DNA of 64,000 nt from Candidatus Eiseniibacteriota bacterium (lineage in GTDB: Bacteria; Eisenbacteria; RBG-16-71-46; CAIMUX01; VGJL01). Both the position numbers and the translations under genes were made by a program. Location of the stretch: contig CAWBWI010000003.1 of the NCBI GenBank assembly GCA_963792585.1, positions 62,942 through 126,941 on the forward strand, in the 5' to 3' direction. Below are positions 1 through 64,000 of the stretch, one piece after another. How positions within the stretch are numbered: the stretch's first letter is position 1; every line of letters begins with the position of its first letter. The notes beneath the pieces were generated by a model that saw only the letters and a list, made by a program, of their open reading frames with translations, was not told where the DNA came from and ran no database searches.

Positions 1-657
1 CGCCAGCTCGGCCTCGATCGCCTCCGCGTCGTTGTCGCGGAGCATCGGCGTGTCGACCGGACCCGGCGCGACGGCGTTGACGCGGACGCCGTACTCGGCG
101 ACCTGGTAGGCAAGGGCCCGGGTGAACCCCACGAGCGCGGCCTTCGCGGTGACGTACTGGACGCTCTGGTTTCCCAGCCAGACCGCTTCCGACGCGATGT
201 TGACGATGCGGCCCCACCCGCGCTCGATCATCCCCGGGAGGACCGCGCTGGTCAGGTGAAAGGCGCCCGAGACGTGGACGTCCATGACGCGCTGCCACGC
301 CTCGAACGTGGTGTCGACGAAGCGCCCGCTCCCCGCGACTCCGGCGTTATTCACGAGGATGTCGATCGAGTCGTGCGCGGCGACGTGGACGGCCAGCTGG
401 CTTGCCACGCCGGACGCGTCCGTGACGTCGGCGCCCAGCGCGCCGGCCCGACCACCCATCCCCACGATCTCGCCGACGACCCGCTCGGCGGCCACGAGGT
501 CGCGGTCCAGGCAACCGACCCACGCCGCGCCGTCGGCCGCGAGACGGATGGCGGTCGCCCGTCCGATCCCCGAGCCGGCGCCGGTCACGAGCGCGACCCG
601 CCCGGCCAGCGGGGATAGCCGACCTGGTGAGGCGTCCTGGTCGCGGGGCGGTGGCAT
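1..657 (-). CDS. Short-chain dehydrogenase/reductase (FabG-like SDR); runs off the window edge
   Basis: My translation gives MPPPRDQDASPGRLSPLAGRVALVTGAGSGIGRA...ILVNNAG...YVTAKAALVGFTRALA...VNAVAPGPVDT, with the TGxxxGIG, NNAG and YxxxK motifs. Not in the ORF track. Confidence 0.93.
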   Translation of the reverse strand, partial: MPPPRDQDASPGRLSPLAGRVALVTGAGSGIGRATAIRLAADGAAWVGCLDRDLVAAERVVGEIVGMGGRAGALGADVTDASGVASQLAVHVAAHDSIDILVNNAGVAGSGRFVDTTFEAWQRVMDVHVSGAFHLTSAVLPGMIERGWGRIVNIASEAVWLGNQSVQYVTAKAALVGFTRALAYQVAEYGVRVNAVAPGPVDTPMLRDNDAEAIEAELA

Positions 658-705
658 CGCCGCAATGCTAGCGTCCGCGTTCGTGGACCGTGGCACCATC
701 GTGGG

Positions 706-1020
706 ACATGGAGCCGATCTTCCTCGTCGTGGGTGGCCCGGCGTGCGGGTTCAAGAGCATCACGAGCCGCGCCCAGGCCGCGACGTTCCCCAGAGGGCGT
801 TCACCTTCCCGTGGACGACATCCGGCACATGGTCGTGTCTCGGCCTGTCGCTTCCGCGGGCCGGACTGGACGACGAGCTGGTGCGGGAGGAGGTCGGCGC
901 CTCGCCCGGACGGCCGCGACCCGGATGGCGATGGACTATGCCGCGCGCGGGCATGGCGGTGGTGCTGGACGACTTCTACGATCCGGGCGGACTCATCGAA
1001 TGACGACGAGCTCCGGCGTA
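706..1020 (+). pseudogene. P-loop nucleotide kinase-like (AAA_18/AAA_33-type) fragment, frameshifted and truncated
   Basis: MEPIFLVVGGPACG.KS.TSRA...VHLPVDDIRHMVVS...VVLDDFYDP can be pieced together across three frames. Only about 100 aa are present. Confidence 0.55.
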
Positions 1021-1488
1021 ACGGACCGGCCCTACGGGGTCGCGCTGCCCGAGCACGTCGGTCGAGGTCTTGCGGCCCGGGAGCACGTGGTAGAGCAGGA
1101 CCGTCTCGAGGGTGTTGATGGGGTCCATCTTGAGACTGGTGATCGCGCCGAGGATGGATTTCACGACGCCCGCCTCGGTCGTCGACCACTTGCCGGTCAG
1201 GCTGTAGGCAAAGACCCGGAAGGCGCGGTCGTTCGGGGCGAGGACGGTCAGGGCGGCGGCGTCGCTGCCGAGCAGGCCGACCGGCGAGATGGGCTTCGCG
1301 CCGAGGACGGCGAAGGCCGCGGCCTCGACGATGTCGAAGTCATACCAGTTCGAGTCGAAGGCGACGCCATCAGCGCCAGGACTTCGACCACATTGGACGG
1401 CGGCTCCGACCGCGGCGGCAGGGCCGGCGATCGAGACGACGAGGGCCCCCGCCACGACGGCGGAGACGAGGGTTCGGCGAAGGCGCAT
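976..1488 (-). CDS. Secreted fasciclin (FAS1) domain protein, probably C-terminally truncated
   Basis: GGAGG RBS, signal peptide MRLRRTLVSAVVAGALVVSIAGPAAA, FAS1 motifs TVLAPNDRAF and TLETVLLYHVLPG. The second half of the domain is missing. Confidence 0.75.
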   Translation of the reverse strand: MRLRRTLVSAVVAGALVVSIAGPAAAVGAAVQCGRSPGADGVAFDSNWYDFDIVEAAAFAVLGAKPISPVGLLGSDAAALTVLAPNDRAFRVFAYSLTGKWSTTEAGVVKSILGAITSLKMDPINTLETVLLYHVLPGRKTSTDVLGQRDPVGPVRYAGARRHSMSPPGS

Positions 1489-1717
1489 GGCTGGTGTCGT
1501 ACCTCCAACAGCGTTCGGCCCGGGATGGGTCAGGACCGCTTGTAGGCTTGAGTTCGAAGGGATAAGCCCGAAACGGATTGCTCGGTGTTGCGTCCGGGCA
1601 ACAGGACGAAACCCAGGTGATCGGGCCGGGGCTTCGTGGACATTGGTGGGGCGTCTCAAACGGCACGACGCTACTATCGCGAATCCCGGGGCCGAGTCAC
1701 TGACGGAGGTACAGATC

Positions 1718-2144
1718 ATGCGGCGGCGGGTACTCGCGGCGGGGATCGCCTTCCTGGCGGTCTCTGCGTGTGCTGGCGCGGACCCAGCGGGATCGGTCGA
1801 GTCCGTGGCACCGCCGACGTCCGCCTCGCCCACGTCGCCGTCGGCTTTGCCCTCCGAGCTCACCGGTCCGGTGGTCGAGATCTCGCGGAGTCGCACCGCG
1901 TTCGACCTGGTCGACGCTCGAGGCCCCCGCGGACCAGGCGTTCCACATCGTCTTCACGAAGAGCGAACTCCTCACACCGCACAACATCGAGATCAGCGAC
2001 GCGCCGGCAAGCGGCGTGTTCATGGGCCCAGTGTTCGATGGCGTGGCGACCCGGACCTACGATGTGCCGGCGCTTGCCGCCGGCGCCTACACCTTCAAAT
2101 GCACGGTCCACCCGGAGATGAAGGGGACGCTGACCGCCGATTGA
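1718..2144 (+). CDS. Cupredoxin-domain lipoprotein (one frameshift near 1915)
   Basis: Lipobox-like AFLAVSAC and a Pro/Ser linker, then PHNIEI...YTFKCTVHPEMKGTLT with type-1 copper ligands H, C, H, M. Confidence 0.85.
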
Positions 2145-2167
2145 CGGCCGCGGCGCGTCGATGACGG

Positions 2168-2918
2168 TCAGTCTGGGTTCACGAGCTCGATCCGGATCCG
2201 CTTGTTGATGCGACCCTTGGATTCGTAGCCGGTCACCCGGATGCCGCCGACCTCGCGGGTGTTCGCGACGTGCGTGCCGCCGTCGGCCTGCAGGTCCAGG
2301 CCCGACGATCTCGATCGTCCGGATCTCCTCGATCCCGGGCGGCAGGAGGTTGACCTTTGTCCGGATCAGGTCGGGGATGGCGAACGCCTCGTCGCGCGGC
2401 AGGACGTTGACGCGGACGTCGCGCGCGTTCGCGAGCTCCTCGTTCACGGTGGCCTCGATGGCGTCGACCAGATCACCGGACATCGTCTCGAACTCGAAGT
2501 CCATCCGGCCGGAGCCCGGCTCCATGTTCCCGCCGGTGACCAGCGCGCCGTAGTCGCGCCAGACGACGCCGCACAGGGCGTGGAGGGCCGTGTGCGTGCG
2601 CATCAGCGCGATCCGGCGCGCCCAGTCCAGGTCCACCTGCAGCGCGTCCCCGACCGCGGGCGGGTCGCCGTCGGCGGGCTCCAGCTCGTGGACGATCTCG
2701 GCGCCGACCTTCTTCGCCCCGCGCACGGTCCAGGTCCGACCGTCACTCGCGCGGAGGAGCAGACCCCGGTCTGACGGCTGGCCGCCGCCGCCCGGGTAGA
2801 ACACGGTCCGATCCAGCACGACGACGGTCGCATCACCGACCTCGACATGCCGGACGGTCGCCCCGATCGACCGGGCGTAGGCATCGGAGTAGCAGAGCTG
2901 CTCGCCGGCCGGGGTCAC
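2168..2918 (-). CDS. alaX: Alanyl-tRNA editing protein AlaX (one frameshift near 2303)
   Basis: LDRTVFYPGGGGQPSDRG and RTHTALH (HxxxH), then in the shifted frame DLQADGGTHVANTREVG. Confidence 0.92.
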
Positions 2919-2977
2919 GGGGTGGTGCTCACGAGGTCGGTGTCACGGGGTCGGACGCGTCAGCCGTTCGCCCGGCC

Positions 2978-3455
2978 TCACTGGACCGTGAGCTCTCCGA
3001 CCATCGGGGGGTGGACGGTACAGACGAACTTGTAGGTCCCGGCGGCCAGCGGCGGAACCGAGTAGACACGCTTGTCCACCCCGTTGAAGGTCTCCCCGGT
3101 GAAGACCGCGTTCCCGCTCCCGTCCTGGATGACCACGTTGTGCGGGATCCCGAGATCGTCGTTCTGGAAGTCGATCTGGAAGGCCGTATCCGCCGGGGCG
3201 CTCAGCTCATCGGTGTCGAAGGCGATGTTGAGGGCGGAGATCTGCACGACGGGTCCACTCGGCGCGCCCGACGGCTCTCCGCTCGGGGCCAGCGTCGCTG
3301 GGCGCCGCCGAGGCATCGGCAGATGCGCTGGGCTCCACGCTCGGCAAGGGCGTCACCGACGGCGCGGGCGCATAGGTCCAGCCCGGGGCAGACGCGCTGC
3401 AGGCGGCGAGCGCCAGGGCTCCGATGGTCAGAACGAGCGGGCGGGCGAGTCGCAT
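2978..3455 (-). CDS. Second cupredoxin-domain lipoprotein (frameshift near 3320)
   Basis: MRLARPLVLTIGALALAAC lipobox; PHNVVI...YKFVCTVHPPMVGELTV. Confidence 0.88.
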
Positions 3456-3777
3456 GGGTGGGCGATACCTCTGTACGGACGCGAGGGATCGGCAGGCCGT
3501 TGGCGGCCAGCCGCGAGAGATGTCGGAGGGGAATCTACCGCGTTCCTGTCGGAGTGGACATCGCGCGTCCCGTCGATCGAGTGGCGACCCGCCTCGTCGA
3601 CCGGTACCTCCGGCCCAGTACCCACCCGTACCATCGTCCGGATTGCCCCCGGACCTTCGCGGGACTAGTCTCCGCTCCCCTGCCCCGAATCGGGGAGCGT
3701 CGCCGGACGTGGCGACCACAGCGCATCGGAGCCCACCGAACCCATGACCAACCGACTCGCCACCCGCGCCTGGCAGC

Positions 3778-3843
3778 ATGGCCACCGTCCTCGGCCCGAT
3801 CCTCGCGATCGCCCTGACCCTGGTCGCCGGTCGCCGCTGGTAA
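3778..3843 (+). CDS. Putative small membrane peptide (21 aa, or about 33 aa from ATG 3744 with one frameshift)
   Basis: MATVLGPILAIALTLVAGRRW*. Hydrophobic helix, GC3-rich codons, GGAG upstream of ATG 3744. Confidence 0.45.
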   Translation: MATVLGPILAIALTLVAGRRW

Positions 3844-3977
3844 CCGACCTCGCCTCATCCAGCGCCGATCGTCGGCCGGAACCCATCCGACCGACGACCG
3901 TCCTCATTCGAGACCCGGAGACCTCCCTCCGGGTCTCGTTCTTTGTGCCGTCACGGTCCCAGACTGGCGCCATCGCC

Positions 3978-6900
3978 CTAGGGTCGGTCGGTCAGGCCCA
4001 GCCGGATCGCGACGGCGGCGGCCTCGACGCGTCCTGACACGCCGAGCTTGCTCAGGATGTTGCCGACGTGGACGCCGACCGTCTTCTGGCTGATGAACAG
4101 GCGCTCCCCGATCTCGCGGTTCGTCCGCCCTCGCGCGATCTGCGCGAGGACTTCGCGCTCGCGACCGCTCAGTCCGAACGTGTCGCGCCGCGCCTGGCCA
4201 TCGGGCGGACCGGCCGAGCCCGCGCACCAGGGCTGAGGCTTCGCCGCCGCTCGCGGCGAACCGTCCATCGGGCCTGCCGTCACCGGAGTCGCGATGACCC
4301 CGACCAGGGCCGGGCGGACATCGTCGCGACCGCCGAGCCGCACGTCGACCTCCGCCGGGATCGTGATCAGGGCGCGATGGGCCAGCTCGCGCAGCTCTCG
4401 GAGCAGCGGCAGGGCGCCCAACTCCAGGGCGGCGTCGATGGCCTCGATGAGTGGCGCGCGCGCGTCGCGCCGACCGGCCCGGCCCGCACCGGAGCCGAGC
4501 ATCGCCTCCGCTTCGCGCCAGCGAGCCCGGGCTGTCTCGTAGGGGATCCCGAGAAGCGCCCACCCGTCCGCGACGGCCTCCCAGGTGGCCGCATCGTCGC
4601 GACCATCCACGCGGCGGCGGTGGGCTCGTGCCGTGGCGAGCCAGGCATCGGCAAGCCGGCGGGACCCGAGCGTCGGCAGCACGCCGTGGCGACGGACGAT
4701 CGATTCGGCCGACTTCATGACGTCCCGGGCACGCTCACGAGCCGCGGCCAGCCCCGCCAGGTCCCGGTGCTCGCGGGCCTCGGCCGCAGCGGCAGCATCC
4801 ACTTCGATGACGGTCGCGGCCGTCCGCGCGGCCAGGATCCAGTCCTCGGTCTCCTGGGCCAGGCGCCAACCCCGCTCGGAGGCCCGCCGGGCATCGGCGA
4901 TGTCGCCGCGCCAGAGCGCGAACGAGGCCGCGGCCAGGTGCAGTGGGACGGCCTGCTGGGCATCGCGGACGGCCTCGAGCTCCAGCATCGTCTGGCCCAG
5001 TAGCCGCCCGGCGGGCTCGCCGGCGGACAATTCGATCTCGACCGTGGCCAGGGCCACCATCGTGTTGAGGAAGTTGACTCCGGCGGGCAGCCATTCGAGC
5101 GCCGTCATGCTCAGGGCGCGCGCCTCCTGCCAGCGACCCAGCAGGAACAGCGAGTCGGCGGCGTTGCCGCGCAGGAAGTTCCCGTAGACGGCTTCGAGGC
5201 CGGCGGATCGGGCCGCCTCGATCCCCTCGGACGCCACGGCCACGGCCTCCTCGTGGCGACCGGCCAGGTCCAGCACGGTCGTGAGGTTCGCGTAGACCCG
5301 GAACAGCTCATCGAGGTCGCCGAGCTCCTCGGCCATCGCGCGCGCCTGGCGCAGCATCGCGACCGCGGCCTCCGGGTCCGCGCGCCAGCCGAGCGACACG
5401 CCAAGGGTCGTCGTGGCGTGCAGTTCCCACGTGCGAGCGGGCGGATCGCAGGCGCGAGCAAGCCGGATCGCCTCGCGTGACAGCCGCTCCGCGTCGGAGA
5501 ACGTGCCCTCCAGCATGCGCACCTGAGCGAGTCCGGCGACGACGGCGGCTCGAGCCGGTGAGGGTCCGGTCGGGACCAACTCGACGGCGCGACGGCGAGC
5601 GGCCAGGGCGCCCTCGGCATCGCCCGCCACGCGTCGGAACTGGCCCAGGCGGTCGTACGTGAGTCCGAGTCGAGCCCGATCGCGCCGGGCGTCCGACGTC
5701 GCGATCACGGCATCGAGGTAGGCCGCCGCCCGGCCGACGCGTCCTGCGGCGAAGGCGGCTTCGGCCGCCCGCCGGCCCAGGTCCGCGAGGTCGGATCGGG
5801 CGGTCCGGGCGCCGCGGCCAGCCTCCGCCGTCCCCCGGATCGAGATCGCGAGCTCCAGCGCCGCGAGCTCGTCCGCCGGCGCGTCCACGACTGCCGCCGC
5901 ATCCGCGGCCGCGACGGCCGCCGCACCGGCCGCCGGCGCGTCATGGGCGATCAGGTGGTGGTGCATGGCCATGAACGGGTGATCGGACATGGCGGCCGCC
6001 ACGGCGGCATGATGGCGCACGCGGGTGGTCGGCAGCAGGTCCGCCTCGATCGCCCGGCCGACGAGCTCGTGCCGGAGCAGCAGGCCGTCGGGCCCATCCA
6101 CCACGAACCCGTACTCGATGGCCTCGTCCAGGCCGGCCGTCATGTCGGCGTCCAGGACGCCGTCACCGCGCCGCGGCGCGGTGGACGAGCGCGGTGGGGC
6201 GCTCGTCGCCTCCGTCTCGAAGACCTCGGCGCGTCGCGACCAGGGCGGCCGGCGTCATGGGTCGACCGGCCGGGGCGAGTAGTCGGAGCACGCGCCGGCA
6301 CTCGGGCGAGCGCGCGGCGACCCGCGCCAGGACGAGGTCCTCGAACGACGAGGTCAGGGACACCGTCGGCAACTCGCGCCGCGCCGCGAGCAGTTCCTCG
6401 GCCAGCAGCGGGCGGCCGGCCGACCGCTCGGCGACGATCACCAGGACGCTGGCCGATGGTCGCTCGCCCTCGATCGACTCGATCGATCCGGGCGAGATCG
6501 TCACGGCCCAGGGGCCCCAGCGTCATCCGCCCGGGTGGCCGGGGCGCCGCGGCCAGCGCGCCCAGGTCCATGGCCCACGGGTCGTCGCGGCGGATCGCAT
6601 CGCCCTGATAGGTCCCGACGATGGCCAGTCGCTGGGCGCGGGCGATCCGGGCCAGGAAGCTGACCAGGGTCCGCGTGCCGGCATCCGCCCGATGGAGATC
6701 CTCCATCACGAGCAGCACCGGCCGGCGCTCGCTCGAGACGCGTGACGACCCCGAGGACGCCCTCCAGCAATCGCGCCTGGCGTCGCTCGGGCACGGTCGT
6801 GAGCCTCGCTTGGCGGTCCGGATCCGTCCCCATGCGGTCCCCGAGCTCCGGCAGCAACCGCACGAGCTCGTCCGTGGCCGAGCCGACCACGTCGCGAAGC

Positions 6901-7199
6901 TCGGCATCCGGGAGGTCCGCGAGCACCGGGCGCAGCGCCCGGATCAGGGGGGCGTACGGGCGGTCGGTCCCGGGACCGTATGCGCCGCCGCGCACGACCA
7001 GCATCGGCTCCCGGATGGCGGCCACGCGCCGGATCGCCTCGTCGATGAAACGGGTGGCGCCGACGCCCGCCGTGCCGTCGACCATGAGCGCGCCGGCATC
7101 GCCGGCGGATGCCGACTGGAGCAGCGACGCGAGCCGGGTGAACGCGTCCTCTCGCCCGACGAACCGCGCACTCGTGTAGGTGGCGGGCATGCCGGCCAT
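3978..7199 (-). CDS. Large LuxR-family ATP-binding regulator (AAA_16 + TPR-like + HTH LuxR); frameshifts near 6150-6300, 6500 and 6740
   Basis: N-terminal FVGRE...GTAGVGATR, Walker B LLVMEDLHRAD, C-terminal LSGREREVLAQIARGRTNREIGERLFISQKTVGVHVGNILSKLG. Confidence 0.93.
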
Positions 7200-7279
7200 T
7201 CTAGGGGTCTGCCGCCGGCGCGGTCACTCGCCGTCACCGTCGGCCGACGCGGCGACCGCGCTCGGCTACGCTGCACCGC

Positions 7280-8225
7280 GTGACCGACGACCGCCGCGCC
7301 CCCCATCCCGCCAACGAGCTGAACGACCTGCCCGGTGAGGAGTGGCTGTACTTCACCAAGTCGGTGCTGACCACCGCGTATCCGTCCGAGCTCGGACACG
7401 TCGCGCGCAAGGCCCATGGCGCGAACAAGCCGCCCAGGCTGATGGCCCGGCTGATCGAGTTCTTCAGCCGGACCGGCGAGCTCGTCCTGGACCCGTTCGC
7501 CGGCGTCGGCGGGACCCTGCTGGGTGCGGCCATCGCCCGCGGACCCCGGCACGCCCTGGGCATCGAGCTCGATCCGCGCTGGGTCGCGATCCACGAACGG
7601 GTCGTGGCCGAGCTCCTCGCCGAGCGTGACGGCGCCGGGCCGCTGATCGCGGACCTCGGCACGGCCGACCCGGGAGGTCCGCGCGGGTTCGATCCATCGG
7701 GCCTGGAGCTTCGCCTCGGCGACGCGCTGACGGTCCTGCCGACCCTGGCCGAGCGCTCGATCGACTTCGTCGCGACCGACCCGCCCTACAACATCCAGCT
7801 GCCGCTCACGATGGCCGGTGGTGCGCTCGCCGAGACGCATGCCAATCGCCGGACCGACTACGCGATGATCAGCGACCACCCCGACGACATCGCCAACGCG
7901 CCGGACTACGGGACCTTCCTCGACCGGATGGAGGCGGTCTTCCGGGAGCTCTACCGGGTCCTGCGTGTCGGACGCTACGCCGTCGTCATCGTCCGGGACG
8001 CCTACCAGGACGGCCGCTACCAGTTCGTCGGGTCGGACCTCGCCGGGCGGGCGGCCGCCGGTCGGGTTCGTACCGAAGGGCGACCTCATCTGGCACCAGG
8101 CCGGGACACGGCTGCGGCCGTACGGCTATCCGCGGGTGTTCGTCCCGAACATCGCCCACCAGCACATCCTGGTGCTGCGGCGCGAGGCGGACCAGGGTCA
8201 GGCGCGCCGCCGACTCTCGAGGTAG
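7280..8225 (+). CDS. SAM-dependent amino-methyltransferase (N4-C/N6-A DNA MTase-like, or Trm11-like), orphan; frameshift near 8058
   Basis: KPPRLMARLIEFFSRTGELVLDPFAGVGGT (motifs X/I), GIELDP, ATDPPY (motif IV), ELYRVLRVGRYAVV, then GFVPKGDLIW in the shifted frame. Confidence 0.85.
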
Positions 8226-8237
8226 GCGGCGAGCACG

Positions 8238-9877
8238 TCACCGTCGACGTCCTCGCCCATCGTCCAGGTCTCGGACGACGATCGGCATCGTCGCCGTCGG
8301 GGAGGACGGCGTCTGCCCGCCGCCGACGACCTCGCCGAGGGTCATCTTGTGGATCCATCCCTGGCTGCCATCCGGGCAGAGAACGAGCCAGTAGACGCCG
8401 TGCTTCTCGAGCAACTGGACCTCGTCGCCCTGGTCGAGGAACCCGATCTCGCCACCGCGCAGCTCATCGGGCATGTCCAGCAGGCGAACGAGGGTGTACC
8501 GGATCAGCCGACGCTCGCGACCGTCCAGCGGGCCGACCAAGCCGTGATCGAACGTGAGCCGGGGGGCTGCGGGAGCCGCATCGCGGATCGGGTCGGCCTT
8601 GCGCGCCTCCATCAGCGACGGCCGACGCCACCGCGGCATCGCCATCTCGAGGTCGATGGGGCCGGGCGCGGCAGCCGGGACCACGACGCCCGTCGGGATG
8701 GTCGCGACGGCCCCCGCGGCGACGCCCATCCCGCTGGCCGCAGCGAGCGCGAGCACCTCGTCGGGCGCCGGCTGCTCACCGTCCCGACGCCGCTTCCCGA
8801 AGAGCCCGAACGCCATCGCCATCGTCACCACCCCGGTCGTCGTGACCATCGTGGCGAAGAGGCTGAGAGGCACCGTCGGAGCGTTACCTCCCAGGGCGGA
8901 CATCGCCGTCGCGAGGATGCCGGACGGGTCGACGCCTCCGCCCCCGGCGTCGTCCGTCCCGGATCCACTCACCGAGTTCGGATCGCCACCGTTGCCATCG
9001 CCACCCGGGACTCCGTCAGGAGCGGCGCCTTCGACGCCCGGTACCGCCGCGACCGTCCGCCGCCAGGGCCGTCGATGGATCCACCGGTCGTGCCGGGCAC
9101 GACCACGCCGATCGCCCCGTCGCTCGGTTCGGGCGAATCACCGGGCAGGATCCCGTAGCCGGTCGGCGACAGCGATCCATCCGGGCGCTCCGGTCCGTCG
9201 GTCGAGGTGGCACCGTCGGTCGGAGTCGATCGTCGGGGTCGACCCGCCGGGAGGGCTCGTCGGCGTCGCCTCGGTCGATCGGTCGGTCGGGGGGTGGCCT
9301 TGGCAGTCGGCTCCGGAGTCGGGGTCGGCTTCGCGGTGGGCTTCGGGGTCGGCTTGGGCGTGGGGGTGGGTTTCGGGGTGGGCTTCGGCGTGGGGGTGGG
9401 TTTCGGGGTCGGCTTGGGGTGGGCGTGGGGGTTGGGGGGACCGTGACGGTCACCGTGCCCGCGCCCAGGCTGTCGTCGAACCGGTCGCGGCTCATCGCCT
9501 CGAACGTCACGGCGTGCTTGCCCGCGGGCAGCGTGCCAGACCAGCCGAAGGTGACACTCGCGCTTCCAGTCCGAGCCGCCGGTCTTCTGCATCGCATGCG
9601 TGGCTCCGGCGACCCGGACCCGCACCCAGTCGGCGGGCGACCCTTCGCGGTTCCGATACGAGACGGTGAAGCGGATCGTCGTTGCCGTGGTCCCGGTGCC
9701 CGGCGAGACGGCACCGTCGAAGAGTCGGGTCGGACCGGCGCCACCGGAGGCCGGCGCGGCAAGCACGAGGAGCATCGCCACGACCGTGATCCAGCTGACC
9801 GCCACGGGCAGCCCACGCCGGCCCGCTCGAGCGGTGGCGCTTGGCGGCGAGGCGTGGCGGCGATGGAAGAAGCGCAC
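8238..9877 (-). CDS. Exported Pro/Thr-stalk membrane protein with Ig-like N-domain and C-terminal SH3-like domain (several frameshifts)
   Basis: Signal/[21 protein letters not shown], beta-rich domain, KPTP repeats, [24 protein letters not shown] followed by KRRRD, and SH3b-like [30 protein letters not shown]. Confidence 0.7.
9320..9440. repeat. Coding low-complexity repeat (TPKP/KPTP)n
   Basis: Recurrent ggggtcggcttc / ggggtgggtttc units encoding [10 protein letters not shown]. Confidence 0.85.
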
Positions 9878-10115
9878 GGAATTGCCTCCGGCCGGGGCTG
9901 GGGCCCGGATCCCTGCTCGCGAGGATGGCCCGCGCCGGAGAGGCCGGGCAATGGTACGGGGGTCCGGTCCGTCCACCGCCGACCGGGCACGTCTCCGCGG
10001 GTCCGACGAGGCCGTCGGTGCGGCCAGGCACCACTCGTGGTCGGTCCGGTGCGGTCGGGGGTGGACGTTGGTCCCACCGTCCCACGGGCTTACCCCGGTT
10101 CGGCCATTGGCGGTC

Positions 10116-10895
10116 ATGCGGGCCGCCACCGAGGATGGCCGCATGGAGGTCATCTCGCCGCCAAGCGCTATCGAGCGCCCATCCGTCGTTCCGGTCATCG
10201 GCGGGACCCTCGTGGGGACCCTCCTGGTGGTCGGCGGGATCGTGCTGGCCTACGTCGTCCTCGCGACCCCACTCCTCTCGCAGGTCGTCCCGGCCGGCCG
10301 ACTCGGCGCCGGGGAGATGGCCATCGGGATGGGCATCTGGGCAGCCGCCCTCGTCGCCCCCGCCGCCTTCATCCTGCTCGGGACGACCCGACTCGCGCGG
10401 ATCCTGGGCCGGGCCCGACGGCGGATGCCGCGGCGCTCGGTGCTCCAACGGGCGATCGGGACCCTGCCCGACGGCGTCGTCCTGGCGAGTGGGCTGACGC
10501 TCCCCGACGGGCGCGGCATCTCCGAGCTGCTCGTGGGGCCGTTCGGTGCTGCCGTGATCCGCGAACTGCCGCCCGCCGGCGCCACGCGCGTGCGCAACAG
10601 CCATTGGGAGGCGCGCACGGCGCGGGGCTGGATCCAGCTGGAGAATCCGCTCGAACGGGCGACCCGCGACGCCGAGCGCGTCCGACGGTGGCTGGGGCAT
10701 GACGATGCGGACTTCGTGGTGAAGACCTACGCGGCGGTGGTCGGGCCGGCTCCGACGATCGCCAGGACCGCAGGTTGTGCCGTTCTGAGCCCGGACCAGC
10801 TGGCGGCCTGGGTCGCGGCCCTGCCCGCTCAACGCAGCCTCACGCCCGGACGCATCGAACGTATGCTGGAGGTCGTTCGCGAGGCCGCTGTCTGA
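10116..10895 (+). CDS. Two-TM membrane protein with a degenerate NERD-like domain
   Basis: Two TM helices, then [24 protein letters not shown]...W...ENPLERA...AERVRRWL, which has NERD-like spacing. Confidence 0.6.
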
Positions 10896-11192
10896 TCCGC
10901 GGCGCGCGGGTTGACTCGCGGTGACCCGGTCCGATCCGCGGCGAGGGTGCCCTGATCTGCGGCGCGCGGGTTGACCCGCCAGGCCGAACCTCGTCACGTG
11001 CTGACGGGGGCCGCAGGTGACGGAAACCCGGGGCGACGCAGGCTTCGAACCTCGCCACCTGCTGACGTGGGCCGCAGGTGACGACGCTGGCGGGTCCGCC
11101 GGCCAGGGAACGAGCGTGGCCACCGTCTCCCGGAGCGCCGCCGCGGCCCCGAACCTCGTCACGTGCTGACGGGGGCCGCAGGCGGCGGAAAC
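10893..11192. repeat. Intergenic repeat cluster: two 23-bp copies plus three copies of about 44 bp
   Basis: tgatc(c/t)gcggcgcgcgggttgac at 10893 and 10953; cgaacctcg(t/c)cac(g/c)tgctgacg(g/t)gggccgcagg at about 10985, 11046 and 11150. Confidence 0.85.
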
Positions 11193-11203
11193 GCGGCCAG
11201 TTG

Positions 11204-12070
11204 CTAGCCGACCGGGATCACCAGGACGTACTTCCCGTCCTTGCCGGGGTACTTCCCGGTCGGGCGACGCCACTTGAGGTAGTCCTCGCGGAGCTGCTTG
11301 ACCGTGATGCGCTGGTTCGGCTTGCGTGAGGGACCCCAGATGGAGCTGATCCGTGGATACCACGGATCGCTCACCCAGATCCCGGCAACCTCGTAGTCGT
11401 CCGTGGAAGCGGGATCCGCGGTGGTCTCGAAGCCGTGCAGGACCCACGAGTGCGCGCCACGCCAGACCAGCAGACCGACCGGTCGTCCGGTCGCGCGGAT
11501 GGCCTCGATACCGCGCCGGACGGCCTTGCCCATCGTCGCCTCGACCACCACCTCGTAGTCGCCGGCCCCGCGCTCCGCCAGTCCGCGGGCCCATCCTTCC
11601 GGCTCGGTGCCGTCGTCACGAGCTTCGGACAGTCTCCGCGCAAGGCCGGCGAGCCTGGCCTGCGTCGCCTTCGTCCGATCGTTCTCCGGGCCGACCACGT
11701 TCAACATGATCTGCATCGCGGCGGCGACACACTGGTCCTTGGTTGCCTGGCTGGCGAAATCGCCCTTTCCGTACAGGTTCACCTTGATCGGCCCGCTCGG
11801 GGTGGGGGAAGGGGTCGGTGTAGGAGACGGTGTCGGCGTAAGGGAGGTGGTCGGCATGGGCGTGGCTGGCGGCATCGGGGAGGTGGTCGGGGATGAGCGA
11901 GGCGTGGACGCGGGGGTCGCCACGGGGACCACTGCGGCGACGGCGGCCGGCGTGGCGACCGCTCCGGCGACGGCGCCCGAACCGGACGGCGCACAGCCCC
12001 AGACGGACCCGAGCACCAGCAGGCTGGCGACCGTGGGCATCAGGCGACGACGTGGGGACTCGGCAGTCAC
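11204..12070 (-). CDS. Exported papain-fold (C39-like) peptidase, probable lipoprotein
   Basis: LLVLGSVWGC, P/T linker, SQATKDQCVAAA (Q...C), GAHSWVLHGF (H), WVSDPW (D). Confidence 0.75.
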   Translation of the reverse strand: MTAESPRRRLMPTVASLLVLGSVWGCAPSGSGAVAGAVATPAAVAAVVPVATPASTPRSSPTTSPMPPATPMPTTSLTPTPSPTPTPSPTPSGPIKVNLYGKGDFASQATKDQCVAAAMQIMLNVVGPENDRTKATQARLAGLARRLSEARDDGTEPEGWARGLAERGAGDYEVVVEATMGKAVRRGIEAIRATGRPVGLLVWRGAHSWVLHGFETTADPASTDDYEVAGIWVSDPWYPRISSIWGPSRKPNQRITVKQLREDYLKWRRPTGKYPGKDGKYVLVIPVG

Positions 12071-12100
12071 GGGAGGATCGAGGGCCCTGGATGCATTGGG

Positions 12101-12177
12101 TGGTAGGGGAGCCAGGACTCGAACCTGGAACCAGCGGGATATAAGCCCGCCGCTCTGACCGATTGAGCTACTCCCCC
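12101..12177 (-). tRNA. tRNA-Ile(UAU), 77 nt, CCA encoded
   Basis: Reverse complement is GGGGGAG TA GCTC AATCGGTCA GAGC G GCGGG CT-TAT-AT CCCGC TGGTT CCAGG TTCGAGT CCTGG CTCCCCT A CCA, a complete cloverleaf. Anticodon at 12141-12143. Confidence 0.95.
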
Positions 12178-12295
12178 AGGGTCCACGAATCTACACCCAT
12201 GCCGGCGTGACCCCGTCAGGGCAGGTGCGGGTCGCGCCCGAGCCATGGCGGCACAGGGCCTCGCTCGGGTCAGGCGGGGCCGGTCCTTACGTCGG

Positions 12296-12610
12296 TCAGT
12301 CGCCGCCGAGCAGGCGGCCGGCGATCGAGCGCAGCCGCAGGGGACGTGGATGCAGACCGCCGTCGCTGGACCCGCCGTCGCGACCGGAGGAAGAGCCATT
12401 GGCGTCCTCCAGGATCGCGCCGCCAGGTGCCCAGGCGTAAGCCGGAAGGCCGGACGCGAACTCGCGTTCGTCCTCCGTCTGGAGGGCCTCGATGGGGAGA
12501 TCGTCCGGGTCGAAGGGGCGGGGGCCGGTGGCGACGACCGGTTCGGGACGGGCGTATGCCGGGGCCCCGTAGAGCTTCGGCAGCGCGACGTGCTGCTCGT
12601 CGATGGACAC
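12296..12610 (-). CDS. Hypothetical protein (about 104 aa)
   Basis: GTG start; VSIDEQHVALPKLYGAPAYARP...PFDPDDLPIEA; coding-like codon usage. Confidence 0.6.
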   Translation of the reverse strand: MSIDEQHVALPKLYGAPAYARPEPVVATGPRPFDPDDLPIEALQTEDEREFASGLPAYAWAPGGAILEDANGSSSGRDGGSSDGGLHPRPLRLRSIAGRLLGGD

Positions 12611-12804
12611 GCGCGGACCTCGAGATGGATCTGATGATTGCGTTGCGCCGGATACCCGGACACACCGTGATGATAGCCACGCCACAGTACCGCGGAATGG
12701 TACGGAAGGACTAGGTGGGCAGCCTCGAACCGGCACGGAACCGGTGCGCCGACGCCCCACCCGACCCGCGGACCCACGGCGGGGAACCGTTGCCGCTCAG
12801 CCGC

Positions 12805-13338
12805 TCAGTCGAACCACGGGCGGATGACCTGGAGCGCGACGACCATCACCAGATAGGCGATCGGGACCGCGGCGAAGAACCCCAGCGCCGCGCTCCAGCC
12901 GCTTCGTCGTCGGGTGCCACCGGAGCCGGTCGGCTGCGGCACCACGAGGTAGGTCAGGACGCTGCCGACCACCAGGACGAGAAGCACATAGATCGCCATG
13001 AACAGGACGCGCAGGTCGCCGCCCGGGAGTTCCGCGCCGCGCGACAGGAGGACGTCATAGGCGAGGTACAGGACCGCGAGGATGACCGCGAGCACGAGGC
13101 TGGAGAGGACTGCGCGGACCACCGGCCGCGGCGCGTTGCGGAACTGTCGCCATCGAACCTCGGCCCATGAACGCCGCCGGGCCGGCGGACGGGTCCCTTG
13201 GCCACCCGACGCATGTTTGGAGTCCGTGGGCCCCCCGCTGGGCTCCCGGCTGGGCTCACCGCCGGACTCCCGGCTGGGCTCGCCGCTGGACTCCCGGCTG
13301 GGCTCACCACTGGGCCCCCCGCTGGGCGCCCCGCTCAC
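12805..13338 (-). CDS. Three-TM hypothetical membrane protein
   Basis: Overlaps the upstream stop (GTGA). Contains RWRQFRNAPRPVVRAV followed by three hydrophobic helices. Confidence 0.75.
   Translation of the reverse strand: MSGAPSGGPSGEPSRESSGEPSRESGGEPSREPSGGPTDSKHASGGQGTRPPARRRSWAEVRWRQFRNAPRPVVRAVLSSLVLAVILAVLYLAYDVLLSRGAELPGGDLRVLFMAIYVLLVLVVGSVLTYLVVPQPTGSGGTRRRSGWSAALGFFAAVPIAYLVMVVALQVIRPWFD
13228..13325. repeat. 24-bp coding tandem repeat (GEPSRES[S/G])
   Basis: About 3-4 units of ctcccggctgggctc(a/g)cc(g/a)c(c/t)gg(a/g). Confidence 0.85.
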
Positions 13339-14573
13339 TCCTGGCCCAGGATCGCCAGGGTCCGTCGCGCCGGCACGGTCTCGGGCGTGTGCGCCGCCAG
13401 CAGCTCCACCGCGTCGACGAATCGGTCCAGCTCGTCCTCCGAGTTGAAGAACCCGACGCTGATGCGCAGGGCATCGACCAACGGGAGCGTTCGCGTGATG
13501 GCGAAGACCCGGGCGCCGAGCTCATCCCGGAGCTGATCCGGCGTCCAGCCGTCCACCGCGAAGGAGACGAGGCCGGCCATATTCTCGCGTGGTGTCAGGA
13601 GGCGGACCCCGGAGATCGTGGCCAGGCGATCCGCCGCTGCACGTGCCAGCCGGTTGCCCCGCTCGTAGATCCAGTCCAACCCCACGAACATGCTCAACCA
13701 GCCGATGGACCGGGCCATCCCGACGATGGACGGACGATGGAAGGCCGAGCCCTCGAACCGTCGCGCCGTGGACCACGGGAGTGCCTCGCCCGAGGAGTCC
13801 ACGCGCTCGAACGTGAAATAGCCGCCGACGCTCGGCATGAGCCGTTCCCGTGCAGCGCGAGTGATCGCGACCGCACCGGTCCCCTCGGGGCCTAGCAGCC
13901 ACTTCTGGCCGGGGATGGAATAGACATCGGCACCGAGCGCGGCGACGTCGATCGGGATCGCGCCGGCACTCTGCGCGCCGTCGACGATGACGAGGGCGCC
14001 CCGCTCGCGGGCGATGGCCGCGATCGCGGCGACCGGAAGGACGGCGCCGGTCGCCCAGAGGACATGACTGAACACGACCGCTCGGGTCCGATCGTCGATC
14101 GCGGCCTCGAACGCCGCCAGCGTTCGTTCGTTATCTCCACCGTCGCCGATGTCGAGGAAGTCGATGTCGATCCCGTGACGCATCCGCTGCACGTACAGGG
14201 GGCCGGTGCCACCCGGATGCTCGAGCCTCGTCGTGACCGCCTTGTCGCCCGGGCGCCAGTCGATCCCGTTGACCCCGATATTCATCCCGTCCGTGGCGGC
14301 GTGGGTGACGGCGATGTCCTCGACGTCGCAGGTCAGCAGGGCGGCGACGGTGGCTCGCGCCTCTTCCAGCCGCCCAAGGAACTCCTGGAAGCCGGCGTTG
14401 TCCGCCCGACCGACCCGGAGCTCATGCTCGGCCATCTGGGCCATGACAGCCGCGGTCTCGGCCGGCAGTGGACCGCTCGTCCCGGTATTGAGATAGATGC
14501 CGGCGGACAGGGCGGGCAGGAGGGCGCGGACGGCGGCGAGCCGCTCCGCTTCGGTCGGGCCGGGGGGGATCAC
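13335..14573 (-). CDS. PLP-dependent class V aminotransferase-fold enzyme (C-S lyase/EgtE/IPN-epimerase-like)
   Basis: YLNTGTSGP, VDGAQSAG, PGQKWLLGP (PLP Lys), LRISVGFFN. No desulfurase catalytic Cys loop. Confidence 0.9.
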   Translation of the reverse strand: MIPPGPTEAERLAAVRALLPALSAGIYLNTGTSGPLPAETAAVMAQMAEHELRVGRADNAGFQEFLGRLEEARATVAALLTCDVEDIAVTHAATDGMNIGVNGIDWRPGDKAVTTRLEHPGGTGPLYVQRMRHGIDIDFLDIGDGGDNERTLAAFEAAIDDRTRAVVFSHVLWATGAVLPVAAIAAIARERGALVIVDGAQSAGAIPIDVAALGADVYSIPGQKWLLGPEGTGAVAITRAARERLMPSVGGYFTFERVDSSGEALPWSTARRFEGSAFHRPSIVGMARSIGWLSMFVGLDWIYERGNRLARAAADRLATISGVRLLTPRENMAGLVSFAVDGWTPDQLRDELGARVFAITRTLPLVDALRISVGFFNSEDELDRFVDAVELLAAHTPETVPARRTLAILGQE

Positions 14574-14591
14574 GGCCGTATGATACCGGCC

Positions 14592-15452
14592 ATGTCCGGC
14601 CTGGCCCGCCCCGAGATCCTTGCAACGACCGAGTGGTTGGGCGAACGACTGGGCAAGTCAGGGATCCGCATCGTGGACGCCCGCTGGCGTCCCGACGGCA
14701 GCGGCGTTGCCGTCCACCGTGCCGGACGGATCCCCGGTTCCGTCCACGTGGACTGGCGAGCGGATCTCGTCGAGTCCGACGAGTCGGGCGATGCGCTGCG
14801 ATTGGCCGGGCCGGAGCTCGTGGCCGGCGTCGCCGAACGCGCGGGGATCGGCGACGGCACCACCGTCGTGATCTACGACGACACGGCCAGCCTCTACGCC
14901 GCCCGGGTCTGGTGGACGTTCCGCGCCTACGGCCTCGAGTCGGTCCGGATCCTCGACGGCGGTTTCCCTTCCTGGGAGGTCGAGGGCCGCCCCGTGACGC
15001 GGACGGTCGTCGAGCCTGCGGCGGGTCCGCTTTCGCTGCCTGCCACGTTCACCCCCCGTGGACCGACCCGGATCCACCTGACCACCACCGACGTCCGCGG
15101 ACTCCTTGGGGCTCCGGACGTGACCCTGCTCGATGCTCGCGCGCCGGCCGAGTACCGCGGCTTCGAGGGGAATACCAAGCGACTCGGGCACATCCCGGGC
15201 GCCATCAACGTGCCGGTGGGCGGGTTGCATGTCGCCGGCTCGCAGCGGCTGCGCGGCGGCGACGAGTTGCGTGACCGGTTGCACGCCGCGAACGTCAGCC
15301 GGGGCCGCCGGATGGTCACCTACGACGGCTCCGGGGTCGCGGCGGCCAAGCTGGCCTTCGTCCTGACCCTGCTGGGCCACGAGGATGTCGCCGTGTACGA
15401 CGGTGGCTGGGCCGAGTGGGGCAACCGCCTGGACCTGCCGGTCGATCGCTGA
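14592..15452 (+). CDS. Tandem-domain rhodanese/sulfurtransferase (SseA/TST-like) with catalytic Cys replaced by Asp
   Basis: IVDARW, GRIPGSVHVDW, LLDARAPAEYRG, GHIPGAINVP, VTYDGSGVAAA, VYDGGWAEW. Confidence 0.9.
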   Translation: MSGLARPEILATTEWLGERLGKSGIRIVDARWRPDGSGVAVHRAGRIPGSVHVDWRADLVESDESGDALRLAGPELVAGVAERAGIGDGTTVVIYDDTASLYAARVWWTFRAYGLESVRILDGGFPSWEVEGRPVTRTVVEPAAGPLSLPATFTPRGPTRIHLTTTDVRGLLGAPDVTLLDARAPAEYRGFEGNTKRLGHIPGAINVPVGGLHVAGSQRLRGGDELRDRLHAANVSRGRRMVTYDGSGVAAAKLAFVLTLLGHEDVAVYDGGWAEWGNRLDLPVDR

Positions 15453-15505
15453 GCCCGGGTCACCCCGGGCGGGCGTCGGATGCGGTCCGGCGCCTCAGCT
15501 CGCGG

Positions 15506-15568
15506 CCACCAGATGCACGGCTCGGGTCACCAGACAAACGGCTCGGGTCACCAGCCCGTCGGCTCGGG
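15506..15568. repeat. Three tandem 21-bp units copying the 3' end of the upstream minus-strand gene
   Basis: ccaccagatgcacggctcggg / tcaccagacaaacggctcggg / tcaccagcccgtcggctcggg. Confidence 0.85.
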
Positions 15569-16135
15569 ATCGGGCGAGACCGACCCCGCCGATCTGGCGT
15601 CGCTGTCCAGCCCGGCCCAGGGATCGAGCTCGCGGTGAGGGGCAAGGATCTGGGCGAGCGAATGGTTCACGACCGCGACAGCCGACGTGGCTCGCGCCTC
15701 GCCGACCGTGTCCGACCAGTAGGAGGCTTCGGTGACCGGGATGAACTGCCCGTGCAGCTCGGTCAACGCCTCACGGAGACTGCGCTCGGGGAACAGGTGG
15801 ATCCGGCCCGTCATCTTGAACGGCGGGATGGAGATGATCGCCTGCTCGGGCGCCTTCGGTGTCCGCAGCTCGGGCAGCGGCTCCACCGGCTCGTCAGACA
15901 CCACGAACAGCACGGAGGCGAGGTTGATCTGCGCGAACTCCGCGTGGATCGGCTGCCCACGAGCGCCGAACTCATCGAAGGTGACGTCCGACAGCACGAT
16001 GAACGCATCGTCTGCCCGATTGAGGATGTCGGTGACGCGGCGTTGTCGGGTGGCGATCGTGCCGCGGACCTGGAACGCGTTGGTGAACAGCGTCAGGGTG
16101 ACGTCCTGCGGCGCACCCCCGATGGCGTCATACAT
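15548..16135 (-). CDS. Hypothetical protein with two similar beta-rich halves (possibly DUF6812-like)
   Basis: FQVRGTI...RVTDILN...FIVLSDV is echoed by FKMTGRIH...SLREAL...FIPVTEA. Confidence 0.6.
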   Translation of the reverse strand: MYDAIGGAPQDVTLTLFTNAFQVRGTIATRQRRVTDILNRADDAFIVLSDVTFDEFGARGQPIHAEFAQINLASVLFVVSDEPVEPLPELRTPKAPEQAIISIPPFKMTGRIHLFPERSLREALTELHGQFIPVTEASYWSDTVGEARATSAVAVVNHSLAQILAPHRELDPWAGLDSDARSAGSVSPDPEPTGW

Positions 16136-16172
16136 CTTCAGAGCATACGGGCCATGACCAGCCCGCGGAAGG

Positions 16173-17897
16173 TCAGGCCCGGTCCCCGGGACCGGTTCTG
16201 GCGCCTGCGGTCACCAGCAGCTCCGATCCCTGCTGGAGGCCCTCGTACAGGGCGGTCACGGTCGCGACGGTGTCGATCTCACCGGGCGCCTTGTCCCGTC
16301 GAAGGGCGTGGATCCTGGGGAACCGAAGGCTGAAGCCGCTGGCGTGACGCGTGCTTCGGACGATCACGTCGAAGGCGATCTCCACGACGATGACCGGCTC
16401 GACCTCGCGATATCGGCCGGACCGCGTGACCGTGTGCTCCTCGAACCAGGCCGTCATCTCCGCGATCTCGGAATCCGTGAGACCGCTGTAGGCCTTGCCG
16501 ATCTCGACCAGACGGCCGCTGGCCTCGTCGCGGATCGCGAACGTGTAGTCGGACAGGACACCGTGGCGCTTGCCATGACCGACCTCGACGCCCACGACCA
16601 CGCAGTCGATGGTAGCCAGGGCCTTCTTCATCTTCAGCCACCCCAGGCCGCGCCGACCGGGGGAGTACCCGCTGGCGGGATCCTTGACGATCAGCCCCTC
16701 GTTCCGACGGGCACGCGCGTCGGTGAATGCCGCCTCGAGGGCATCCGCATCGGCGGCGACCGACAGGTGTGACCGCAGGAACCGTCCACCGTCGGTGGCC
16801 AGGGGCATCGGGATGGCATCGAGCCGGGCGCGTCGGTTCGAGAGCGGCTCGCGCAGGACCGGCTCGGGGTTCCGGCTCGCCGGGTCGACACCAGGCCCGT
16901 CGGCCAGGACGTCGAAGGCGACGTAGATGACCGGGACATCGGCCTGGATCCGCGCCGACGGATCCTTGCGACCCAGGCGCGCCTGCAGGCTGATGAACGG
17001 CAGCACGAGGCCGTCCTTCCAGGCGAGGATCTCGCCGTCGAGGACGCCGTCCCAGGCGACCATCCGCGCCGAGTCGACGATCTCGGGGAATCCCGTGCTC
17101 ACGTCGTGCAGGTCGCGCGAGTAGAGCCGGACGTCCGTGCCGCGCTTGTGCAGCTGCGCCCGGATGCCGTCGTATTTGTCCTCCACCCACACTTCGGGGC
17201 CCAACCGCCGCACGATCTCGGCGGCGTCCTCGGCCGGCGAAGCGAGCATGAACTTGAGCGGGTGGAACACCGCCAGCCGGGCGGACGCAAGGGAATCATC
17301 GCGAGCCATGCGGGCCAGCCGACCGATATCGCCGGTCAGCATCCCGGCCCATCGAACGTCCTCCAGCGGGCGATCGAACGCCCGGGCGATGGCGGCCTCC
17401 ACGAGCCCCTCGCGAAGCCCGATTCGCAGGTCGCCGCCGAGGACCTTGATGATCCCGCGCGCCGTCGCCGGGTCAGACCGCTGGAGGAGGACGCGCAGCA
17501 GCGCGGTCTTGGGGCCTGGCCCGGATGCCGCCTCCATCGCCGCGAACGTGGCCGCCACGTCGCGGAGACTCGGACTCGTGTCCGGATCCGGATCGTGGCC
17601 GGCAGCGGCGAGGACGTCCTCCACGGCGAGGCTCAGGTCGGAGTGGCGGTCGTACGCCTCCCCGAGTTCGTGCCTCGTCACGCCGGCGACCTCCGCGACC
17701 GCGCCCGCGATCGCGGACCAGCCCAGTCCCGTCGCGCGCTGGTCCGCCTCCGGGAACGGGCGCCCGGTCAGGAAGACGGCGGCGATCGGAAGGTCGTCGG
17801 CGTCGAGGTCGTGCAGGTAGCCGGCCAGCAACGCGGTCTTCTCGGACGTCCGGGTGGTCGCCGCGACGCGTTCGGCGAGGTCGCTCCAGCGGCGCAT
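16173..17897 (-). CDS. lig: ATP-dependent DNA ligase
   Basis: FMLASP, VEDKYDGIRAQ (KxDG), LDGEI, EGLIVK, GRRGLGWLKMK, LRFPRIHALR. Confidence 0.96.
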   Translation of the reverse strand: MRRWSDLAERVAATTRTSEKTALLAGYLHDLDADDLPIAAVFLTGRPFPEADQRATGLGWSAIAGAVAEVAGVTRHELGEAYDRHSDLSLAVEDVLAAAGHDPDPDTSPSLRDVAATFAAMEAASGPGPKTALLRVLLQRSDPATARGIIKVLGGDLRIGLREGLVEAAIARAFDRPLEDVRWAGMLTGDIGRLARMARDDSLASARLAVFHPLKFMLASPAEDAAEIVRRLGPEVWVEDKYDGIRAQLHKRGTDVRLYSRDLHDVSTGFPEIVDSARMVAWDGVLDGEILAWKDGLVLPFISLQARLGRKDPSARIQADVPVIYVAFDVLADGPGVDPASRNPEPVLREPLSNRRARLDAIPMPLATDGGRFLRSHLSVAADADALEAAFTDARARRNEGLIVKDPASGYSPGRRGLGWLKMKKALATIDCVVVGVEVGHGKRHGVLSDYTFAIRDEASGRLVEIGKAYSGLTDSEIAEMTAWFEEHTVTRSGRYREVEPVIVVEIAFDVIVRSTRHASGFSLRFPRIHALRRDKAPGEIDTVATVTALYEGLQQGSELLVTAGARTGPGDRA

Positions 17898-17923
17898 GGC
17901 GGGGATGGTATACGGTTCCGGCG

Positions 17924-18649
17924 ATGGCGCCCCGAGCATGGTTCCCGGAGGTGATATGGGGGTCGCAGGTGGTGCTGCGCCGACATGTTCCCGAGAACCT
18001 GGCCTGGTTCCGACGCTGGTACGCCGACCCCGAGATCGCGCGGCTCGCGCGCTACCAGGAAGCACCGATGCGACCCGACGAGATCGAACGCTTCTTCGCG
18101 TCGAGGGTCGTCGGACCGGACGCTCTGTCGATGGCGATCCACGAACGTGACGGCGATCGCCTGATCGGCACGTGCGCCTTCAGCCAGCTCGACGGCGACA
18201 ACGGCTCGGCGCTCTACCACATCACGATCGGCGAGAAGGACGCCTGGGGCCGTGGATACGGCTCGGAAGCGACCAGACTCATGCTCGACCACGCGTTCGG
18301 GACACTCCGGCTCCATCGCGTGGCGCTGTTCGTGTTCGAGTTCAACGAGCGCGCGATCCGGGCCTACAAGCGCTGCGGGTTCGTCGTGGAAGGCCGATCC
18401 CGAGAGTCCATCTTTCGTGACGGACACTGGTGGGACGAGCTCGCGATGAGCGTCCTCGAGTCGGATTGGCGTCGCCGCCGCGATGCGCCGCCGGGCACTG
18501 AGGGCTCAGATGCAGCTGCCGCTACCCTCGCCCAGACAGCGGGGGTCACAGAACCGGTGGCGCACGCCGCCGCCCCCACTGCGGCATCAGCCGATCCGGC
18601 CCCGGCCAGGGGCGGTCTCGTCCGACGGACGATCAGGAGGTTCACATGA
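17924..18649 (+). CDS. GNAT N-acetyltransferase (RimJ/RimL type)
   Basis: IGEKDAWGRGYGSEA, NERAIRAYKRCGFVVEGR. Confidence 0.92.
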   Translation: MAPRAWFPEVIWGSQVVLRRHVPENLAWFRRWYADPEIARLARYQEAPMRPDEIERFFASRVVGPDALSMAIHERDGDRLIGTCAFSQLDGDNGSALYHITIGEKDAWGRGYGSEATRLMLDHAFGTLRLHRVALFVFEFNERAIRAYKRCGFVVEGRSRESIFRDGHWWDELAMSVLESDWRRRRDAPPGTEGSDAAAATLAQTAGVTEPVAHAAAPTAASADPAPARGGLVRRTIRRFT

Positions 18650-18924
18650 GCACCGACGGCATCGGCGCCGATACCGCCCGCGCGGAGGTCCGCGAACTGA
18701 TCGCAGCCAAGGGCCACGTGGTGGACAACGCCCGGGAGGTCGTGGCCCGGCTGGAGGAGGCCTTCGCCGACGGATCGCTGGACCGGACGCAGGCGATGGA
18801 CGGGTACCTCGCCGACCTGGAGCGGGCCCTGGAGCAGGGCGATGGCGACAAGCTGGGTGGCAAGAGCGCGGAGGCGGCTCGCTTCATCCTTCGCGCGATC
18901 GACCGGGAACTGGACAACGCCTGA
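18646..18924 (+). CDS. Small helical hypothetical protein
   Basis: AGGAGG RBS, ATGA overlap with the GNAT stop, 92 aa. Confidence 0.7.
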   Translation: MSTDGIGADTARAEVRELIAAKGHVVDNAREVVARLEEAFADGSLDRTQAMDGYLADLERALEQGDGDKLGGKSAEAARFILRAIDRELDNA

Positions 18925-18938
18925 GGGCTAGGCGGGGC

Positions 18939-18969
18939 TTGACTCTCGGGTAGGGCGAGGGTCCACGAT
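18939..18969 (+). promoter_or_regulatory. MerR-type promoter/operator
   Basis: TTGACT-19 bp-CACGAT with the inverted repeat GACtCTCG-N7-CGAGgGTC in the spacer, directly ahead of a MerR gene (ATG 18977 would be near-leaderless). Confidence 0.72.
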
Positions 18970-19367
18970 GCTCGCCATGGACGCGGACCTGCTCGTCATC
19001 GGTCGCTTCGCGCGCCTCGCCGGCCTGTCGGTCGGGGCGTTGCGGCACTACGACGAGCTCGACCTGCTGCGACCGGCCTGGGTCGACCCCGAGACCGGCT
19101 ATCGCTCGTACCGTCGCGACCAGCTCGAGACGGCGCGGACCATCGTGCGGCTGCGTGATCTCGAGGTCCCGCTCGAGACGATCCGGGCCCTATCTCGGGA
19201 CGGACGAACCGGCCGTCTGGCGGCAGCTCCTCGAGGCGCATCGGCGCCGCCTGGAGGCCCGGACGTTCCGGCTCCAGCGCGTCCTCCACATCGTCGGCCA
19301 GCTGGCGGCCGACCCACCCGGGACCACCGGGGCCGTCCCTCGACCCCGCAGGAGACCATCGCCATGA
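18968..19367 (+). CDS. MerR-family transcriptional regulator (frameshift near 19190)
   Basis: IGRFARLAGLSVGALRHYDELDLLRPAWVDPETGYRSY, then the coiled coil LEAHRRRLEARTFRLQR in the shifted frame. Confidence 0.92.
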
Positions 19368-19846
19368 CCGCTCCGACCCTTGACAGCCTGACCGACCTCG
19401 ACGGCGCGACGCACCGAGCCCTCGGCGCGGCCCTGTTCAACCACACCTGGACCCTGCTCGAGAAGCCCGACCGAACGCCGGCCGAGACCGACGAGATGAT
19501 CCACGCGGCCCACGCGTCGCGCTTCCACTGGAGCCGTGCCGACGGGGCCGAGGCCGTCAACCTCGCTCGTGGCGAATGGCAGTGCTCACGGGTGTACGCG
19601 ACGCTGGGTCGCGGTGAACCGGCGCTCTGGCACGCCAGACGCTGCCTCGCCTACAACGAGGCGGTCGGCGCCGGGGATTGGGACATCGCCGCCGCGTTCG
19701 AGGCGTTGGCCCGGGCGAGTGCGGTCGCCGGCGATCCGGTCGCCGCGGCCGCCTGGAAGGCCAAGGCCGTCGCCGCGCTCGACGCCATCGCCGACCAGGA
19801 CGATCGCGAGCTCATCGAGGGGGACATCGCGACCCTTCCGGTCTGA
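19364..19846 (+). CDS. Conserved helical (TPR-like) hypothetical protein coupled to MerR
   Basis: AGGAG RBS, ATGA overlap; ALFNHTWTLLEK...EMIHAAHASRFHW...ARGEWQCSRVY. Confidence 0.8.
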   Translation: MTAPTLDSLTDLDGATHRALGAALFNHTWTLLEKPDRTPAETDEMIHAAHASRFHWSRADGAEAVNLARGEWQCSRVYATLGRGEPALWHARRCLAYNEAVGAGDWDIAAAFEALARASAVAGDPVAAAAWKAKAVAALDAIADQDDRELIEGDIATLPV

Positions 19847-19858
19847 GCCCGGGGCGAC

Positions 19859-19991
19859 CTACCGGCCGAACGTCAGGGTCGCGATGACGATCAGGGCCAC
19901 GACCCCGATGGCCGCCACGCCCACCCCAAGGGCGCCGATCACGGCGATGTCACGGATCAATCGGCGCCGGTCCGCCCGGCGTCCCGGTCAT
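19859..19991 (-). CDS. Putative small single-TM protein (about 43 aa, one frameshift)
   Basis: ATG overlaps the PaiB stop; ...LIRDIAVIGALGVGVAAIGVVALIVIATLTFGR*. Confidence 0.5.
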
Positions 19992-20626
19992 CGTTCACGG
20001 ATACCTCGCATCGCGACGGCGGTCGCGCGGTCGCCAACGGCTTCGAGGCCGGCGATCACGCCATCGACATCTTCGGTTGACCGGTTCTGGCTGAGCTTGA
20101 GCTTGGCCTCGAGGCGGTCGACCAGGAGCTCGACCCCGACGATCGCCCGAAGCTGGCCCGCGACGTACGGCTCGGGCGCATCGTCCACCGACCACGCCGG
20201 TCGGCGACCGGCCTCGTACTTGGTCGTGAGGTCGCGCACGTTCGCCTCCACCCAGGCCGGGTCGTCATGGATGAGCAGCCGGCCATAGGCGTGGATCCGC
20301 GCGTAGTTCCAGGTCGGCACGACCCGGCCGTGCTCTCGCTTCGTGGCGTACCAGGAGGGCGTGACGTAGGCGTCGGGCCCGCGGACGATGGCCATCGCCT
20401 CGCCGATCGCAGGCTCGCGCCACTGCTCGTTCTTGCGGGCAAGGTGACCGCGCAACGCTCCGAACGCCCCGATCCCCTCCCGTGAGCCGGGCGCGTCCCA
20501 GACGACCGGCAGCATCGTGGCGAGGATCCCGCGCGACGTCACGGTGACGAGGTCGATCGCACCGGCGTTGGTGAGCAGGTCGATGACATCGGCCTCGGTC
20601 GGGGCGAAATGCGCTGGGACGTACAC
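19988..20626 (-). CDS. paiB: FMN-binding PaiB-family protein
   Basis: MYVPAHF, GHLARKNEQW, GPDAYVTPSWY, VPTWNY, KLSQNR. Confidence 0.93.
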   Translation of the reverse strand: MYVPAHFAPTEADVIDLLTNAGAIDLVTVTSRGILATMLPVVWDAPGSREGIGAFGALRGHLARKNEQWREPAIGEAMAIVRGPDAYVTPSWYATKREHGRVVPTWNYARIHAYGRLLIHDDPAWVEANVRDLTTKYEAGRRPAWSVDDAPEPYVAGQLRAIVGVELLVDRLEAKLKLSQNRSTEDVDGVIAGLEAVGDRATAVAMRGIRER

Positions 20627-20715
20627 GGGTCGGCGGCCTCCAGGTCGGGGCGCGAGTATGCCCGACGGGCGGGACACGTAGAATCGGTCCACTTCCCCTC
20701 CGGAGACCCGCACCC

Positions 20716-21666
20716 ATGACTGACCTCAAGATCGGCATCCTGCCCTGGAGCCAGAGCGCCACGTGGCCGGAGATGCTCGACGCCGCGAAGCGCATCGACC
20801 GCCTCGGCTACGACCACCTCTGGACCTGGGACCATCTGTACGCGATCTTCGGCGACCCGTATCAGCCGATCTTCGAGGGCTGGACGACGCTCGCCGCCTG
20901 GGCCATGGCCACCGAGCGCGACCGCCTCGGCCTGCTCGTCGGCGCGAACACGTTCCGCAATCCCGGGCTCACCGCCAAGACGGCGGAGACGCTCGACCAC
21001 ATCAGCGGCGGCCGCGCCATCCTGGGCATCGGTGGCGCCTGGATGGAGCCCGAGCACACGGCCCACGGCATCGAGTTCGGGACCGGCTTCGGCCAGCGGC
21101 TCGACTGGATGGACGAATCGGTCGGCGCGATGCGTGCGCTCCTCGACGGCGAGGCCGTGACGTCCGCGCCGGGCGGCCACTACCGGTTCGCCGACCTTCG
21201 CCACGCTCCCCTGCCCGTCCAGGCGCACCTCCCGATCATGATCGGCGGCAGCGGCGAGAAGAAGACGCTACGGACGGTCGCCAAGTACGCGGACCTGTGG
21301 AACGCGTCGGGCACCCCCGAGGTCATGGCCCACAAGATCGATGTGCTGCGCGAGCACTGCGCGGCGGTGGGCCGGGACATCGCCGAGATCGAGTTCACCC
21401 TCGGGATCAAGCTCACGATCCGGGACACGAAGGCGGAGGCCGAGCAGGTCCGCTGGGCCGCCATCGAGCACAACCGGACGCCGCGCGCCGAGGTCGAGGA
21501 CGACGACACGTTCTGGGAGGGGTCGCCGGAGGAGATCGCCGACCGGCTGCGTCCCTACGTCGCGCTCGGCTTCACGACGATCATCTCCGAGCAGCCCGCG
21601 CCGTACGACATCGAGACGCTCGAGCGGTTCATCGGCGAGGTGAAGCCGCTCATCGACGCCGGGTAG
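20716..21666 (+). CDS. LLM-class flavin-dependent oxidoreductase (probably F420-dependent)
   Basis: LWTWDHLY, EGWTTLAAWA, RNPGLTAK...DHISGGRAILGIGGAW, IMIGGSGEKKTLR. Confidence 0.93.
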   Translation: MTDLKIGILPWSQSATWPEMLDAAKRIDRLGYDHLWTWDHLYAIFGDPYQPIFEGWTTLAAWAMATERDRLGLLVGANTFRNPGLTAKTAETLDHISGGRAILGIGGAWMEPEHTAHGIEFGTGFGQRLDWMDESVGAMRALLDGEAVTSAPGGHYRFADLRHAPLPVQAHLPIMIGGSGEKKTLRTVAKYADLWNASGTPEVMAHKIDVLREHCAAVGRDIAEIEFTLGIKLTIRDTKAEAEQVRWAAIEHNRTPRAEVEDDDTFWEGSPEEIADRLRPYVALGFTTIISEQPAPYDIETLERFIGEVKPLIDAG

Positions 21667-21675
21667 GAGGCGGTC

Positions 21676-22249
21676 GTTATCGAGATCGGGCGGATCAGGG
21701 TCCGAGCCTGGCGCCGCATCGCCCTAGTCGCGGCGTCAGTGGTCCTCGTCGCCTGCGGCCAGCCCGTCCCGACCCGATCGCCTTCATCGACGCCGATGGG
21801 TCTCGCCGCCAGCGAAGAGCTGCCGACGTTGCGCGTCGCCGAGCTCACGATCACGGTGAGCGGGCGTGCGGCCTGCGAATGGCTTGGGGGCTGTCAGGCC
21901 GCGCTGGCCATCGAGCCCACGATCGACCCCGCGGCGACGCTCGACCCTGGCGGACCTGCTCCCGAGGGGATCGCCCTGGATCTCGTCCAGGTCGAGGAAG
22001 CGGATCGCGGCACGTACGACGTCGGCCCGGGCGCCGATCTCCCGACGACGATCGAACCCGGCGCCTACCGTGTCGTCGGGGAGTGGAACCTGATGTCCGA
22101 CATCCCATCGGCGGGAACGTTCCCGATCATGGGGACGCAGTACGGTTGCGTCGCTCCGCTCTCCGTCGAATTCGACGACCACTCGAGTGTCGATCACGCT
22201 GGTGTTCGCCCTCGAAGGGACGTGCGTCGTGGCCGCGGCAGCCGCCTGA
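21676..22249 (+). CDS. Hypothetical lipoprotein (frameshift near 22185)
   Basis: RIALVAASVVLVAC lipobox; start codon uncertain. Confidence 0.5.
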
Positions 22250-22315
22250 ACGGGACCCCGCCGCATATGCGGCCGGTTGTCATCAGGAAGGCTACGTCAC
22301 TGCGAGCGCAACGCC

Positions 22316-23521
22316 TCAGTCCAGCACGGACCCCAGGATCGCGCGCGCCTGCTCGAACGTCGGCAGGCGCGGCGAGTTGTTGATCGCGGCGTCGTCGAGC
22401 GCGTCGGTGGCCACGACGTCGAGGGCGGCTTCATCGAACCCGAGGCTCCGGAGCCGCGGTCGCAGCCCGAGCTCGCCGAGGAACGTCCGCAACGCGCCGA
22501 TCGCCGCCACGGCCCCGGTGGCGTCCGATTCGTTCGGCGCCGCGGCCCCCAACGCCAGGCCGATCAGCTTCATCTCCCGATCGCGAAGCCCAGGCTCGTC
22601 CGCGTAGAACGCGAGCACCTCCGGCAGCACGATCGCGAGCGCCAGGCCGTGCGGAAGCCGCCCACGCGTCCCGATCGCGTGCCCCAGCGCGTGCACCAGC
22701 CCGACCCCGGTCCCGCTCTGCCTGGCCGAGACCGGCGAGGTGCGAGGCCATGAGCATCTGCGAGCGCGCCTCCAGGTCCGACGCCGTCGGCGACCGCCCG
22801 CGGGAGCCACTCGCGGACCGTCCGGATCGCCCTGGAACGCCATCGCCTCGGCGAACGGGTTCGGGTTCGCGCGACAGCTTCGATTCGATCGAGTGGGTCA
22901 TCGCGTCGACGCCGGTCGCCGCCGTCGCGGCCGGTGGCAGCCCGACGGTCAGGGCCGGATCGAGGATCGTCCAGACGGGCAGCACGCGACGGGTGGCCGA
23001 CATAGTCCTTGCGTCCGGCGACCTCGTCGGTGATGACGCCGAACGTGTGGCATTCGGCCCCGGTCCCGGCGGTCGTCGGGACGGCGATGATCGGGCCGCC
23101 CGGGTTGAGGTCCTCACGGTGATAGCCGAGGGCGAGGACATCGCCACCGTTGACGGCGTGCAGCGAGATGACCTTGGCCGAATCGATGGACGATCCGCCG
23201 CCCACCGGCACGATGACCGTGCCCCGGGATCCCGAATGCCGCGAGGGCGGCGCTCCCGCGCAGGATGGAGGCCGTGCCGGGGTTCGGCTCGACCTCGGCG
23301 TACACGCCGACCGTCGAGCCCGCCCGCCTCCAGGACCGCGCGGACGCGATCGATCACCCCCGACGCCACCACGCCCGGGATCCGTGACGATGAAGACCTG
23401 TCGCCCGCCGGCGCTGCCGACCGCGGCGACCAGCTCGGGGAGCGCCTCGATCGCGCCCGACCCCGAACCGGACGCGGTCGCGCAGCTGGAGCTCGATCGT
23501 GCGATCCGCCAGCGACGGCAT
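22316..23521 (-). CDS. Iron-containing alcohol dehydrogenase (type III; possibly a choline dehydrogenase); multiple frameshifts
   Basis: Pieces assemble to VYAEVEPNP, GGGSSIDSAK, AVPTTAGTGAE, TGVDAMTHSIES, GLVHALGH...PHG. Confidence 0.9.
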
Positions 23522-23523
23522 CG

Positions 23524-23768
23524 TCAGCGGACCTCCAGCACGGTGTCCGATCGACGTGTCGCGCCGGACCGTCAGCCAGCGCCGGCAGCCGAAGGCGTGG
23601 AACCAGCGCTCGGTCGTCGCGCCGTCCGGGTTCTCGAAGATCCAGACCTCGTCGAAGTCGCGCTCGTCGGGATCGGTGATCCAGTCGGGCACCGCGCGAC
23701 GCTCGCCCCCGAAGGTGAACTCCTCGAGCGGACGGCGACCGCAGCGCGGGCAGATCGAGCGTGTGCAT
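23524..23768 (-). CDS. soxD: Sarcosine oxidase delta subunit (frameshifted)
   Basis: ICPRCGRRPLEEFTFGGE...ERWFHAFGCRRWLTVRRDT, the C-C-H-C Zn site. Confidence 0.9.
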
Positions 23769-24993
23769 CAGCGCGTCCCCGCCGAGCCGGCATCGGCCAG
23801 GACGTGGTCGCGCCGGAAGCGATCCAGCGAGAACGGGGCGATCAGGGCGGGCGGCCGGCCCGTGGCGATCAGCTCGGCCATCCCCTCGCCGCCGGCCGGG
23901 ATGGCCTTGAAGCCCCAGGTCCCCCAGCCGGTCGTGACGAAGAAGCCATCGACGCCGGTCGCGCTCATGATCGGCGAGTAGTCGACCGAGATGTCGCAGA
24001 TGCCGGCCCACGTGCGGAGGATCCGCATGTCGCGCAGGAACGGCAGCAGCCGGGTGATCTTGTAGCTGTACGAGCGCAGCGCGCTGTACGACGACTGGCG
24101 CGAGTACGACGGCTGGCTGTCGAACTCGGCGCCGATGAGCATCTGGCCGCGATCGGTCTGCGAGACGTAGCAGGCGAGCTCGGTCGAGGCCAGGATGAGC
24201 GGGAAGCCCGGCGCGTAGTCGTTGGTCACGAAGGCGTGCAGCGGATGGGTCCGGATCGGCAGGCGCAGCGCCGGCCATCGCGGCGACCTGGGTGATCCGG
24301 CCGCCGACCGCCGAGAGCACGACCCCGGCATCGATCGGCCCGGCCGTCGTGTCCACGCCGATGACCCGCCCACCGTCGCCGTCGCGGCGGATGGCCGTCA
24401 CGCGGCGTGTGCTGGAAGATGTCGACGCCGCGCTGCGACGCGACGCTCGCGAACGCCCAGGCGACCCGGTCGTGCCGGGCGGTGGCGCCCTCGACGTGGT
24501 GCGAGCCGCCGAGGACCGGGTAGCGGCCGCCGCCGGTGAGGTCCAGCTGCGGGACGAGCTCCTTGAGCTCCTGCGGGCGTGCGCATGTAGGTCTGGGCGC
24601 CGCAGGCCTGGTTCATGGCCGCGCGGGCGCGCTCGGTGCGCATCGCCATCTCGGTGTGGGCCAGCCAGATGATCCCCTTGGTCTGGTGGAGGATCGCCGC
24701 GCCGGTCTCCTCCTCGAGCGCCTGGTAGCGCTCCAGGGAGTGCTGGTAGAAGCGGATCGACTCGGGGATGCCGTAGTTGGCCCGGATGATCGTCGTGTTC
24801 CGGCCGGTGTTGCCGCTGGCGATGTAGTCGGCCTCGATGACGGCGACGTTCGTGATGCCGTGGCGGGTCGCGAGGTGGTAGGCCGTCGAGAGGCCGTGGC
24901 CGCCGCCGCCGATGATGACGACGTCGTAGCTCGCGCCTCGGCGGCCCGTCCGGCCAGCGGATCGGCGAGCAGGGTCCGGGTGTAGTCGCTCAT
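23768..24993 (-). CDS. soxB: Sarcosine oxidase beta subunit-like FAD oxidoreductase (frameshifted)
   Basis: DVVIIGGGGHGLSTAYHL, GNTGRNTTIIRANY, RHDRVAWAFA, WAGICD, GWGTWGFKAIP. Confidence 0.92.
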
Positions 24994-25367
24994 CGCAGCC
25001 GGTCCATGCGAGCTCGTCGGCGTAGGCGGCGTGGACGACGATCGTGGCGCCGCCGTCGTCGGTCAGCCAGCAGCTTCGCCGGGACGCCGGCGATCGACCC
25101 CTGGGCGAGGGCCGGTCGCTCGATCGGGAGCGCCCATTCGATGTGCGCCGGACGCACGTCGCAGGTCGACCGGACCCGCCGACGAACCCGGTCTCGTCGT
25201 CGACGATCGCGTGCTGCGTCGTCGACCTCGACGCGCGGTGGCGCCGATGCGCGAACGCCTCGTCCGGCGCGAACCGCAGGACGGTGACGTCGCGTCGCCG
25301 GCGCCAGCGCGCGCCGTCGAGCGCCGCCGGGTCGGCCACGACGCGCGTGCGCCGCGCGAGCGATCAA
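24990..25367 (-). CDS. soxG: Short gamma-subunit-like protein (frameshifted)
   Basis: Coupled between the alpha and beta genes; VLRFAPDE...IVDDETGF...HIEWALP...LAQGSIAGVPAKL. Confidence 0.55.
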   Translation of the reverse strand: MIARAAHARRGRPGGARRRALAPATRRHRPAVRAGRGVRASAPPRVEVDDAARDRRRRDRVRRRVRSTCDVRPAHIEWALPIERPALAQGSIAGVPAKLLADRRRRRHDRRPRRLRRRARMDRLR

Positions 25368-27573
25368 GCGCGGGCACGGTGGCCCTCCGGGTCGTAGAAC
25401 GGCGTCGGCGGTGACGACCGCCTCGCGGCCGTCGATGACGACACGGTCCGGATGCGGCGGCCGCCGCTGCCAGCCGAGCATCAGCGCCTTGCCCAGCAGC
25501 GGGGAGTGCCAGCTCCCCGTCACGTTGCCGATGACCTCGCCACCGTCGCATCGAAGATCGGCGACCCCTCGACGGGCGCCGGGCCGTCCATCGAGAATCC
25601 GACCCAGCGCCGGTCGTCGGGGAGCTTCGCGGTCCGCTCCAGCGCCGCCCGGCCGATGAAGCGCGGCTTCTCCATCCGGACCGCCCAGTCCATGCCGAGC
25701 CGGCGCGGCGTCGTGTCGAGCTCGGTGTCCATGCCGACGATGACGTGGCCCTTCTCGAGGCGCAGCCCGAACAGCGCCTGCAGGCCGTGCGGCCGGATGC
25801 CCAGGTCACGGCCGGCCTCCATGAGCGCACGCCACAGCTCGACCGATCGATCGACCGGGTGGTGGAGCTCGAACGCGGCCTCGCCGGTGAACGACAGGCG
25901 CATGACGTGGCAGTCGACGCCGGCGATCACGGCGCGGACGTGGCCCAGGAAGCGCGGTGGCTCCGGGAGGCCGAGGCGGCCGCAGCAGCTCCCCGGCGAG
26001 CGGCCCCGTGACGTTGATCGCGGCGAGCGACATGGTCCGATCCATGACGTGGACGCGGAGGCCCCACGTCTCGATCCAGTCGCGCAGCCACATCTCGGCG
26101 TTGGCCGCGCCGCCGGACGTGAATGACAGCGTGAACCGCGTCTCGCCGTCGCGCAGGATCATCCCGTCGTCCATGACGTGGCCGCGCTCGTTGAGCAGCA
26201 GCGCGTAGCGCGAGCGGCCGACCTTGATGTCCGCGACGTGGCACGGGTAGAGCCGCTCCAGCGCCTCGACGACGTCCGGCCCGCTGACGACGAGCTTGCC
26301 GAGCGTGCTCACGTCGCCGATCGAGACGCCCTCGCGGACCGCCCAGTACTCGGCGACGGCGTCGCCGTAGTGCCACGGCCGCCACCAGCCGCCGAACCGG
26401 TCCATCCGGGCGCCCAGCGCGAGGTGCTCGTCGTGGAGCGGCGTCCGCCGGAAGGCGTCGACCGTCGTGTCCGCGGCGGCCTCGGCGAGGGTGATCTGGC
26501 GCGACGCCGGCCGGGCCGTGAACGGGTCCGGGACCTCGCCGGTCCGGGCGGCGATCCACGAGCGGACATGGGGCAGGCAGGCGCCGCCCTGGCAGGTGCC
26601 GATGCCGGCGAGGGTGCGCGCGCTTCAGCAGCTCCAGGTTCGTGAACCCCTTCGACCAGGCTTCGTCGAGGTCGCCGACGGTCACGTCCATGCACCGGCA
26701 GACGACCGCGGTCGGGTCGGTGGGCGCGGCCGGGAGCGGGTGGTCGTCGGCCGCGGCGCCAACGGTCGAGACCGGCAGGGTCGGCCCGGCCATCCGCGCG
26801 AGCAGGTCCCGCGGCGCCCGGCCGAGATCGACGATGACGGTCCGCGCCGCGATGGATCCGCCCGTCGTGACGACCGTCGTGACCCGACCGGCCGCGTCGC
26901 CCTCGAACCGGACGAGCTCGCGGCCGACCGTCACGACCGGTTCCGGCAGAGACGACGCCGGCGGCCCGGAGCTGGTCCGCTGCCCGCGGGGTCAGCAGCC
27001 CGTCGAGATCGTTGCCCGGGCAGACCGGCTGGATCTCGGCGGCGCCGGTCGCGACGACGATCTCCTCGGTCTCGACGTGGAGCATCCCGGTCGGCGTCCG
27101 CGCGACGACCGTCGGGCCGGGGTAGACGGCGACGACCTCGTTCCCCTCGGCGGCGTCGAGGACGAGCGCGCCTCGCGTGCGTCGGCGGCGGCCCGCCGGC
27201 CGCGTCGCCCCCACCGATGACCACGACCTCCGCCTGCCGGCGCTCGACCGGGACCTCGCCGACGACCGACCCGCGCGGCAGCGGCGGGTTCCCCGCGGCC
27301 GGGTGCCGCTCGACCACGCGTCCCCGGACGCGCCGGGACCTGGCACGTCCGGACGTAGGCGATGCCATCGACGACCGCCAGGCAGTTCCCGCAGTCGCCG
27401 GCGAGGCACAGCGTCCCGCCACGCCCGGGCGGCTCGCCTGCCCGCACGATCGCGACCGCGAGCGCTGTCGCCCTCCTGCGCGTCGATCGGCCGGCCATCG
27501 ACGACGATCCGGCCGCTGACCGACGCACCCGGTCGCGGCCCCCGAGGCCACGGGCCGCCGAGCCGTCGGTCAC
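25364..27573 (-). CDS. soxA: Sarcosine oxidase alpha-like subunit: 2Fe-2S + short Rossmann + BFD-like 2Fe-2S + GcvT folate domain (many frameshifts)
   Basis: LCLAGDCGNC...RTC; VVCRCMDVT...GIGTCQGGAC; DVSTLGKLVVSGPD; RLSFTGEAAFELH; LRLEKGH; TPFYDPEG. Confidence 0.85.
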
Positions 27574-30038
27574 TGGCGCATCCGCAGGCCCTGCGGGTCG
27601 AACAGCGGCTCGGGCTGGAGCCGCGCCGGCCGCCGTCGGCCGATGATCTCGATCTCGAAGCCGTTGCCGCCGGGGCCGTCCGGCGTCGCCAGCGCGGCAG
27701 GCACGTACCCGAGCGCGATCGATCGCCCCACGTGATGCCCGTACCCGCCGCTGGTGACCCAGCCGACGACCTGCGTCGTCGTGCCAGATCGGTTCGTCGC
27801 CGATGACGTCGGCGGGATCGTCCGGGTCCGGCTCCACGACGAACGTGACGAGCCGGCGCGTCGGCCCGTCGCCGGCGAGTTCGGCCTCGTAGGCGCCCCG
27901 CCCGATGAACTCGTGGTCGAGCTTGACGTAGCGCCCGAGACCCGCCTCGGGCACCGTGTAGATCGGCCGGTACTCGCGGAACCACGTCCCGTAGCTCTTC
28001 TCCAGGCGCAGCGACATCAGCGCCCGCATCCCGAACAGCCGCAGGCCGAGGTCCTGGCCGGCCGCGACGATCTCGTCGAACAGCGGGCGCTGGTACTGCG
28101 GCGCGACCCACAGCTCGTAGCCCAGGTCGCCGCTGTAGTTGATCCGGGCGACGTGCGCCGGGACCATCCCGAGATCGACCTGCCGGAACGTCATGAACGG
28201 GAACGCCTCGGACGACAGGTCGAGGTCGGAGATGCGCGACAGGAGCTCCCGCGACAGGGGGCCCGTGACCGACAGGCCGGTCAGGCCCAGCCCCAGGACC
28301 TCGAACCGGACGCTTCCGTCGGGCGGCAGGTGGTGGCGGAACCAGCGCGAGTGGTGGACCTCCGCGGGGAGCGACCCGAAGAGGTGGAACTCGTCGGTCT
28401 CGCTCGCGCGCGCGATCGTGAACTCGCCGACGATCCGGCCCGCGTCGTTGAGCATGGCGGTCAAGGCGATCCGCCCAGGACGCCGGCATCCGTTGGGTCA
28501 GCATCGACGACAGCCAGGCCTCGGCGCCCGGACCGGTGACCCGGTACTTCGCGTAGTTGGAGATCTCGGTCATGCCGACCTGCTCGCGGACGGCGGCGAC
28601 CTCGGCGGCGACCTGCTTCCAGGCATTCGAACGGCGGAAGGTGACGTCCTCGACCGGGGCCAGCCCGTCCTCCTGGAACCACAGGGCGTGCTCCAGGCCG
28701 TAGGTCGCCCCCCAGACCGCATTCGCCGCCGTCAGCCGGTCGTAGATGGGCGTCGTGAGGAGCGGTCGGCCGTCGGGCAGCTCCTCGTTCGGGAAGGTGA
28801 TCCGGAACCGGCGTCGATAGTTCTCCTGGACCTTCGCGTTGGTGTAGGCGAGCGTCGCGTAGTCGCCGTAGCGCGCGACGTCCATGCCCCAGATATCCAT
28901 CCCGGAGTCGCCGTGGTCGCCGGCGGTCATCCAGGTCGCGAGCGCGAGGCCCACGCCGCCGCCCTGCGACAGGCCGGCCATCACGCCGCAGGCGACCCAG
29001 AACCCGCGCAGGCCGCGGACCGGACCGACGAGCGGGTTGCCGTCAGGCGAGAACGTGAACGGGCCGTTGACGACGCGCCGGATCCCCGTCGTGCCCATCG
29101 CCGGGTAGTGCTTGAAGGCCACCGAGAGTTCGGGCGTCAGGCGGTCCAGGTCCTGCTTGAGCAACTGCGATCCGAAGTCCCACGGGCGTCTCCTTCGGCG
29201 ACCACGGCACGCACGCCTGCTCGTACGTGCCCAGGAGCATCGCCCCGCCCTCCTGGCGGATGTAGATCTCGCCGGCGAAGTCGAGCGCCATCGGCATCTC
29301 GTGGCCGGTCTTCGCGACGTGCGCGGCGACCTCCGGCATGTCCTCGGTGATCAGGTAGTGGTGCTCCATGGCGAGGACCGGCAGCTCGAGGCCGACCATC
29401 CGCCCGACCTCGCGCGCCCACAGCCCGCCGCAGTTCACGACGTGCTCGGCGTGGATGGTGTCGCCGCTCTCGACGCGGACGTCCCAGGTGCCGTCCGGAC
29501 GCTGCGACAGCCCGACGACCGGGGTGTGCTGGTAGACCTCCGCGCCGGCAAGCTGGGCGCACTTCACGTACGCGCGCGTGACTCCGCTTGGGTCCACGTG
29601 CCCCTCGATCGGGTCGTAGAGCGCGCCGACGAAGTACTGCGGATCCAGCAGCGGGAAGAGGTCCGCGGCCTCGGCCGGCGAGATGAGCTCGAGTTCCATC
29701 CCGAGGTACCGTCCGCGCGCCTGGGCCATCCGCAGGAAGTCCATCCGGACCTCCGTGTCGGCGAGCATCAGGCCGCCGGGCAGATGGATGGAGCAGTCCT
29801 GGCCGGAGACGCGCTGGATCTCGTCGTACAGCTGGATCGTGTACTGCTGCAGCCGAGCGACGTTCGGGTCGCCGTTGAGCGTGTGCATCCCGCCGGCCGC
29901 ATGCCAGGTGGACCCCGCCGTCAGTTCGCGCCGCTCCAGCAGGACCACGTCAGTCCAGCCGGCCTTCGTCAGGTGGTACAGGACGCTGGCGCCGACGACG
30001 CCCCCACCGATGACGACGACCTGGGCAGACGACTTCAC
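27570..30038 (-). CDS. Dimethylglycine dehydrogenase-like GcvT-family protein (FAD domain + aminomethyltransferase; frameshifts)
   Basis: VVVIGGGVVGASVLYHL, TAGSTWHAAG, NGPFTFSPDGNPLVGP, GMRALMSLRLEKSYG. Confidence 0.93.
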
Positions 30039-30205
30039 AGGACCCTCCACGGACCACTCGAATGCATCGGTAGCCTACGCGACGGGCGGGTCGACGCGCC
30101 GAGGCGATCACGCGAACCCTGCTGGGCAAGCTTCCGTCCCAGTCACCCCACGAATCCCGTGGAAGCGCGGCGGGTCGCTTGCGGCCCGATTACTCGTCCG
30201 CGGTA

Positions 30206-30295
30206 GTCATCAGCCGACTGAACGGAACTCCGGGGGTCCATCAGCCTCCACAAGATTCGCCACCGCACTGGAACGGAACTTGGGGGTGGCGGCGA
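30206..30295. repeat. Imperfect direct repeat in the divergent intergenic region upstream of the betaine operon
   Basis: actgaacggaactccggggg (about 30217) and actggaacggaacttggggg (about 30267); catcagcc also occurs twice. Confidence 0.6.
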
Positions 30296-30381
30296 CCAGC
30301 GGGCGGCGACCGGTGCGGGCCGGCCACAGACGCGCGGCCGACCACCGGCGCATGGTGCCGCCTCTTGGCGTCGCGCCTGAT

Positions 30382-30395
30382 ATGCGCTAGCGTAT
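30382..30395 (+). promoter_or_regulatory. Near-palindrome at the vapB start; candidate TA autoregulatory operator
   Basis: ATGCGCTAGCGTAT (12/14 palindromic) overlaps the antitoxin start. Confidence 0.35.
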
Positions 30396-30660
30396 GCGCA
30401 TGCGCAGTCTTGACCGTCGCGTCCATCTGCTACTCGACGAGCCGCGACACCTCAAGCTCGTGATCGAGGCGAAGCGGCGAAACGTCTCGATCGCCGAGGT
30501 CATCCGCGACGCGATCGACCGCCTGCCCACCGATGCCGAGGTCCGGCGCGCCGCGATCGACCGCATCCTCGCAGCGAAGCCGATGGAGGTCCCGCTCGAC
30601 CCCAGGGATCTACGCCGCGAGCTCGATCACGAGCACGAGCGGCACGAACGCCGCCCGTGA
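30394..30660 (+). CDS. vapB: Ribbon-helix-helix (CopG-like) antitoxin
   Basis: RRVHLLLDE...NVSIAEVIRDAIDR; GTGA overlap with a PIN gene. Confidence 0.85.
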   Translation: MRMRSLDRRVHLLLDEPRHLKLVIEAKRRNVSIAEVIRDAIDRLPTDAEVRRAAIDRILAAKPMEVPLDPRDLRRELDHEHERHERRP

Positions 30661-31196
30661 TCCTTCTCGACACGTCCGTCCTGGTCTACGCGGTCGGCAT
30701 CGAGCACCCCCTCCGCGATCCGTGCCGTCGAGTCCTCTCGGCGCAGCGCGACGGCGCGATCGACGCGGCCGTCACGGTGGAGATCCTCCAGGAGTTCACC
30801 CACGCTCGGGCTCGGCGCCACCCGCGGGCCGATGCGGTGGCGGTCGCCCGGGACTATGCCGCGTCGCTGCGTGTGCTCCAGGCGACGGCCGCCGACCTCG
30901 ATCGAGGCCTGGACATCTTCGTGGCGCATCCCGATCTCGGCATGTTCGACTCGGTCGTCGCGGCAGTCGCCCTCGACCACGGTGCCACGGCCCTGATCTC
31001 CGCCGACGGCGGTTTCGGCTCGGTCACCGGGCTGCGCTGGATCGAATCCGCAACACCCGATCTCCACACGATCCTCACTCCAGCAGGGGCCGAGTCGATT
31101 GGTCTCGCGTGGACATCCAACATCCTCGCCGCGACGACGAGTAGCCGGAGGGCAAACCCGTGGGCATGTTCGCCGCGGCCTGACCCCGCGGCCTAG
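30657..31196 (+). CDS. vapC: PIN-domain VapC toxin (true C-terminus may be shorter)
   Basis: ILLDTSVLVYA, EILQEF, MFDSVVAAVA, LISADGGF (acidic tetrad). Confidence 0.92.
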   Translation: MILLDTSVLVYAVGIEHPLRDPCRRVLSAQRDGAIDAAVTVEILQEFTHARARRHPRADAVAVARDYAASLRVLQATAADLDRGLDIFVAHPDLGMFDSVVAAVALDHGATALISADGGFGSVTGLRWIESATPDLHTILTPAGAESIGLAWTSNILAATTSSRRANPWACSPRPDPAA

Positions 31197-31412
31197 AGTA
31201 GTCCGTGGGGACGCCGCCCTCGGCGACCCGGCGGGCGACGAACGCGTCGAGCTCCTCGCGGATGCCTTCGTCCATCGGCGGCGGCTCGTAGGCGCCAGAG
31301 AGCTCCTTCCAGTCCGGTTCGCCTTCGGCCGGCACCTCCGGCGATCCGGCCTCCTGCCAGGTCTCATAGTTCCGCCAGTCGGACAGCATCGGCTTGTGGA
31401 AGGCCGTCGCGG
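31193..31412 (-). CDS. mttB: C-terminal fragment of an MttB-family (trimethylamine/glycine-betaine) methyltransferase; 5' part lost at the junction
   Basis: TAFHKPMLSDWRNYETWQEAGS...W...YEPPPMDEGIREELDAFVARRVAEGGVPTDY matches the MttB-superfamily C-terminus. Confidence 0.8.
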
Positions 31413-31413
31413 T

Positions 31414-31611
31414 TTAGAAGGAGATGTCGGCCGTCCCGGAAGCGACCTCCTTCCCGTCCGTAGGGTGCACGCCGAGGTCGGCCTCGGGGGCATCAAAAAT
31501 CAGCCATCCCTCTCCGACGTCGGTCCCCCGGAAACCGAGCTTGTCCCTGAAGAATGCGCGCAATTCTGCGGCGCTGGAAGAATAGAACATGGCATGAAGG
31601 CCGCGGATCAT
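31414..31611 (-). CDS. VOC/glyoxalase-family protein, 3'-truncated at the junction
   Basis: MIRGLHAMFYSSSAAELRAFFRDKLGF..TDVGEGWLIF...LGVHP...DISF stops after the first beta-alpha-beta-beta-beta module. Confidence 0.75.
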   Translation of the reverse strand: MIRGLHAMFYSSSAAELRAFFRDKLGFRGTDVGEGWLIFDAPEADLGVHPTDGKEVASGTADISF

Positions 31612-31710
31612 GACTCGCCTCCTGAGGTCTGGATTCGGTTACGCAGAACACTGGGCTCGATGCCGGGCCGAACGCGGCCACGCTCCGGCTCATTCCATTC
31701 GGCGCTGGGC

Positions 31711-31995
31711 TCAGTACCGCTTGGTCTCCACCGCCTCGACGATCCGGGCCTGCGGATTCATCATGATCTCTCCCTCGACGCGACCCCACACGACACGCAG
31801 CGCGGCGAGCAGGGCCTCCGCCTCTTCCGCAGTGTCGAACTCGAGATCGATCATGACGTAGTTCTCGTCGTTCGGCGGTCGCAAGACCCGGTAGCAGCGT
31901 ACGCCCGACTTCTGTCGGCCCACGGGATCACTGTCGAAAGCTCTCTTCCAACCGTCGAAATCGCGTACGGGGTGCTCGATCCTCAGCATGTACAT
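31711..31995 (-). CDS. Small ferredoxin-like-fold (ABM-like) hypothetical protein
   Basis: GGAGGG RBS; MLRIEHPVRDFDGWKRAFDSDP...R...DENYVMIDLEF. Confidence 0.75.
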   Translation of the reverse strand: MYMLRIEHPVRDFDGWKRAFDSDPVGRQKSGVRCYRVLRPPNDENYVMIDLEFDTAEEAEALLAALRVVWGRVEGEIMMNPQARIVEAVETKRY

Positions 31996-32156
31996 GGCGT
32001 TCCCTCCACTTCGAAATGGGCTGCTTGCGGCCATCGTATGCTGCGGTCGGCGTTCGCGACCCTATCTTGTTCAACCTAAGTCCGAGGACTCCATGCGCGA
32101 CGACTTGCTGCCCCGTCCGACCCGCCGCGCCGCTCAGCCCTCTTATCCAGGTCCAG

Positions 32157-33659
32157 CTAAGCCCGAGGGACCTTCTGGTCGTATTCCCCCGTCACCCCAA
32201 CTTCGCGAAGCCGCGCGGTGATCGCATCCACAATCGCCACCATCTGCTTCTGCGACGTGGGCGACTCGGCCACGATCACGAGGGACGGCTTGTTGGATGA
32301 CGCGCGGATCAGCCCCCAACTCGCGTCCTCGAAGACGAAGCGGACGCCGTTGACCGTCACCAGATCGCGGATCTTCGCCCCGCCGATCGTGACCCCCGCG
32401 ATCCGGTCCTTCTCATAGAGCGCCGTCAGCGTATCCACAACCGCGTACTTCTTGTCGTCAGGGCACTCGATCCCAAGCGTCGGCGACTGATAGGTCGTCG
32501 GGAGATCGTCGATCATCTTGGACAACGGCTTGTCCGCCGCGTCGAGCAATCGCAGGACCTGGGCCGCCGCGAGGGTCGCATCGTCGTATCCGCGGCCGTA
32601 CGGCTCCTTGAAAAACCAGTGGCCGCTCTTCTCGAAGCCGGCGATCGCGTTGACTTCGTTCACCTTCGACTTGATATAGGAGTGGCCGGTCTTCCACATG
32701 ATGACCTTGGCGCCGGCCGCCTCGAGGACCGGATCGATACCGAATAGACCCGTGCTCTTGACGTCGATCACGAAGGCCCGATTCGGGTGCGTGGCGGAGA
32801 TCCACCGCGCCACGAGCAATCCCAGCTTGTCGGCGAAGACCGGCCGGCCCTGATCGTCGACCACACCCACACGATCGCCATCGCCGTCGATCCCGATCCC
32901 AAGCTGCGCGCCCGATTCCTTCGTCACCCGGCTGATATCGTCCAGGAAGCTCATGTCCTCGGGATTCGGGTTGTGGCGCGGGAAGGTCCAGTCGGGGGAG
33001 CAGTCCAGCTCGTGGACCTCGCAACCGAGGTCGCGAAGGACCGTGGGGGTGAAGCGACCGGCGGTCCCATTCCCCGCCGCCAGGACGACCTTGATCGGCC
33101 GTGTCAACTTGCCCGCGCGGAGGACGTCCTTTCGGTATGCGTCGAAGACCTCGTTCGTCGCCTCATGCGATCCCTTGCCGGATGCGAACTTGCCCCCCAT
33201 GACGATCTGCTTGAACTGGAGAATTCCGTCCGGGCCGAGGGTCGAGGATAGACCGTTCGCCACCTTGAGACCGGTCCAGCCGTTTTCGTTGTGGCTTGCC
33301 GTCACCATGGCGGCGCCCTTGACGCCGAAATGATGCTGCGCGAAGTAGGTTAGCGGCGTCACCGCGAGGCCGATATCGATCACGTGCACGCCGGTCGACA
33401 TCAACCCAACGGTCAGGGAGGTGCAGAGATCCTGGCTGTAGGAGCGGAAGTCATGCCCGACGACGACCCTGTCCTCCTTCAGGATCTCCCGCACGAAGGT
33501 GCCGTACGCTTTGCCGAGGACGATGAACCCGTTCGGGTTGATCTCCTTGCCGAGGACCCAGCGAACATCGTATTCGCGGAATCCATTGTCCGTGATCAGC
33601 GTCTCCTCGAAGTAGTCGAACGAGTTGTACGGCACCTTCTTCGCGACATCCCAACGCAT
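32157..33659 (-). CDS. Phosphomannomutase/phosphoglucomutase
   Basis: GFREYDVRW, TASHNE (phospho-Ser), DGDGDR, GFEKSGH, GLIRASSNKP; GGAGG before ATG 33659. Confidence 0.96.
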   Translation of the reverse strand: MRWDVAKKVPYNSFDYFEETLITDNGFREYDVRWVLGKEINPNGFIVLGKAYGTFVREILKEDRVVVGHDFRSYSQDLCTSLTVGLMSTGVHVIDIGLAVTPLTYFAQHHFGVKGAAMVTASHNENGWTGLKVANGLSSTLGPDGILQFKQIVMGGKFASGKGSHEATNEVFDAYRKDVLRAGKLTRPIKVVLAAGNGTAGRFTPTVLRDLGCEVHELDCSPDWTFPRHNPNPEDMSFLDDISRVTKESGAQLGIGIDGDGDRVGVVDDQGRPVFADKLGLLVARWISATHPNRAFVIDVKSTGLFGIDPVLEAAGAKVIMWKTGHSYIKSKVNEVNAIAGFEKSGHWFFKEPYGRGYDDATLAAAQVLRLLDAADKPLSKMIDDLPTTYQSPTLGIECPDDKKYAVVDTLTALYEKDRIAGVTIGGAKIRDLVTVNGVRFVFEDASWGLIRASSNKPSLVIVAESPTSQKQMVAIVDAITARLREVGVTGEYDQKVPRA

Positions 33660-33901
33660 CAGTGTCCTCCCTCTTGGGGGCACGGCGGCCCGACCGTTGA
33701 TGATGCCCGATGGCAGGAGATCCATCAAGGCGAGGATTGGCACTGCAATCGGCACACACGCGACGCCTCCGCCACAGTCTCCGCCTGCGGGTCCCCGGCC
33801 ACGTTATCTGGAACTCGCCATTCGGATACCACGCGAGCCCCTCCAATCCTCTGACCGCCCGGATGGTGTACGATTTCGGATGAGAAGAGGAGGTCGATCC
33901 G

Positions 33902-35242
33902 ATGGCGATCAACTGGCAGGATGTGGTCTACCGCGGCGATGCCGCCGACGTGAAGGAGCTGTTCGACGAGTACCGGGTCGGCGACTACCTCGAGGCATTC
34001 GAGGAACAGCAGCGCCAGCAGGACAGGGGACTCCGCGAGAAGCTCCTGAAGGATGGGATCCGCCTCACCGACCGTCTCTCTCCACGGATCTACCGTCTCT
34101 TCGGCGAGATCTGCAAGTCCCTCGAAATCGAGGCCCAGCCGGAGATCTTCTGCCTCTCCGATCCCGACATCAACGCCTTCGCGATGCTGGATGTTCAGGA
34201 GAAGGGGACCTACTCGCTCGTCGGCGTCACGTCCGGCGCCCTCGAGAAGCTGAACGACCCCGAGCTGAAGTCGATCCTCGGACACGAACTGGGGCACTTC
34301 CTCTCCGGCAACAACCGGCTGAACGCGCTTCTGTCGCAGGACCAGAACAACCCATCGATCACCGTCCTCCCGCCGCTCGGCGAGAGCCTCTTCCTGCGCT
34401 GGCGCAAGAAGGCGGAGGTCAGCGGCGATCGCGTCGGCCTGCTGGCCAGTCGGGACTTCCTCGCCTCCGCGACGTCTCTGATGAAGGCGACCTTCGGGCT
34501 CTCCGAGAAGAACCTGAACCTGGATATCGATGCGCTGCTCTCCCAGGTCGACGAGATCAAGGGGCACCCCGAGATGATGGAGGAGACCTTCGCCTCTCAC
34601 CCGGTCCTGCCGGTGCGTCTAAGGGCTCTCGAACTCTTCTCCCGTTCGGAGAAGGCGAAGCGGCACGGCTACCCGGCGACCGGCGCGCTGATCAAGGATG
34701 ACGATCTCGAAACGGCCGTTGACGAGCTGATCAATCTCACCCGCCGCTATCCGTTCAAGCGGGAACATGAGGCGGTCATGCGAATCGTCGCCATGGGCGG
34801 CGCGCTCCTCCTGGCGTCGGACAAGGACATCAGCGACGACGAGGTGAAGATCCTGATTCACATCTTGCAGCGATACTTCACGGATGAACCCGAGCGTGAG
34901 ATCGTCACCAACAAGGACGAGATCATGACGCGGCTACCCGAGGAAATCGAGCTCGTCAAGAAATCGGACAACATGGAGTTGAAGACCTTCATTCTCTCGC
35001 GGCTGGCCGATGTCGCTCTCGCCGACGGCGCACTCATGGACCCCGAGGGGGCGGTCATTCTCCAGGTCGCTCAATGGCTCGAGGTCCCCCAGAAGACGGC
35101 CTATGCGATCATGGTAGGGGCGGCGCAGTCGAGCGGCTTTCACACGGACTCGAAGCTCAACCACATCGCCGACATGTTGCGGAAGTCGTTTCAGACCGGA
35201 TTTGCGGGGCCCTTGGCTACAGTCCAAGCGCCGGGTAAGTGA
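33902..35242 (+). CDS. Soluble M48-family metallopeptidase fused to a C-terminal TerB-like domain
   Basis: INAFA, GHELGH, AEVSGDR, SHPVLPVRL; C-terminal LASDKDISDDEVK...VALADGALMDPEGAVILQVAQWL. Confidence 0.85.
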   Translation: MAINWQDVVYRGDAADVKELFDEYRVGDYLEAFEEQQRQQDRGLREKLLKDGIRLTDRLSPRIYRLFGEICKSLEIEAQPEIFCLSDPDINAFAMLDVQEKGTYSLVGVTSGALEKLNDPELKSILGHELGHFLSGNNRLNALLSQDQNNPSITVLPPLGESLFLRWRKKAEVSGDRVGLLASRDFLASATSLMKATFGLSEKNLNLDIDALLSQVDEIKGHPEMMEETFASHPVLPVRLRALELFSRSEKAKRHGYPATGALIKDDDLETAVDELINLTRRYPFKREHEAVMRIVAMGGALLLASDKDISDDEVKILIHILQRYFTDEPEREIVTNKDEIMTRLPEEIELVKKSDNMELKTFILSRLADVALADGALMDPEGAVILQVAQWLEVPQKTAYAIMVGAAQSSGFHTDSKLNHIADMLRKSFQTGFAGPLATVQAPGK

Positions 35243-35861
35243 CCCGCGCGCCTTCGAACCGGGCGAAGGGTGTCACCTCGTGTGGTTGGCGTGTCGCGGC
35301 GCTGATGATGTGCTCCACAGGTACGCCGCGCGCCGTGAGGGCATCCGCAATCAACGAGCGATGGCAGCGCCACGGGAGCGCCTCGGCGCACATGAGCGTG
35401 CAAAGAGATGGGCGCGCGACGCCCGGTTCGTTCGCGGCGCCTGTGTCATTTACGGCGGGCGTCTCGTGGACGGCGCCAGGCGCCCGGCTGGCAGCCGAAT
35501 CCGACAAGCGCCCCTGGTCCGCCCCCTCCACCCATCGATCCGCCATCTCGATCAACCGCCGCAGACCCGCATCGAATTCCAGCGTCTCCATGTAGTCCGC
35601 ATAGCCCCGGAAGGACTCGTTCCGCCAGGCCAGGTTCGTCGAGTCCGCTCGTGCCTTTCGCAGGCCGCCCAGCTCCGGCATGTGTGTGTAGGCGATCCTG
35701 ACGGCCGCCAGCTCTCCGGGCAGGCTCTCCCGATTGAATTGGGGATTCCGCGCGGAGCGGGGCACCGTCCGCACGTCGATGACCTGCGCGACCCCATGCG
35801 CGAGCAACATCGCGAGGAATCCTTCGAGCGGGTGGGTGGAATGCCCGACGGTGAGGATCAT
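35217..35861 (-). CDS. DUF488-family protein
   Basis: ILTVGHSTH, IDVRTVPRS..NPQF, LGGLR, FRGYADYM, LMCAEALPWRCHRSLIADAL. Confidence 0.93.
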   Translation of the reverse strand: MILTVGHSTHPLEGFLAMLLAHGVAQVIDVRTVPRSARNPQFNRESLPGELAAVRIAYTHMPELGGLRKARADSTNLAWRNESFRGYADYMETLEFDAGLRRLIEMADRWVEGADQGRLSDSAASRAPGAVHETPAVNDTGAANEPGVARPSLCTLMCAEALPWRCHRSLIADALTARGVPVEHIISAATRQPHEVTPFARFEGARVTYPALGL

Positions 35862-35901
35862 GCGCGACTTCCTTCAATCAAGCCCGGATCCTTCGGCTCG
35901 A

Positions 35902-36585
35902 TCACTTCAAGAACCCAAGCCACTCTCCCAAGAGGAAGTCAACCCGCCCGATCAGGAGGGACATGCGGCTCATCACCGTGTAGCCGAAGGACGCTCCGAA
36001 GGTCACCATGATGAAGTAGATTCCCAGGCGCGCCGTCTTCCCCACGACCTTCGTATGCTCGACCGAGAAGAAGAAATACACCAGACCTGTGAATGTCCCC
36101 ACGAAAACGAACAACGCGCTCCAGTCGATGTGGAACGGGACCGGGAACCAGAGCAGCTTCCCCGTCCCCGCGGTGACCAGGGGTACGATCGTCTCCTGGA
36201 TCTGGCTAAGCGCGTTTGACTGCAGATAGGTGATGAAGTAGAGCCCCGCCGTCGAGCCGACGATGAAGGCCAGCGGCCAGCGGGAAATCCATCCCCCCTT
36301 GGGCAACAGCCGCATCAGCATCATGATCCCGAGCACGCCGGCGCCGAGGTAGATCCACTTTTCGCTCCAGATGCCGTGTGTCGAGAGTTCGACGGTCGCG
36401 TCGCGCAGGTTCAGGACCAACTTGGGCCAAATGTTCTGCCAGAAGAGGCTCACGAACCAGTACCCGGCCGAAACACCGACGAAGATCGCCTCGCAGAGCT
36501 TGTAGATCGGGTTGTCCTTGTACAGGAAGGTCAGAATCCCGAGGGTCAGGAACGCGCCGATCCAGACGCCGATCATAGGGCTCAT
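35902..36585 (-). CDS. Uncharacterised polytopic membrane protein (gene D of a four-gene operon)
   Basis: About 6 TM; LTFLYKDNPIYKLCEAIFVGVSAGY...MVTFGASFGYTVMSRMSLLIGR. Confidence 0.85.
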   Translation of the reverse strand: MSPMIGVWIGAFLTLGILTFLYKDNPIYKLCEAIFVGVSAGYWFVSLFWQNIWPKLVLNLRDATVELSTHGIWSEKWIYLGAGVLGIMMLMRLLPKGGWISRWPLAFIVGSTAGLYFITYLQSNALSQIQETIVPLVTAGTGKLLWFPVPFHIDWSALFVFVGTFTGLVYFFFSVEHTKVVGKTARLGIYFIMVTFGASFGYTVMSRMSLLIGRVDFLLGEWLGFLK

Positions 36586-36686
36586 CGCGTTGCCCCCTGC
36601 CCGTCGGCCGCTCGTCTCATCCCGTTGCCCCCCGTCCGTCGGACTCCCGTATCATCGCATCGCCCCTGCACCTGTGACCGCCGGGC

Positions 36687-37544
36687 TCATGCTTTCCCCT
36701 CCGGGGCTCGGCGCGCCCGCCGCCGGCTGAGGAAGAAGGCGACGTTGCCGACCAGGATGAACAGGATCACCACGATGTGACCGGCCGACTGCGAGAGCAT
36801 GTACGTCTTCCCCTTTCCGGGGAATCCCGAGACCTGCTCGTAGGCCGCGGCGCCGAGCATGCCCCCCAGGATGCCGGTAATCTGTCGTGGGTAATAGGGA
36901 TACGCCAGTGGCGCGTTGACCGCCGTGACGCCGATTCCGATCGTCGCGTGGAATCGATCCCCCGCAAACTGGGTCCACTCGACCTGCCCCGGATATCCCG
37001 CGGAGATGTTCATGACATAGGCGAATGAAGAGAAGTCGTGGACTCCCTGCATGATCGGGAAGCGCTCGATCGGATCGCCGTGCATATCCCGCGGGAAGAC
37101 CGCCGGGATATCTGAGCCCATCCGCTGGATAACCACCTCGTTGCCCGCCGAATAACCGAGGTTCACATAGTTCACGCCGTACTGGACCCCGACCTGCGCC
37201 ACCTTTGGATCGCGCTGCGCCTCCAAGAGCGCCTGATTTGCCTGGATCGGCCCCTGCGGCCAGAGCCCCACGACGACCACTCGCAGACCCCGCGAAATCG
37301 CCTGCTTCAGGAAGGTGACCGTCATCGGCTGGATCTCGGCCGCCGACCCCGGGTCATAGTCACAGGCAAGCAGCACCCGGGATCCCGGTGGAAGGTTCTC
37401 GATGGCATCGTAGATGCCACGCACCTCCGGGGTCTCGGGGATCTTCTGGTTCAGGTGCAGGAAAAGCGGCATCGTCACGCCCACCGCGATGAAGAGGTAG
37501 ATCCAGCGCCGATCGAGCTTCAGCAGCCGGTCGAGGAGGCTCAT
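36687..37544 (-). CDS. Uncharacterised membrane-anchored alpha/beta protein (gene C)
   Basis: MSLLDRLLKLDRRWIYLFI TM; VLLACDYDPGSAAEIQPM...YVNLGYSAG...GILGGMLGAAAYE; C-terminal TM. ATGA-coupled. Confidence 0.85.
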   Translation of the reverse strand: MSLLDRLLKLDRRWIYLFIAVGVTMPLFLHLNQKIPETPEVRGIYDAIENLPPGSRVLLACDYDPGSAAEIQPMTVTFLKQAISRGLRVVVVGLWPQGPIQANQALLEAQRDPKVAQVGVQYGVNYVNLGYSAGNEVVIQRMGSDIPAVFPRDMHGDPIERFPIMQGVHDFSSFAYVMNISAGYPGQVEWTQFAGDRFHATIGIGVTAVNAPLAYPYYPRQITGILGGMLGAAAYEQVSGFPGKGKTYMLSQSAGHIVVILFILVGNVAFFLSRRRARRAPEGKA

Positions 37545-38197
37545 GATTCGCCTCCCAGGTGACCCTTCTCGATTCCCAGGATCAGCCGAAGGCTCGTCGA
37601 GACGACCCCCAACGCGATCCCGATCATGATGGCCCGCTGCCCCGCCTTGTTCGGGACATTCATGATCCAGTCGGCCAGGTTGGACAGCCGGTGTCCCTCG
37701 GGCAGGAAGTGCGTCAGCTGATCGCCGATCGGCACCCGCCCGAGCATCACCAGGAAGCCCGCCAGCAGCAGTAGCGTCGCCTCGCGATTGCGCGCGCGGA
37801 AGGCGCGGTAGGAGGCGCTCGCAACATAGAAGGCGAGCATTGCGAACATCGTTGCCGAGAGCGGATTGTATATGTTGTTGTAGGTCCAGTCGAACGGTGT
37901 CCCCGGATCCTGGAACCGCATGCCCCCGCTGAAGAAGAACCCAACCACGCTCGTCGCGAGGAACACCGCGATGATGACGGCCGCGTAGAACCAACCCTCC
38001 TGCTTGCGGTATACCTTGTCGCCCGAGACCTTCATCAGGTTGAGAGCGCCGAGCCAGATCGCGAACGCCATGACGATCTGGACCCAGTCGGCGAGCAGGT
38101 CCTGCATCCCCGAGAACGGGCGGTGCGGAACGAAGAACTGCACGACGTAGACGACCCCGACGAAACCGGTGATGAACAGAGGAACGCGCCGCTTCAC
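37541..38197 (-). CDS. Uncharacterised polytopic membrane protein (gene B)
   Basis: About 5-6 TM; LAFYVASASYRAFRARN.EA.LLL...VMLGRVPIG...WIMNVPNKAGQRAIMIG. Confidence 0.85.
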   Translation of the reverse strand: MKRRVPLFITGFVGVVYVVQFFVPHRPFSGMQDLLADWVQIVMAFAIWLGALNLMKVSGDKVYRKQEGWFYAAVIIAVFLATSVVGFFFSGGMRFQDPGTPFDWTYNNIYNPLSATMFAMLAFYVASASYRAFRARNREATLLLLAGFLVMLGRVPIGDQLTHFLPEGHRLSNLADWIMNVPNKAGQRAIMIGIALGVVSTSLRLILGIEKGHLGGES

Positions 38198-38201
38198 GGC
38201 G

Positions 38202-39449
38202 TCACTCCACCGCGAACAGGGACGCGAAGTCCATCACGCCCATGGTCTGGAGAACAATGCCGATCAATAACAGCAGCAGGATCAGCGCCTTTCCCATGTC
38301 CTGGCCCTTGAGACTCCCGAGCTGCCGCGGCTCGCGCGAGAGGTAGGCGCCCGCGACGAACAGCTCCTCGCCAATCAACGTGTAGTCGCAGGCGGCGACG
38401 AAGAAGGGAAGCTGGCTCGGTTCGGCGGTGCCGGCGATCTGGATCGCGCCGACCGAATTCCCCGTCTCCGCCAGGACCAGCGACTCCGCATAGAAGAGAC
38501 CGAGCATGAAGATCGTCGCCGGCTTCTCGCGCACCATGAGACCATCCATCGCCGCCGCATATCCGAATTGATCGTCGGTGACGTAATGGACCATGTCATC
38601 GCTGTATCCGTCGGGACGCCCCTCGGCGATGTAGGCTTCCTTCACCGTCTCCCGACATGCCACCATCACCAGCGACCGCGAGACCGGCACGTCCAGGGCC
38701 GTGTCGTATTGCGCCGTCATGCGCGCGACGCGGCCGAGGATCGAGATTCCCGCGAGCGTCTGCACCTGATCCATGTCCTGCGTGCCGGGAATGTACAAGA
38801 TCTTGCGACCCATCTCGGTCGCGCGTCCGACGGCCTCGTCGACCGCATCGAGGCCAGCGATCTTGCGGATGAAGAGCGGTTTGCCCCGGCGCGCGTATTC
38901 AATGAAGTAAATGATCAAGCCCGAGAGGATCAGGACCGCGACGAGAGTGTTGATGCGGCCGGTGTGGAACCACTGGGCGCTCGCGATGACCGGACCCGCC
39001 ACCGTCGAGGGCGCGCTCTCTTCACCCCGGCGGGCAAGGACCCGGTAGTAGTAGCGGACGCCGTCCCGAACGCCCTGAGCGTCGATGGCCTCCTTGTTGC
39101 GCCGGGGGCTGTGGTCGATGGTGGTGAACGGACCGTCGGCTGAGGTCGCCCGCTGAAAGTCATAGCCGGCGAAGGTCAGGTCGGCGGGATCGTCGCTGGG
39201 TGAGAGTTCCCAGGTGATGGTGAGACTGCCGCCCCGGTCGTTGGGCGTGTCGTGGACGGCGACGCTCGCGGGGGGCGAGAGGACCGCGGTAGGGAGTGCC
39301 GGTGATTCCTGGGATTGGACCGGGAGCGCGGCCGCGAACGCCGGAATGGTGAGGCCCCAGACCCAGAAAAACGTCGCGGCGTTCCGGCTGGCCGGACCCG
39401 CCTGGTGTATGTCACCGCGGGCGCCCATGCGCATGCCCCTCCCCTTCAA
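38202..39449 (-). CDS. Signal peptide + fibronectin type III + TM + DUF6754-like domain + TM (gene A)
   Basis: DTPNDRGGSLTITW...YYYRVLA (FN3); IRKIAGLDAVDEAVGRATEMG...QLPFFVAACDYTLIGEELFVAGAYLS. Confidence 0.85.
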   Translation of the reverse strand: MKGRGMRMGARGDIHQAGPASRNAATFFWVWGLTIPAFAAALPVQSQESPALPTAVLSPPASVAVHDTPNDRGGSLTITWELSPSDDPADLTFAGYDFQRATSADGPFTTIDHSPRRNKEAIDAQGVRDGVRYYYRVLARRGEESAPSTVAGPVIASAQWFHTGRINTLVAVLILSGLIIYFIEYARRGKPLFIRKIAGLDAVDEAVGRATEMGRKILYIPGTQDMDQVQTLAGISILGRVARMTAQYDTALDVPVSRSLVMVACRETVKEAYIAEGRPDGYSDDMVHYVTDDQFGYAAAMDGLMVREKPATIFMLGLFYAESLVLAETGNSVGAIQIAGTAEPSQLPFFVAACDYTLIGEELFVAGAYLSREPRQLGSLKGQDMGKALILLLLLIGIVLQTMGVMDFASLFAVE

Positions 39450-39711
39450 CGACTCGGGTAGTCGGCCAGCCCCACGTCAGGATGCGCGCTGGCTGGTGGG
39501 AGGTCAAGCGAGGAGCGCCACTTGGAGGCGTCTCCCTAGATGGACAATCCTTCACCCGACGTGAGATTGCGCGGGTCTATGAATGGAGTCTCGTCGGGAT
39601 CCGGGTCGAGCGACGCCGGCCCGCTCACCTTGATCCACCTCTGTGCGGCCCGTGGTGATGGTGCGTGCGGCAGACCGTCGATAGGTTCGCCGGATCGCGC
39701 CTCCCGCCACG

Positions 39712-40512
39712 CTACCCCGCCGGCTGCATCGCCCCTTTCTGCACTAGACCTTCGAAGTGGCGCTCGAGGTGGTCGGCGAAGGCAGCGGACTCGATCAGCA
39801 CACCGGCCTCGATGTTCCGCTCCAGCGCCGCCTCGGTGAAGTTCGCCGAAGAGACGAGCGTGGTCGAGTGGTCGACCACGATGCACTTGGCATGGAGGCA
39901 GGCCCGATCGCGCGCACTGAGCGCCAGCGACCGCGGGTCGTAGTAGATCGCAGGCAGCCGTCTGCCCGGCCACTCCTTTTCGCGAAATCTCTCGACGAAG
40001 CGGTCCACGATGTCGGAGTCGAGCGAGGTGTCGGTCGGACGCCGCTCGATGTTGAGGAACATGCGCACGTCCAGATCCGGGTCCTGGTCCATCCGCGCGG
40101 CGAGCGTCTCGAAGACGCGCCACCCCTGGAACACCACGTATCCCGCCAGGAGAACGGTCTTTCGCGCCTTCTGGAACAGCTCACGTACGACGACGACCGT
40201 GTCGCGGCTTGGCGCGCCTTCGACCTCGGGTCCGGTCCAGACGAGATCGATCGTCCGCCGGCCCATGACCTGAGAGCGCGCGCGGACGATCGACCAGACA
40301 AGGAGCACCAACTTCCGCCGGTCCCATCCCTGGTCCGCGAGATCCGTCAGTGCATTCGCGACCGCCTTCACGTCCGGGAACTCTCCGCACGTTCGGAGTA
40401 TGGAGAGCGCGTCGTACGGCGGCGCGAGGCCCCCTCCGTACAGCGCAAACGCGAGCTTGTGCAGGTTTCCGTCGTCCAGCGCCTCGATCACCGGCAGATC
40501 TATGTCTCCCAT
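39712..40512 (-). CDS. drmC: DISARM phospholipase D-like nuclease DrmC
   Basis: IDLVWTGPE, LHAKCIVVD (HKD), SANFT...RNIEAG; coupled to drmB. Confidence 0.92.
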   Translation of the reverse strand: MGDIDLPVIEALDDGNLHKLAFALYGGGLAPPYDALSILRTCGEFPDVKAVANALTDLADQGWDRRKLVLLVWSIVRARSQVMGRRTIDLVWTGPEVEGAPSRDTVVVVRELFQKARKTVLLAGYVVFQGWRVFETLAARMDQDPDLDVRMFLNIERRPTDTSLDSDIVDRFVERFREKEWPGRRLPAIYYDPRSLALSARDRACLHAKCIVVDHSTTLVSSANFTEAALERNIEAGVLIESAAFADHLERHFEGLVQKGAMQPAG

Positions 40513-42332
40513 CAGAACCCCCCGAAGAACGCGCATGCCGCCTCGTCCACGGTCGGCACGACGAGCGACCGGTCCAGGAAATCGTTCTGCATCTCGCAGC
40601 TCGTCTCGGCGATCAGCAGGCAGCCGTGGCAGGCCGCGCCGACCAGGAACCGCCGCTCGAGCTCGTTCACCGGATCGTGCTGGGCGCAGACGGGATCGTT
40701 CGAGCAAAGCCTCCCGATGTCGATGGCGGAACTCAGATGCCGCTCGATCCGCCTCCCCTCCTCGACGAGGCCGCCCAGCGTCCCCTCGGCATCCGTCGTC
40801 CCGGTGTACAGGAGGATGCCGTATCCCGACGGCCCGGCGTAGATCCGCTCGCGGATCGAACTGGCCGGATAGCCGCACTCGAGCGCGACGCCCGTGATCA
40901 GCATGTGCGACAGCGAGTGGAGCATGATGTACGGAAGTCCGGGGAACTGCCGCTTCGTCCCGCGATGCTCCTCGCGCCAGACCTCGAAACCGGACGCCAG
41001 TCGCCTGCCCCGGGACACCACCCCGGACAGGGACGCCCACGCATCAACCGCCGCCCCGTCCCACTGCAGAAAGATCCCCTCGCCACGGTTCTCGATGGCC
41101 GGCAGCCAGTTCGTCTCGCGCGAGAGTGCGGCGCGCCGCACGCCGATGTCGAGGTCCCCGCTCACATCGGGACCGATCGGCTCGAAGCGGCTGAAGCCGA
41201 CGAGCGCCCGCACCTCCCGGAGCCGGTGAACGCGCACGACCTTCTCGAGTGTCCGCGTCCACGGCCGATCCCAGACCGCACGCGGCAGCGCCCGCGCGAA
41301 GAAATCTCCGTCGGGAGTGTCGCTCCCAAGCTCCTCTCCGCTCGCAGTGAGGACCTGGATCTCCGCCTCCTTGACGGGCGGGAGCTTCGCCGACGGCCCG
41401 GCGTCGCGCCGCTTCCGGATCGCGTCGAAGACCCGCTCATTCGGATATCCCTCCAGCGCCTTCTCGACCGGAGGCTTCTTCGTCCGCTCCCGCTCGAGTT
41501 CCTCGATCGAGTCGACGTACTGGAGATAGGCTTCCCAGATCGAATCGATCGCCTTCGCGAACGGCTCGTCCTCGTCGGGCAGGGAGATGACGCTCAGGAT
41601 CTGCGGGAAGTAAGCGTTGCTCGCGGTGCGGACGAGGAGGCGGTTGGTCTCGTCGCACATCTCGCGCGACATGACCCCGAGCCAGGGGCGGGTGCCGTCG
41701 CAGGGTCCGAGGGCTTTGAATTCAGCGGTCGCGGCGTCGGACACCGGACGCTGCTTCCCGCACTCGCACCGTACCCAGACCTCGGAGATGTCGCCGCTCG
41801 TCCCCCGCTCATCGATCCAGAGCGACCGGCGGCAATCTCCCGTGCCCTCGTGAACGAAACCGTACCAGTCGATGTCCCCGATGTGCCCGCGCCGACAGGC
41901 CCGTACGAAGCGGATCGGCACCACTGCCCGCCTCTTGCCGTCACGGCCGACGTACTTTGCCTTCGTGAGCGCCCCGTGATGTACGAGCATGCGCGTGCGC
42001 CCGGCTATCCCCGCGCGCTCCTCCTCCGTCGAGGCCTGCACGATGAACCACTCGGGGAACTGGAAGACGGTGATGCCCGACGGCGCGCCACGCGGATCGT
42101 CCGTCGCGGCTGGAGGCGCATAGAGCCTCAACGCCGGCGCGCCGATCAGCTCGCACGCCTTCGCGGTCAATCGCGGCTCGCGCAGCACGGACCCCAGGCC
42201 GGACCAGAACTCGAGTCCTCCGACCAGCACCGAAGTGGTCGGCAGATCGACCAGCGAGCCCGGCCCGAAGGTCGTGACGATCTGGCTCTGGCGGATCTGC
42301 CCATGGGGACGCCGGGGCGACTTCGCCTTCAT
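40512..42332 (-). CDS. drmB: DISARM DUF1998-domain protein DrmB
   Basis: IRQSQIVTTFGPGSLVDLP, LHSLSHMLI, CSNDPVC...AACHGCLLIAETSCE..N..LDR. Confidence 0.94.
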   Translation of the reverse strand: MKAKSPRRPHGQIRQSQIVTTFGPGSLVDLPTTSVLVGGLEFWSGLGSVLREPRLTAKACELIGAPALRLYAPPAATDDPRGAPSGITVFQFPEWFIVQASTEEERAGIAGRTRMLVHHGALTKAKYVGRDGKRRAVVPIRFVRACRRGHIGDIDWYGFVHEGTGDCRRSLWIDERGTSGDISEVWVRCECGKQRPVSDAATAEFKALGPCDGTRPWLGVMSREMCDETNRLLVRTASNAYFPQILSVISLPDEDEPFAKAIDSIWEAYLQYVDSIEELERERTKKPPVEKALEGYPNERVFDAIRKRRDAGPSAKLPPVKEAEIQVLTASGEELGSDTPDGDFFARALPRAVWDRPWTRTLEKVVRVHRLREVRALVGFSRFEPIGPDVSGDLDIGVRRAALSRETNWLPAIENRGEGIFLQWDGAAVDAWASLSGVVSRGRRLASGFEVWREEHRGTKRQFPGLPYIMLHSLSHMLITGVALECGYPASSIRERIYAGPSGYGILLYTGTTDAEGTLGGLVEEGRRIERHLSSAIDIGRLCSNDPVCAQHDPVNELERRFLVGAACHGCLLIAETSCEMQNDFLDRSLVVPTVDEAACAFFGGF

Positions 42333-45300
42333 GCCGGGCCCTCCCCGGATCCGTCGCCGCCCTCGTCCTCGACCTCCGCACCCGCCAGGCTGCGCAGCCA
42401 TAGGTTCACGTTCGGCTCGACGTCGCGCATCGACCGGTTCGCGCGGAACCGACGCTCAAGCGGACCCAGACCTTCCTGCTCGGCGGCGAGGAAGTCGTGC
42501 AGGAGCGCCTTGGCTCCACCGCCCTCCCCTTCGTTGTACTGGAGATGGACCCCTCTCTCCCGGTACCCCTGCGCCATCCGCACCCACGCATCGAGCAGAT
42601 CCGACGCCCGCTCATGCACGCGCTGGCGCAGGCGCTCCGCGCGGGCCGGATCGCCCGCCCCCTGGTCCGCGGCGCGACGCTCCAGCGCTTCGACCACGAA
42701 CGCGAGCGCCGAGCGCTCCTCGACCACCCGCTCCGCGCCCCGCGGGGCGCACATCGGCGCATGCCCCAGCCGCGCCAGCGCGACCAGCGTCCCCGCGAGC
42801 CCGCGATCGAGCGCGCGCGGCGAGAACGGGGTCACGCTGGTGGCCTCCACGCTTCGATAGAAAGACTGATGGTAGGCGCCGAAGAGCTCGTAGTGCGACC
42901 GGTCGCGCGGCCGGTGGATATTGAACAGGGTGACGATCAGGCCGGGCCGCGCGGGGTCGCGCCCCACGCGGCTCGTCGCCTGGATGTACTCCGCACTCGT
43001 CTTCGGCTGCCCCAGGACGACCATCAGACCCAGGCGCGCGATGTCGAGACCCACCGAGATCATGTTCGTGGCGATCGCAACGTCGACCCGGTCCTTCTCG
43101 CTGAAGGTGAGCCCCAATCGCCGGCGCGCCTCCGCGACCTGATCGGTCCCCACGCGCGAGGTCAGCTCCACCACGTCGTAGGCGATCTTGCGGCCGGCGA
43201 AGAGGCCCGCCTCCTCCCCCACCCGCCGGCGCTCGGCATAACGCATGAGCCGCGAGGTGACCTCGTCCTCGACGATGCGACGGCTGCCGCCGAGCTCGCG
43301 CAGGCTGTTGAAGTAGCCGACCAGGGTCATGTAGGGGTCGGCGGGATTGAGACCGCCGGGATGTGTCGAGACGGGGACACCTTCCCCACCCCCCTCCACC
43401 CACGCCCTCTGCGCCGCCCCGAGCAGCGCCAGATAGGTCCGCAGGAGGATCACCTTGGGCGTACGTCCCTGCGCGGCGATGCCGAGGTAGAGACGCGCGG
43501 GACTCTCCTCGGGCGCCAGGGTGCGCGCGAAGAACGAATCGCGCCGGTCGGGACCCGGCGGCGGGAAGACCTCGACCGAGTGACGGTCGAAGAGGGCACG
43601 GATTTGCCGGTCCGCGCGCCGGACCGTCGCCGTCGAGGCGACGATCTTCGGCCGGATCGTTCCCCCGTCCCCCACGCGCGAGCAGAGCGCATCGAGCGCG
43701 GTCTCGTAAAGGCCGACCATCGTGCCCATCGGACCCGAGATCAGGTGCAGCTCGTCCTGGATGATCAGATCGGGCGGCGCAAGGGGCGCGGGCAGACGTT
43801 CGCCGCTCCCGGCCGGATCGCACGGACCGTAGAAGCCGTGCGAGTCGCCTCGGTCCGCGCCCCCGAAGAAGCCCCCCACCGGCCCCGTCCACGGCATCGC
43901 CGCGAACTTGTCCACCGTTGCGATCATGAAGCAGGGCAGGCGCCGGTAGATCGGCTCGTCGACCCCCAGGATCGGCAGCGAGCGCCCGCGCGTGAAGTCG
44001 CAGTCGCGGTTGAGGCAGTTCACCCGTAGCTCGGTCGGCTGATCCGTGTTCGGCCAGAGCTGGAACGAATTGCGGCCAAACCGTTCGCCGCACCACGGGC
44101 ACTCCTCGAGCGGGATCGGCGAGGGATTGCGGTCGTCGTTCTGGAAGCGGATCGTCTTCGCGCGCGCCGTGTTCGGGTCGTTGTCGCCCTTGCGACCCAT
44201 CCGGTTCGGCGTGGCCGCTCGCCCCACCCAGAGACCGATCTCGAACGGCCATGGACCCAGCCTGTCGGGCGCGCGCTCGCGCTCGCGCTCGAGGGCGCAG
44301 ATCAGGGTCGCCGCGCGGCCGAGCTGATCGAGGGTGAGCAGGCGCAACGTGTAGCGCATCAATACGCACACGCCCGCCGAGGACGCGTCCGGCCTGCGCA
44401 GGCGCCGAAGGATCAATGTGAAAGCCGCGAGGCCGAGGTAGGCCTCCGTCTTGCCGCCTCCCGTCGGGAAGAAGAGGAGGTCGACGATCTCGCGCTCCGG
44501 GTGCACGGACTCGACGATCCCGCGGAGGTTCATGAGGATGAACGCGAGCTGGAAGGACCGCCACTCAGGCGGATCGACGTCGCCTGGGCGGCATTTGCGC
44601 TCCATCGCGCGGCGGCGGCGGGCAGCCTCGCCCATCGCCCGGTTGGCGATGCGGAAGGCGTCGAGAGCGAGCGGATCGGTCGCGAGGAGCTCGATCCCCC
44701 GCTCGATGCGCCCGGCGACGATGGAGGCGTTCTTCATGAGGTGGAGGGCGATCTCGCGGCGGGATGTCGGGAGGCCATCGATCGATTTGCGTTGCGCCTC
44801 AATCCAATCACGGTAGGCGGAAACGAGGTTGGTCAAGATCCTGCGCGCCTGCTCGCCATCGGCGATGCCCGCAAGCGTCTCCATGCCCGCTTCCACCCCG
44901 GGGATCGTCTGCGGGGCGACGCGCTCGACCTCGGCCGCGGGGATCCACCGGGTGCGCAGGGAGAGGCATGTACCATTCGCGTCGCAGCAAGACTCGGTCG
45001 CGATCCCGTGGCCGACCGCGACCTCCCGCGCATCGCGGTACTGGAGGTCAGCGACCCGGTCGTCCCAGTCGCTCGAGTTGGCGCCCGCGCCGGATTCCCT
45101 CGGAATGAACGGGACCGGGGAATCGACCACCAGTTCCGCCTGGAACGCGTACGCCTCGTCCTTCACTTCGTCGTCCGCGGGCGTGCGGCGGTTGACGAGA
45201 AAGATGGAGACCGAGCGGGCGCCGGCGGGGAAGGAGTCAGAGAGAGCGCTATCGGGAATGGAGCCCGTGGCGACGGAGCCTGGGACCTTCGCTCCCTCTC

Positions 45301-45814
45301 CATGAACCGGCCGTACGGTCAGTGCGACGACGAGACCCCGGCTGCCGGGGATCGGCGTTTCGATCGTACGGGTCGTCGCGGCGGGGAGCGCGAGGTGCAG
45401 GCTCTCGACGCACTGCGTGCGGGTCCAGTCTTGCGGGGCCTTGTCCTCGGGGCCCGTGCGCTGCGCGCGATAGTCTCCCCAGCGGGCGGTCACCTGCAGC
45501 GTCTTCGCCTCGTGCGGGAGCAGGACGCTCAGGCCGATGGAAGATGGCAGATTCGCCCGGCGGGCCGAAGGTGGCTCCGGCGGGACCGCGTCGTCGGCCG
45601 CGCCGGCTTCGGCTTGCAGGTCGAGCTGCTCATCATCGCTCTCGTCCCCGGCGTGCTTCTCGGGCGCGCCCGCTGGGATCAGGAAGCCGGTCAGGTACCA
45701 GCGCGAGGGGGGCTGCGGGAGCGTTTCGGACTCGAGGGGCGATCCGGGGAAAGGGCCGACCAGATCGAGGAGGAGCGCCTCGACTAGCCTTTGACGGACT
45801 TCGATGGACTTCAT
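42329..45814 (-). CDS. drmA: DISARM SF2 helicase DrmA
   Basis: PSRWYLTGFL, FPTGGGKTEAY, RYTLRLLT, QDELHL, ASTAT, ATNMISVGLDI, YIQATSRVGR. Confidence 0.95.
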   Translation of the reverse strand: MKSIEVRQRLVEALLLDLVGPFPGSPLESETLPQPPSRWYLTGFLIPAGAPEKHAGDESDDEQLDLQAEAGAADDAVPPEPPSARRANLPSSIGLSVLLPHEAKTLQVTARWGDYRAQRTGPEDKAPQDWTRTQCVESLHLALPAATTRTIETPIPGSRGLVVALTVRPVHGEGAKVPGSVATGSIPDSALSDSFPAGARSVSIFLVNRRTPADDEVKDEAYAFQAELVVDSPVPFIPRESGAGANSSDWDDRVADLQYRDAREVAVGHGIATESCCDANGTCLSLRTRWIPAAEVERVAPQTIPGVEAGMETLAGIADGEQARRILTNLVSAYRDWIEAQRKSIDGLPTSRREIALHLMKNASIVAGRIERGIELLATDPLALDAFRIANRAMGEAARRRRAMERKCRPGDVDPPEWRSFQLAFILMNLRGIVESVHPEREIVDLLFFPTGGGKTEAYLGLAAFTLILRRLRRPDASSAGVCVLMRYTLRLLTLDQLGRAATLICALERERERAPDRLGPWPFEIGLWVGRAATPNRMGRKGDNDPNTARAKTIRFQNDDRNPSPIPLEECPWCGERFGRNSFQLWPNTDQPTELRVNCLNRDCDFTRGRSLPILGVDEPIYRRLPCFMIATVDKFAAMPWTGPVGGFFGGADRGDSHGFYGPCDPAGSGERLPAPLAPPDLIIQDELHLISGPMGTMVGLYETALDALCSRVGDGGTIRPKIVASTATVRRADRQIRALFDRHSVEVFPPPGPDRRDSFFARTLAPEESPARLYLGIAAQGRTPKVILLRTYLALLGAAQRAWVEGGGEGVPVSTHPGGLNPADPYMTLVGYFNSLRELGGSRRIVEDEVTSRLMRYAERRRVGEEAGLFAGRKIAYDVVELTSRVGTDQVAEARRRLGLTFSEKDRVDVAIATNMISVGLDIARLGLMVVLGQPKTSAEYIQATSRVGRDPARPGLIVTLFNIHRPRDRSHYELFGAYHQSFYRSVEATSVTPFSPRALDRGLAGTLVALARLGHAPMCAPRGAERVVEERSALAFVVEALERRAADQGAGDPARAERLRQRVHERASDLLDAWVRMAQGYRERGVHLQYNEGEGGGAKALLHDFLAAEQEGLGPLERRFRANRSMRDVEPNVNLWLRSLAGAEVEDEGGDGSGEGPA

Positions 45815-46144
45815 GGCGTCGGGCCTCCGGGTCGCGGGATGAGTCGGTTTCCCCGTCGCTTGCGTGCCGCGTCGCTCGCTCAACCGGATGAGACTGTGGG
45901 GTATTTCGGCTTCGCGATCAAGGGGCGGGTGTGGGCGCCGGTAGGAACGTGGAGCACGGAGTGAGCCGTGGCGCCGCGACCCGGGAAATCATCTGCACCA
46001 AGGCGAAGCCACTTTCTGGGCATGCTTCACGGGGTCGGACCAAGGCTGGCCCGAATGGCGACGCCGTTCAGTCCAGCTGGTTCCAGGAATCCCGCCCGGG
46101 ATAGATCGAGTGTGGGAAAAGCCGGCTTTGCGAAAGGCGGTGCG

Positions 46145-46738
46145 CTAGAAAGTGACGCCGAGGCCGACCACTCCGCTGCAACAGTCCCGTGGAGGAACGA
46201 CTGCCAACCACAGCCGCCGACGCTCCGGCCGCGAGGTTTCCGAACTCCTCACGACACCCTCCCCTTCGAGGTCTGCGGATGACCGGTAGTACACCGTTTC
46301 CCAGTCACTCGACGCGTTGCCGACCAAGGCGCCCAACCCCGCGAATAGGGCCGACCAGACCATGGTCCCCGCGTAACACTGGCCGCGGCTTCCACCCGCC
46401 GAAGACAAGTCTTCCTCGCTCGATGCGGTGCATGCCAGCATTCCGATCGCCATGCAGCCCCCGCCTCCGATGCAGGCGCCCTTGGCGGCATTCCCTTCAC
46501 GGACGTCCACCCGGTCGATATCTCGAAGGTCGAGAAACGTCGTCTGTCCACCGACCGAGAGGGACACCGATTCGCCGTTCACCTCCAGATTCCTGCCCTC
46601 GACGGTAAGGGTCCCCTTGAAGACGCGGACCTTGCCTTTCTTGGACACCAGCGTTTGTGCGGACGCAGACGTGCACAGACTCGGGCCGACGATCGCCGCC
46701 ATTGCGATCGCCACGAACAGACATCGCGTTCGAGTCAT
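46145..46738 (-). CDS. Exported hypothetical protein with a glycine-zipper-like hairpin
   Basis: Signal peptide ending SASAQ; GACIGGGG...WSALFAGLGALVG. Confidence 0.7.
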   Translation of the reverse strand: MTRTRCLFVAIAMAAIVGPSLCTSASAQTLVSKKGKVRVFKGTLTVEGRNLEVNGESVSLSVGGQTTFLDLRDIDRVDVREGNAAKGACIGGGGCMAIGMLACTASSEEDLSSAGGSRGQCYAGTMVWSALFAGLGALVGNASSDWETVYYRSSADLEGEGVVRSSETSRPERRRLWLAVVPPRDCCSGVVGLGVTF

Positions 46739-46844
46739 CCAACCTCCCCCAGCAACGAGTCGTTGTTCGACTCGTGCATTTCGAAACCCCCGAACCCATC
46801 CAAGACAATCCCCTCACAGACAAACAGCTGAGGGGCGACCATAC

Positions 46845-47879
46845 TCACGGCAAGATGTAATCATTGAATGAAGATGACTCGAGTTCTCTCCGGAACGACT
46901 GCATCGCCGTCTCCAGCTTACGTGCGTTGTAGGAGGCTACAGAATTGGCCCCTCCGTATATGTTCGCTATGTATAAAGTCCCGGCGAGTATAACACCCAG
47001 CGTGAACGTCGTCGATGATTCCTCCCTCTCCCCGTGGATCGCCAGGGCGGTGGAGGCGCCGACCATCAGCCAGGTGTTGATCGCATCGAATGCACGGCCC
47101 GCATAGAGCTGCCCCCCCCCGGGGACGATGGAAAGGAGCGCGCCCAACGCCACACGCTTCTGCCCAAATGGAGGCGTCACCGAAAGCTCGCGGTCGATCC
47201 GGTCCGCCAGTTGAAAATTTCCGCCACCGGGAAACAGCTCCTTGTAACGGCGCATCGATGTGCGGGCGTCGCTCCACTCCGCGGCGTTCAGTTGCGACCA
47301 GGCGAGTGCGAATGCCCCCCGTTCGGAGAGATCGGGGTCGACGGAACTCATTTGGCGGAAGACGGCCTGCGCCGCATCATGTTCGCCCAGCATGTCCCAG
47401 CACCTGCCTGTGTAGAATTCGCTCGCTTCCCGGAGTCGGCCCGAGGTCGTGACATCCGCATACGCTTCGAATTCCGCCACCGCATCCCCGAAACGTCCCG
47501 CTGCGTACTCGCTGAGCGGGATCATGTAGCCTGCCAGGCTGACGGCGCTCGAATCGGCCCGGAAGAACGCGTGACGTTTGAAAGAGGTGATGGCCCTGTA
47601 GTAGTCCTTCGAGTGAAACAGATGCATCCCAAAGTCGAACTCGGACGGATGGGCGCCGTCGACCGGAGCGGTGGGGGCCGTGGCGATCTCGGACCGACCG
47701 TCGCCCCCGCGCTGCCCCTCGGGTGGGGAGGTCGACGCGATCTCGGCCTGAATGTCCCCCCCGCGTTGCCCCGCAGGTCGGGGAGTTTGGGCAGGACCGG
47801 CGGTAGCCGTGCAGAAGAGCAAGAGGACGAGTTCGAGAACCTTTCTCACGGCGCGAGCGCTCCGCTCGGCCCGGCGCAC
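46845..47879 (-). CDS. Exported TPR protein with a C-terminal TM2-like hydrophobic module
   Basis: YYRAITSFKR and further TPR helices; ALGALLSIVPGGGQLYAGR...ANIYGG. Confidence 0.75.
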   Translation of the reverse strand: MRRAERSARAVRKVLELVLLLFCTATAGPAQTPRPAGQRGGDIQAEIASTSPPEGQRGGDGRSEIATAPTAPVDGAHPSEFDFGMHLFHSKDYYRAITSFKRHAFFRADSSAVSLAGYMIPLSEYAAGRFGDAVAEFEAYADVTTSGRLREASEFYTGRCWDMLGEHDAAQAVFRQMSSVDPDLSERGAFALAWSQLNAAEWSDARTSMRRYKELFPGGGNFQLADRIDRELSVTPPFGQKRVALGALLSIVPGGGQLYAGRAFDAINTWLMVGASTALAIHGEREESSTTFTLGVILAGTLYIANIYGGANSVASYNARKLETAMQSFRRELESSSFNDYILP

Positions 47880-48385
47880 CCGAGCCAGCAGGGAGGATCT
47901 TGCAGATGAACTCGTTTCCCCGAGTCGTCCAGTTCATAGCCGTTGAGGATTGCCGCGGGATGACATCGCATCAACCGATCTCCCGTCATGAGTACGGCCC
48001 GAGGAATCCCGTATCCCCGGAAAGCCCCAAGCCCGTATTCGGAGCATGTGGGTGTGAACGGGCAACCACCCGGATTGAATGCCGTGTTGTAGGGCTTGGA
48101 CAGGATGACCTGGTAGAAGCGGATCGCTGCGACCGCGGCGATCGAAGCAGTGCCCGGCGTGGATTCGACACAGGCTGCGCCGGTGCCTCCGGCCGATTCC
48201 CACTGATGTAGTCCAGCCTGTGCCGTCAACCTCGCCGGCGGGATGGAGTAATCCCACGGGGGCCACTCCGGTTGAGAAGCACCGGCCCCCATGCTCGCGA
48301 AACTCACGCCGAGCGATGACAGAACCACCGCTCCCCAAATCCTCGCCCAGCGGACACGGTCCGGGATTCTCAAGCCGCTAGCCAC
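47846..48385 (-). CDS. YidD-like (membrane insertion efficiency/haemolytic domain) protein with an N-terminal signal or TM segment
   Basis: AIRFYQVILSK...GCPFTPTCSEYG...GDRLMRCHP. The GTG start overlaps the ompA-like stop. Confidence 0.8.
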   Translation of the reverse strand: MASGLRIPDRVRWARIWGAVVLSSLGVSFASMGAGASQPEWPPWDYSIPPARLTAQAGLHQWESAGGTGAACVESTPGTASIAAVAAIRFYQVILSKPYNTAFNPGGCPFTPTCSEYGLGAFRGYGIPRAVLMTGDRLMRCHPAAILNGYELDDSGKRVHLQDPPCWLGCAGPSGALAP

Positions 48386-49928
48386 CGGTGCTGGCCTCGA
48401 ATTGGTAGCCGTCGACCGCTTCCTTTCGAAGCAGATAGCGTGTGCCCTCCACATGCCGTACCGCGTCCTCCGGGTTCAGAGCGCTGATCTCGACACGACG
48501 ATTGGCCTTGCGCGCGTCGTCTGTCTGGCCAACTGCCGCAGGACGCTCTTCCCCGTAGCCGTGAGTCGCGAACTGCTCCCGCCTCAATCCGGAGAACTTG
48601 CCCAGTAGGTACTGCACAACGGATTCGGCGCGCTGTTCACTAAGGATCCGATTCGCTTCGGGAGTGCCCCGGTCGTCACAGTGCCCATCAATCCTGAAGT
48701 TGATTTCCGGAAGTCTGCTCAACGCCTCTCCCAGCGAGTCGAGGCGTGCAGCCGAATCTGGCAATAGTCTAGCCTCTCCCGTTTCGAACAGGATTCGCCG
48801 TTCCTGGAGCACCCGGCGCTCCAGGAGCCATTTGATAATATCGGGGTCCTCCACCGGACAGCCGTGCCCGTCCACGACGTAGCGGACATTCGTCGTGTCA
48901 CAATCGTCCTCGGCATCAGGAACGCCATCATAGTCCGCGTCGCCAGGGACGATGGGAATGCCGTCCGGCCCGACCATCAGGCGATACAGAGAGATCGTGA
49001 ACGGTTGCGCGTCAATGGAGTTCGGCTTTCCATCCCCATCGGAATCGAGGGTCCTTCCGTAGTAGTCAACCTCGTATCCAAGTGGAGTGTGCGGCTCCAG
49101 ATCTCTGCTGTCCGGCACCCCGTCACCGTCAGAGTCCACATAGTGGCTGGGAAGGCGGCTGAAGACCGCGGTCAGCGCGTTGCGCGTCGTCTGCTGGTCC
49201 GATCCAAGGTAGTCGAACGGTCGCCCACGCGGGACCTTCAGGGTGTGAGCGAACTCCGAATGAACGGCGCCAGTTTGCGGCCGCGTCGCGCGCCAGGCGA
49301 AGGAGATTCGGTCATGTGAGGTGCTGTCCGGGACCCGGGATATCCGGACCATCAGCGATAGCAGCGGAATCGAGTCCGCTCTACCGTTGAGTTCCTCTGG
49401 CGACCGGAGCAAGTAATACCCATTCCTGGCCAGCTTCAGGCGGGAGGTCGCGAAGGCTCTCTCTTCCAGCTCCTCCATCAGTGCGCTATCCGTGATCCCC
49501 GCCCCGGCGGCGTCGAATTGCCAGCTTACCAGGCAATTCTCGCAGACTCGAAGCGAGTCGCGCGCCGCAGGCGAATCGGATAAGCGCGCAGCTAGGCCGA
49601 GAACCCACATCGTATAACCCTCGTGAAGTGGGTCGTCATGGCCCATGATCGCGTTAACAATGATGTTTCCGCCGCAGACCCGCGCCTCGAGCGCCGTCTG
49701 TTCATAGATGGAGTGCGCGAGCTGGTTCTGGCGGCGAAAGGCGTGGACAACCCCGAGGATGACATAGGGCGGAGCTTGGCCCGGCTCGAAATATCGAATG
49801 CGGCCGGCCGAGATCGGGATGGACTCTCCGTCCGATGCAGCGACCCAGTTGAAGAGGACGATCAGAAGGAGCGGAGCGAGCCCAATCGTCCCTCGGAACG
49901 CTCGCGATTCGTGCGATCTCGCCATCAT
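48378..49928 (-). CDS. OmpA-family protein with TSP3-like Ca-binding repeats and a YbjQ-like N-domain
   Basis: DSDGDGVPDSRD, DSDGDGKPNSID, DADYDGVPDAEDDC; ILFETG...IDGHCDDRG...N..LSEQRA...GYGEERP...NRRVEI. Confidence 0.9.
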   Translation of the reverse strand: MMARSHESRAFRGTIGLAPLLLIVLFNWVAASDGESIPISAGRIRYFEPGQAPPYVILGVVHAFRRQNQLAHSIYEQTALEARVCGGNIIVNAIMGHDDPLHEGYTMWVLGLAARLSDSPAARDSLRVCENCLVSWQFDAAGAGITDSALMEELEERAFATSRLKLARNGYYLLRSPEELNGRADSIPLLSLMVRISRVPDSTSHDRISFAWRATRPQTGAVHSEFAHTLKVPRGRPFDYLGSDQQTTRNALTAVFSRLPSHYVDSDGDGVPDSRDLEPHTPLGYEVDYYGRTLDSDGDGKPNSIDAQPFTISLYRLMVGPDGIPIVPGDADYDGVPDAEDDCDTTNVRYVVDGHGCPVEDPDIIKWLLERRVLQERRILFETGEARLLPDSAARLDSLGEALSRLPEINFRIDGHCDDRGTPEANRILSEQRAESVVQYLLGKFSGLRREQFATHGYGEERPAAVGQTDDARKANRRVEISALNPEDAVRHVEGTRYLLRKEAVDGYQFEASTGG

Positions 49929-49962
49929 CCTCTATCCCCCGGCCGCGGGCGAGAGACCGGTA

Positions 49963-52900
49963 TCATTCCACCGTCGCGACGAACGCCCCCCAGAAGTACG
50001 GGTGATGCGTCATACCTTGCGACCGCCGGTCGCGCAGCGTTCGCAATGACACCTCCCGCACGGCTTCCGCAGCGTCGAGGTTCGCCTCGAGCCTTCTGGA
50101 GAACAGGTCCTGCATCCACCGTGCGGTCGCGTCGTCCGCAACAGACCACAGGGTCATGATGAGATTGCGGACTCCGGCCACCTGAAACGCGCGCCGGAGG
50201 CCGATCACTCCCTCACCGGCTTGTACCTGGCCCAAGCCCGTTCCGCAGGCGGATAATACTGCCAGGTCCACGCTGCGCAAGTCGAGTCCGGCGACTTCCT
50301 CTGCTGTCAAGACGCCGTCGTCCGCGGAGCTGGCAGCGCTCGCTCGAAGATTCGCGCCCGCGAAGGCCAGCCCGGACAGGAGGAGAGGGCTCTCGGCAAC
50401 CAGGCTTCCGACCGTGAGTTCGTCGCGTTCGGCCCATCCACGGCGCGCGGGCTGCACGGAGCACTCGGAGCCGAGAAAGAAGCCGTGGGTGGCAACATGC
50501 AGGACGGCGCGACCGGCGGCCTCGGCCCGAAAGCGCCGTTCGCTGGCTTCGGCGCCCGAGAGCTGAAGGACCGGTCCCTGTCCTTGGGCCCGCCACAGCC
50601 GGACGATCGCCTCCTCTTCGAGTGCGGTTCCCTCGAGTGGTTCGAACTTCAGCGCTCTGAACTGCCCGCATGGAATCCCACGGTGCGCGGACGGCGCCGG
50701 CATCTCAGGGGACTTCGCAGGCGCAGTCGAGTACGCAGGAGCTCCGACGGTCAAGAGCCCATCGCCTTGGCTCTTCGCCCCTGCAAGCTGGGTCACGTTG
50801 CGCTCCGCTGCGAGCGTGAGCAGGAGCGGAGTGTCCTCGATCAAGAAACCACCGCCGTCGTTCGGCAGCGCGTCGAAGTTCACCAGGCACAGCGCTCCGT
50901 CGGGGACGAGGAAGACACGATCAGCGACATCCGACGCCGGAAAGACGCGATCCCAGACGATCCGGCGCAAGGCCAGTCCAGCCCCAGCGCACTCCCGCTC
51001 CGCTGTCTCGCGGGATCCATTCTCCGGGTTCCTGCCCGCCTGGTCCCGCCACTTCGACACGAGCGCGTCGATCTCTGCGGCACTGCCCAAGGGCACCAGA
51101 CGAAGATCTCGCGTGTCTGAAATTGACGACAAAGGCGGCATAGTACGGCTTGCCGTCCTCCGGGTGATCTCCCCCGGATTGCGTTCGCTCCAGACGATTG
51201 TACTGAACCCACGCAATGAGGACCGATCGTCCCGGAAGCGCTTTCAGGACCTCCGATAGACCGACTCTTGCTCGCTCCGTCGCTTCGTTGAATTCAGAGC
51301 TTCGGGCGGCGAGCGCTCGCTCCGCGGCCTCTTTCTCGAGACGTGCCGCCTGGAGACGCCGCTTGAAGTCGGGGAGCGGCTCCCCTTCGCTCCGACCTCG
51401 AACCGCAAGGTAGGCCAGATGATCACTGGCGCCCGCCAAGCGGTCTGCAAGGGCGAGCACCTCGGGTTCGTGGGTGGTCACGGTGAAGCGGCGCCGGAAT
51501 GCCATCTCTTCCAGAACAGCGGCCCGTGAGCGAATGACCAGATCCCACGCTCGTTCCCAGTCTCCCCGGGCTTCGCTCCGCCCTGCCGCGGTCAAGACAA
51601 TGTCTGTCCCGTGGATACGATCCGCCGCGAAGTGCAACGCCTCCCGCTCGGACACTCCGCAGACGATCAGCTCGAAGTGCTGCCGGCCGAGGCGCTCGGC
51701 TTCCTCCGCCTCCTCGATCGCTGCCGGAAGGTTCCGTTCCTCGAGAGACAGCGTGGCGAGATTGTGATAATCGAGGGCCAGAGCCGGCGCCTCCGCCCCC
51801 AGCGCGTTGCGATGGATGTCGATCGCGACCTCGTACTGGGCACGCGCCCCGGCACGATCGCCCATCGCCTTCAGCGCGTTGCCCAGACCCAGCCGAGTGG
51901 CCGCAACATCGGGGTGATCCGGCCCCAGCGATCTTTCGAGGATCGCGAGCGCCTGCTCGTAGAGACTTCTGGCTTCGGGGTAGCGTCCCCTGGCGTTTGC
52001 CAGGCTGGCGAGATTCCTCTGGATGAAGGCGGTGCGAGGATGATCGGCCCCGCAGACCCGGCCGGTGATCGCCAGCGCCTCCTGCAACCTGTTGAACGCC
52101 GCCTCTTCGTTTCCCAGAGACCACTCGAGCAGGCCCAGGCTGCTCACGATCGCCGCCTGGGATTCACTTTCGCGTCCGCTCTTCGAGACCAGCTCCAGCG
52201 CGTGCTCCAGATCGGAGCGCGCGCCTCCGGGGTCGCCCAGCCGCCGCTTCACGATGCCGAGCTCATGGAATGCGTCGCAGAGTCGCGGGTCTTTGTCTCC
52301 ATCCACGCTCTCGAGGATTTCCATTGCGCGCTCTGCCCCTGCGCGCGCCTGCGCGAGATCCCCCCGCTCCCGGGCCAGCGTGGCGAGGCGGAGGATCGGC
52401 TCCGCCACAAGGGGGTTGGCGTCGCCCAGGTTCGCGATGAGGTCGTCGCGAGCCCTCTCGTACTGAAGCTTCGCTGAGTCGGACTGTTGCGCCCCTTGTA
52501 GGGTCGCCGCGAATTCCAATCGAGTGATCGCGGTCTCGCTGGAGCGCGCCCCCCAGACTCCTGGGCTCGCCGCCAACGCCCGCCGGGCATAGCCCAGGGC
52601 CTCGGCGTACCGCGCAAGGTCCAGTGCGATGGACGCGAGCCTCCGAAGGCAGTTGGTCTGCGCGGCAGCGTCCGGGCGCGCCGGCGATCCGTGGACGCGT
52701 AGGGCTTCCAGGAACGTCGAGAGCGCTTCCGCGTTGCGGAAGGCGGATCGTTGGGCATCTCCGATTGCCATGATGCAGTTAGCGACGCGGGGATCCGACG
52801 GACCGGCGGACTCGATGAAGAGATCCCTCGCCTCGGCGGCCCGCGCGACCGCGGAACCGCTCTCGCCGGCGGCCAGGTGTACCCGAGCCCGCTCGTATAT

Positions 52901-53773
52901 GCCCTCCGCGAGCGGGATCCCCCGTCGCCCTGGCTTCTCGAGGATTGTGATCGCGCGGTCGAGCATGCGGGCCGCCCCGGCCAGGTTCCCGCACGTCGAA
53001 CGCCAGGTCCCATCACGAACCAGAACATCCGCCACGCGGGGGGAATCCGGGCCGTCGTATCGCTCGAAGATCCTCCGCGCCCGATCATAGTCGGCCGCGA
53101 TGCCGAGCGTGTCGCCGGACGCCTCCCTCGCCGCATTGAGATTCACAATCACGACCGCCACCTCGGCGGTCTCCACCCCGATCGCCTTCCGGGCCTCCAG
53201 ATCGAGCTCGAATTCGTGCTTTGCCTCCGCGTAACGGCGGCTCTGGAAATATGTCGTCGCCAGATTGTGATGCGCGCGCTCTCTCTCGACATGATTGGGA
53301 GGATTGTGGGACTCGATGATCCGGAGTGCCGCTTCAAAGTGTTCGATCGCGGAGTCCACGTGATTCCGGTATCTCTCAACGATTCCTGCATATTGGTGCG
53401 CATCCGCCAGGAACGCGGACCGTGGCCCAAGGACAGACTTGCTCATTCGAAGGAGTGTCTCAACGTGGGAGTCGAGCATGGGATCGTCGGTTCGGGACTG
53501 CTGAAGTTCGGCCGCCACGAGCACCCTCGTCGCCACCAAGAAGTCGATGGAATCAGCCCGGTTCTCGAGTCGCGCGGTCGCCAAGAACCGGGTCGCGCGT
53601 TGTTCGGCTTCGGCGACCTTGCCACGCTCGAGAAGTTCCTGGAGAGCGCGGGCGCTGTCAACCGGCGGGGCCGCCCCCACAATGTTCGCGGTCAGCGTCA
53701 GGAACCATGGTAACCAACATGCATCTCTCCGCACTGCGCCCAGGACCTTTTCCATTTGCAGTGGACCGAGCAT
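49963..53773 (-). CDS. Exported TPR-repeat + CHAT (caspase-like) protease, split by one extra base near 51121
   Basis: Kinesin-light-chain-type TPRs (LG.DHPD.A); CHAT dyad HVATHG and VLSACGTG; HPYFWGAF. Removing one T joins YAAFVVN to SDTRDLRLVPLG. Confidence 0.92.
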
Positions 53774-53876
53774 CTGGCTATCCTTAGCACGTTTCTATGA
53801 TGAGTACCTCATAGAATGATCGACATCTCGGCTTCACAGACAATAGGATCCAAATGCACGGGGAGGAGGCGCGAGG

Positions 53877-54707
53877 ATGACGCAGAGAAGCGCGGGCGCG
53901 TCGCGTCCGGGCAGATCCGCCATCACGGCCGTCGTCGGTGCTTGCGCGTTGTTTGGCGCGCTGGTGCTCGCACCTGAGACCGCGGTAGGCCAGCAAGCGC
54001 ACCAGGAGTTCCCGGACGGCGTCTGTTTTCCCGTGAACGGGTCGGGCTACATCGTGTCCGCGTCCAGCAAGTCGCGCACCGACAGAGTCCCCATCGGCCC
54101 CTTCAGTGCCGTATTCGAGGGAGACAGCCTCGTGATTGAAGAGGGCACGGTTACCTTCATCGATTTCCGCGATCGCCAGCGTTCCGTCTTCGGAAAGGAC
54201 ACCAGACACAGAATCCCGCACGTGGTTGACCCGAATGCGCCCACACGGTGGGAGGAGATGAAGCAGCGGCTGACGGAGATCTTCCGGGACCGTCATGGCT
54301 ACGAAACCAGCGCGTCGCGTGAGGGAGCGTTGAAGGTCTGGCCGGACGACGGGGTGGAGTTCGCTCCCGATGTGCCGATCATCCTCACCTGGTCGGCGGA
54401 TACCACTGCATCTGCGATCCAGGTCCGAACCGAGAAGGGTCAGTCCGAGATTCCCATCTCGGAGTCTGTCGCGACGAGACGAGAGATCGCCTGGACCCCA
54501 AGCGAGGTGCCTTCCGGGTCGGTTCAGTGGTCGTTGCTGGATGCCGATGGCGAACCGCTTCTCACGGGTCGGTTCAATGTTCTCACGGCGAAGCAGGCAG
54601 ATGAAAAGCGCGAAATGTACCGCGCTCAGGCAGCCGGTGACGGCTCGATGTCGTCGGAACTAGGGGCGGTCTTGCGCGCGCTCGCCGACAGATCGTATCT
54701 CTGGTGA
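53877..54707 (+). CDS. Exported hypothetical protein, weakly DUF928-like
   Basis: Signal peptide; beta-rich N-domain; SREG.LKVWP...IILTW...WSLLD Ig-like segment; GTGA-coupled to CHASE2. Confidence 0.6.
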   Translation: MTQRSAGASRPGRSAITAVVGACALFGALVLAPETAVGQQAHQEFPDGVCFPVNGSGYIVSASSKSRTDRVPIGPFSAVFEGDSLVIEEGTVTFIDFRDRQRSVFGKDTRHRIPHVVDPNAPTRWEEMKQRLTEIFRDRHGYETSASREGALKVWPDDGVEFAPDVPIILTWSADTTASAIQVRTEKGQSEIPISESVATRREIAWTPSEVPSGSVQWSLLDADGEPLLTGRFNVLTAKQADEKREMYRAQAAGDGSMSSELGAVLRALADRSYLW

Positions 54708-56002
54708 CCGCAGCGGGTCGTCCGCCATCTCGATCGGTTCTCCGGGCGGCGAGAACGCTGCACACCACAACGGACAAGATCTATGTCTTCAGGCGACTGA
54801 TCCTCACGTCGTTCCTCGTGACCCTGGCGGTCTTCGGTGCCCGCAAGGCCCATCTGCTCGACGGCGTAGAGAACCGGTGGCTCGACCTGATGGCGAACGC
54901 CGATCGGCCGAGCTTCGACGTCCCCATCGTCGTCGTAGGGATCAGCGACAAGGATTACTACGACCCGAGTCTGTTCGGCGGCACGTCACCGCTCGAGCCG
55001 GGCGCACTGGGGCGCATGGTGTCGACCGTCCTCGCCCACAAACCGCGTGGAGTGGTCCTGGACGTGCTGATTCACCCCAGCCCTGGAGAGTCGCCTCAGC
55101 GCTCCATCGCTCGAGAAAACCTGTACCGGCTGCTCCTCGATGCCTCCGAATTTCTGCCCATTGTCGTGGTCCGCGATCCGGCATCGGAGGCTCTTGAACG
55201 CAGGATCGAAGAACCGGGTTGGCGCACCTTCGATGCGCTGACCAAGAATCCCCACCTGACCTGCGCGAGTGCCGGCGTCCGGCGGTCACGGGGCTACGTG
55301 CGGGCGATTCCCCTACGGTACCAAGATGATGATCCGGCAGTCGGGAACCTCCCCACAGTCCTCGGCGCCACGGTTACCGCCATGGGGCTCGAATCCGAGC
55401 ACTCGAGTTCCTGGTTGTTCCGTCGTCATGAGAACGACCCGGTGAAGCCGCGGCGCATTCGGTTCTCCAAATGCTTCCTCGAGGCGGGAAGCTCCGTGGA
55501 CCCGCACTACGTGGATTCGGCGTCGCTTCTTTCCCAGGCAGCGATTCCCGGTGCACGCTCCTTACTCAGGGACCAGATCGTCCTGGTGGGGGGCACATTC
55601 CACGCGGGCCGGGACGTGCTTCCCACGGTGGTCGGGGACATGGCGGGTGTCTATGTGTGGGCGGAAGCAATCGCGTCATGGATCCGAGGCGATGCCTTAC
55701 GGGAACCGCTCGAGCTGATCTCATTCTTACTCGAGTTCTTCATCGGCGTCTTGGCGGGGTACTTGCTCGTGCGTTTGGGCCCGTTCTTTGGATTCGTCTC
55801 TTCTCTCGCGGTCGTCGGTCCCCTGACGATCTTCTTTTCCCTCCTGACGTTCGGTGATCGCGTGCAGTTCGTGAACTTCTTACCATCATTCCTCGGGGTC
55901 TATTTGCACTATCAGTACTATCAGATAGAGGTTCACTCGGAGATCCGCAGGCTGAAGGCGGAGATCGCCAGGCTCTCGCCGCCGGTTTCCCCTTCGGAGT
56001 AG
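54704..56002 (+). CDS. Stand-alone CHASE2 sensor protein (no cytoplasmic output domain)
   Basis: N-terminal TM; PIVVVGISD, GVVLDVL, LRDQIVLVGGT...D...T..G.MAGVYVWAEAI; three TMs; only about 25 residues follow. Confidence 0.88.
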   Translation: MTAAGRPPSRSVLRAARTLHTTTDKIYVFRRLILTSFLVTLAVFGARKAHLLDGVENRWLDLMANADRPSFDVPIVVVGISDKDYYDPSLFGGTSPLEPGALGRMVSTVLAHKPRGVVLDVLIHPSPGESPQRSIARENLYRLLLDASEFLPIVVVRDPASEALERRIEEPGWRTFDALTKNPHLTCASAGVRRSRGYVRAIPLRYQDDDPAVGNLPTVLGATVTAMGLESEHSSSWLFRRHENDPVKPRRIRFSKCFLEAGSSVDPHYVDSASLLSQAAIPGARSLLRDQIVLVGGTFHAGRDVLPTVVGDMAGVYVWAEAIASWIRGDALREPLELISFLLEFFIGVLAGYLLVRLGPFFGFVSSLAVVGPLTIFFSLLTFGDRVQFVNFLPSFLGVYLHYQYYQIEVHSEIRRLKAEIARLSPPVSPSE

Positions 56003-56033
56003 GTCGTCGTGGCAGATCCGTCTGGAGGCTCGC

Positions 56034-56345
56034 ATGAAACTCGTCCTCTGTATTTTCGCGCTATTCGTGCTCTTAGCAGCAATCAGCTGCGCACACCAAC
56101 CCAAGGTTCCGATGCCGGGAGTCGACGCCGCGCCGGACCAATGGAAGGAGTACTACAAGGACCAGTTCCGGGCCTTCGGTGACAAGGTGACACCGCCCGA
56201 CGCACAAGCTTCGCTAGACCAGCGCGTCGCCTATGACGACGCAAAGCGAGCATTCCACCACGCGAAGATGGTCGGCGCGGTCGTCGGTGGCTGCGCGCTC
56301 CTGATCTCAGTAGCGATCTTCCTGAGTACGATTAGCCAGCTCTAG
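56034..56345 (+). CDS. Small lipoprotein with a C-terminal TM helix
   Basis: GGAGG RBS; lipobox LAAISC. Confidence 0.7.
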   Translation: MKLVLCIFALFVLLAAISCAHQPKVPMPGVDAAPDQWKEYYKDQFRAFGDKVTPPDAQASLDQRVAYDDAKRAFHHAKMVGAVVGGCALLISVAIFLSTISQL

Positions 56346-56724
56346 CGGATCCGATTTCCTACGACCTGGACCAAGCGGCGCAGCAAGGATGCCTTCCTGT
56401 GGCGTAGTTTGCCCTGGAGCTTCACTCTCGTAACCTGGCGTTCCATCTTCACAGAACGTCATTTCGGGTGCGTGACATGACCCTCAATTTGCCGGACCCG
56501 GCGCCTCGAGTGCTCGCCGCCGCACCTGTGCCAGCCCGGGCGAGGAACGGAACGCTCAATCTGACGTTTCTACTACCGCGGTACCCATCTCACGCAGTCT
56601 TTCTGAGGATTCGGCCAGCGAGATCGACGGCACGAGCCGTCGTTCCCCACCGGGGCCGCCCCGTGGTATCATCTTCCCGGCGAAACCTGATGAGTGCCGG
56701 GCTGCCAGAAGGAGGGCCGCTCCG

Positions 56725-58608
56725 ATGAACCGCTCGCCGCGCCATGGAATCGTGCTCGCGTCCGTGCTCTTGATGATTCTGATCGCGACTGCCGCCGCAC
56801 TTCCTGTGGGCCAGGCGCTTGCCGCCCCCGACCCGACTCGCTTTGGGGACAGCCCGCCGCACCGGATCATCGACAACGACGCGGTGATCGACGCCAACGA
56901 TGTGCGGATGCTGGTCACCAATCGAGGGACTTTCGGCCGGGATCTTGAAGGACCGGGCGGACCCGCGGGCACGTTCTACCCGGCGGACACGGACCGAACG
57001 TGCATGTACACGGCGGGAGTCTGGGTCGGCGGCAAGGTCGGCCAGGAGATCCGCGTCACGGTCGCGGAATACGACCTGGAATACGGGCCCGGTGTGATTC
57101 TCCCTGGCGGCGGTTGGTCCGATCCGTCGCTGCCCGAGTACCGGACCTACAAGCTGACGCCGCTCTCCGGTCCCGGTGATCCAGACTACGACGAGTGGCC
57201 CGTCGGGGACGGCGCGCCACTCGATCGAGACGGCCATCCCCTCGTCGTGGGCGACCAGACGCTCTGGTCGGTCTTCAATGATGCAAACCCGAATGGCCAC
57301 ACGAACGACGCCGGCTTCACCACCCCGATCGGCGTCGAGGTAAGCCAGCTCACTTACGCGTTCGCGCTCCCCCATCCTCTGGACAGGGTGATCTTCGTGG
57401 ACTACCGGCTGATCCACAAAGGGCTGCAGGCGCTCAACCCGGCGTTCGTCGGAATCTATACCGACATCGACCTAGGGAATGGACGCGACGACCTGGCGGG
57501 GTGCGATTCGCTCCTCGAGGCCGGCTTCACCATGAACGGCGATGACTTCGATGATGTGTACGAAGATCGGCCGCCGACCACCGGGTTCGTCGTCCTGAAG
57601 GGACCGGCCCATCTCGCCCATCCGCTCTATGCGGCGATCGACTACGTCAACGGCCAGGATCCGACTTCGGCCGACGCATCGTACAATCTGCTGCGGGGAT
57701 TGAATACGGACGGCACCCCGATGATCGACCCGTACACCAATCGGCCGACTCGCTTCTGGCACGCCGGGAACTTCGATACCGGCGAAGGCTGGCTGGACTA
57801 TTGGGTTCAAGATAAGCGGAACCTCCTCAGCATGGGTCCGTTCGCCTTCTCGCCTGGCCAGGTTGAGTCGGTTCGCGTCGCGTTCGTCGTTGGCGACAAG
57901 GACAACTGGATCGGCAGCACGGTCGACATGCTCGACGTGAGCCGGTGCGTGAAGCGCCTCAACGAGAAGGGCGCGTTCCTGCAGCCGTCGCGCTGGGCGA
58001 TCGCCGGGTTCTATCCCCAGCCGTTTCATCCGATCGAGGATGCTCCGGGACGGATCTTCATCCTCGCCCCCGAGGCGGGGCGGGTCCTGGTGCGCGTGAA
58101 CGACATGCAGAATCAGCTCGTTCGCTCCTTCCCCGAGCAGGACGTGGCCGCCGGGATCAACCCGCTCGAGTGGGACGGCAGGAACGACGGGGGCGCGATC
58201 GTCGCGTCGGGGACGTATCGGTTCGACCTGCGCGTCGTGAAGCCGGTGCTGTCGACGCGGCACCTCATCATCGATTCGGAAGAGATGAGGGTCATGGGAG
58301 GTCGCGATGTGGCGGCCGTCTCGGCTCCGGGCTTGCCTGCTGCCGGCGGGCTGAAGGTGCCGGGGATCGCGCGCGGCGGCGTGTGGATCAGGTTCGACGG
58401 GCCTAGTCCCGGTCGAGCTGCGCAGGCGGTCACGATCTATGACCTGGGCGGCCGCGTCATCAGCCGACTCGATGTTCCGGTCGGCGAACACGGCGCGTGG
58501 TGGGATGCGCGCGATTCGGCGGGGCGAAGGCTGCCGGCGGGCATGTACTTCGTGCGGGCGGAGGGATCTGAGGCAATGGATGCGCGGAGGACGTTACTCC
58601 TGAGGTGA
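56725..58608 (+). CDS. Secreted protein with two C-terminal FlgD/T9SS-like domains
   Basis: Signal peptide; IDANDVRMLVTNRG...GVWVGG; LEWDGRNDGGAIVASGTY and WWDARDSAGRRLPAGMYFVR. Confidence 0.8.
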   Translation: MNRSPRHGIVLASVLLMILIATAAALPVGQALAAPDPTRFGDSPPHRIIDNDAVIDANDVRMLVTNRGTFGRDLEGPGGPAGTFYPADTDRTCMYTAGVWVGGKVGQEIRVTVAEYDLEYGPGVILPGGGWSDPSLPEYRTYKLTPLSGPGDPDYDEWPVGDGAPLDRDGHPLVVGDQTLWSVFNDANPNGHTNDAGFTTPIGVEVSQLTYAFALPHPLDRVIFVDYRLIHKGLQALNPAFVGIYTDIDLGNGRDDLAGCDSLLEAGFTMNGDDFDDVYEDRPPTTGFVVLKGPAHLAHPLYAAIDYVNGQDPTSADASYNLLRGLNTDGTPMIDPYTNRPTRFWHAGNFDTGEGWLDYWVQDKRNLLSMGPFAFSPGQVESVRVAFVVGDKDNWIGSTVDMLDVSRCVKRLNEKGAFLQPSRWAIAGFYPQPFHPIEDAPGRIFILAPEAGRVLVRVNDMQNQLVRSFPEQDVAAGINPLEWDGRNDGGAIVASGTYRFDLRVVKPVLSTRHLIIDSEEMRVMGGRDVAAVSAPGLPAAGGLKVPGIARGGVWIRFDGPSPGRAAQAVTIYDLGGRVISRLDVPVGEHGAWWDARDSAGRRLPAGMYFVRAEGSEAMDARRTLLLR

Positions 58609-58641
58609 CCCTCCCGGGGACGGGGAATGAACAGCACTCAT

Positions 58642-58671
58642 GATCCCGGCGGCTGTCACTCCGCCGGGATC
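58642..58671. terminator. Hairpin between convergent genes (terminator candidate, weak U-tract)
   Basis: gatcccggcgg-ctgtcact-ccgccgggatc, a perfect 11-bp stem. Confidence 0.5.
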
Positions 58672-58805
58672 GCCTTAATTGCCTCCCGGCCCGCGGTTTC
58701 CATTTCCTGCTCGATCTCGACGTAGGATCGGGCGACGAAAGCCCCCCGTGACGCACGAGGCCCCCAAGGCGCATGACGCCTTCGCGGCGAACGACGTCCT
58801 CGGGA

Positions 58806-58870
58806 CGAACGGTCCCTATGGCTCGAACGGTCCCTATGGCTCGAACGGTCCCTACGGCTCGAACGGCCCC
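58806..58870. repeat. 18-bp tandem repeat copying the last codons and stop of the HNH gene
   Basis: cgaacggtcccta(t/c)ggct x3 plus a partial copy; the reverse strand reads GPFEP* repeatedly. Confidence 0.9.
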
Positions 58871-61218
58871 CTCACTCGCCGGTTGCCCCGGTAGACCAGC
58901 AGCGGCGTCCCGTCCCTGCGCCTCCCCAGCTCGTAGCGCAGCGCGTGCGGCGCCGTCCCTCCGATCTTCACGTGGCCCCTGTGCACGCCATGCTGGTGAT
59001 GACCATGACAGAGGACGGCGAGGTTGCCCGGATCGTTGCCTCCACCTTGCGAGCGGGGCTTGATGTGGTGCGTCTCGAGCTGATCGCGCCTCGTGCAGCC
59101 AGGGACGACGCACCGGTACCGGTCGCGTTCCAGGATCTTCACCCGCACCGGGACCCGCTCCGGATCCTGTTGCTCCCAGATCTCCTTCACCTCGGAGAAG
59201 AGCATCGCCATCGCTGCCCATTCGGGCATCCGCGGGATCCGGCCCGAGAGCCTCCCGGTGGGTTTCTCGCGCCGGTATGCCCACAGAACTTGCTTCAGAT
59301 CGATGTAGGTCTGTCTCGGGAGCGGGAAGCGCGTCCATGTCTCCGCCCGCTGATAGGCTAACGTTTGCCGGTCCGCTTCGCCGGTCTCCGGGACCTCTTC
59401 CCAATGACGGAGCGCGAGGAGCTGGACCATCGTCTCCAGACGATCCATCAAGATGGGGTTCTCGGCCGGGTCGGTCGATCCGCCGGACGGCAGCGGAGGG
59501 ATGCCGCGCAGCTGCAGCGACTCCTCGATCGCCTCCCGGTCTCCGCCAAGCGCGGCGACAAGGGCTTCCTCGATGTCCCCCTTCGACAGCGGCCGCAGCG
59601 CATGCCTGCCGAGGTCGCACGTGCGCATGAGCATCAGCAGGCGGTACTCCCGCTGGAACTGCCGCCAGGTGGTCTCTCGCGCGCGCTCGATGAACTCATC
59701 GACATCCTCGGTGTGCTTGAGCTGCCGGATCAGGTGCGCCTGCATCGTCGAGATGCGTCCCGTCGCGAAGGCGCGTTCCATCGCCGCGCTGCCCTCGAAC
59801 ATCAGCGACTCGGCCACCCGGTTGCGCGCCGAGCGCTCGGAGATCTTCAGCAGGTCCTCGACCATCCGGGCCACGGAGGAATAGCCGAGCAGCTCCACCG
59901 CCCCGACACGGCGGAGGTCGCGGATCAGGTGCGCGAGAAGCACCTTCCCGGGGGCGCGGAGCAGTTGGATCTGGCGCAGGATCAGGAGCGCTTCCTCCGG
60001 TGACCCCGGCTCCTCGGTTCGATCGATCTGCTCGACGTCCTCGAGGTACTCGGCCACGAGGGCGAGGGTCTGTCTGGCATGCGCGATCGCCTCGGGACGG
60101 ACGGGGATGGCCACCGGCGGACGTCTCTCGATGACCGGACCCAGCGCGGGCCGCCTCGGAGGCGGGCCGTCCCCGCCTATCCCCGGCCAGGCGACCTCGG
60201 CAAGCATCGCCTCGATGCACTCGTGGATGGGCGCCTCGTGGCCGAGGACCATGCGGGTGTGCTCCATCATCTCGTCGAAGGAGACCTGGAAACCGAGGGG
60301 GTGCTTGAAGGCGAAGGGGACCATCTCGGGGTCGTCGCAGTGTTCATCCACGAAAATCGAATCGGGCACCGGGGCCTCATCCCCATCGCGTTCCCATAGC
60401 TCCTTTTCCAGCGCCGCCAAAGCTCCGGCCGACATCGACTCCTCATCCTCCGTGCAGGCGATTTCCCCCCTCTGCCCCGCCTCCGCCCGCCTGCGGGCGC
60501 GCTCTTCTTCGCTTCGCGCCCGATAGCGGAGCTGGTCCACGGGGACCGCGCTAATCCTCTCGATGAATGCTCGAATCAACTCGTCAGGAACGGGAAGCGC
60601 CTCGATGAGCCGGGCGATGTAGGGGAGCTGGCAGGCGCTGATCCCGCCACCGAGGAAGGCCCGTTCGAGCTCGGGGTGCTTCGCGAGCACGCGGTGCAAG
60701 GCAAGGCGGGATCGGGTCGTGCGCGGCCGCAGGCCGAGCGTCTCGAGGGCGAGGCTGCTGATGGAGGAGAAACCGCAGCGCTGCACGCGCCCTCCCTCGG
60801 AGAGCCAGGCGAGCATGCGCGCTTGCGAGCGGACGAATCGTGCCTCGGCGTGACGCGTGGAGAGGGTCGCCGCAGTGAGCGAGCGAACCAGCGTGGCGCT
60901 GGCGAGGGTGGGTCCAGCGGGCTGCGTAGCGGGCCGAGTAGCAGGCTCCTGAACGGGCTGGTGAACAGGCGGGAAAGAGGGCGATGCGATAGAAGTCGAT
61001 GGGGCGGCAGCGAGCGCGGAGTCCTCGGCGCGCGGCGATGCGATGGAAGTCGATGAGACGCCATCCCCCGCGGACTCCTCGGCGTGCGACGATGCGTCCC
61101 CGGAGCGCGCAGCATCGTCCGCCCCGTAACGAGGAGTGTCCTCGCGACAGGTCCACGCGTGCGGGAACCCGCGCTCCACGGGGCTTTCCGGTGGGTATGT
61201 AAGGATGGTGGCGGCCAT
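58852..61218 (-). CDS. Large HNH endonuclease-signature protein with a DUF222/13E12-like helical region
   Basis: CVVPGC...LETHHIKPRSQGGGNDPGNLAVLCHGHH at the C-terminus of a 788-aa ORF. Confidence 0.88.
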   Translation of the reverse strand: MAATILTYPPESPVERGFPHAWTCREDTPRYGADDAARSGDASSHAEESAGDGVSSTSIASPRAEDSALAAAPSTSIASPSFPPVHQPVQEPATRPATQPAGPTLASATLVRSLTAATLSTRHAEARFVRSQARMLAWLSEGGRVQRCGFSSISSLALETLGLRPRTTRSRLALHRVLAKHPELERAFLGGGISACQLPYIARLIEALPVPDELIRAFIERISAVPVDQLRYRARSEEERARRRAEAGQRGEIACTEDEESMSAGALAALEKELWERDGDEAPVPDSIFVDEHCDDPEMVPFAFKHPLGFQVSFDEMMEHTRMVLGHEAPIHECIEAMLAEVAWPGIGGDGPPPRRPALGPVIERRPPVAIPVRPEAIAHARQTLALVAEYLEDVEQIDRTEEPGSPEEALLILRQIQLLRAPGKVLLAHLIRDLRRVGAVELLGYSSVARMVEDLLKISERSARNRVAESLMFEGSAAMERAFATGRISTMQAHLIRQLKHTEDVDEFIERARETTWRQFQREYRLLMLMRTCDLGRHALRPLSKGDIEEALVAALGGDREAIEESLQLRGIPPLPSGGSTDPAENPILMDRLETMVQLLALRHWEEVPETGEADRQTLAYQRAETWTRFPLPRQTYIDLKQVLWAYRREKPTGRLSGRIPRMPEWAAMAMLFSEVKEIWEQQDPERVPVRVKILERDRYRCVVPGCTRRDQLETHHIKPRSQGGGNDPGNLAVLCHGHHQHGVHRGHVKIGGTAPHALRYELGRRRDGTPLLVYRGNRRVRGPFEP
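60981..61096. repeat. 54-bp coding duplication (about 2.2 copies) in the HNH N-terminal region
   Basis: gcgatgcgat(a/g)gaagtcgatg...gcgga(g/c)tcctcggcg at 60981 and 61035 (STSIASP twice). Confidence 0.75.
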
Positions 61219-61234
61219 CAGGAGTGTATACTAA

Positions 61235-61248
61235 CAAACAAACGTTCG
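61235..61248 (-). promoter_or_regulatory. Candidate LexA (GAAC-N4-GTTY) box upstream of the HNH gene
   Basis: Minus strand CGAACGTTTGTTTG, running into an extended -10-like TGTTAGTAT 9 nt before the ATG. Confidence 0.45.
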
Positions 61249-61412
61249 GTTCCACAAGAACAAACTGCAAAATGCGAAAGAAATATACGTTCGGACGAAG
61301 CGATGAGCAACAGATCAGTCTGAGGACATGGGTAACACCTACACGTTCCAAGAATGGCAGCGATACCGGGCGCTTCTCAACCAGCAGCCATCAGCGATCC
61401 CCGATCTGATCC

Positions 61413-63851
61413 TCACTCCACCACGAACCACTTCGCCGTATCGCTCCCACCGGGCACGTCAAGACGCAGCAGATATGCACCCGCCGGCAGTGCGCGACCC
61501 TTGCTCCCGCTGACGTCCCAGCGAAGCAGCCGAGTCCCAGCCTGCTGGCCCGTCAGTTCCTTGCGCGCGACCTCCCTGCCCTGCGAATCGAACAGGCGTA
61601 GCAGGCCGCCTCCAGGCCGCGGCACGGTGACAGAGAGGTTCAACCACCGCCTCCCGGGATTCGGCCACGCACGGACGTGGACACCCGCGGGAAGGATCGC
61701 GCGCGCGCTCACGGGACCATACCGTCCAACCGATCCCCGCGAGTCGAACGCTTCGACCGCATACTCATAGAGCGCCCCGGGCTCGACCGTCCCATCCAGA
61801 TAGCTGCCCTCAGGCGATTCCGCGGGCATCCGCGGCGACACGCCCGTCCATGCTCCTCCGGCACCCGCAGTCCTCCGTTCGACCTGCACACCCTCCAGCA
61901 GAATCCCCTCGGGAATCGTCCAGGAGATCAGGATTCCGTCCGCGCGAGCTGTCGCCATCGGCGCCAGCAGAACCGGCGTCGGCTCATCGGGACAGTGGAG
62001 GGCGGCAACGTTGAAGGACTCGAAACCGCCGAGGTAGAGGTATTCGTCCGACCCGCAGATGGAGAATCCCCCGCCTCCCATCGTCGTTCCGCCGACCAAC
62101 GTCGGAAGGCTGGGATCGGAGATGTCGGCGACCATCAGCCAGCCCCCCGTCACCACGTATGCGTAGGCGCCAGACCCGATGACATCCTGACCATAGTCGA
62201 CCATCCCCCCGATTCCCTCGAGTTGCGGGGCATCCGGGTTGGAGACATCGACCACGGCGACGCCAGGGAATCCCCCGACGAGCAGGACGTGTTTTCCCGA
62301 TACGGCAAGGCCATTGATATAACTATCCATCTGGATCGCGGGATGCGCCCATCCGCCGATGTCCCCAATGTACAGCCACCCACCCCACGAGCCGACGTAC
62401 ATCTTCGTCCCCGAGATCACAATACTCCTGATCCAGTCGTCCGGAGGCTGGGTGTACAGAAGATCGGGATGCGTGGGATCACTCACATCCACGACATCGA
62501 TACCGTGCTGCGTGCCGAGGTAAGCGATCCCGTCGTGCACGGCAATCCCCTGGGTCGTCCACGCTGACCTGGCAGTTCCCACGATCACCGGCGTCGTCGG
62601 GTCGGACACATCGATGACCTGAAGGCCGTACCATGCGTCAGCGACGTAGGCATACTGGCCGAGAACCACGACACCCTGGGCCTGCCCTGGCGTGTCGACC
62701 GATCCAACAACCCTCGGGGCATCCGGTGCGTCGACGTCGACGATCGAGAGTCCCTCGGTGTCGCATGCCAGGTAAATCAAATGGCCGTCGACGGCAGCGT
62801 CATACGCCGCCTCCGGGAGAGGAACCGTGCCCACCAGTGGGGGTGACACAGGAACGGACACGTCGATCACCTGCATGCCGCTTCCCCAGCATGCTGCGTA
62901 TGCATAGTTGCCATCGACTGCCACGTCGAACGTGTAAGAACCGGTCTTCGCGGATCCCACGATCCTCGGAGATGTGGGATCCGAGACATCGGCGACCTCC
63001 AGGCCGGCCGACTCATCGCCGAAGAAGACATGGTTGCCGCTGACCGCTATGCCGGAGGCATACCTCTGCGCGGGCGCGCTGCCGATGAGGATCGGATTCG
63101 TCGGGTCCGCGATGTCGAGCACCTGCAGACCGGCATCACCCCCACCTACATAGGCGTGTGTACCGGAAATTGCGATCCCGTGCGCCGAACCGGGAGGGTC
63201 CAGTCCTCCGGCGAGGAATGCCGCGTCCGGGTCCAGGATATCGATCACGGCGACTCCAGCATCGAGCGCACCAACGAAGGCGAATGCTCCACTGAGGGCG
63301 ACGTCGACGGGGCGACCTCCCGGGACAGCCACGACACTCGTGACCTGAGGAGCGGCGGGGTCCGAGACGTCGATGACCACGAGACCGTCGGTCCGATCGG
63401 CGACATAGGCCCGCGATCCCCGGACCGCCACGGCGAAGGCATCGCTGGTGGAGACTCCACCGAGTCGGACCGGAGCGGACGGTCCGGACACATCGAAGAT
63501 CTGGAGTCCCGCCGAGGCTGCCGCGACGTACGCCAGCGTTCCGGCTACGGCGACCCCGTTCGCATCGTCTGCAACAGAGGCCTGGCCGACTCGTGATGGA
63601 TGGGTCGGGTCATGCACATCGATGATCTGCAACCCACGCACGACGTCCGTCGCATAGACGTACCCGCCGGCGAAGGCCACGTCCCAGATGGGCCCCTCCG
63701 TGCCAATCCCTCCAACCCACCGGAGCGACCGGGAGTAATCGAGGCACTCGCCAGAGGCGGAGGAAGTCGGAAGACCCATCAGCATCACGCAAATGGCCGG
63801 GACCGACCAAACGCCAAGCTTGGATGTCCAGATAAGGCAAGCAGGTTTCAC
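61413..63851 (-). CDS. Secreted LVIVD-repeat beta-propeller protein with Ig-like and FlgD/T9SS-like C-terminal domains
   Basis: About a dozen YAYVA..GLQ.IDVSDP repeats; AWPNP...LFDSQGR.V...WDVSGSKGRALPAGAYLLRL. Confidence 0.92.
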   Translation of the reverse strand: MKPACLIWTSKLGVWSVPAICVMLMGLPTSSASGECLDYSRSLRWVGGIGTEGPIWDVAFAGGYVYATDVVRGLQIIDVHDPTHPSRVGQASVADDANGVAVAGTLAYVAAASAGLQIFDVSGPSAPVRLGGVSTSDAFAVAVRGSRAYVADRTDGLVVIDVSDPAAPQVTSVVAVPGGRPVDVALSGAFAFVGALDAGVAVIDILDPDAAFLAGGLDPPGSAHGIAISGTHAYVGGGDAGLQVLDIADPTNPILIGSAPAQRYASGIAVSGNHVFFGDESAGLEVADVSDPTSPRIVGSAKTGSYTFDVAVDGNYAYAACWGSGMQVIDVSVPVSPPLVGTVPLPEAAYDAAVDGHLIYLACDTEGLSIVDVDAPDAPRVVGSVDTPGQAQGVVVLGQYAYVADAWYGLQVIDVSDPTTPVIVGTARSAWTTQGIAVHDGIAYLGTQHGIDVVDVSDPTHPDLLYTQPPDDWIRSIVISGTKMYVGSWGGWLYIGDIGGWAHPAIQMDSYINGLAVSGKHVLLVGGFPGVAVVDVSNPDAPQLEGIGGMVDYGQDVIGSGAYAYVVTGGWLMVADISDPSLPTLVGGTTMGGGGFSICGSDEYLYLGGFESFNVAALHCPDEPTPVLLAPMATARADGILISWTIPEGILLEGVQVERRTAGAGGAWTGVSPRMPAESPEGSYLDGTVEPGALYEYAVEAFDSRGSVGRYGPVSARAILPAGVHVRAWPNPGRRWLNLSVTVPRPGGGLLRLFDSQGREVARKELTGQQAGTRLLRWDVSGSKGRALPAGAYLLRLDVPGGSDTAKWFVVE

Positions 63852-64000
63852 GACGGCCCCCTTCTCACGAGGAAGAGCACCCCGACTCCGGCTCCCAGGT
63901 CGGTATCGCAAGCGCACGAACTACATCCGGAATGCCGCACCTGATTATACTCTGTATTGGTAGGCTGGACTCTCGGAATCTCCGCAGCGCAATGCTTCGT

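Follow-up and report, generated by a model that had tools for sequence, protein, structure and literature searches.

A probable TilS-independent tRNA-Ile(UAU) of a Limnocylindria clade, carried on an apparently chimeric contig

In most bacteria the codon AUA is read by a tRNA with a CAU anticodon, the C34 of which is modified to lysidine by TilS; in the E. coli set, the acceptor-stem determinants for TilS are C4:G69 and C5:G68. Eukaryotes have a tRNA-Ile with the anticodon pseudoU-A-pseudoU, and tRNA-Ile(UAU) occurs in Nanoarchaeum and Korarchaeum, in each case with an isoleucyl-tRNA synthetase (IleRS) of the eukaryote/archaeal type. In eukaryotes it is a type-2 IleRS that works on tRNA-Ile of the UAU kind.

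Departures from the lysidine system have been described in bacteria. By 2013, the bacteria known to have tRNA-Ile(TAT) and no tilS were nine species from three clades, and a few species had both (PMC3575796), the latter being Lactobacillus casei, L. plantarum, Cyanothece PCC 7424, and Ferrimonas balearica (PMC3575796); cases of tRNA-Ile(UAU) were still termed rare in a 2026 paper (PMC13752280). The tilS-less Bifidobacterium and Neorickettsia possess a eukaryote-type IleRS that was suggested to accept the UAU anticodon (Taniguchi et al. 2013, PMC3575796). Mycoplasma mobile, a reduced AT-rich parasite, uses a type-1 IleRS adapted via Arg865 (at the Trp905 site) and leaves U34 unmodified (PMC3575796). 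In Bacillus subtilis, a tilS suppressor proved to be a G34U change in tRNA-Ile1 (PMC3919564; Fabret et al. 2011 via PMC3575796).

Here we describe a tRNA-Ile gene with a genome-encoded UAU anticodon at 12101-12177 of the window, i.e., the whole 64,000-nt stretch of DNA analyzed (positions 62942-126941 of contig C3 in a binned metagenome-assembled genome, MAG). It is probably a functional, TilS-independent, AUA-reading tRNA-Ile(UAU) of a clade in the class that holds Candidatus Limnocylindria, lying on a 94-kb block of C3 that was most likely joined to it by a chimeric assembly. As such, it would be a minor tRNA-Ile and the sole AUA reader in a large TilS-less clade of Limnocylindria (Chloroflexota).

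The tRNA gene, its conservation and its neighbors

ARAGORN found a single tRNA gene in the window, a tRNA-Ile with anticodon tat on the minus strand at 12101-12177, and the same interval matched the Rfam model RF00005 over its full length (72.5 bits, E = 2.5e-15; gathering score 29), which bears out the original prediction of a tRNA-Ile with a UAU anticodon. The minus strand reads GGGGGAG UA GCUC AAUCGGUCA GAGC G in its 5′ part, and GCGGG CUUAUAU CCCGC UGGUU CCAGG UUCGAGU CCUGG CUCCCCU A CCA thereafter. The acceptor stem (GGGGGAG/CUCCCCU) has G1.U72, G2-G5 paired with C (including G4:C69 and G5:C68), A6:U67, and G7:C66; U8, A9, and the D arm are normal; the anticodon stem GCGGG/CCCGC, with G29:C41, closes the loop C32-U33-U34-A35-U36-A37-U38; the variable loop has 5 nt; the T arm is CCAGG-UUCGAGU-CCUGG; and A73 precedes a CCA that is encoded in the gene. 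The perfect cloverleaf with a CU-UAU-AU loop that had been proposed agrees with this sequence and with the full-model Rfam match, and the particulars given with it (G1:U72, U38, G4:C69, and G29:C41) are all correct.

Canonical features of tRNA-Ile2(CAU) are absent from 12101-12177, where position 34 is U and not C and the acceptor stem has G4:C69 and G5:C68. The E. coli IleRS identity set, reportedly the work of Nureki and colleagues, is one from which the acceptor G1.U72 and G4:C69, as well as U38, differ. Simple scans beside the tRNA found neither a sigma-70-like promoter nor an intrinsic terminator, and a match to sraL at 11142-11261 was set aside as chance, its 18.4 bits falling well short of the gathering score (39).

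We scanned species-representative genomes with the anticodon arm, position 34 being entered as N, and obtained at least 119 loci. Among the matches listed, 116 of 119 carry T34 in near-identical tRNAs and none carries C34, so that a survey of relatives for a CAT anticodon speaks for the prediction and T34 is no sequencing slip. Nearly all of these 116 tRNAs come from Candidatus Limnocylindria/Limnocylindrales or Chloroflexia/Chloroflexota MAGs. The DNA on either side of these loci keeps the gene order of window 6-19 kb, with a nucleotide identity of 70-80%, and the tRNA has the same chromosomal neighborhood in >100 species. In a sample of the class (described below), 31 distinct sequences of the family keep G1.U72, G2-G5:C, A73, CCA, C32, U33, UAU, and A37, while base pairs are exchanged in the anticodon and T stems and at pairs 6 and 7 of the acceptor. 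At position 38, 13 sequences have U, 17 have C, one has G, and none has A.

Covariation was tested on 13 diverged members of the family, with 500 shuffles and slid folds as controls. Pairing was found in 98.9% of the cloverleaf cells, against 82.3% in the shuffles (0/500 as high) and 39.6-57.1% in the slid folds; compensatory changes fell at 10 of the 21 pairs, against 6.7 (3/500 as high) and 0-4, respectively; and the covariation score was 0.388, against 0.108 (0/500 as high) and at most 0.113. Diverged UAU variants mostly adjoin the same gene for a pyridoxal-phosphate (PLP) enzyme, and this shared neighbor points to vertical inheritance of the tRNA. No integrase was found among the neighbors of the tRNA, and the neighborhood shared by >100 species does not suit a phage- or island-borne accessory tRNA. 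We hold with high confidence that 12101-12177 is a real tRNA gene.

The genes around it belong to the same conserved neighborhood. Just downstream of the tRNA lies a Pro/Thr-rich lipoprotein-like gene (11204-12070, minus strand), syntenic in Limnocylindria and without a family match; upstream are two conserved minus-strand genes (12296-12760 and 12805-13338), also without a family match, which were recovered at 86 and 105 loci, respectively, with variation at third codon positions across them. They are followed by a class-V PLP enzyme on the minus strand (13335-14573; Pfam Aminotran_5, 3.1e-52), SufS-like below cut-offs: its best NCBIfam model, sufS, gives 138 bits where 475 would be needed, and the enzyme has a single Cys and no active-site loop of the SufS type. 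On the plus strand, a double-rhodanese, 3-mercaptopyruvate sulfurtransferase-like gene extends over 14064-15452 (Pfam Rhodanese, 5.6e-34; NCBIfam PRK11493 at 132 bits, under cut-off), with its true start after 14064. Thiolation of U34 by these SufS-like and rhodanese neighbors was considered and dropped, the PLP enzyme having a single Cys, lacking the SufS-type loop, and scoring far under the SufS cut-off. An ATP-dependent DNA ligase (16173-18065, minus strand; Pfam DNA_ligase_A_N/M/C) also lies in the conserved Limnocylindria neighborhood. Farther along, the minus strand of 26309-30050 carries dimethylglycine/sarcosine-oxidase-like sequence, with DAO at 29043-30050 and FAO_M plus GCV_T within 26309-29164, in two overlapping frames that may reflect either a frameshift (long-read error) or two separate genes.

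The foreign block and the join at 31.4 kb

The bin comprises seven contigs (5.4 Mb; completeness estimate 84%, contamination estimate 1.24%). One of its genes is a tilS (C6:357264-357827), which scores 149 bits (cut-off 93.6) and is arranged as tilS-hpt, and the bin has three CAU tRNAs: an initiator, an elongator Met beside tilS, and an Ile2-like tRNA at C1:365371 (GGGCCCA..., C4:G69, C5:G68) that adjoins a tRNA-Val(CAC). The elongator-type tRNA(CAU) (C6:357076-357148; GGCGGUG..., loop AUCAUAA) is situated 115 bp upstream of tilS. The genome search for tilS and a CAU Ile2 tRNA that had been suggested as a check therefore found both in the bin, but on contigs of a different lineage; a naive bin-level check for tilS misleads because tilS and tRNA-Ile2(CAU) belong to the main organism of the bin and the UAU tRNA to a foreign block. 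A search of the whole bin for IleRS (TIGR00392) returned no match at E ≤ 1e-50, which is consistent with the completeness estimate.

Several comparisons separate the two lineages. No UAU tRNA was found in 40 taxonomic relatives of the bin (same family, order, or class), the weak BLAST matches there being Asn, Met, Arg, and Val tRNAs, and none of 12 relatives tested has the adjacent PLP enzyme at E ≤ 1e-40. The first impression from the BLAST of the 40 relatives was a singleton acquisition of the tRNA by the main organism; that idea was abandoned and became a clue to the chimera. The bin's TilS protein has homologues of 41-55% identity in 5/5 same-family relatives and of 33-41% in three same-order genomes, and no match in 10 Limnocylindria genomes. 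By tetranucleotide PCA and GC content, C3:0-100 kb is an outlier at 70-71% GC against ~65% in the rest of the bin, and GC in the window drops from ~0.70-0.75 to ~0.62 between 31.0 and 31.7 kb, with the step from 0.70 to 0.62 at ~31.3-31.5 kb. Two genomes of Limnocylindria, G043 and G044, align colinearly with C3 at 75-86% identity, from C3 position 49 kb or earlier up to window position 30026.

The window accordingly divides into a Limnocylindria-like block at 1-31408 (C3:1-94349, reaching to the contig start; 70-75% GC; colinear with G043/G044) and DNA of the main organism at 31612-64000 (~62-67% GC), where genes on the right side match a same-family relative (G004). A phosphoglucomutase (32157-33755) is 66% identical to its counterpart in G004, and the next gene, an M48 peptidase, is 73% identical, the two genes being syntenic with G004; the Limnocylindria counterparts of these two genes are merely 29-31% paralogues. 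We rejected the possibility that the whole bin is a mixture of two genomes, the tRNAs forming one non-redundant set and C3:1-94 kb being the sole strong composition outlier.

Homology to G043/G044 resumes at 31197-31408 and then stops abruptly at 31408. On the left of the join is the 3′ stub of an mttB-family methyltransferase (31197-31408, minus strand; Pfam MTTB positions 435-500 of 500, E = 1.2e-16); on the right is the 5′ stub of a VOC/glyoxalase-like gene (31414-31611), also on the minus strand, with 65 codons and a stop created at the join, where relatives have 116 codons. The VOC-like frame ends in ...GTADISF and then the stop, and 20 of 22 metagenome homologues of the stub have 116 aa and read ...GTADISF-YCDDI...QLYQPKY. 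Because the blunt join cuts both genes, leaving the last 66 positions of mttB and a 65-codon stub of 116, an assembly chimera is favored: we hold with fair confidence that the join is an artefact of metagenome assembly and that the main genome is without the tRNA.

The best-surviving alternative is a genuine, recent horizontal transfer of the 94-kb block from a Limnocylindria donor, which would give a cell with TilS and tRNA-Ile2(CAU) in addition to the UAU tRNA. Block and host DNA are contiguous in one contig, the contamination estimate of the bin is just 1.24%, genomes with redundant TilS and UAU tRNA are known (PMC3575796), and real recombination could also yield a blunt join. A toxin-antitoxin pair lies ~200 bp from the join as well: an RHH antitoxin and a PIN-domain (VapC-like) toxin (30401-31196, plus strand; Pfam PIN, 3.8e-15) have the DAO-type oxidase gene on one side and the mttB-type gene on the other and are missing at the same spot in G043/G044; the syntenic blocks at this site are 1171 nt apart in the window and 637 nt apart in G044. 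However, the block consists of core chromosome conserved in Limnocylindria, with synteny in >100 species, and is not a mobile element; no integrase or repeat was seen at the join; host DNA adjoins the block on a single side, the other being the contig end; the GC of the block has not been ameliorated; and the join interrupts both genes in mid-frame, with the rest of the 116-codon host gene found nowhere else in the bin. We therefore regard transfer as unlikely. The exact junction sequence had 0 matches in metagenome contigs, a search that decides neither for chimera nor for transfer, and no record was found that exactly matched the proteins encoded to the left or to the right of the join.

With an assembly chimera as the preferred reading, the genome context of the bin is invalid for window 1-31408, including the PLP/rhodanese pair at 13335-15452 and the sarcosine-oxidase-like genes at ~23.5-30 kb. 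Two other contig ends also stand out in composition. The last ~6.3 kb of C3 (C3:1326000-1332291) has 73-75% GC against ~65% and carries sugar-nucleotide/glycosyltransferase-like ORFs; its tblastx matches to Limnocylindria DNA are weak and scattered (33-79% over 14-60 aa), and it may be a second foreign piece. C5:1-40000, at a contig end, has 39-46% GC against 65% in the bin, as would fit foreign DNA or a mobile element.

Decoding of AUA in the source lineage

TilS was searched for with TIGR02432 (the TilS N-terminal domain). None of 60 Limnocylindria genomes carrying the UAU tRNA has a match above the cut-off of this model, against 8/8 control genomes (relatives of the bin's main organism), and the search controls were positive in 10/10 bacteria. 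In five of the 60 carriers there are ~20-bit matches, which fall on the generic PP-loop at the start of open frames 472-853 aa long.

To counter selection bias, we drew 151 genomes (≥85% complete) evenly from the class of a closed Limnocylindria genome, G085. TilS is above the cut-off in 89 of them, so its loss marks a large clade within the class and not the whole class. The UAU tRNA, sought as the conserved acceptor stem plus the CTTATA loop (a reversed control pattern gave 0 matches), is present in 52, and the two occur together in 0/151 (Fisher's exact P = 9.4e-31). Ten of the 62 TilS-negative genomes are also without the patterned tRNA, among them G233, in which TilS is split in two. The complementarity is to that extent imperfect, although these ten genomes could simply be incomplete MAGs or have a tRNA with a diverged acceptor stem.

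The tRNA census was taken in G085 (3.62-Mb chromosome; Rfam, all tRNAs typed). It has 46 tRNAs, one per anticodon save CAU, which has two, and thus a single GAU and a single UAU. The two CAU tRNAs are the initiator (CGCGGGG...) and elongator Met (GGCAGGG...), with no third CAU tRNA of the Ile2 type among the 46; because of this, AUA can be read in G085 by the UAU tRNA alone. These results (0/60 carriers with TilS, no co-occurrence in 151 genomes, and G085 without tRNA-Ile2(CAU)) support the TilS-independent decoding of AUA in a high-GC lineage that had been raised in the original prediction. Since the clade is without tilS and without a third CAU tRNA, AUA would be read by direct U34:A pairing instead of through lysidine; the state of U34 and the avoidance of AUG misreading are the parts of the explanation that we infer.

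In the same closed genome, tRNA-Arg is represented by GCG, UCG, and CCG, and ACG is missing; a tRNA-Arg(UCG) also lies at C3:33683-33759, in the foreign block. Given the missing ACG, CGN is apparently read without A34-to-inosine editing, and TadA may be dispensable or absent in the lineage of G085, which would make this another exception, besides AUA, to how bacteria usually decode.

Codons were counted in 12 orthologous genes, frames checked, at the Limnocylindria loci (163,805 codons). ATA occurs 0.24 times per 1000 codons (40/163,805), against 37.7 for ATC and 0.89 for ATT, and AUA is a nearly abandoned codon in the clade. ATA was seen in 22 alignment columns, a small sample drawn from 34 species. 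Most of these columns hold chiefly Ile, Val, or Leu, and Ile dominates in seven, in several of them at 80-97%. Mean BLOSUM62 scores at these columns are 1.88 for Ile, 1.66 for Val, 1.23 for Leu, and 0.75 for Met. ATA is consistent with the standard assignment, Ile fitting best, though in these 22 columns Ile is not cleanly separated from Val.

The extreme rarity of ATA (0.24 per 1000) would also suit a redundant or decaying extra tRNA in a lineage where AUA is effectively unassigned. Against this, the tRNA is single-copy, and strong purifying selection acts on it: compensatory changes occur and the anticodon is invariant across deeply diverged members; in 34 species, conserved genes do have ATA, at columns of Ile, Val, or Leu; and the closed genome has no other AUA decoder. 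We consider this explanation very improbable.

Slightly less probable still is charging of the UAU tRNA with an amino acid other than Ile (e.g., Met or Val), with AUA reassigned. The departures of G1.U72, G4:C69, and U38 from the E. coli IleRS set would accord with it, as would the nearly equal scores of Val and Ile in the ATA columns; but Ile is the best-fitting residue, seven ATA columns are dominated by it, A35, U36, A37, and A73 are kept, and the lineage has a type-2 IleRS, which has been proposed to serve the UAU tRNA in Bifidobacterium (PMC3575796).

In the IleRS of G085 (1123 aa), the domains tRNA-synt_1, Anticodon_1, and DUF5915 were found, and the zinc domain zf-FPG_IleRS was not. Among PDB structures it is closest to the 1032-aa IleRS 8c8w/8c9d, to 1ile, and to cytoplasmic IleRS of eukaryotes; DUF5915, the lack of the zinc domain, and these matches place it in type 2. 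The IleRS of the TilS-bearing G004 is also type 2, so the type permits the switch and is not diagnostic of it. Charging with Ile would fall to this eukaryote-like, type-2 IleRS of the lineage, as proposed for Bifidobacterium and Neorickettsia.

The idea that the gene is an ordinary tRNA-Ile2(CAU) in which T34 arose as a mistake of sequencing or assembly has nothing in its favor but the prior that errors occur in long-read MAGs, and is scarcely credible with T34 in at least 116 species representatives and 52 class-sample genomes, C34 in none, and TilS absent.

As to the origin of the tRNA, no close paralogue was found in a closed genome, where its identity to any other tRNA is ≤75%. Its best match in TilS-bearing members of the class is a CAU tRNA, 82-84% identical over positions 7-67, with the acceptor GGGCCCG/CGGGCCC, the anticodon arm GCGGA-CUCAUAA-UCCGC, the variable loop UGGUC, and the T arm CCAGG/CCUGG. 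Judged by sequence, this class CAU tRNA is a typical tRNA-Ile2, with a D-arm-to-T-arm body like that of the UAU tRNA and a different acceptor and position 38. The UAU tRNA may have descended from tRNA-Ile2(CAU) by C34U, A38Y, and remodelling of the acceptor. The CAU locus of one TilS-bearing class member showed no synteny with the UAU locus, which leaves in-situ conversion unsupported; because the one locus tested was not syntenic, we infer this descent rather than read it from gene order.

We tentatively raise a coordinated redesign that accompanied the loss of TilS, possible but rather doubtful at present, in which the body of tRNA-Ile2(CAU) was retained while C34 changed to U, A38 to a pyrimidine, and the TilS-recognized acceptor GGGCCCG to GGGGGAG, with the invariant G1.U72 and C32-Y38 as new functional elements. 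If such a redesign took place, G1.U72 could be an identity element for IleRS2 or an anti-determinant against MetRS, and C32-Y38 could tune the affinity of the anticodon loop, possibly together with a putative U34 modification, and so keep UAU off AUG. The TilS-bearing and TilS-less sister lineages would then form a before-and-after series for the swap of a decoding system.

Comparison with known systems

TilS-independent decoding of AUA is already known; what is new here is a large, free-living, high-GC clade of Chloroflexota that uses tRNA-Ile(UAU), and for Chloroflexota or Limnocylindria a full-text literature search found no paper on such a tRNA. TilS passes for near-universal and essential among bacteria, and a large, uncultured clade abundant in soil and freshwater has dropped it. 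The clean complementarity inside one class (89 genomes with TilS, 52 with the UAU tRNA, overlap 0) offers a natural system for how AUA/AUG discrimination and recognition by IleRS are solved anew, and for what G1.U72 and Y38 contribute.

The genomes of the L. casei type, with both tilS and tRNA-Ile(TAT), resemble the bin when it is taken at face value, but the real lineage of the tRNA is without TilS, and the co-occurrence of tilS and UAU in the bin is best explained by the chimeric contig. The B. subtilis G34U suppressor is alike in that a UAU tRNA-Ile is able to replace the lysidine system in a bacterium; it is a laboratory mutation of the major tRNA-Ile1, whereas the Limnocylindria tRNA is a dedicated, anciently fixed minor tRNA with an acceptor stem of its own. 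The tRNA-Ile of eukaryotes, Nanoarchaeum, and Korarchaeum shares the UAU-type anticodon and the eukaryote/archaeal-type IleRS, in another domain and with known pseudouridylation of the anticodon.

M. mobile tRNA-Ile2(UAU) is like the tRNA described here in its genome-encoded UAU, the lack of both tilS and tRNA-Ile2(CAU), and the lysidine-free reading of AUA (PMC3575796). In contrast to M. mobile, the Limnocylindria clade is free-living, with ~70% GC, genomes of 2.5-4 Mb, a type-2 IleRS, and AUA almost unused, and its tRNA has an invariant G1.U72 and Y38. Closest in logic are Bifidobacterium and Neorickettsia, which share the loss of TilS, the UAU tRNA, and the type-2 IleRS, Bifidobacterium being high in GC as well; the clade here differs from them in belonging to another phylum, in an independent origin, in spanning at least 116 species representatives, and in having TilS-bearing sisters within its own class.

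Follow-up and report, generated by a model that had tools for sequence, protein, structure and literature searches.

The minus strand of the analysed stretch of 64,000 nucleotides (the window) carries, from 27573 down to 23524, the alpha, gamma, beta and delta genes of a sarcosine-oxidase-like complex, and sequence comparison confirms the locus as one predicted to encode all four subunits. The locus probably forms the A-G-B-D core of an operon of Limnocylindria type that would break down choline or glycine betaine to glycine, in which a trimmed relative of sarcosine oxidase likely serves as a tetrahydrofolate (THF)-linked sarcosine dehydrogenase and the broken reading frames are assembly errors.

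Locus layout and interrupted reading frames

Gene limits derive from a frameshift-aware alignment against the intact related locus L019, which is 83% identical to the window at the nucleotide level and collinear with it across 7.7 kb. The features are as follows, with alpha domains listed beneath their gene.

31197..31413, minus strand: MttB-family methyltransferase remnant, last 70 codons (tblastn covers residues 452–521 of 521 only)
27570..30038, minus strand: DMGO-like dimethylglycine oxidase/dehydrogenase, DAO-FAO_M-GCV_T-GCV_T_C, 821 aa, upstream in the same operon (Pfam on the L019 ortholog; 721/820 identical)
25364..27573, minus strand: alpha, compact SoxA-like, about 730 aa (736 aa in L019; 615/721 residues identical to the L019 alpha, P0011, without an in-frame stop)
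27303..27502, minus strand: predicted Fer2_4 [2Fe-2S] domain of alpha (PF13510 match)
26722..27251, minus strand: trimmed dinucleotide-binding (Rossmann) remnant of alpha (weak Pyr_redox_2/NAD_binding_8 matches)
26472..26706, minus strand: predicted BFD-like [2Fe-2S]/SO_alpha_A3 domain of alpha (PF04324 and PF17806 matches)
25391..26438, minus strand: folate-binding GCV_T and GCV_T_C module of alpha (PF01571, 225 bits; PF08669, 32 bits; both on P0011)
about 24990..25359, minus strand: gamma, trimmed SoxG, about 120 aa (position between alpha and beta; AF2 fold match)
23768..24993, minus strand: beta, SoxB-like, DAO domain, 406 aa (phmmer match to 1vrq_B; PF01266)
23524..23768, minus strand: delta, SoxD-like, 80 aa (PF04267, E 1.5e-21)
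22316..23521, minus strand: iron-containing alcohol dehydrogenase (Fe-ADH), 398 aa, downstream (Pfam Fe-ADH and ADH_Fe_C on the L019 ortholog)

The limits proposed by the first-pass annotation, 23524 and 27573, coincide exactly with the stop codon of delta and the start codon of alpha. Start codons overlap stop codons in the operon, and the GTG start of alpha overlaps the stop of the DMGO-like gene on its upstream side. Open reading frames on the plus strand gave no Pfam match, and the genes are therefore assigned to the minus strand. The A-G-B-D order, read correctly at first pass, is shared by the window with each of the 80 related Limnocylindria loci examined, and the order then named as canonical, soxBDAG, is indeed that of the characterised tetrameric sarcosine oxidases (PMC3691474).

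As deposited, all genes are interrupted and none is an open frame, and the copy as written cannot give rise to protein. The four sox-like genes hold about 22 single-base insertions that break the frame (alpha about 8–10, gamma about 7–8, beta 5, delta 2), the early advice to polish the sequence was apt, and the flanking DMGO-like and Fe-ADH genes contain a further three and nine, respectively. Nucleotide alignment over 22.3–30.0 kb reveals 32 private single-base insertions in the window versus 0–1 in each of four relatives, while dN/dS ranges from 0.13 to 0.33 and in-frame stops are absent. The source assembly comprises 7 contigs and is only 84% complete. Because the relatives are intact and dN/dS lies in this range, the frame breaks are read, on comparative sequence grounds, as consensus errors of long-read metagenome assembly and not as gene decay. 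True decay, with the operon reduced to a string of pseudogenes after a rearrangement that removed most of mttB, is improbable: it would account for the concentration of about 35 frame breaks within 22.3–30.0 kb, beside ligase and luciferase-like genes that match L019 in one frame, and for the truncated mttB, but 32 of the private indels are +1 insertions, whereas genuine decay would normally be biased towards deletions. The lack of in-frame stops and the dN/dS values likewise count against decay, and mttB is broken at the very place where a chimeric join is probable.

Nucleotide homology to all relatives ends at 31408–31413, at a composition junction where mttB is cut; neither a tRNA nor a convincing repeat was found at the junction near 31,410. 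The cluster sits in a 94-kb Limnocylindria-like segment whose junction with this MAG is probably chimeric. A DNA search of 20 relatives returned short chance matches only, a protein search of 40 relatives returned GcvT-size paralogues only, and a 200-genome sample of the host phylum contains no SoxA-like gene. The compact form is common in uncultured Limnocylindria, bacteria that recur across soil and freshwater metagenomes.

Domain architecture of the four subunits

The alpha gene is compact, as first described, at about 2.2 kb, against 963–965 aa for the solved alpha chains. Its domain architecture, which the first-pass annotation had proposed to determine, comprises Fer2_4, a weak Pyr_redox_2 (Rossmann) remnant, Fer2_BFD/SO_alpha_A3, GCV_T and GCV_T_C in the Pfam analysis of P0011, and the predicted fusion to a folate GcvT domain is thereby borne out. 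Two predicted [2Fe-2S] sites, one of Fer2_4 type and one of BFD type, are carried by this chain. The Fer2_4 motif reads C45-x4-C50-x2-C53-x12-C66 (codons 27408..27343; Cys codons 27408, 27393, 27384 and 27345), and the BFD motif reads C293-x-C295-x32-C328-x4-C333, or CRC...CQGGAC (codons 26700..26577; Cys codons 26700, 26694, 26594 and 26579). Both motifs are intact, as had been noted: all eight cysteines are found in the window and do not vary across the 73 compact sequences of which it is one, and all eight also occur in about 30 full-length cluster representatives. This invariance across compact and many full-length forms argues that bound clusters are under selection. In the best-matched solved alpha, 1vrq_A, none of the four BFD positions is a Cys, and all four BFD cysteines align with those of the P. 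horikoshii PDH1 alpha, 1y56_A. The likeness to opine and proline dehydrogenases suggested at first pass therefore stands, since opine, D-hydroxyproline and L-proline dehydrogenases contain the same two [2Fe-2S] motif types (PMC4575208).

Between the two predicted cluster domains, the dinucleotide-binding module shows several deletions in alignment with full-length forms, with about 200 aa lost. Its GxGxxG motif persists at 27215..27199, where G117 is kept in 73/73, G119 in 64/73 and G122 in 63/73 sequences, and the only part of dihydrolipoyl dehydrogenase and YpdA with which model residues 106–281 align is the first Rossmann domain (Z 9–10). From end to end, the AF2 model of alpha (pLDDT 90.8) matches 1vrq_A and 2gag_A, with Z 46.4 across 719 residues for 1vrq_A. 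Its N-terminal 368 aa match the L-proline dehydrogenase alpha 1y56_A (Z 28.7), and its GCV_T module matches the glycine-cleavage T-protein 1wos (Z 46.6, rmsd 1.7).

Beta retains the FAD fold and gives a phmmer match to 1vrq_B at E 7e-96, a PF01266 score of 214 bits and about 50% identity to SoxB of the solved oxidases. Its His173, which does not vary in 63 sequences (the window among them), corresponds to the histidine of the AKHDH stretch in 1vrq_B and is the covalent-FMN site in classical sarcosine oxidase. The predicted Cys3His zinc site of delta, made up of C6, C9, H57 and C61, is unchanged in 63 sequences, the window included. Gamma keeps its position between alpha and beta in at least 76 loci, and its sequence finds no match in Pfam, NCBIfam, PDB phmmer or PDB profile searches. 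Its AF2 model (pLDDT 94.4) best matches the SoxG chains 2gag_C (Z 9.8, 116 aligned) and 1vrq_C (Z 9.6), and hhalign against full-length gammas gives a weak match (E 2.3e-4, probability 44%). Gamma is accordingly modelled as a putative half-length SoxG, recognisable only by fold with this weak profile match beside it. Scored as L019 orthologs against NCBIfam TIGR01372–01375, the subunits reach 263 versus a cut-off of 1164 for soxA, 405 versus 529 for soxB and 69 versus 116.5 for soxD, with no soxG match by gamma, so all four fall under the sox cut-offs.

Operon context and proposed electron path

The cluster of MttB, DMGO-like, A-G-B-D and Fe-ADH genes recurs in 80/80 Limnocylindria loci examined. 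MttB heads it and the DMGO-like gene lies directly upstream of alpha in every locus long enough to show this, and Fe-ADH is kept downstream of delta. An aldehyde dehydrogenase gene also stands at the cluster head in L019 and is present in about 30 loci, giving an intact-relative order of aldehyde dehydrogenase, MttB, DMGO-like, alpha, gamma, beta, delta and Fe-alcohol dehydrogenase. The flanking genes conserved beyond it encode only GNAT, MerR, ABC1 kinase, luciferase-like, ligase, IclR and enolase-family proteins. The survey of these flanks found no conserved acceptor gene (ETF, ferredoxin, cytochrome or quinone reductase), and within about 8 kb of the cluster there are no gmaS, mgsABC (N-methylglutamate pathway) or glutamine-synthetase-like genes.

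By analogy, the complex likely functions as a THF-linked sarcosine dehydrogenase that would pass flavin electrons via two clusters to an acceptor, since the characterised Fe-S relatives are dehydrogenases; the opine enzyme, for example, contains FAD, FMN and [2Fe-2S] and is a dehydrogenase, not an oxidase (PMC4575208). Sarcosine is suggested as the substrate by the neighbouring genes only. In the proposed scheme, the DMGO-like enzyme would make sarcosine and beta would oxidise it, after which the iminium carbon would be transferred to tetrahydrofolate on alpha, yielding glycine and 5,10-methylene-THF. The two electrons would travel from FAD to FMN, the BFD cluster, the Fer2_4 cluster and finally an acceptor, instead of reaching O2 to give H2O2, and it is this acceptor-linked exit that would make the complex a sarcosine dehydrogenase. 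The literature search found no paper on Fe-S SoxA enzymes, their biochemistry, or sox genes in Limnocylindria.

It is unlikely that the complex still works as an O2-dependent oxidase like classical tetrameric sarcosine oxidase (TSOX), with FMN reacting with O2 and the Fe-S sites structural, regulatory or vestigial. The degree of beta identity to SoxB, the retained His173, the overall alpha fold and the lack of a nearby acceptor gene all fit such an enzyme, and its FMN site could still react with O2; set against this are the invariance of eight cysteines in the 73 compact and many full-length forms, the existence of Cys-less forms, which means that the cysteines do get lost, and the dehydrogenase nature of all characterised relatives that carry these motifs (PMC4575208). 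Action on another N-methyl substrate, such as N-methylglutamate, dimethylglycine or another methylated amine, with the DMGO-like neighbour handling sarcosine, is quite unlikely. Sox and N-methylglutamate dehydrogenase subunits are similar, easily confused and often mis-annotated (PMC13236597), and such a substrate would suit the scores below the sox cut-offs and the very long branch of the compact alpha clade, yet the conserved neighbours are betaine-pathway genes (MttB, DMGO-like, aldehyde dehydrogenase, Fe-ADH) wherever the contig reaches them, and neither glutamine-synthetase-like nor N-methylglutamate synthase genes are seen near the cluster. The first-pass annotation had offered a bifurcating or acceptor-linked dehydrogenase in place of an O2-dependent oxidase. 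Its acceptor-linked part is reasonable by analogy with the Fe-S relatives, whereas its bifurcating part lacks a second donor/acceptor site, a bifurcating-flavin module and a partner gene. Flavin-based electron bifurcation can be very nearly discounted: the sole resemblance is that a single complex would combine two flavins with two Fe-S clusters. Neither a low-potential acceptor nor an NAD(P)H module can be recognised, the dinucleotide module has been cut down instead of enlarged, conserved genes for a ferredoxin or a partner are absent, and none of the characterised relatives bifurcates (PMC4575208).

The Fe-S motifs and the rotated order are not peculiar to this locus: full-length SoxA-like proteins (870–990 aa) with all eight cysteines are numerous in metagenomes, in the orders D-A-G-B, A-G-B and B-D-A-G, and each order seen can be obtained by rotating a single circular arrangement, B-D-A-G. 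Trimming and the exact A-G-B-D rotation alone are specific to the clade, Fe-S relatives being already plentiful in databases. In a tree built from the C-terminal half of alpha, the compact sequences are monophyletic, sit on a very long branch and join a long-branched Cys-less marine clade; as this join may be long-branch attraction, the tree is not used to infer a sister group or an ancestral state.

A broader proposal, put forward tentatively and at slightly less than even confidence, is that this compact complex, like the wider group of Fe-S SoxA-like enzymes, is a THF-coupled sarcosine dehydrogenase in which two [2Fe-2S] clusters would connect FAD and FMN to a cellular acceptor without H2O2, and that such enzymes represent the ancestral state from which the textbook oxidase derives by loss of the clusters. 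In classical tetrameric sarcosine oxidase, the ferredoxin-like and BFD-like domains are without cysteines, and the NAD+ that the enzyme carries has, to our knowledge, no redox role. A large set of relatives keeps both predicted [2Fe-2S] sites, including a streamlined form fixed in Limnocylindria, which suggests that the Cys-less domains are what is left of an electron wire. Betaine and sarcosine breakdown in these bacteria would, if the Fe-S forms are dehydrogenases, supply a cellular acceptor and release no H2O2, changing the energy yield. This would also matter for oxidative cross-talk, given the reported link between betaine-driven H2O2 from bacteria and the death of algae (PMC13381886). 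As a natural minimal construct, the compact form would also show which portions of alpha and gamma can be dispensed with.

Comparison with known systems

The first-pass annotation had allowed that characterised tetrameric sarcosine oxidases might already share this architecture and order; they are instead arranged soxBDAG, with the longer alpha chains given above and without BFD cysteines in 1vrq_A. The SoxBDAG enzymes of Corynebacterium sp. U-96 (1x31/1vrq) and Stenotrophomonas maltophilia (2gag) share with the present complex the four subunit types, beta His173, the delta Cys3His site, the alpha A3 and GcvT module, the whole-chain alpha fold (Z 46) and the SoxG fold. The alpha described here is about 230 aa shorter, its dinucleotide module is reduced to one Rossmann domain, and it carries eight cysteines for two predicted [2Fe-2S] sites; gamma measures about 120 aa versus 190–195 aa in the solved chains, and the genes run A-G-B-D versus B-D-A-G.

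The full-length Fe-S SoxA-like complexes of metagenomes and MAGs (e.g. P0134, P0160, P0162; L102–L141) share both Fe-S motifs, the folate module and the beta, gamma and delta partners. Many of them have alpha-gamma-beta adjacency (D-A-G-B or A-G-B), and their alphas are 39–46% identical to the compact form, but alpha is 870–990 aa and gamma about 225–245 aa long, and none has the exact A-G-B-D order.

The opine dehydrogenase OdhABC, D-hydroxyproline dehydrogenase, archaeal L-proline dehydrogenase (1y56) and the HCN synthase HcnABC share a DAO-family catalytic subunit and the two [2Fe-2S] motif types. They are without the GcvT module, SoxG and SoxD, all three of which are present here, and in them the ferredoxin-like module is often a separate gamma and alpha keeps a full nucleotide-binding domain. 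Specifically, the compact alpha fits the first motif, Cys-x4-Cys-x2-Cys-x11-12-Cys (PMC4575208), with x12, while in the second, Cys-x-Cys-x(15-20)-Cys-x4-Cys in Fe-S dehydrogenases, its x32 spacer is longer than published, although its four cysteines align with 1y56_A. MgdABCD (N-methylglutamate dehydrogenase) is a homologous four-subunit dehydrogenase of an N-methyl amino acid, distinguished by its B-D-A-G-like order and by a link to methylamine-pathway genes, which are not seen within about 8 kb of the present cluster.

Gene map and frame integrity of the window copy

The sarcosine-oxidase-like complex lies on the minus strand within a region of 70–75% G+C, where Pfam matches to DAO, Fer2_4, Fer2_BFD, FAO_M and GCV_T are carried by minus-strand fragments. 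A plus-strand reading was rejected, the ORFs there having no Pfam match. The frame marked by third-position G+C switches at intervals of a few hundred bases, so the genes are unreadable as deposited; their limits were set by frameshift-aware protein-to-DNA alignment, as follows.

Gene limits in the window (frameshift-aware alignment)
30038..27570, minus strand, dimethylglycine oxidase/dehydrogenase-like (DMGO-like) gene
27573..25364, minus strand, alpha
about 25359..24990, minus strand, gamma
24993..23768, minus strand, beta
23768..23524, minus strand, delta
23521..22316, minus strand, Fe-alcohol dehydrogenase (Fe-ADH)

Overlapping start and stop codons occur between genes of this cluster, and the span assigned to alpha-gamma-beta-delta (A-G-B-D) by the first-pass annotation matches the alpha start and delta stop exactly. 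Over 7.7 kb the window is collinear with, and 83% identical in nucleotide sequence to, L019, an intact reference locus from an Illumina-based Ca. Limnocylindria MAG. L019 encodes, in order, an aldehyde dehydrogenase, an MttB-family methyltransferase (521 aa), a PIN/Phd pair, a DMGO-like DAO-FAO_M-GCV_T-GCV_T_C protein (821 aa), alpha (736 aa), a 120-aa ORF, a SoxB-like beta (406 aa), a SoxD delta (80 aa) and an Fe-alcohol dehydrogenase (398 aa). In the L019 MAG, the Phd/YefM-PIN toxin-antitoxin pair (L019:5842-6488) separates mttB from the DMGO-like gene; the corresponding place in the window (30.1–31.2 kb) holds a different sequence, ~70% identical to L023:1765-2453 of a related locus.

The cluster is not intact in the window. 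Some 35 frame-breaking insertions crowd into the six genes (window 22,316–30,040), while the adjacent ATP-dependent DNA ligase and luciferase-like monooxygenase (16,188–18,020 and 20,650–21,663) each read in a single frame against L019, which makes the error density strongly local. Nucleotide alignment with four relatives identifies insertions private to the window, 32 of them single-base, two 2-nt and one 4-nt, against 0–1 private indels in each relative. Once corrected, the genes contain no in-frame stops, and all six show 72–90% amino-acid identity to L019 with dN/dS of 0.13–0.33; moreover, the assembly comprises 7 contigs, yet its marker completeness is only 84%. Together, these observations argue that the breaks are very probably consensus errors rather than gene decay.

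Conservation of the cluster and provenance of the segment

The best-preserved fragment, a GcvT piece (25953–26624), was used as the query for relatives and matched >2,000 proteins, the best 120 of them at 86–95% identity. Complete proteins among these 120 are mostly 700–760 aa long with Fer2_4, BFD, SO_alpha_A3, GCV_T and GCV_T_C domains, are named '2Fe-2S iron-sulfur cluster-binding protein', 'sarcosine oxidase subunit alpha' or 'glycine cleavage system aminomethyltransferase T' in their sources, and, where the record gives an organism, derive from Candidatus Limnocylindria/Limnocylindrales or Chloroflexota. A scan of species-representative genomes yielded 449 stretches encoding relatives, with 80 loci retained; the order MttB, DMGO, A-G-B-D, Fe-ADH is present in all 80 wherever the contig is long enough, confirming the A-G-B-D arrangement first noticed in the window.

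The Limnocylindria cluster (L019:2028-14280 and 79 other loci, L020-L098) resembles a complete choline-to-glycine route, combining an Fe-alcohol dehydrogenase, an aldehyde dehydrogenase, a pyrrolysine-free MttB-family methyltransferase, a DMGO-like enzyme and A-G-B-D; upstream lie genes for an IclR regulator and an enolase-family protein. Near these clusters, no gene for a corrinoid protein to partner MttB was seen. Some contigs with a Limnocylindria-type compact cluster (L033, L045, L097; 65–76% identity to the L019 alpha protein) sit in MAGs labelled Verrucomicrobiia, Saccharimonadales and Patescibacteria, which probably reflects binning contamination.

The first ~94 kb of the contig have 70–72% G+C and the remaining genome ~65%, with an abrupt step at window ~31,410 (contig ~94,350) that coincides with a truncation of mttB: homology to the Limnocylindria gene ends abruptly at 31,408–31,413, so that just the final 70 codons remain. 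Nearest relatives are discordant across this junction: those on one side are Limnocylindria-like, those on the other come from the family of the MAG itself. Specifically, phosphoglucomutase (32157–33755), on the lower-G+C side, shares 66% identity with a relative from the same family, and on the high-G+C side the ligase has just 36–39% identity to any relative and 75% to L019. A SoxA-like gene occurs in 0 of 40 relatives and in 0 of 200 members of a genome sample of the phylum. The G+C step, the mttB cut-off, the discordant relatives and the absence of SoxA-like genes from the sampled genomes of the phylum make a Limnocylindria bacterium the most likely source of the cluster, through a misassembly that attached its DNA to this MAG. 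Neither a tRNA nor a convincing repeat is present at the ~31,410 junction. The alternative to a chimeric join is a transfer of 94 kb; the join at ~94,350 is probably chimeric.

Architecture of the four subunits

Domains of alpha (Pfam)
residues 14-79, Fer2_4
weak match, Pyr_redox_2 remnant
residues 291-368, Fer2_BFD/SO_alpha_A3
residues 380-631, GCV_T (225 bits)
residues 655-728, GCV_T_C

The two intact Fe-S motifs initially recognised in alpha are borne out: C45, C50, C53 and C66 together with C293, C295, C328 and C333 are invariant in 73 alphas, including the corrected window copy. At the four BFD positions, the aligned alpha chain of solved heterotetrameric sarcosine oxidase (TSOX; 1vrq_A) has no cysteine, and L-proline dehydrogenase alpha (1y56_A) has cysteine at all four. 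The AlphaFold2 model (pLDDT 90.8) matches the TSOX chains 1vrq_A and 2gag_A over its whole length (Z 46; 719–720 residues aligned, spanning chain residues 18–965), and its first 368 residues match 1y56_A (Z 28.7). In comparisons with two-domain flavoprotein reductases, modelled residues 106–281 cover the first Rossmann domain only; in a multiple alignment, alpha has lost ~200 aa through several deletions, one of which takes out the beta-alpha-beta unit from the second nucleotide-binding domain. The domain that remains largely preserves its GxGxxG and ATG motifs. The GxGxxG of this remnant is degenerate (IGSRSDTG) in a second, more divergent compact lineage, the P0121 cluster (alpha 752–756 aa, 61% identity), so the nucleotide site may be dispensable in some members.

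Beta matches 1vrq_B at E 7e-96 and ~50% identity, with His173 invariant, and delta matches PF04267, with C6, C9, H57 and C61 invariant. Gamma was recognised by none of the sequence searches tried. Its model (pLDDT 94.4) matches the SoxG chains 2gag_C (Z 9.8, 116/120 residues) and 1vrq_C (Z 9.6) best, followed by T-proteins (Z 7.8), and its profile aligns with the ~240-aa gammas of full-length relatives (E 2.3e-4, 91 columns). Gamma is a half-length SoxG. All four subunits miss the NCBIfam sox cut-offs.

Distribution of the compact form and relation to known dehydrogenases

Of 1.84 billion cluster representatives searched, 978 matched at E ≤ 1e-30; classes were read from the 74 listed matches of at least 650 aa. 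Among these 74, the compact form accounts for only a few clusters; ~30 full-length clusters (820–990 aa) have all eight cysteines and are nearest to the query (37–46% identity), and Cys-less canonical forms are more distant (33–40%). Across 80 metagenome loci, full-length Fe-S alphas lie in D-A-G-B, A-G-B or B-D-A-G arrangements, Cys-less alphas are always preceded by beta, and a few intermediates have the BFD motif alone; every order seen is a rotation of one circular order. Fe-S motifs and rotated orders are therefore widespread, and what is clade-specific is the trimmed alpha and gamma with the A-G-B-D rotation. L124, L130 and L131 encode full-length SoxA-like alphas that have lost the Fer2_4 cysteines and keep only those of BFD type; they may be intermediates towards the Cys-less oxidase type. 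In a quick tree built from the C-terminal half of alpha, the compact clade is monophyletic (100) on a long stem, and possible long-branch attraction makes its sister group unreliable. The compact complex is real and conserved, and not unique in its Fe-S content.

In TSOX, the beta FAD oxidises sarcosine, the electrons reach O2 by way of the covalent FMN, and tetrahydrofolate on alpha captures the C1 unit (PMC3691474 and the family literature).

Judging from the neighbouring genes, sarcosine would also be the substrate of the compact complex. The first-pass annotation envisaged a bifurcating or acceptor-linked dehydrogenase: nothing in the analysis suggests bifurcation, and the acceptor-linked route gains support by analogy with characterised relatives, according to which electrons would exit by way of the BFD and Fer2_4 clusters and reach an acceptor. 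A survey of flanking genes in related loci found no conserved candidate acceptor gene near the cluster. In Bacillus thuringiensis, sarcosine use depends on a DAO-type locus with separate 2Fe-2S proteins among its products (PMC4941409). Both cysteine motifs of alpha are known from opine, D-hydroxyproline and L-proline dehydrogenases, and the characterised opine enzyme, which contains FAD, FMN and [2Fe-2S], uses artificial acceptors and not O2 (PMC4575208).

Follow-up and report, generated by a model that had tools for sequence, protein, structure and literature searches.

The genome of an Eisenbacteria-like bacterium analyzed here carries a set of genes coding for an exported TPR-CHAT protein, an OmpA-like protein, an exported 276-aa protein (p276), and a membrane protein with a CHASE2 domain, and this set is a conserved module rather than a pseudogene cluster. 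The evidence tilts slightly toward a conserved envelope module of the Eisenbacteria-like lineage in which an exported protease is combined with a p276/CHASE2 adaptor or sensor and whose output would be proteolysis in the envelope, a mechanism that we infer from sequence and gene content.

Gene content and conservation of the module

The module lies in a 64,000-nucleotide stretch of DNA, called the window below. Its genes and their neighbors are as follows.

46145-46738, minus strand: 197-aa protein without a known family, a lineage-specific addition downstream of the OmpA-like gene
46845-47879, minus strand: TPR protein (weak TPR matches)
47846-48454, minus strand: YidD-domain protein (Pfam YidD, 7e-16)
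48378-49928, minus strand: OmpA-like peptidoglycan-binding protein, 516 aa (PF00691, 9.4e-18)
49963-53773, minus strand: TPR-CHAT coding region (Pfam TPR_12, 4.4e-57; CHAT, 7.1e-58)
49963-51120, minus strand: 3' part of the TPR-CHAT gene, CHAT caspase-like domain, 385 codons plus stop
51118-51122, minus strand: +1 frame-change site, an additional base within or adjoining the T3 run (51120-51122)
51122-53773, minus strand: 5' part of the TPR-CHAT gene, predicted signal peptide and TPR array (884 codons before the frame changes)
53774-53876, no strand: divergent intergenic region of 103 bp between TPR-CHAT and the plus-strand operon
53877-54707, plus strand: p276, exported 276-aa protein with a predicted signal peptide and two beta-sandwich domains
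54704-56002, plus strand: CHASE2-only membrane protein, 432 aa (PF05226, 3.2e-19)
56034-56345, plus strand: lp103, 103 aa, with a lipoprotein-type signal (LLAAIS/C) and a C-terminal hydrophobic helix

The genes for the OmpA-like, TPR-CHAT, p276, and CHASE2 proteins are found together in all nine related loci, in several orders and orientations. The OmpA-like gene, which starts 34 bp past the CHAT stop codon in the window, adjoins the CHAT gene in each of the nine, the rearranged ones included. The preliminary description had made its reading depend on the genes co-occurring elsewhere, and their joint presence in these loci and their shared phyletic pattern bear this out; such adjacency is evidence of a functional link and not of a mechanism. 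Across 61 genomes, p276 and a CHASE2-only orthologue are adjacent in three (G000, G019, and G023), p276 occurs by itself on a small contig of one fragmented assembly (G021), and one genome (G003) has just a CHASE2 fragment; the other 56 have neither a CHASE2-only orthologue nor a strong p276 match, with three of them giving weak p276 matches.

Wherever the sequence downstream of p276 can be read, the p276-CHASE2 pair is present, and it also accompanies the distant family members L020, L021, L022, L023, and L024. Its neighbors differ among these: another TPR-CHAT protein lies next to the pair in L021 (CHAT, 4.6e-62), a trypsin-like protease takes the divergent position in L022, and a giant CARDB/beta-helix protein flanks the pair in L023/L024. 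Since no recognizable protease stands beside the pair in L023/L024, a protease is not obligatory for it. By these gene neighborhoods, the evolutionary core is p276 plus the stand-alone CHASE2 protein, with exported partners that differ between lineages.

Giant exported proteins with VWA, CARDB, and beta-helix regions lie beside the pair in L021 and L023/L024 and bring to mind the LapD/LapG system, where a cysteine protease of the periplasm is kept bound or set free by a membrane protein. By analogy, the membrane protein of the module might hold or free a periplasmic cysteine protease that trims an envelope or surface protein, the OmpA-like anchor here and the VWA, CARDB, and beta-helix giants elsewhere, with consequences for attachment or envelope architecture. 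The giants, the Ca-binding-type Asp repeats of the OmpA-like partner, and the predicted export of all components are consistent with such surface processing, but the CHASE2 protein has no c-di-GMP or other cytoplasmic input domain, neither a LapG-type (DUF920) protease nor a LapA-type adhesin is present, and the giant proteins are not conserved as partners. We consider this reading of the module improbable.

The OmpA-like protein begins with a predicted signal peptide and an N-terminal domain of no recognized type; Asp-rich repeats resembling thrombospondin type 3 follow, and an OmpA domain makes up the C terminus (PF00691, 64.8 bits versus a cutoff of 27.2); it also matches an NCBIfam PA1041-type anchor model at 2.7e-31, which is below the equivalog cutoff of that model. 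This module partner lies outside the part of the window covered by the preliminary description and was missed there. The lipoprotein gene counted by that description as part of the module is present as lp103, which has a lipobox-like N terminus; it is kept among the arrangement A relatives but varies in position, with orthologues in L004, L005, and L009 and, at another place in the locus, in L001. The YidD, TPR, and 197-aa genes are retained in L001, L003/L005, L004, and L009 and missing from L002 and L006 to L008; because they are confined to arrangement A loci, they do not belong to the core.

The CHAT gene and the operon for the exported protein were earlier described as divergent with a spacing of about 100 bp, in agreement with the measured gap of 103 bp. 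Next to the CHAT start, a minus-strand leader, GAAACGTGCTAAGGATAGCCAG-ATG, is kept. An 8-bp inverted repeat, TTCTATGA-N8-TCATAGAA, at 53793-53816 is specific to the window, and a single sigma-70-like site at 53820-53849 faces the plus-strand operon.

The surroundings of the module also bear on whether it might be an anti-phage or abortive-infection system built on an envelope-located caspase-like protease. An HNH endonuclease gene flanks it, and CHAT proteases function in type III-E CRISPR as well as in the defense island under DdvA control (PMC11506125). Against this, PADLOC gave no specific match, its results being limited to a nonspecific TPR model (1e-7) and, for the OmpA domain, ZorB/MotB models; the flanking genes in the relatives are housekeeping or unrelated; in L002, DUF6754 genes directly adjoin the module; and cytoplasmic phage targets would be out of reach for an exported protease. 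A role in defense is thus very improbable.

The TPR-CHAT protein and its frame break

The CHAT domain (PF12770) is recognized at 196.8 bits against a gathering cutoff of 24 (E value of 7.1e-58, profile positions 22 to 286 of 289; Pfam). The preliminary description had noted an intact His/Cys dyad and a probable signal peptide. The dyad is in place, with the His in VLHVATHGFF and the Cys in LSACGTG, and both residues are invariant across seven to nine orthologues (alignments A5 and A8). At the N terminus, MLGPLQMEKVLGAVRRDACWLPWFLTLTANIVGA followed by APP has the makings of a Sec signal peptide of about 35 aa (basic, hydrophobic, AxA type), a feature kept in eight orthologues; this speaks against the cytoplasmic location that the preliminary description had named as refuting its reading. 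Signal peptides are likewise predicted, by eye and from hydrophobicity, on every partner protein of the module. Searches with the CHAT ORF, a whole-protein profile, and a CHAT-only profile retrieved nothing or TPR matches only, so that the CHAT domain has no sequence-level match in the PDB.

The protein was first described as about 1,270 aa long. That size holds for the product of reading through an extra base (884 + 385 = 1,269 aa), but the gene is not a single frame: it is split into two overlapping ORFs in different frames, at 50921-53773 (950 aa) and 49963-51216 (417 aa). Where orthologues read FVV-xxx-TRDxRLV in frame, the window gives FVVN(F/S)DTRDLRLV only with one base skipped. Seven orthologues from other assemblies have single frames of about 1,260 to 1,340 aa, and four are called as genes of 1,274 to 1,313 aa. 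A programmed +1 frameshift was rejected because every orthologue is in frame.

The break is most likely an assembly artifact, since this assembly, a seven-contig metagenome-assembled genome of 84% completeness, shows roughly one frame change for every 3 kb of coding sequence. The rate comes from an orthologue-based tblastn test (30 frame changes in 92 kb), which replaced a count by a GC3-based seven-state HMM that was dropped after control loci gave similar rates and the known CHAT break was missed. In that test, 19 of the 62 orthologue-checked genes of the assembly (about 31%) are frame split, versus 3 of 72 in the reverse control. This indel rate is a warning for all other findings on this genome.

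If the frameshift were instead real, the CHAT protease would be dead in this strain and the module on its way out. The break is present in the assembly as given, the module is patchy (4 of 61 genomes match p276 strongly), and G003 retains only its CHASE2 fragment. We nevertheless regard decay as quite improbable: the gene has one indel and no other lesion, the remaining module genes are intact, and the assembly's own error rate predicts about 1.2 frame changes in a 3.8-kb gene. Intact orthologues cover the 5' part in one frame in tblastn, and both halves are 63 to 72% identical to orthologues without a further stop, the 3' part reaching 72% with the L004 orthologue.

p276 and the stand-alone CHASE2 protein

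The small exported protein had been described as DUF928-like, an identity that did not survive comparison. None of 36 family members matches DUF928 (PF06051), and alignment of the p276 family profile (A2) with a 30-sequence DUF928 profile (A6) gave an hhalign probability of 0.3% (E value of 0.23); a true DUF928 protein reached 214 bits when searched in a like manner. Nor did p276 match any Pfam or NCBIfam model, even at an E value of 10, or any PADLOC model. It is a new exported family without a database name, and a rare one, with 54 cluster representatives among 1.84 billion. DUF928 itself turned up in a single paper of the literature searched.

From its N terminus, p276 has a predicted signal peptide, a beta-sandwich, a helix, a flexible linker, an Ig-like beta-sandwich, and lastly a helical hairpin that closes with ADRSYLW. 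The linker holds a G-[AS]-[VT]-R-G motif whose basic residue stands at position 148 of p276 (Arg in 35 of 36 family members and Lys in 1). Foldseek searches with the AF2 model (pLDDT of 81) returned generic Ig/FN3 repeat folds only; long multirepeat proteins weakly match the C-terminal domain, and their Pfam scans were uninformative.

The start of the CHASE2 gene overlaps the stop of p276 (GTGA), which suggests that the two are translationally coupled. The CHASE2 domain is recognized at 69.9 bits (gathering cutoff of 26.3) over profile positions 2 to 254 of 257. The protein is composed of TM1, a periplasmic alpha/beta CHASE2 domain, three TM helices, and, on the cytoplasmic side, a conserved helix roughly 30 aa long (LHYQ..E.H.EIR.L). 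The AF2 model (pLDDT of 84), with long helices at 23-48, 337-358, 360-383, and 390-424 and an alpha/beta domain at 53-330, matches the CHASE2 topology described previously (PMC3501461). It found no significant match in the PDB by Foldseek (best E value of 0.07), and the idea that CHASE2 might serve as a pseudo-caspase partner is unsupported, no caspase-like match having been retrieved. A tblastn search of plasmids with the protein found nothing. CHASE2 was reportedly defined in 2003, and we know of no ligand that has been identified for it; in the literature searched, we found no study of stand-alone CHASE2 proteins.

As the preliminary description had it, the protein lacks a kinase or cyclase domain. 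It is also free of a GGDEF domain and of any second Pfam domain; the chain ends about 30 residues after TM4, and the next gene codes for lp103. The concern that it might be a truncated remnant of a longer gene can be set aside: all 29 homologues are 396 to 485 aa long and have PF05226 alone, and the output-less protein is the native full-length form. Within the stub after TM4, Y406 and Q407 are invariant and H402, E409, and H411 nearly so, a hint that the protein has a partner in the cytoplasm and so truly signals across the membrane rather than having a purely periplasmic role.

This conservation, among the highest in the protein, would also fit a co-receptor, in which CHASE2 is the true transmembrane sensor and uses its TM bundle and conserved cytoplasmic helix to address a partner encoded elsewhere, such as a kinase or cyclase, p276 is a periplasmic subunit that binds or presents the ligand, and the protease only makes or destroys the ligand. 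The usual role of CHASE2 domains is to drive outputs in the cytoplasm (PMC3501461, PMC13001267), and a histidine kinase and response regulator lie just downstream in L001. The co-receptor is nonetheless unlikely, given that no signaling gene is kept beside the module in the other eight loci, that the stub is so short, and that the genome, whose sole CHASE2 protein is the 432-aa one of the module, offers no second CHASE2 protein for pairing.

Proposed function and comparison with known systems

In the envelope module that we favor, the CHAT protease would be exported via its Sec signal peptide and work in the periplasm, where CHASE2 and p276 may together make up an adaptor or sensor complex of the inner membrane and periplasm. 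This complex would either regulate the protease or be one of its substrates. Its output would be proteolysis inside the envelope, in line with the signaling by proteolysis suggested in the preliminary description, and not a second messenger. Candidate targets are p276 itself, most plausibly at the Arg148 linker, the OmpA-like anchor, and other envelope proteins. A more specific version, which we regard as distinctly unlikely, has p276 as a pro-ligand cut by the exported protease (CHAT here, trypsin-like in L022) at the linker Arg/Lys, the fragment being the protein ligand of CHASE2 and the signal passing onward via the conserved stub or the TM bundle. As to cleavage specificity, separase cuts after Arg and craspase after Leu or Met; a literature check found no report of Arg specificity for HetF-type CHAT proteases. 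Were the pro-ligand version true, self-peptides made by a protease would be the general CHASE2 signal, including for the DUF928-linked cyanobacterial receptors.

Clusters of CHAT, DUF928, and CHASE2 genes in cyanobacteria, noted in the preliminary description, are mentioned in the literature (PMC5587647) and are real in at least the one case checked, plasmid pNPUN01 of Nostoc punctiforme, with the order CHAT-WD40-CHAT-trypco2-CHASE2 (857 aa)-DUF928 (276 aa). As in the module, a CHAT protease there has a CHASE2 membrane protein and a small exported protein, about 270 aa long, as neighbors. In both p276 and the Nostoc DUF928 protein, a beta-rich domain is preceded by a [GA][AGS]x-R-G motif, a weak lead only. 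The two proteins are not homologous by the profile comparison above. Further differences are the position of p276 upstream of CHASE2, whereas DUF928 is downstream; the 432-aa CHASE2 protein without an extra domain, compared with 857 aa in Nostoc; the added OmpA-like anchor; and the lineage, Eisenbacteria-like rather than cyanobacterial.

The Myxococcus xanthus anti-sigma factor DdvA has a periplasmic TPR-CHAT region proposed to be a site-1 protease (PMC11506125). It resembles the module in having a TPR-CHAT region with a His/Cys dyad in the periplasm, which is proposed to serve envelope-to-cytoplasm signaling as a signal-triggered protease. Unlike the module, DdvA unites everything in one chain, which also includes a TM helix and, in the cytoplasm, a zinc-binding anti-sigma domain; its partner is an ECF sigma factor. 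The TPR-CHAT protein studied here has at its N terminus a cleavable-type signal peptide alone, with no DdvA-type anti-sigma domain and TM helix; no sigma-factor domain was found among the module proteins scanned, and the membrane partner is CHASE2.

Caspase-fold proteases are tied to CHASE2 flanked by 1 + 3 TM helices in the Trichodesmium metacaspase-CHASE2 fusion (PMC3501461) and in EACC2-caspase-CHASE2 systems (PMC8195603). The fused protease is N terminal to TM1 and predicted to be cytoplasmic, whereas that of the module is a separate protein whose predicted export places it on the CHASE2 domain's side of the membrane. The CHASE2 adenylate cyclases CyaD1, CyaD2, and CyaK of Sinorhizobium meliloti perceive a signal of protein nature via the outer-membrane protein NsrA (PMC13001267). 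They are the only CHASE2 system that we found with a described signal, and that signal is perceived through an envelope partner protein; their output is a cyclase, they have no associated protease, and NsrA is a beta-barrel outer-membrane protein, compared with the OmpA-like peptidoglycan binder of the module. Set beside these systems, the module is a minimal protease-CHASE2 association, with no output domain, a coupled obligate partner, and an exchangeable exported protease. It offers a clean setting in which to ask whether a protein partner binds CHASE2 and whether proteolysis acts as the signal, may help to reveal what CHASE2 sensors detect, and extends the little-studied caspase/CHAT-CHASE2 association in a new form.

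Gene layout and conservation of the module

The preliminary description of the region at 49963-56345 joined a TPR-CHAT protein, a small exported protein (p276), a CHASE2 protein and a protein with a lipoprotein-type signal (lp103) into one signalling module. These genes are present in a region of high G+C content (~62-69%), and an OmpA-like gene missing from that description extends the module.

Features of the module region (window coordinates)
48378-49928, minus strand: OmpA-like gene, 516 aa; Pfam OmpA, 9e-18
49963-53773, minus strand: TPR-CHAT coding region; Pfam TPR_12 (4e-57) and CHAT (7e-58), one per half
49963-51216, minus strand: TPR-CHAT ORF, 3' part, 417 aa
50921-53773, minus strand: TPR-CHAT ORF, 5' part, 950 aa
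53774-53876: divergent intergenic gap, 103 bp
53877-54707, plus strand: p276 ORF, 276 aa
54704-56002, plus strand: CHASE2 ORF, 432 aa; Pfam CHASE2, 3e-19
56034-56345, plus strand: lp103 ORF, 103 aa

Neither p276 nor lp103 matched a Pfam family, even at E = 10, and an NCBIfam search of the module proteins added nothing specific. The module is followed by genes for a 627-aa protein containing Ig domains of the FlgD_ig type (56725-58608, plus strand) and for a 788-aa protein that has an HNH nuclease motif at its C-terminus (58852-61218, minus strand), neither of which is kept beside the module in relatives.

The OmpA-like, TPR-CHAT, p276 and CHASE2-only genes occur together in all nine related loci fetched, which come from metagenome contigs and MAGs, one of them named Candidatus Eisenbacteria. 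In the window, L001, L003/L005, L004 and L009, genes for a 197-aa protein, a 344-aa TPR protein, a YidD-like protein, the OmpA-like protein and the CHAT protein share one strand and are divergent from p276, CHASE2 and lp103 (in L001 lp103 has another position, and the L003 sequence stops within the CHASE2 gene). L006-L008 (OmpA> <CHAT >p276-CHASE2) and L002 (p276-CHASE2-OmpA> <CHAT) have all four genes without the extra genes of the first arrangement. Since the four stay together through rearrangement, they form a functional unit; the module is real and conserved. Among 61 genomes, namely, the window's own (G000) and 60 others from its family, order and class, three (G000, G019 and G023) have p276 next to the CHASE2-only orthologue; G021, whose assembly is fragmented, has p276 only, on a small contig, and G003 only a CHASE2 fragment. 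The other 56 yielded no CHASE2-only orthologue or strong p276 match, three of these genomes giving weak p276 matches. Distant p276 members, ~25-33% identical to the window protein, are likewise followed by a CHASE2-only gene (414-436 aa).

Loci of distant p276 members
L021: pair preceded by a VWA protein and a 1,391-aa TPR-CHAT protein (CHAT, 4.6e-62)
L022: pair divergent from a 493-aa trypsin-like protease
L023/L024: pair preceded by a 1,421-aa CARDB/beta-helix protein
L020: short contig ending within the downstream CHASE2 gene

The pair is thus found wherever the sequence beyond p276 can be read (L025 is too short), and in most loci an exported protease, of varying type, adjoins it.

The wider surroundings bear on whether the module serves in defence, given that the window carries a DISARM drmABC block (~39.7-45.9 kb) which, with three extra genes, separates DUF6754 from CHAT (35902-45883). 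In L002, a distant relative, the DUF6754 membrane-complex genes directly adjoin the CHAT gene (L002:17998-20831), which suggests that DISARM was inserted into an older neighborhood. Given this arrangement in L002, the solely generic PADLOC matches to the module and the unrelated genes that flank it in relatives, a defence role is unlikely.

In the divergent promoter region, a leader of ~22 nt, GAAACGTGCTAAGGATAGCCAG-ATG in minus-strand sense (53774-53797), directly precedes the CHAT start codon. It is kept in five orthologous loci (L001, L003/L005, L004 and L009) and more weakly in L008, unlike the remainder of the intergenic region, which is not conserved. This leader is noncoding in the window because a TAG stop lies just upstream, and its role may be in translation initiation or in regulation. 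An AT-rich patch of the same region holds a perfect 8-bp inverted repeat, TTCTATGA-N8-TCATAGAA (53793-53816), which was not found in the orthologous loci and may be either a strain-specific operator or a chance match.

The frame break in the TPR-CHAT gene

The CHAT gene had been read as a single frame of ~1,270 aa but is divided between two frames, in ORFs that overlap. Seven orthologues, all taken from other assemblies, are single frames of ~1,260-1,340 aa, four of them called as genes (1,274-1,313 aa), and orthologues align over both window ORFs, with the switch falling between "...YYAAFVVN" and "DTRDLRLVPLG...". The minus-strand DNA at this point reads gtc gtc aat ttc a gac acg, and the shift is explained by a single surplus base, which is most simply placed in the T3 run at 51120-51122; skipping it gives FVVNSDTRD, spaced as in the orthologues, and brings the product to 884 + 385 = 1,269 aa. 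Both halves are 63-72% identical to the orthologues, and no other lesion was seen in them by this comparison.

The indel background of the assembly was gauged with ORFs of 200 aa or longer drawn from G004, a genome of the same family, of which 178 kb was used. Among the 62 with a G000 orthologue at 55% identity or more, 19 are split between frames in G000, with 30 frame changes over 92 kb of coding sequence; in the reverse comparison, used as a control, 3 of 72 genes are split. At one change per ~3 kb, ~1.2 would be expected in a 3.8-kb gene from error alone. G000 is a 7-contig, 5.4-Mb MAG with an estimated completeness of only 84%, and its profile fits a long-read assembly with residual indels. 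Given this high assembly-wide rate and the otherwise unlesioned halves, we regard the CHAT frame break as very probably an assembly artefact. Further frame-broken examples in G000 lie at C1:243703-246310, C1:1117198-1120447 and C3:142233-144222, and the orthologue of an L004 gene at C3:142-144 kb has four frame changes. The CHASE2 gene of L001 (10807-12019) and both p276 and CHASE2 of L009 (10001-11921, on a 3.6-Mb contig) are also split between frames; these contigs bear long-read-style names, and the splits are probably errors of the same kind. Any finding of a pseudogene, a truncation or a missing residue in G000 should therefore be checked against this background. Seven further CHAT-domain genes are present in G000 (C2:151220, C6:1013481, C6:1026548, C1:1310502, C3:1280804, C3:422060 and C1:1661827), versus only one CHASE2 gene; the one at C1:1310502, whose open frame spans only 374 aa, may likewise have been broken by a frameshift.

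The module proteins

The CHAT protein, whose protease active site is intact, starts with a basic segment that leads into 15-20 hydrophobic residues and closes with small, AxA-like residues, immediately ahead of the first conserved helix. This feature recurs in eight orthologues without conservation of the sequence itself and looks like a Sec signal peptide. Judged from sequence, signal peptides are also predicted on p276, the OmpA-like protein and the partner proteins of the distant loci, and lp103 has a lipobox-like LLAAIS|C and a C-terminal hydrophobic helix. All parts of the module are predicted to be extracytoplasmic or membrane embedded.

The p276 family is rare: a word-based search recovered 8 proteins, and a full HMM scan of 1.84 billion cluster representatives gave 54 matches. 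The suggestion that p276 is DUF928-like did not hold, as none of 36 diverse members convincingly matched a Pfam family, DUF928 included, and hhalign of the p276 profile against DUF928 (118 relatives of the pNPUN01 gene collected, 30 aligned) gave a probability of 0.3% (E = 0.23). The cyanobacterial clustering of CHAT, DUF928 and CHASE2 named in the preliminary description does exist; in the one example checked, Nostoc punctiforme plasmid pNPUN01, a true DUF928 gene stands in the order CHAT-WD40-CHAT-trypco2-CHASE2(857 aa)-DUF928(276 aa). Hence, p276 corresponds to DUF928 at most in its gene position. In Tolypothrix sp. PCC 7712 plasmid NZ_CP063787.1 (L028, 175855-185626), an 819-aa CHASE2 protein precedes a 222-aa "hypothetical protein" that matches DUF928 weakly (E = 1.8e-4), with a DUF1822 protein and a TPR-CHAT gene nearby; this set matches the EACC2-caspase-CHASE2/DUF1822 systems of PMC8195603. 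In the AF2 model of p276 (pLDDT 81), a helix links two beta-sandwich domains and a helical hairpin forms the C-terminus; the fold matches of the model are generic Ig/FN3 repeats. Its sole internal low-confidence loop (143-147) immediately precedes position 148, which is Arg in 35 of the 36 members and Lys in the other, in a G-[AS]-[VT]-R-G motif, after which come indels of differing length. DUF928 has a similar GA.SRG motif before a beta-rich domain; the motif being short and of low complexity, the likeness may serve as a lead, not as evidence.

The 432-aa CHASE2 protein, the sole one in the genome, lacks an output domain, as first described, and so do its 29 homologues (396-485 aa), which carry PF05226 only. 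In the AF2 model (pLDDT 84; no significant PDB match to the fold), TM1 leads into an alpha/beta domain; three TM helices come next, and the final one runs on into a ~30-residue cytoplasmic helix. This stub is strongly conserved (LHYQ..E.H.EIR.L), which, together with the like size and CHASE2-only content of the homologues, shows that the protein stands alone natively and is no truncated receptor.

Proposed mechanism and relation to known systems

The preliminary description had named a cytoplasmic CHAT protein, a lack of co-occurrence elsewhere and a CHASE2 remnant as findings that would speak against it; none was encountered, and the mechanism stands as a proposal. p276 and CHASE2 are co-inherited and, the GTG start of CHASE2 overlapping the p276 stop (GTGA), translationally coupled. 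They could assemble on the outer side of the inner membrane into a complex that controls the exported protease, localizes it or is processed by it, while the OmpA-like protein would anchor the system to peptidoglycan, with the effect exerted within the envelope. The conserved cytoplasmic stub keeps alive the alternative that CHASE2 signals to an unlinked partner. The most specific version of the envelope complex would have the protease cut p276 at the R148 linker to generate a CHASE2 ligand. Trypsin-like enzymes cleave after basic residues, which fits this version. Separase, a TPR-CHAT enzyme, also fits in cleaving after Arg (PMC11506125). Craspases cleave after Leu or Met, so the specificity of CHAT cannot be assumed.

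A literature search for the p276 family, or for a stand-alone CHASE2 paired with an exported protease, found no paper. Four published cases come close to the present module. A CHASE2/DUF928/WD40 cluster in Nostoc is mentioned in passing (PMC5587647), and the CHASE2 cyclases of S. meliloti sense a protein signal via the outer-membrane protein NsrA (PMC13001267). The other two are the anti-sigma factor DdvA of M. xanthus, with its periplasmic TPR-CHAT (PMC11506125), and the caspase/metacaspase-CHASE2 fusions, whose protease is predicted to be cytoplasmic (PMC3501461, PMC8195603). Compared to the cyanobacterial CHAT-DUF928-CHASE2 clusters, the module has a nonhomologous small partner, an OmpA-like anchor and a CHASE2 without an output domain, and it represents a new form of a barely studied association between proteases and CHASE2.
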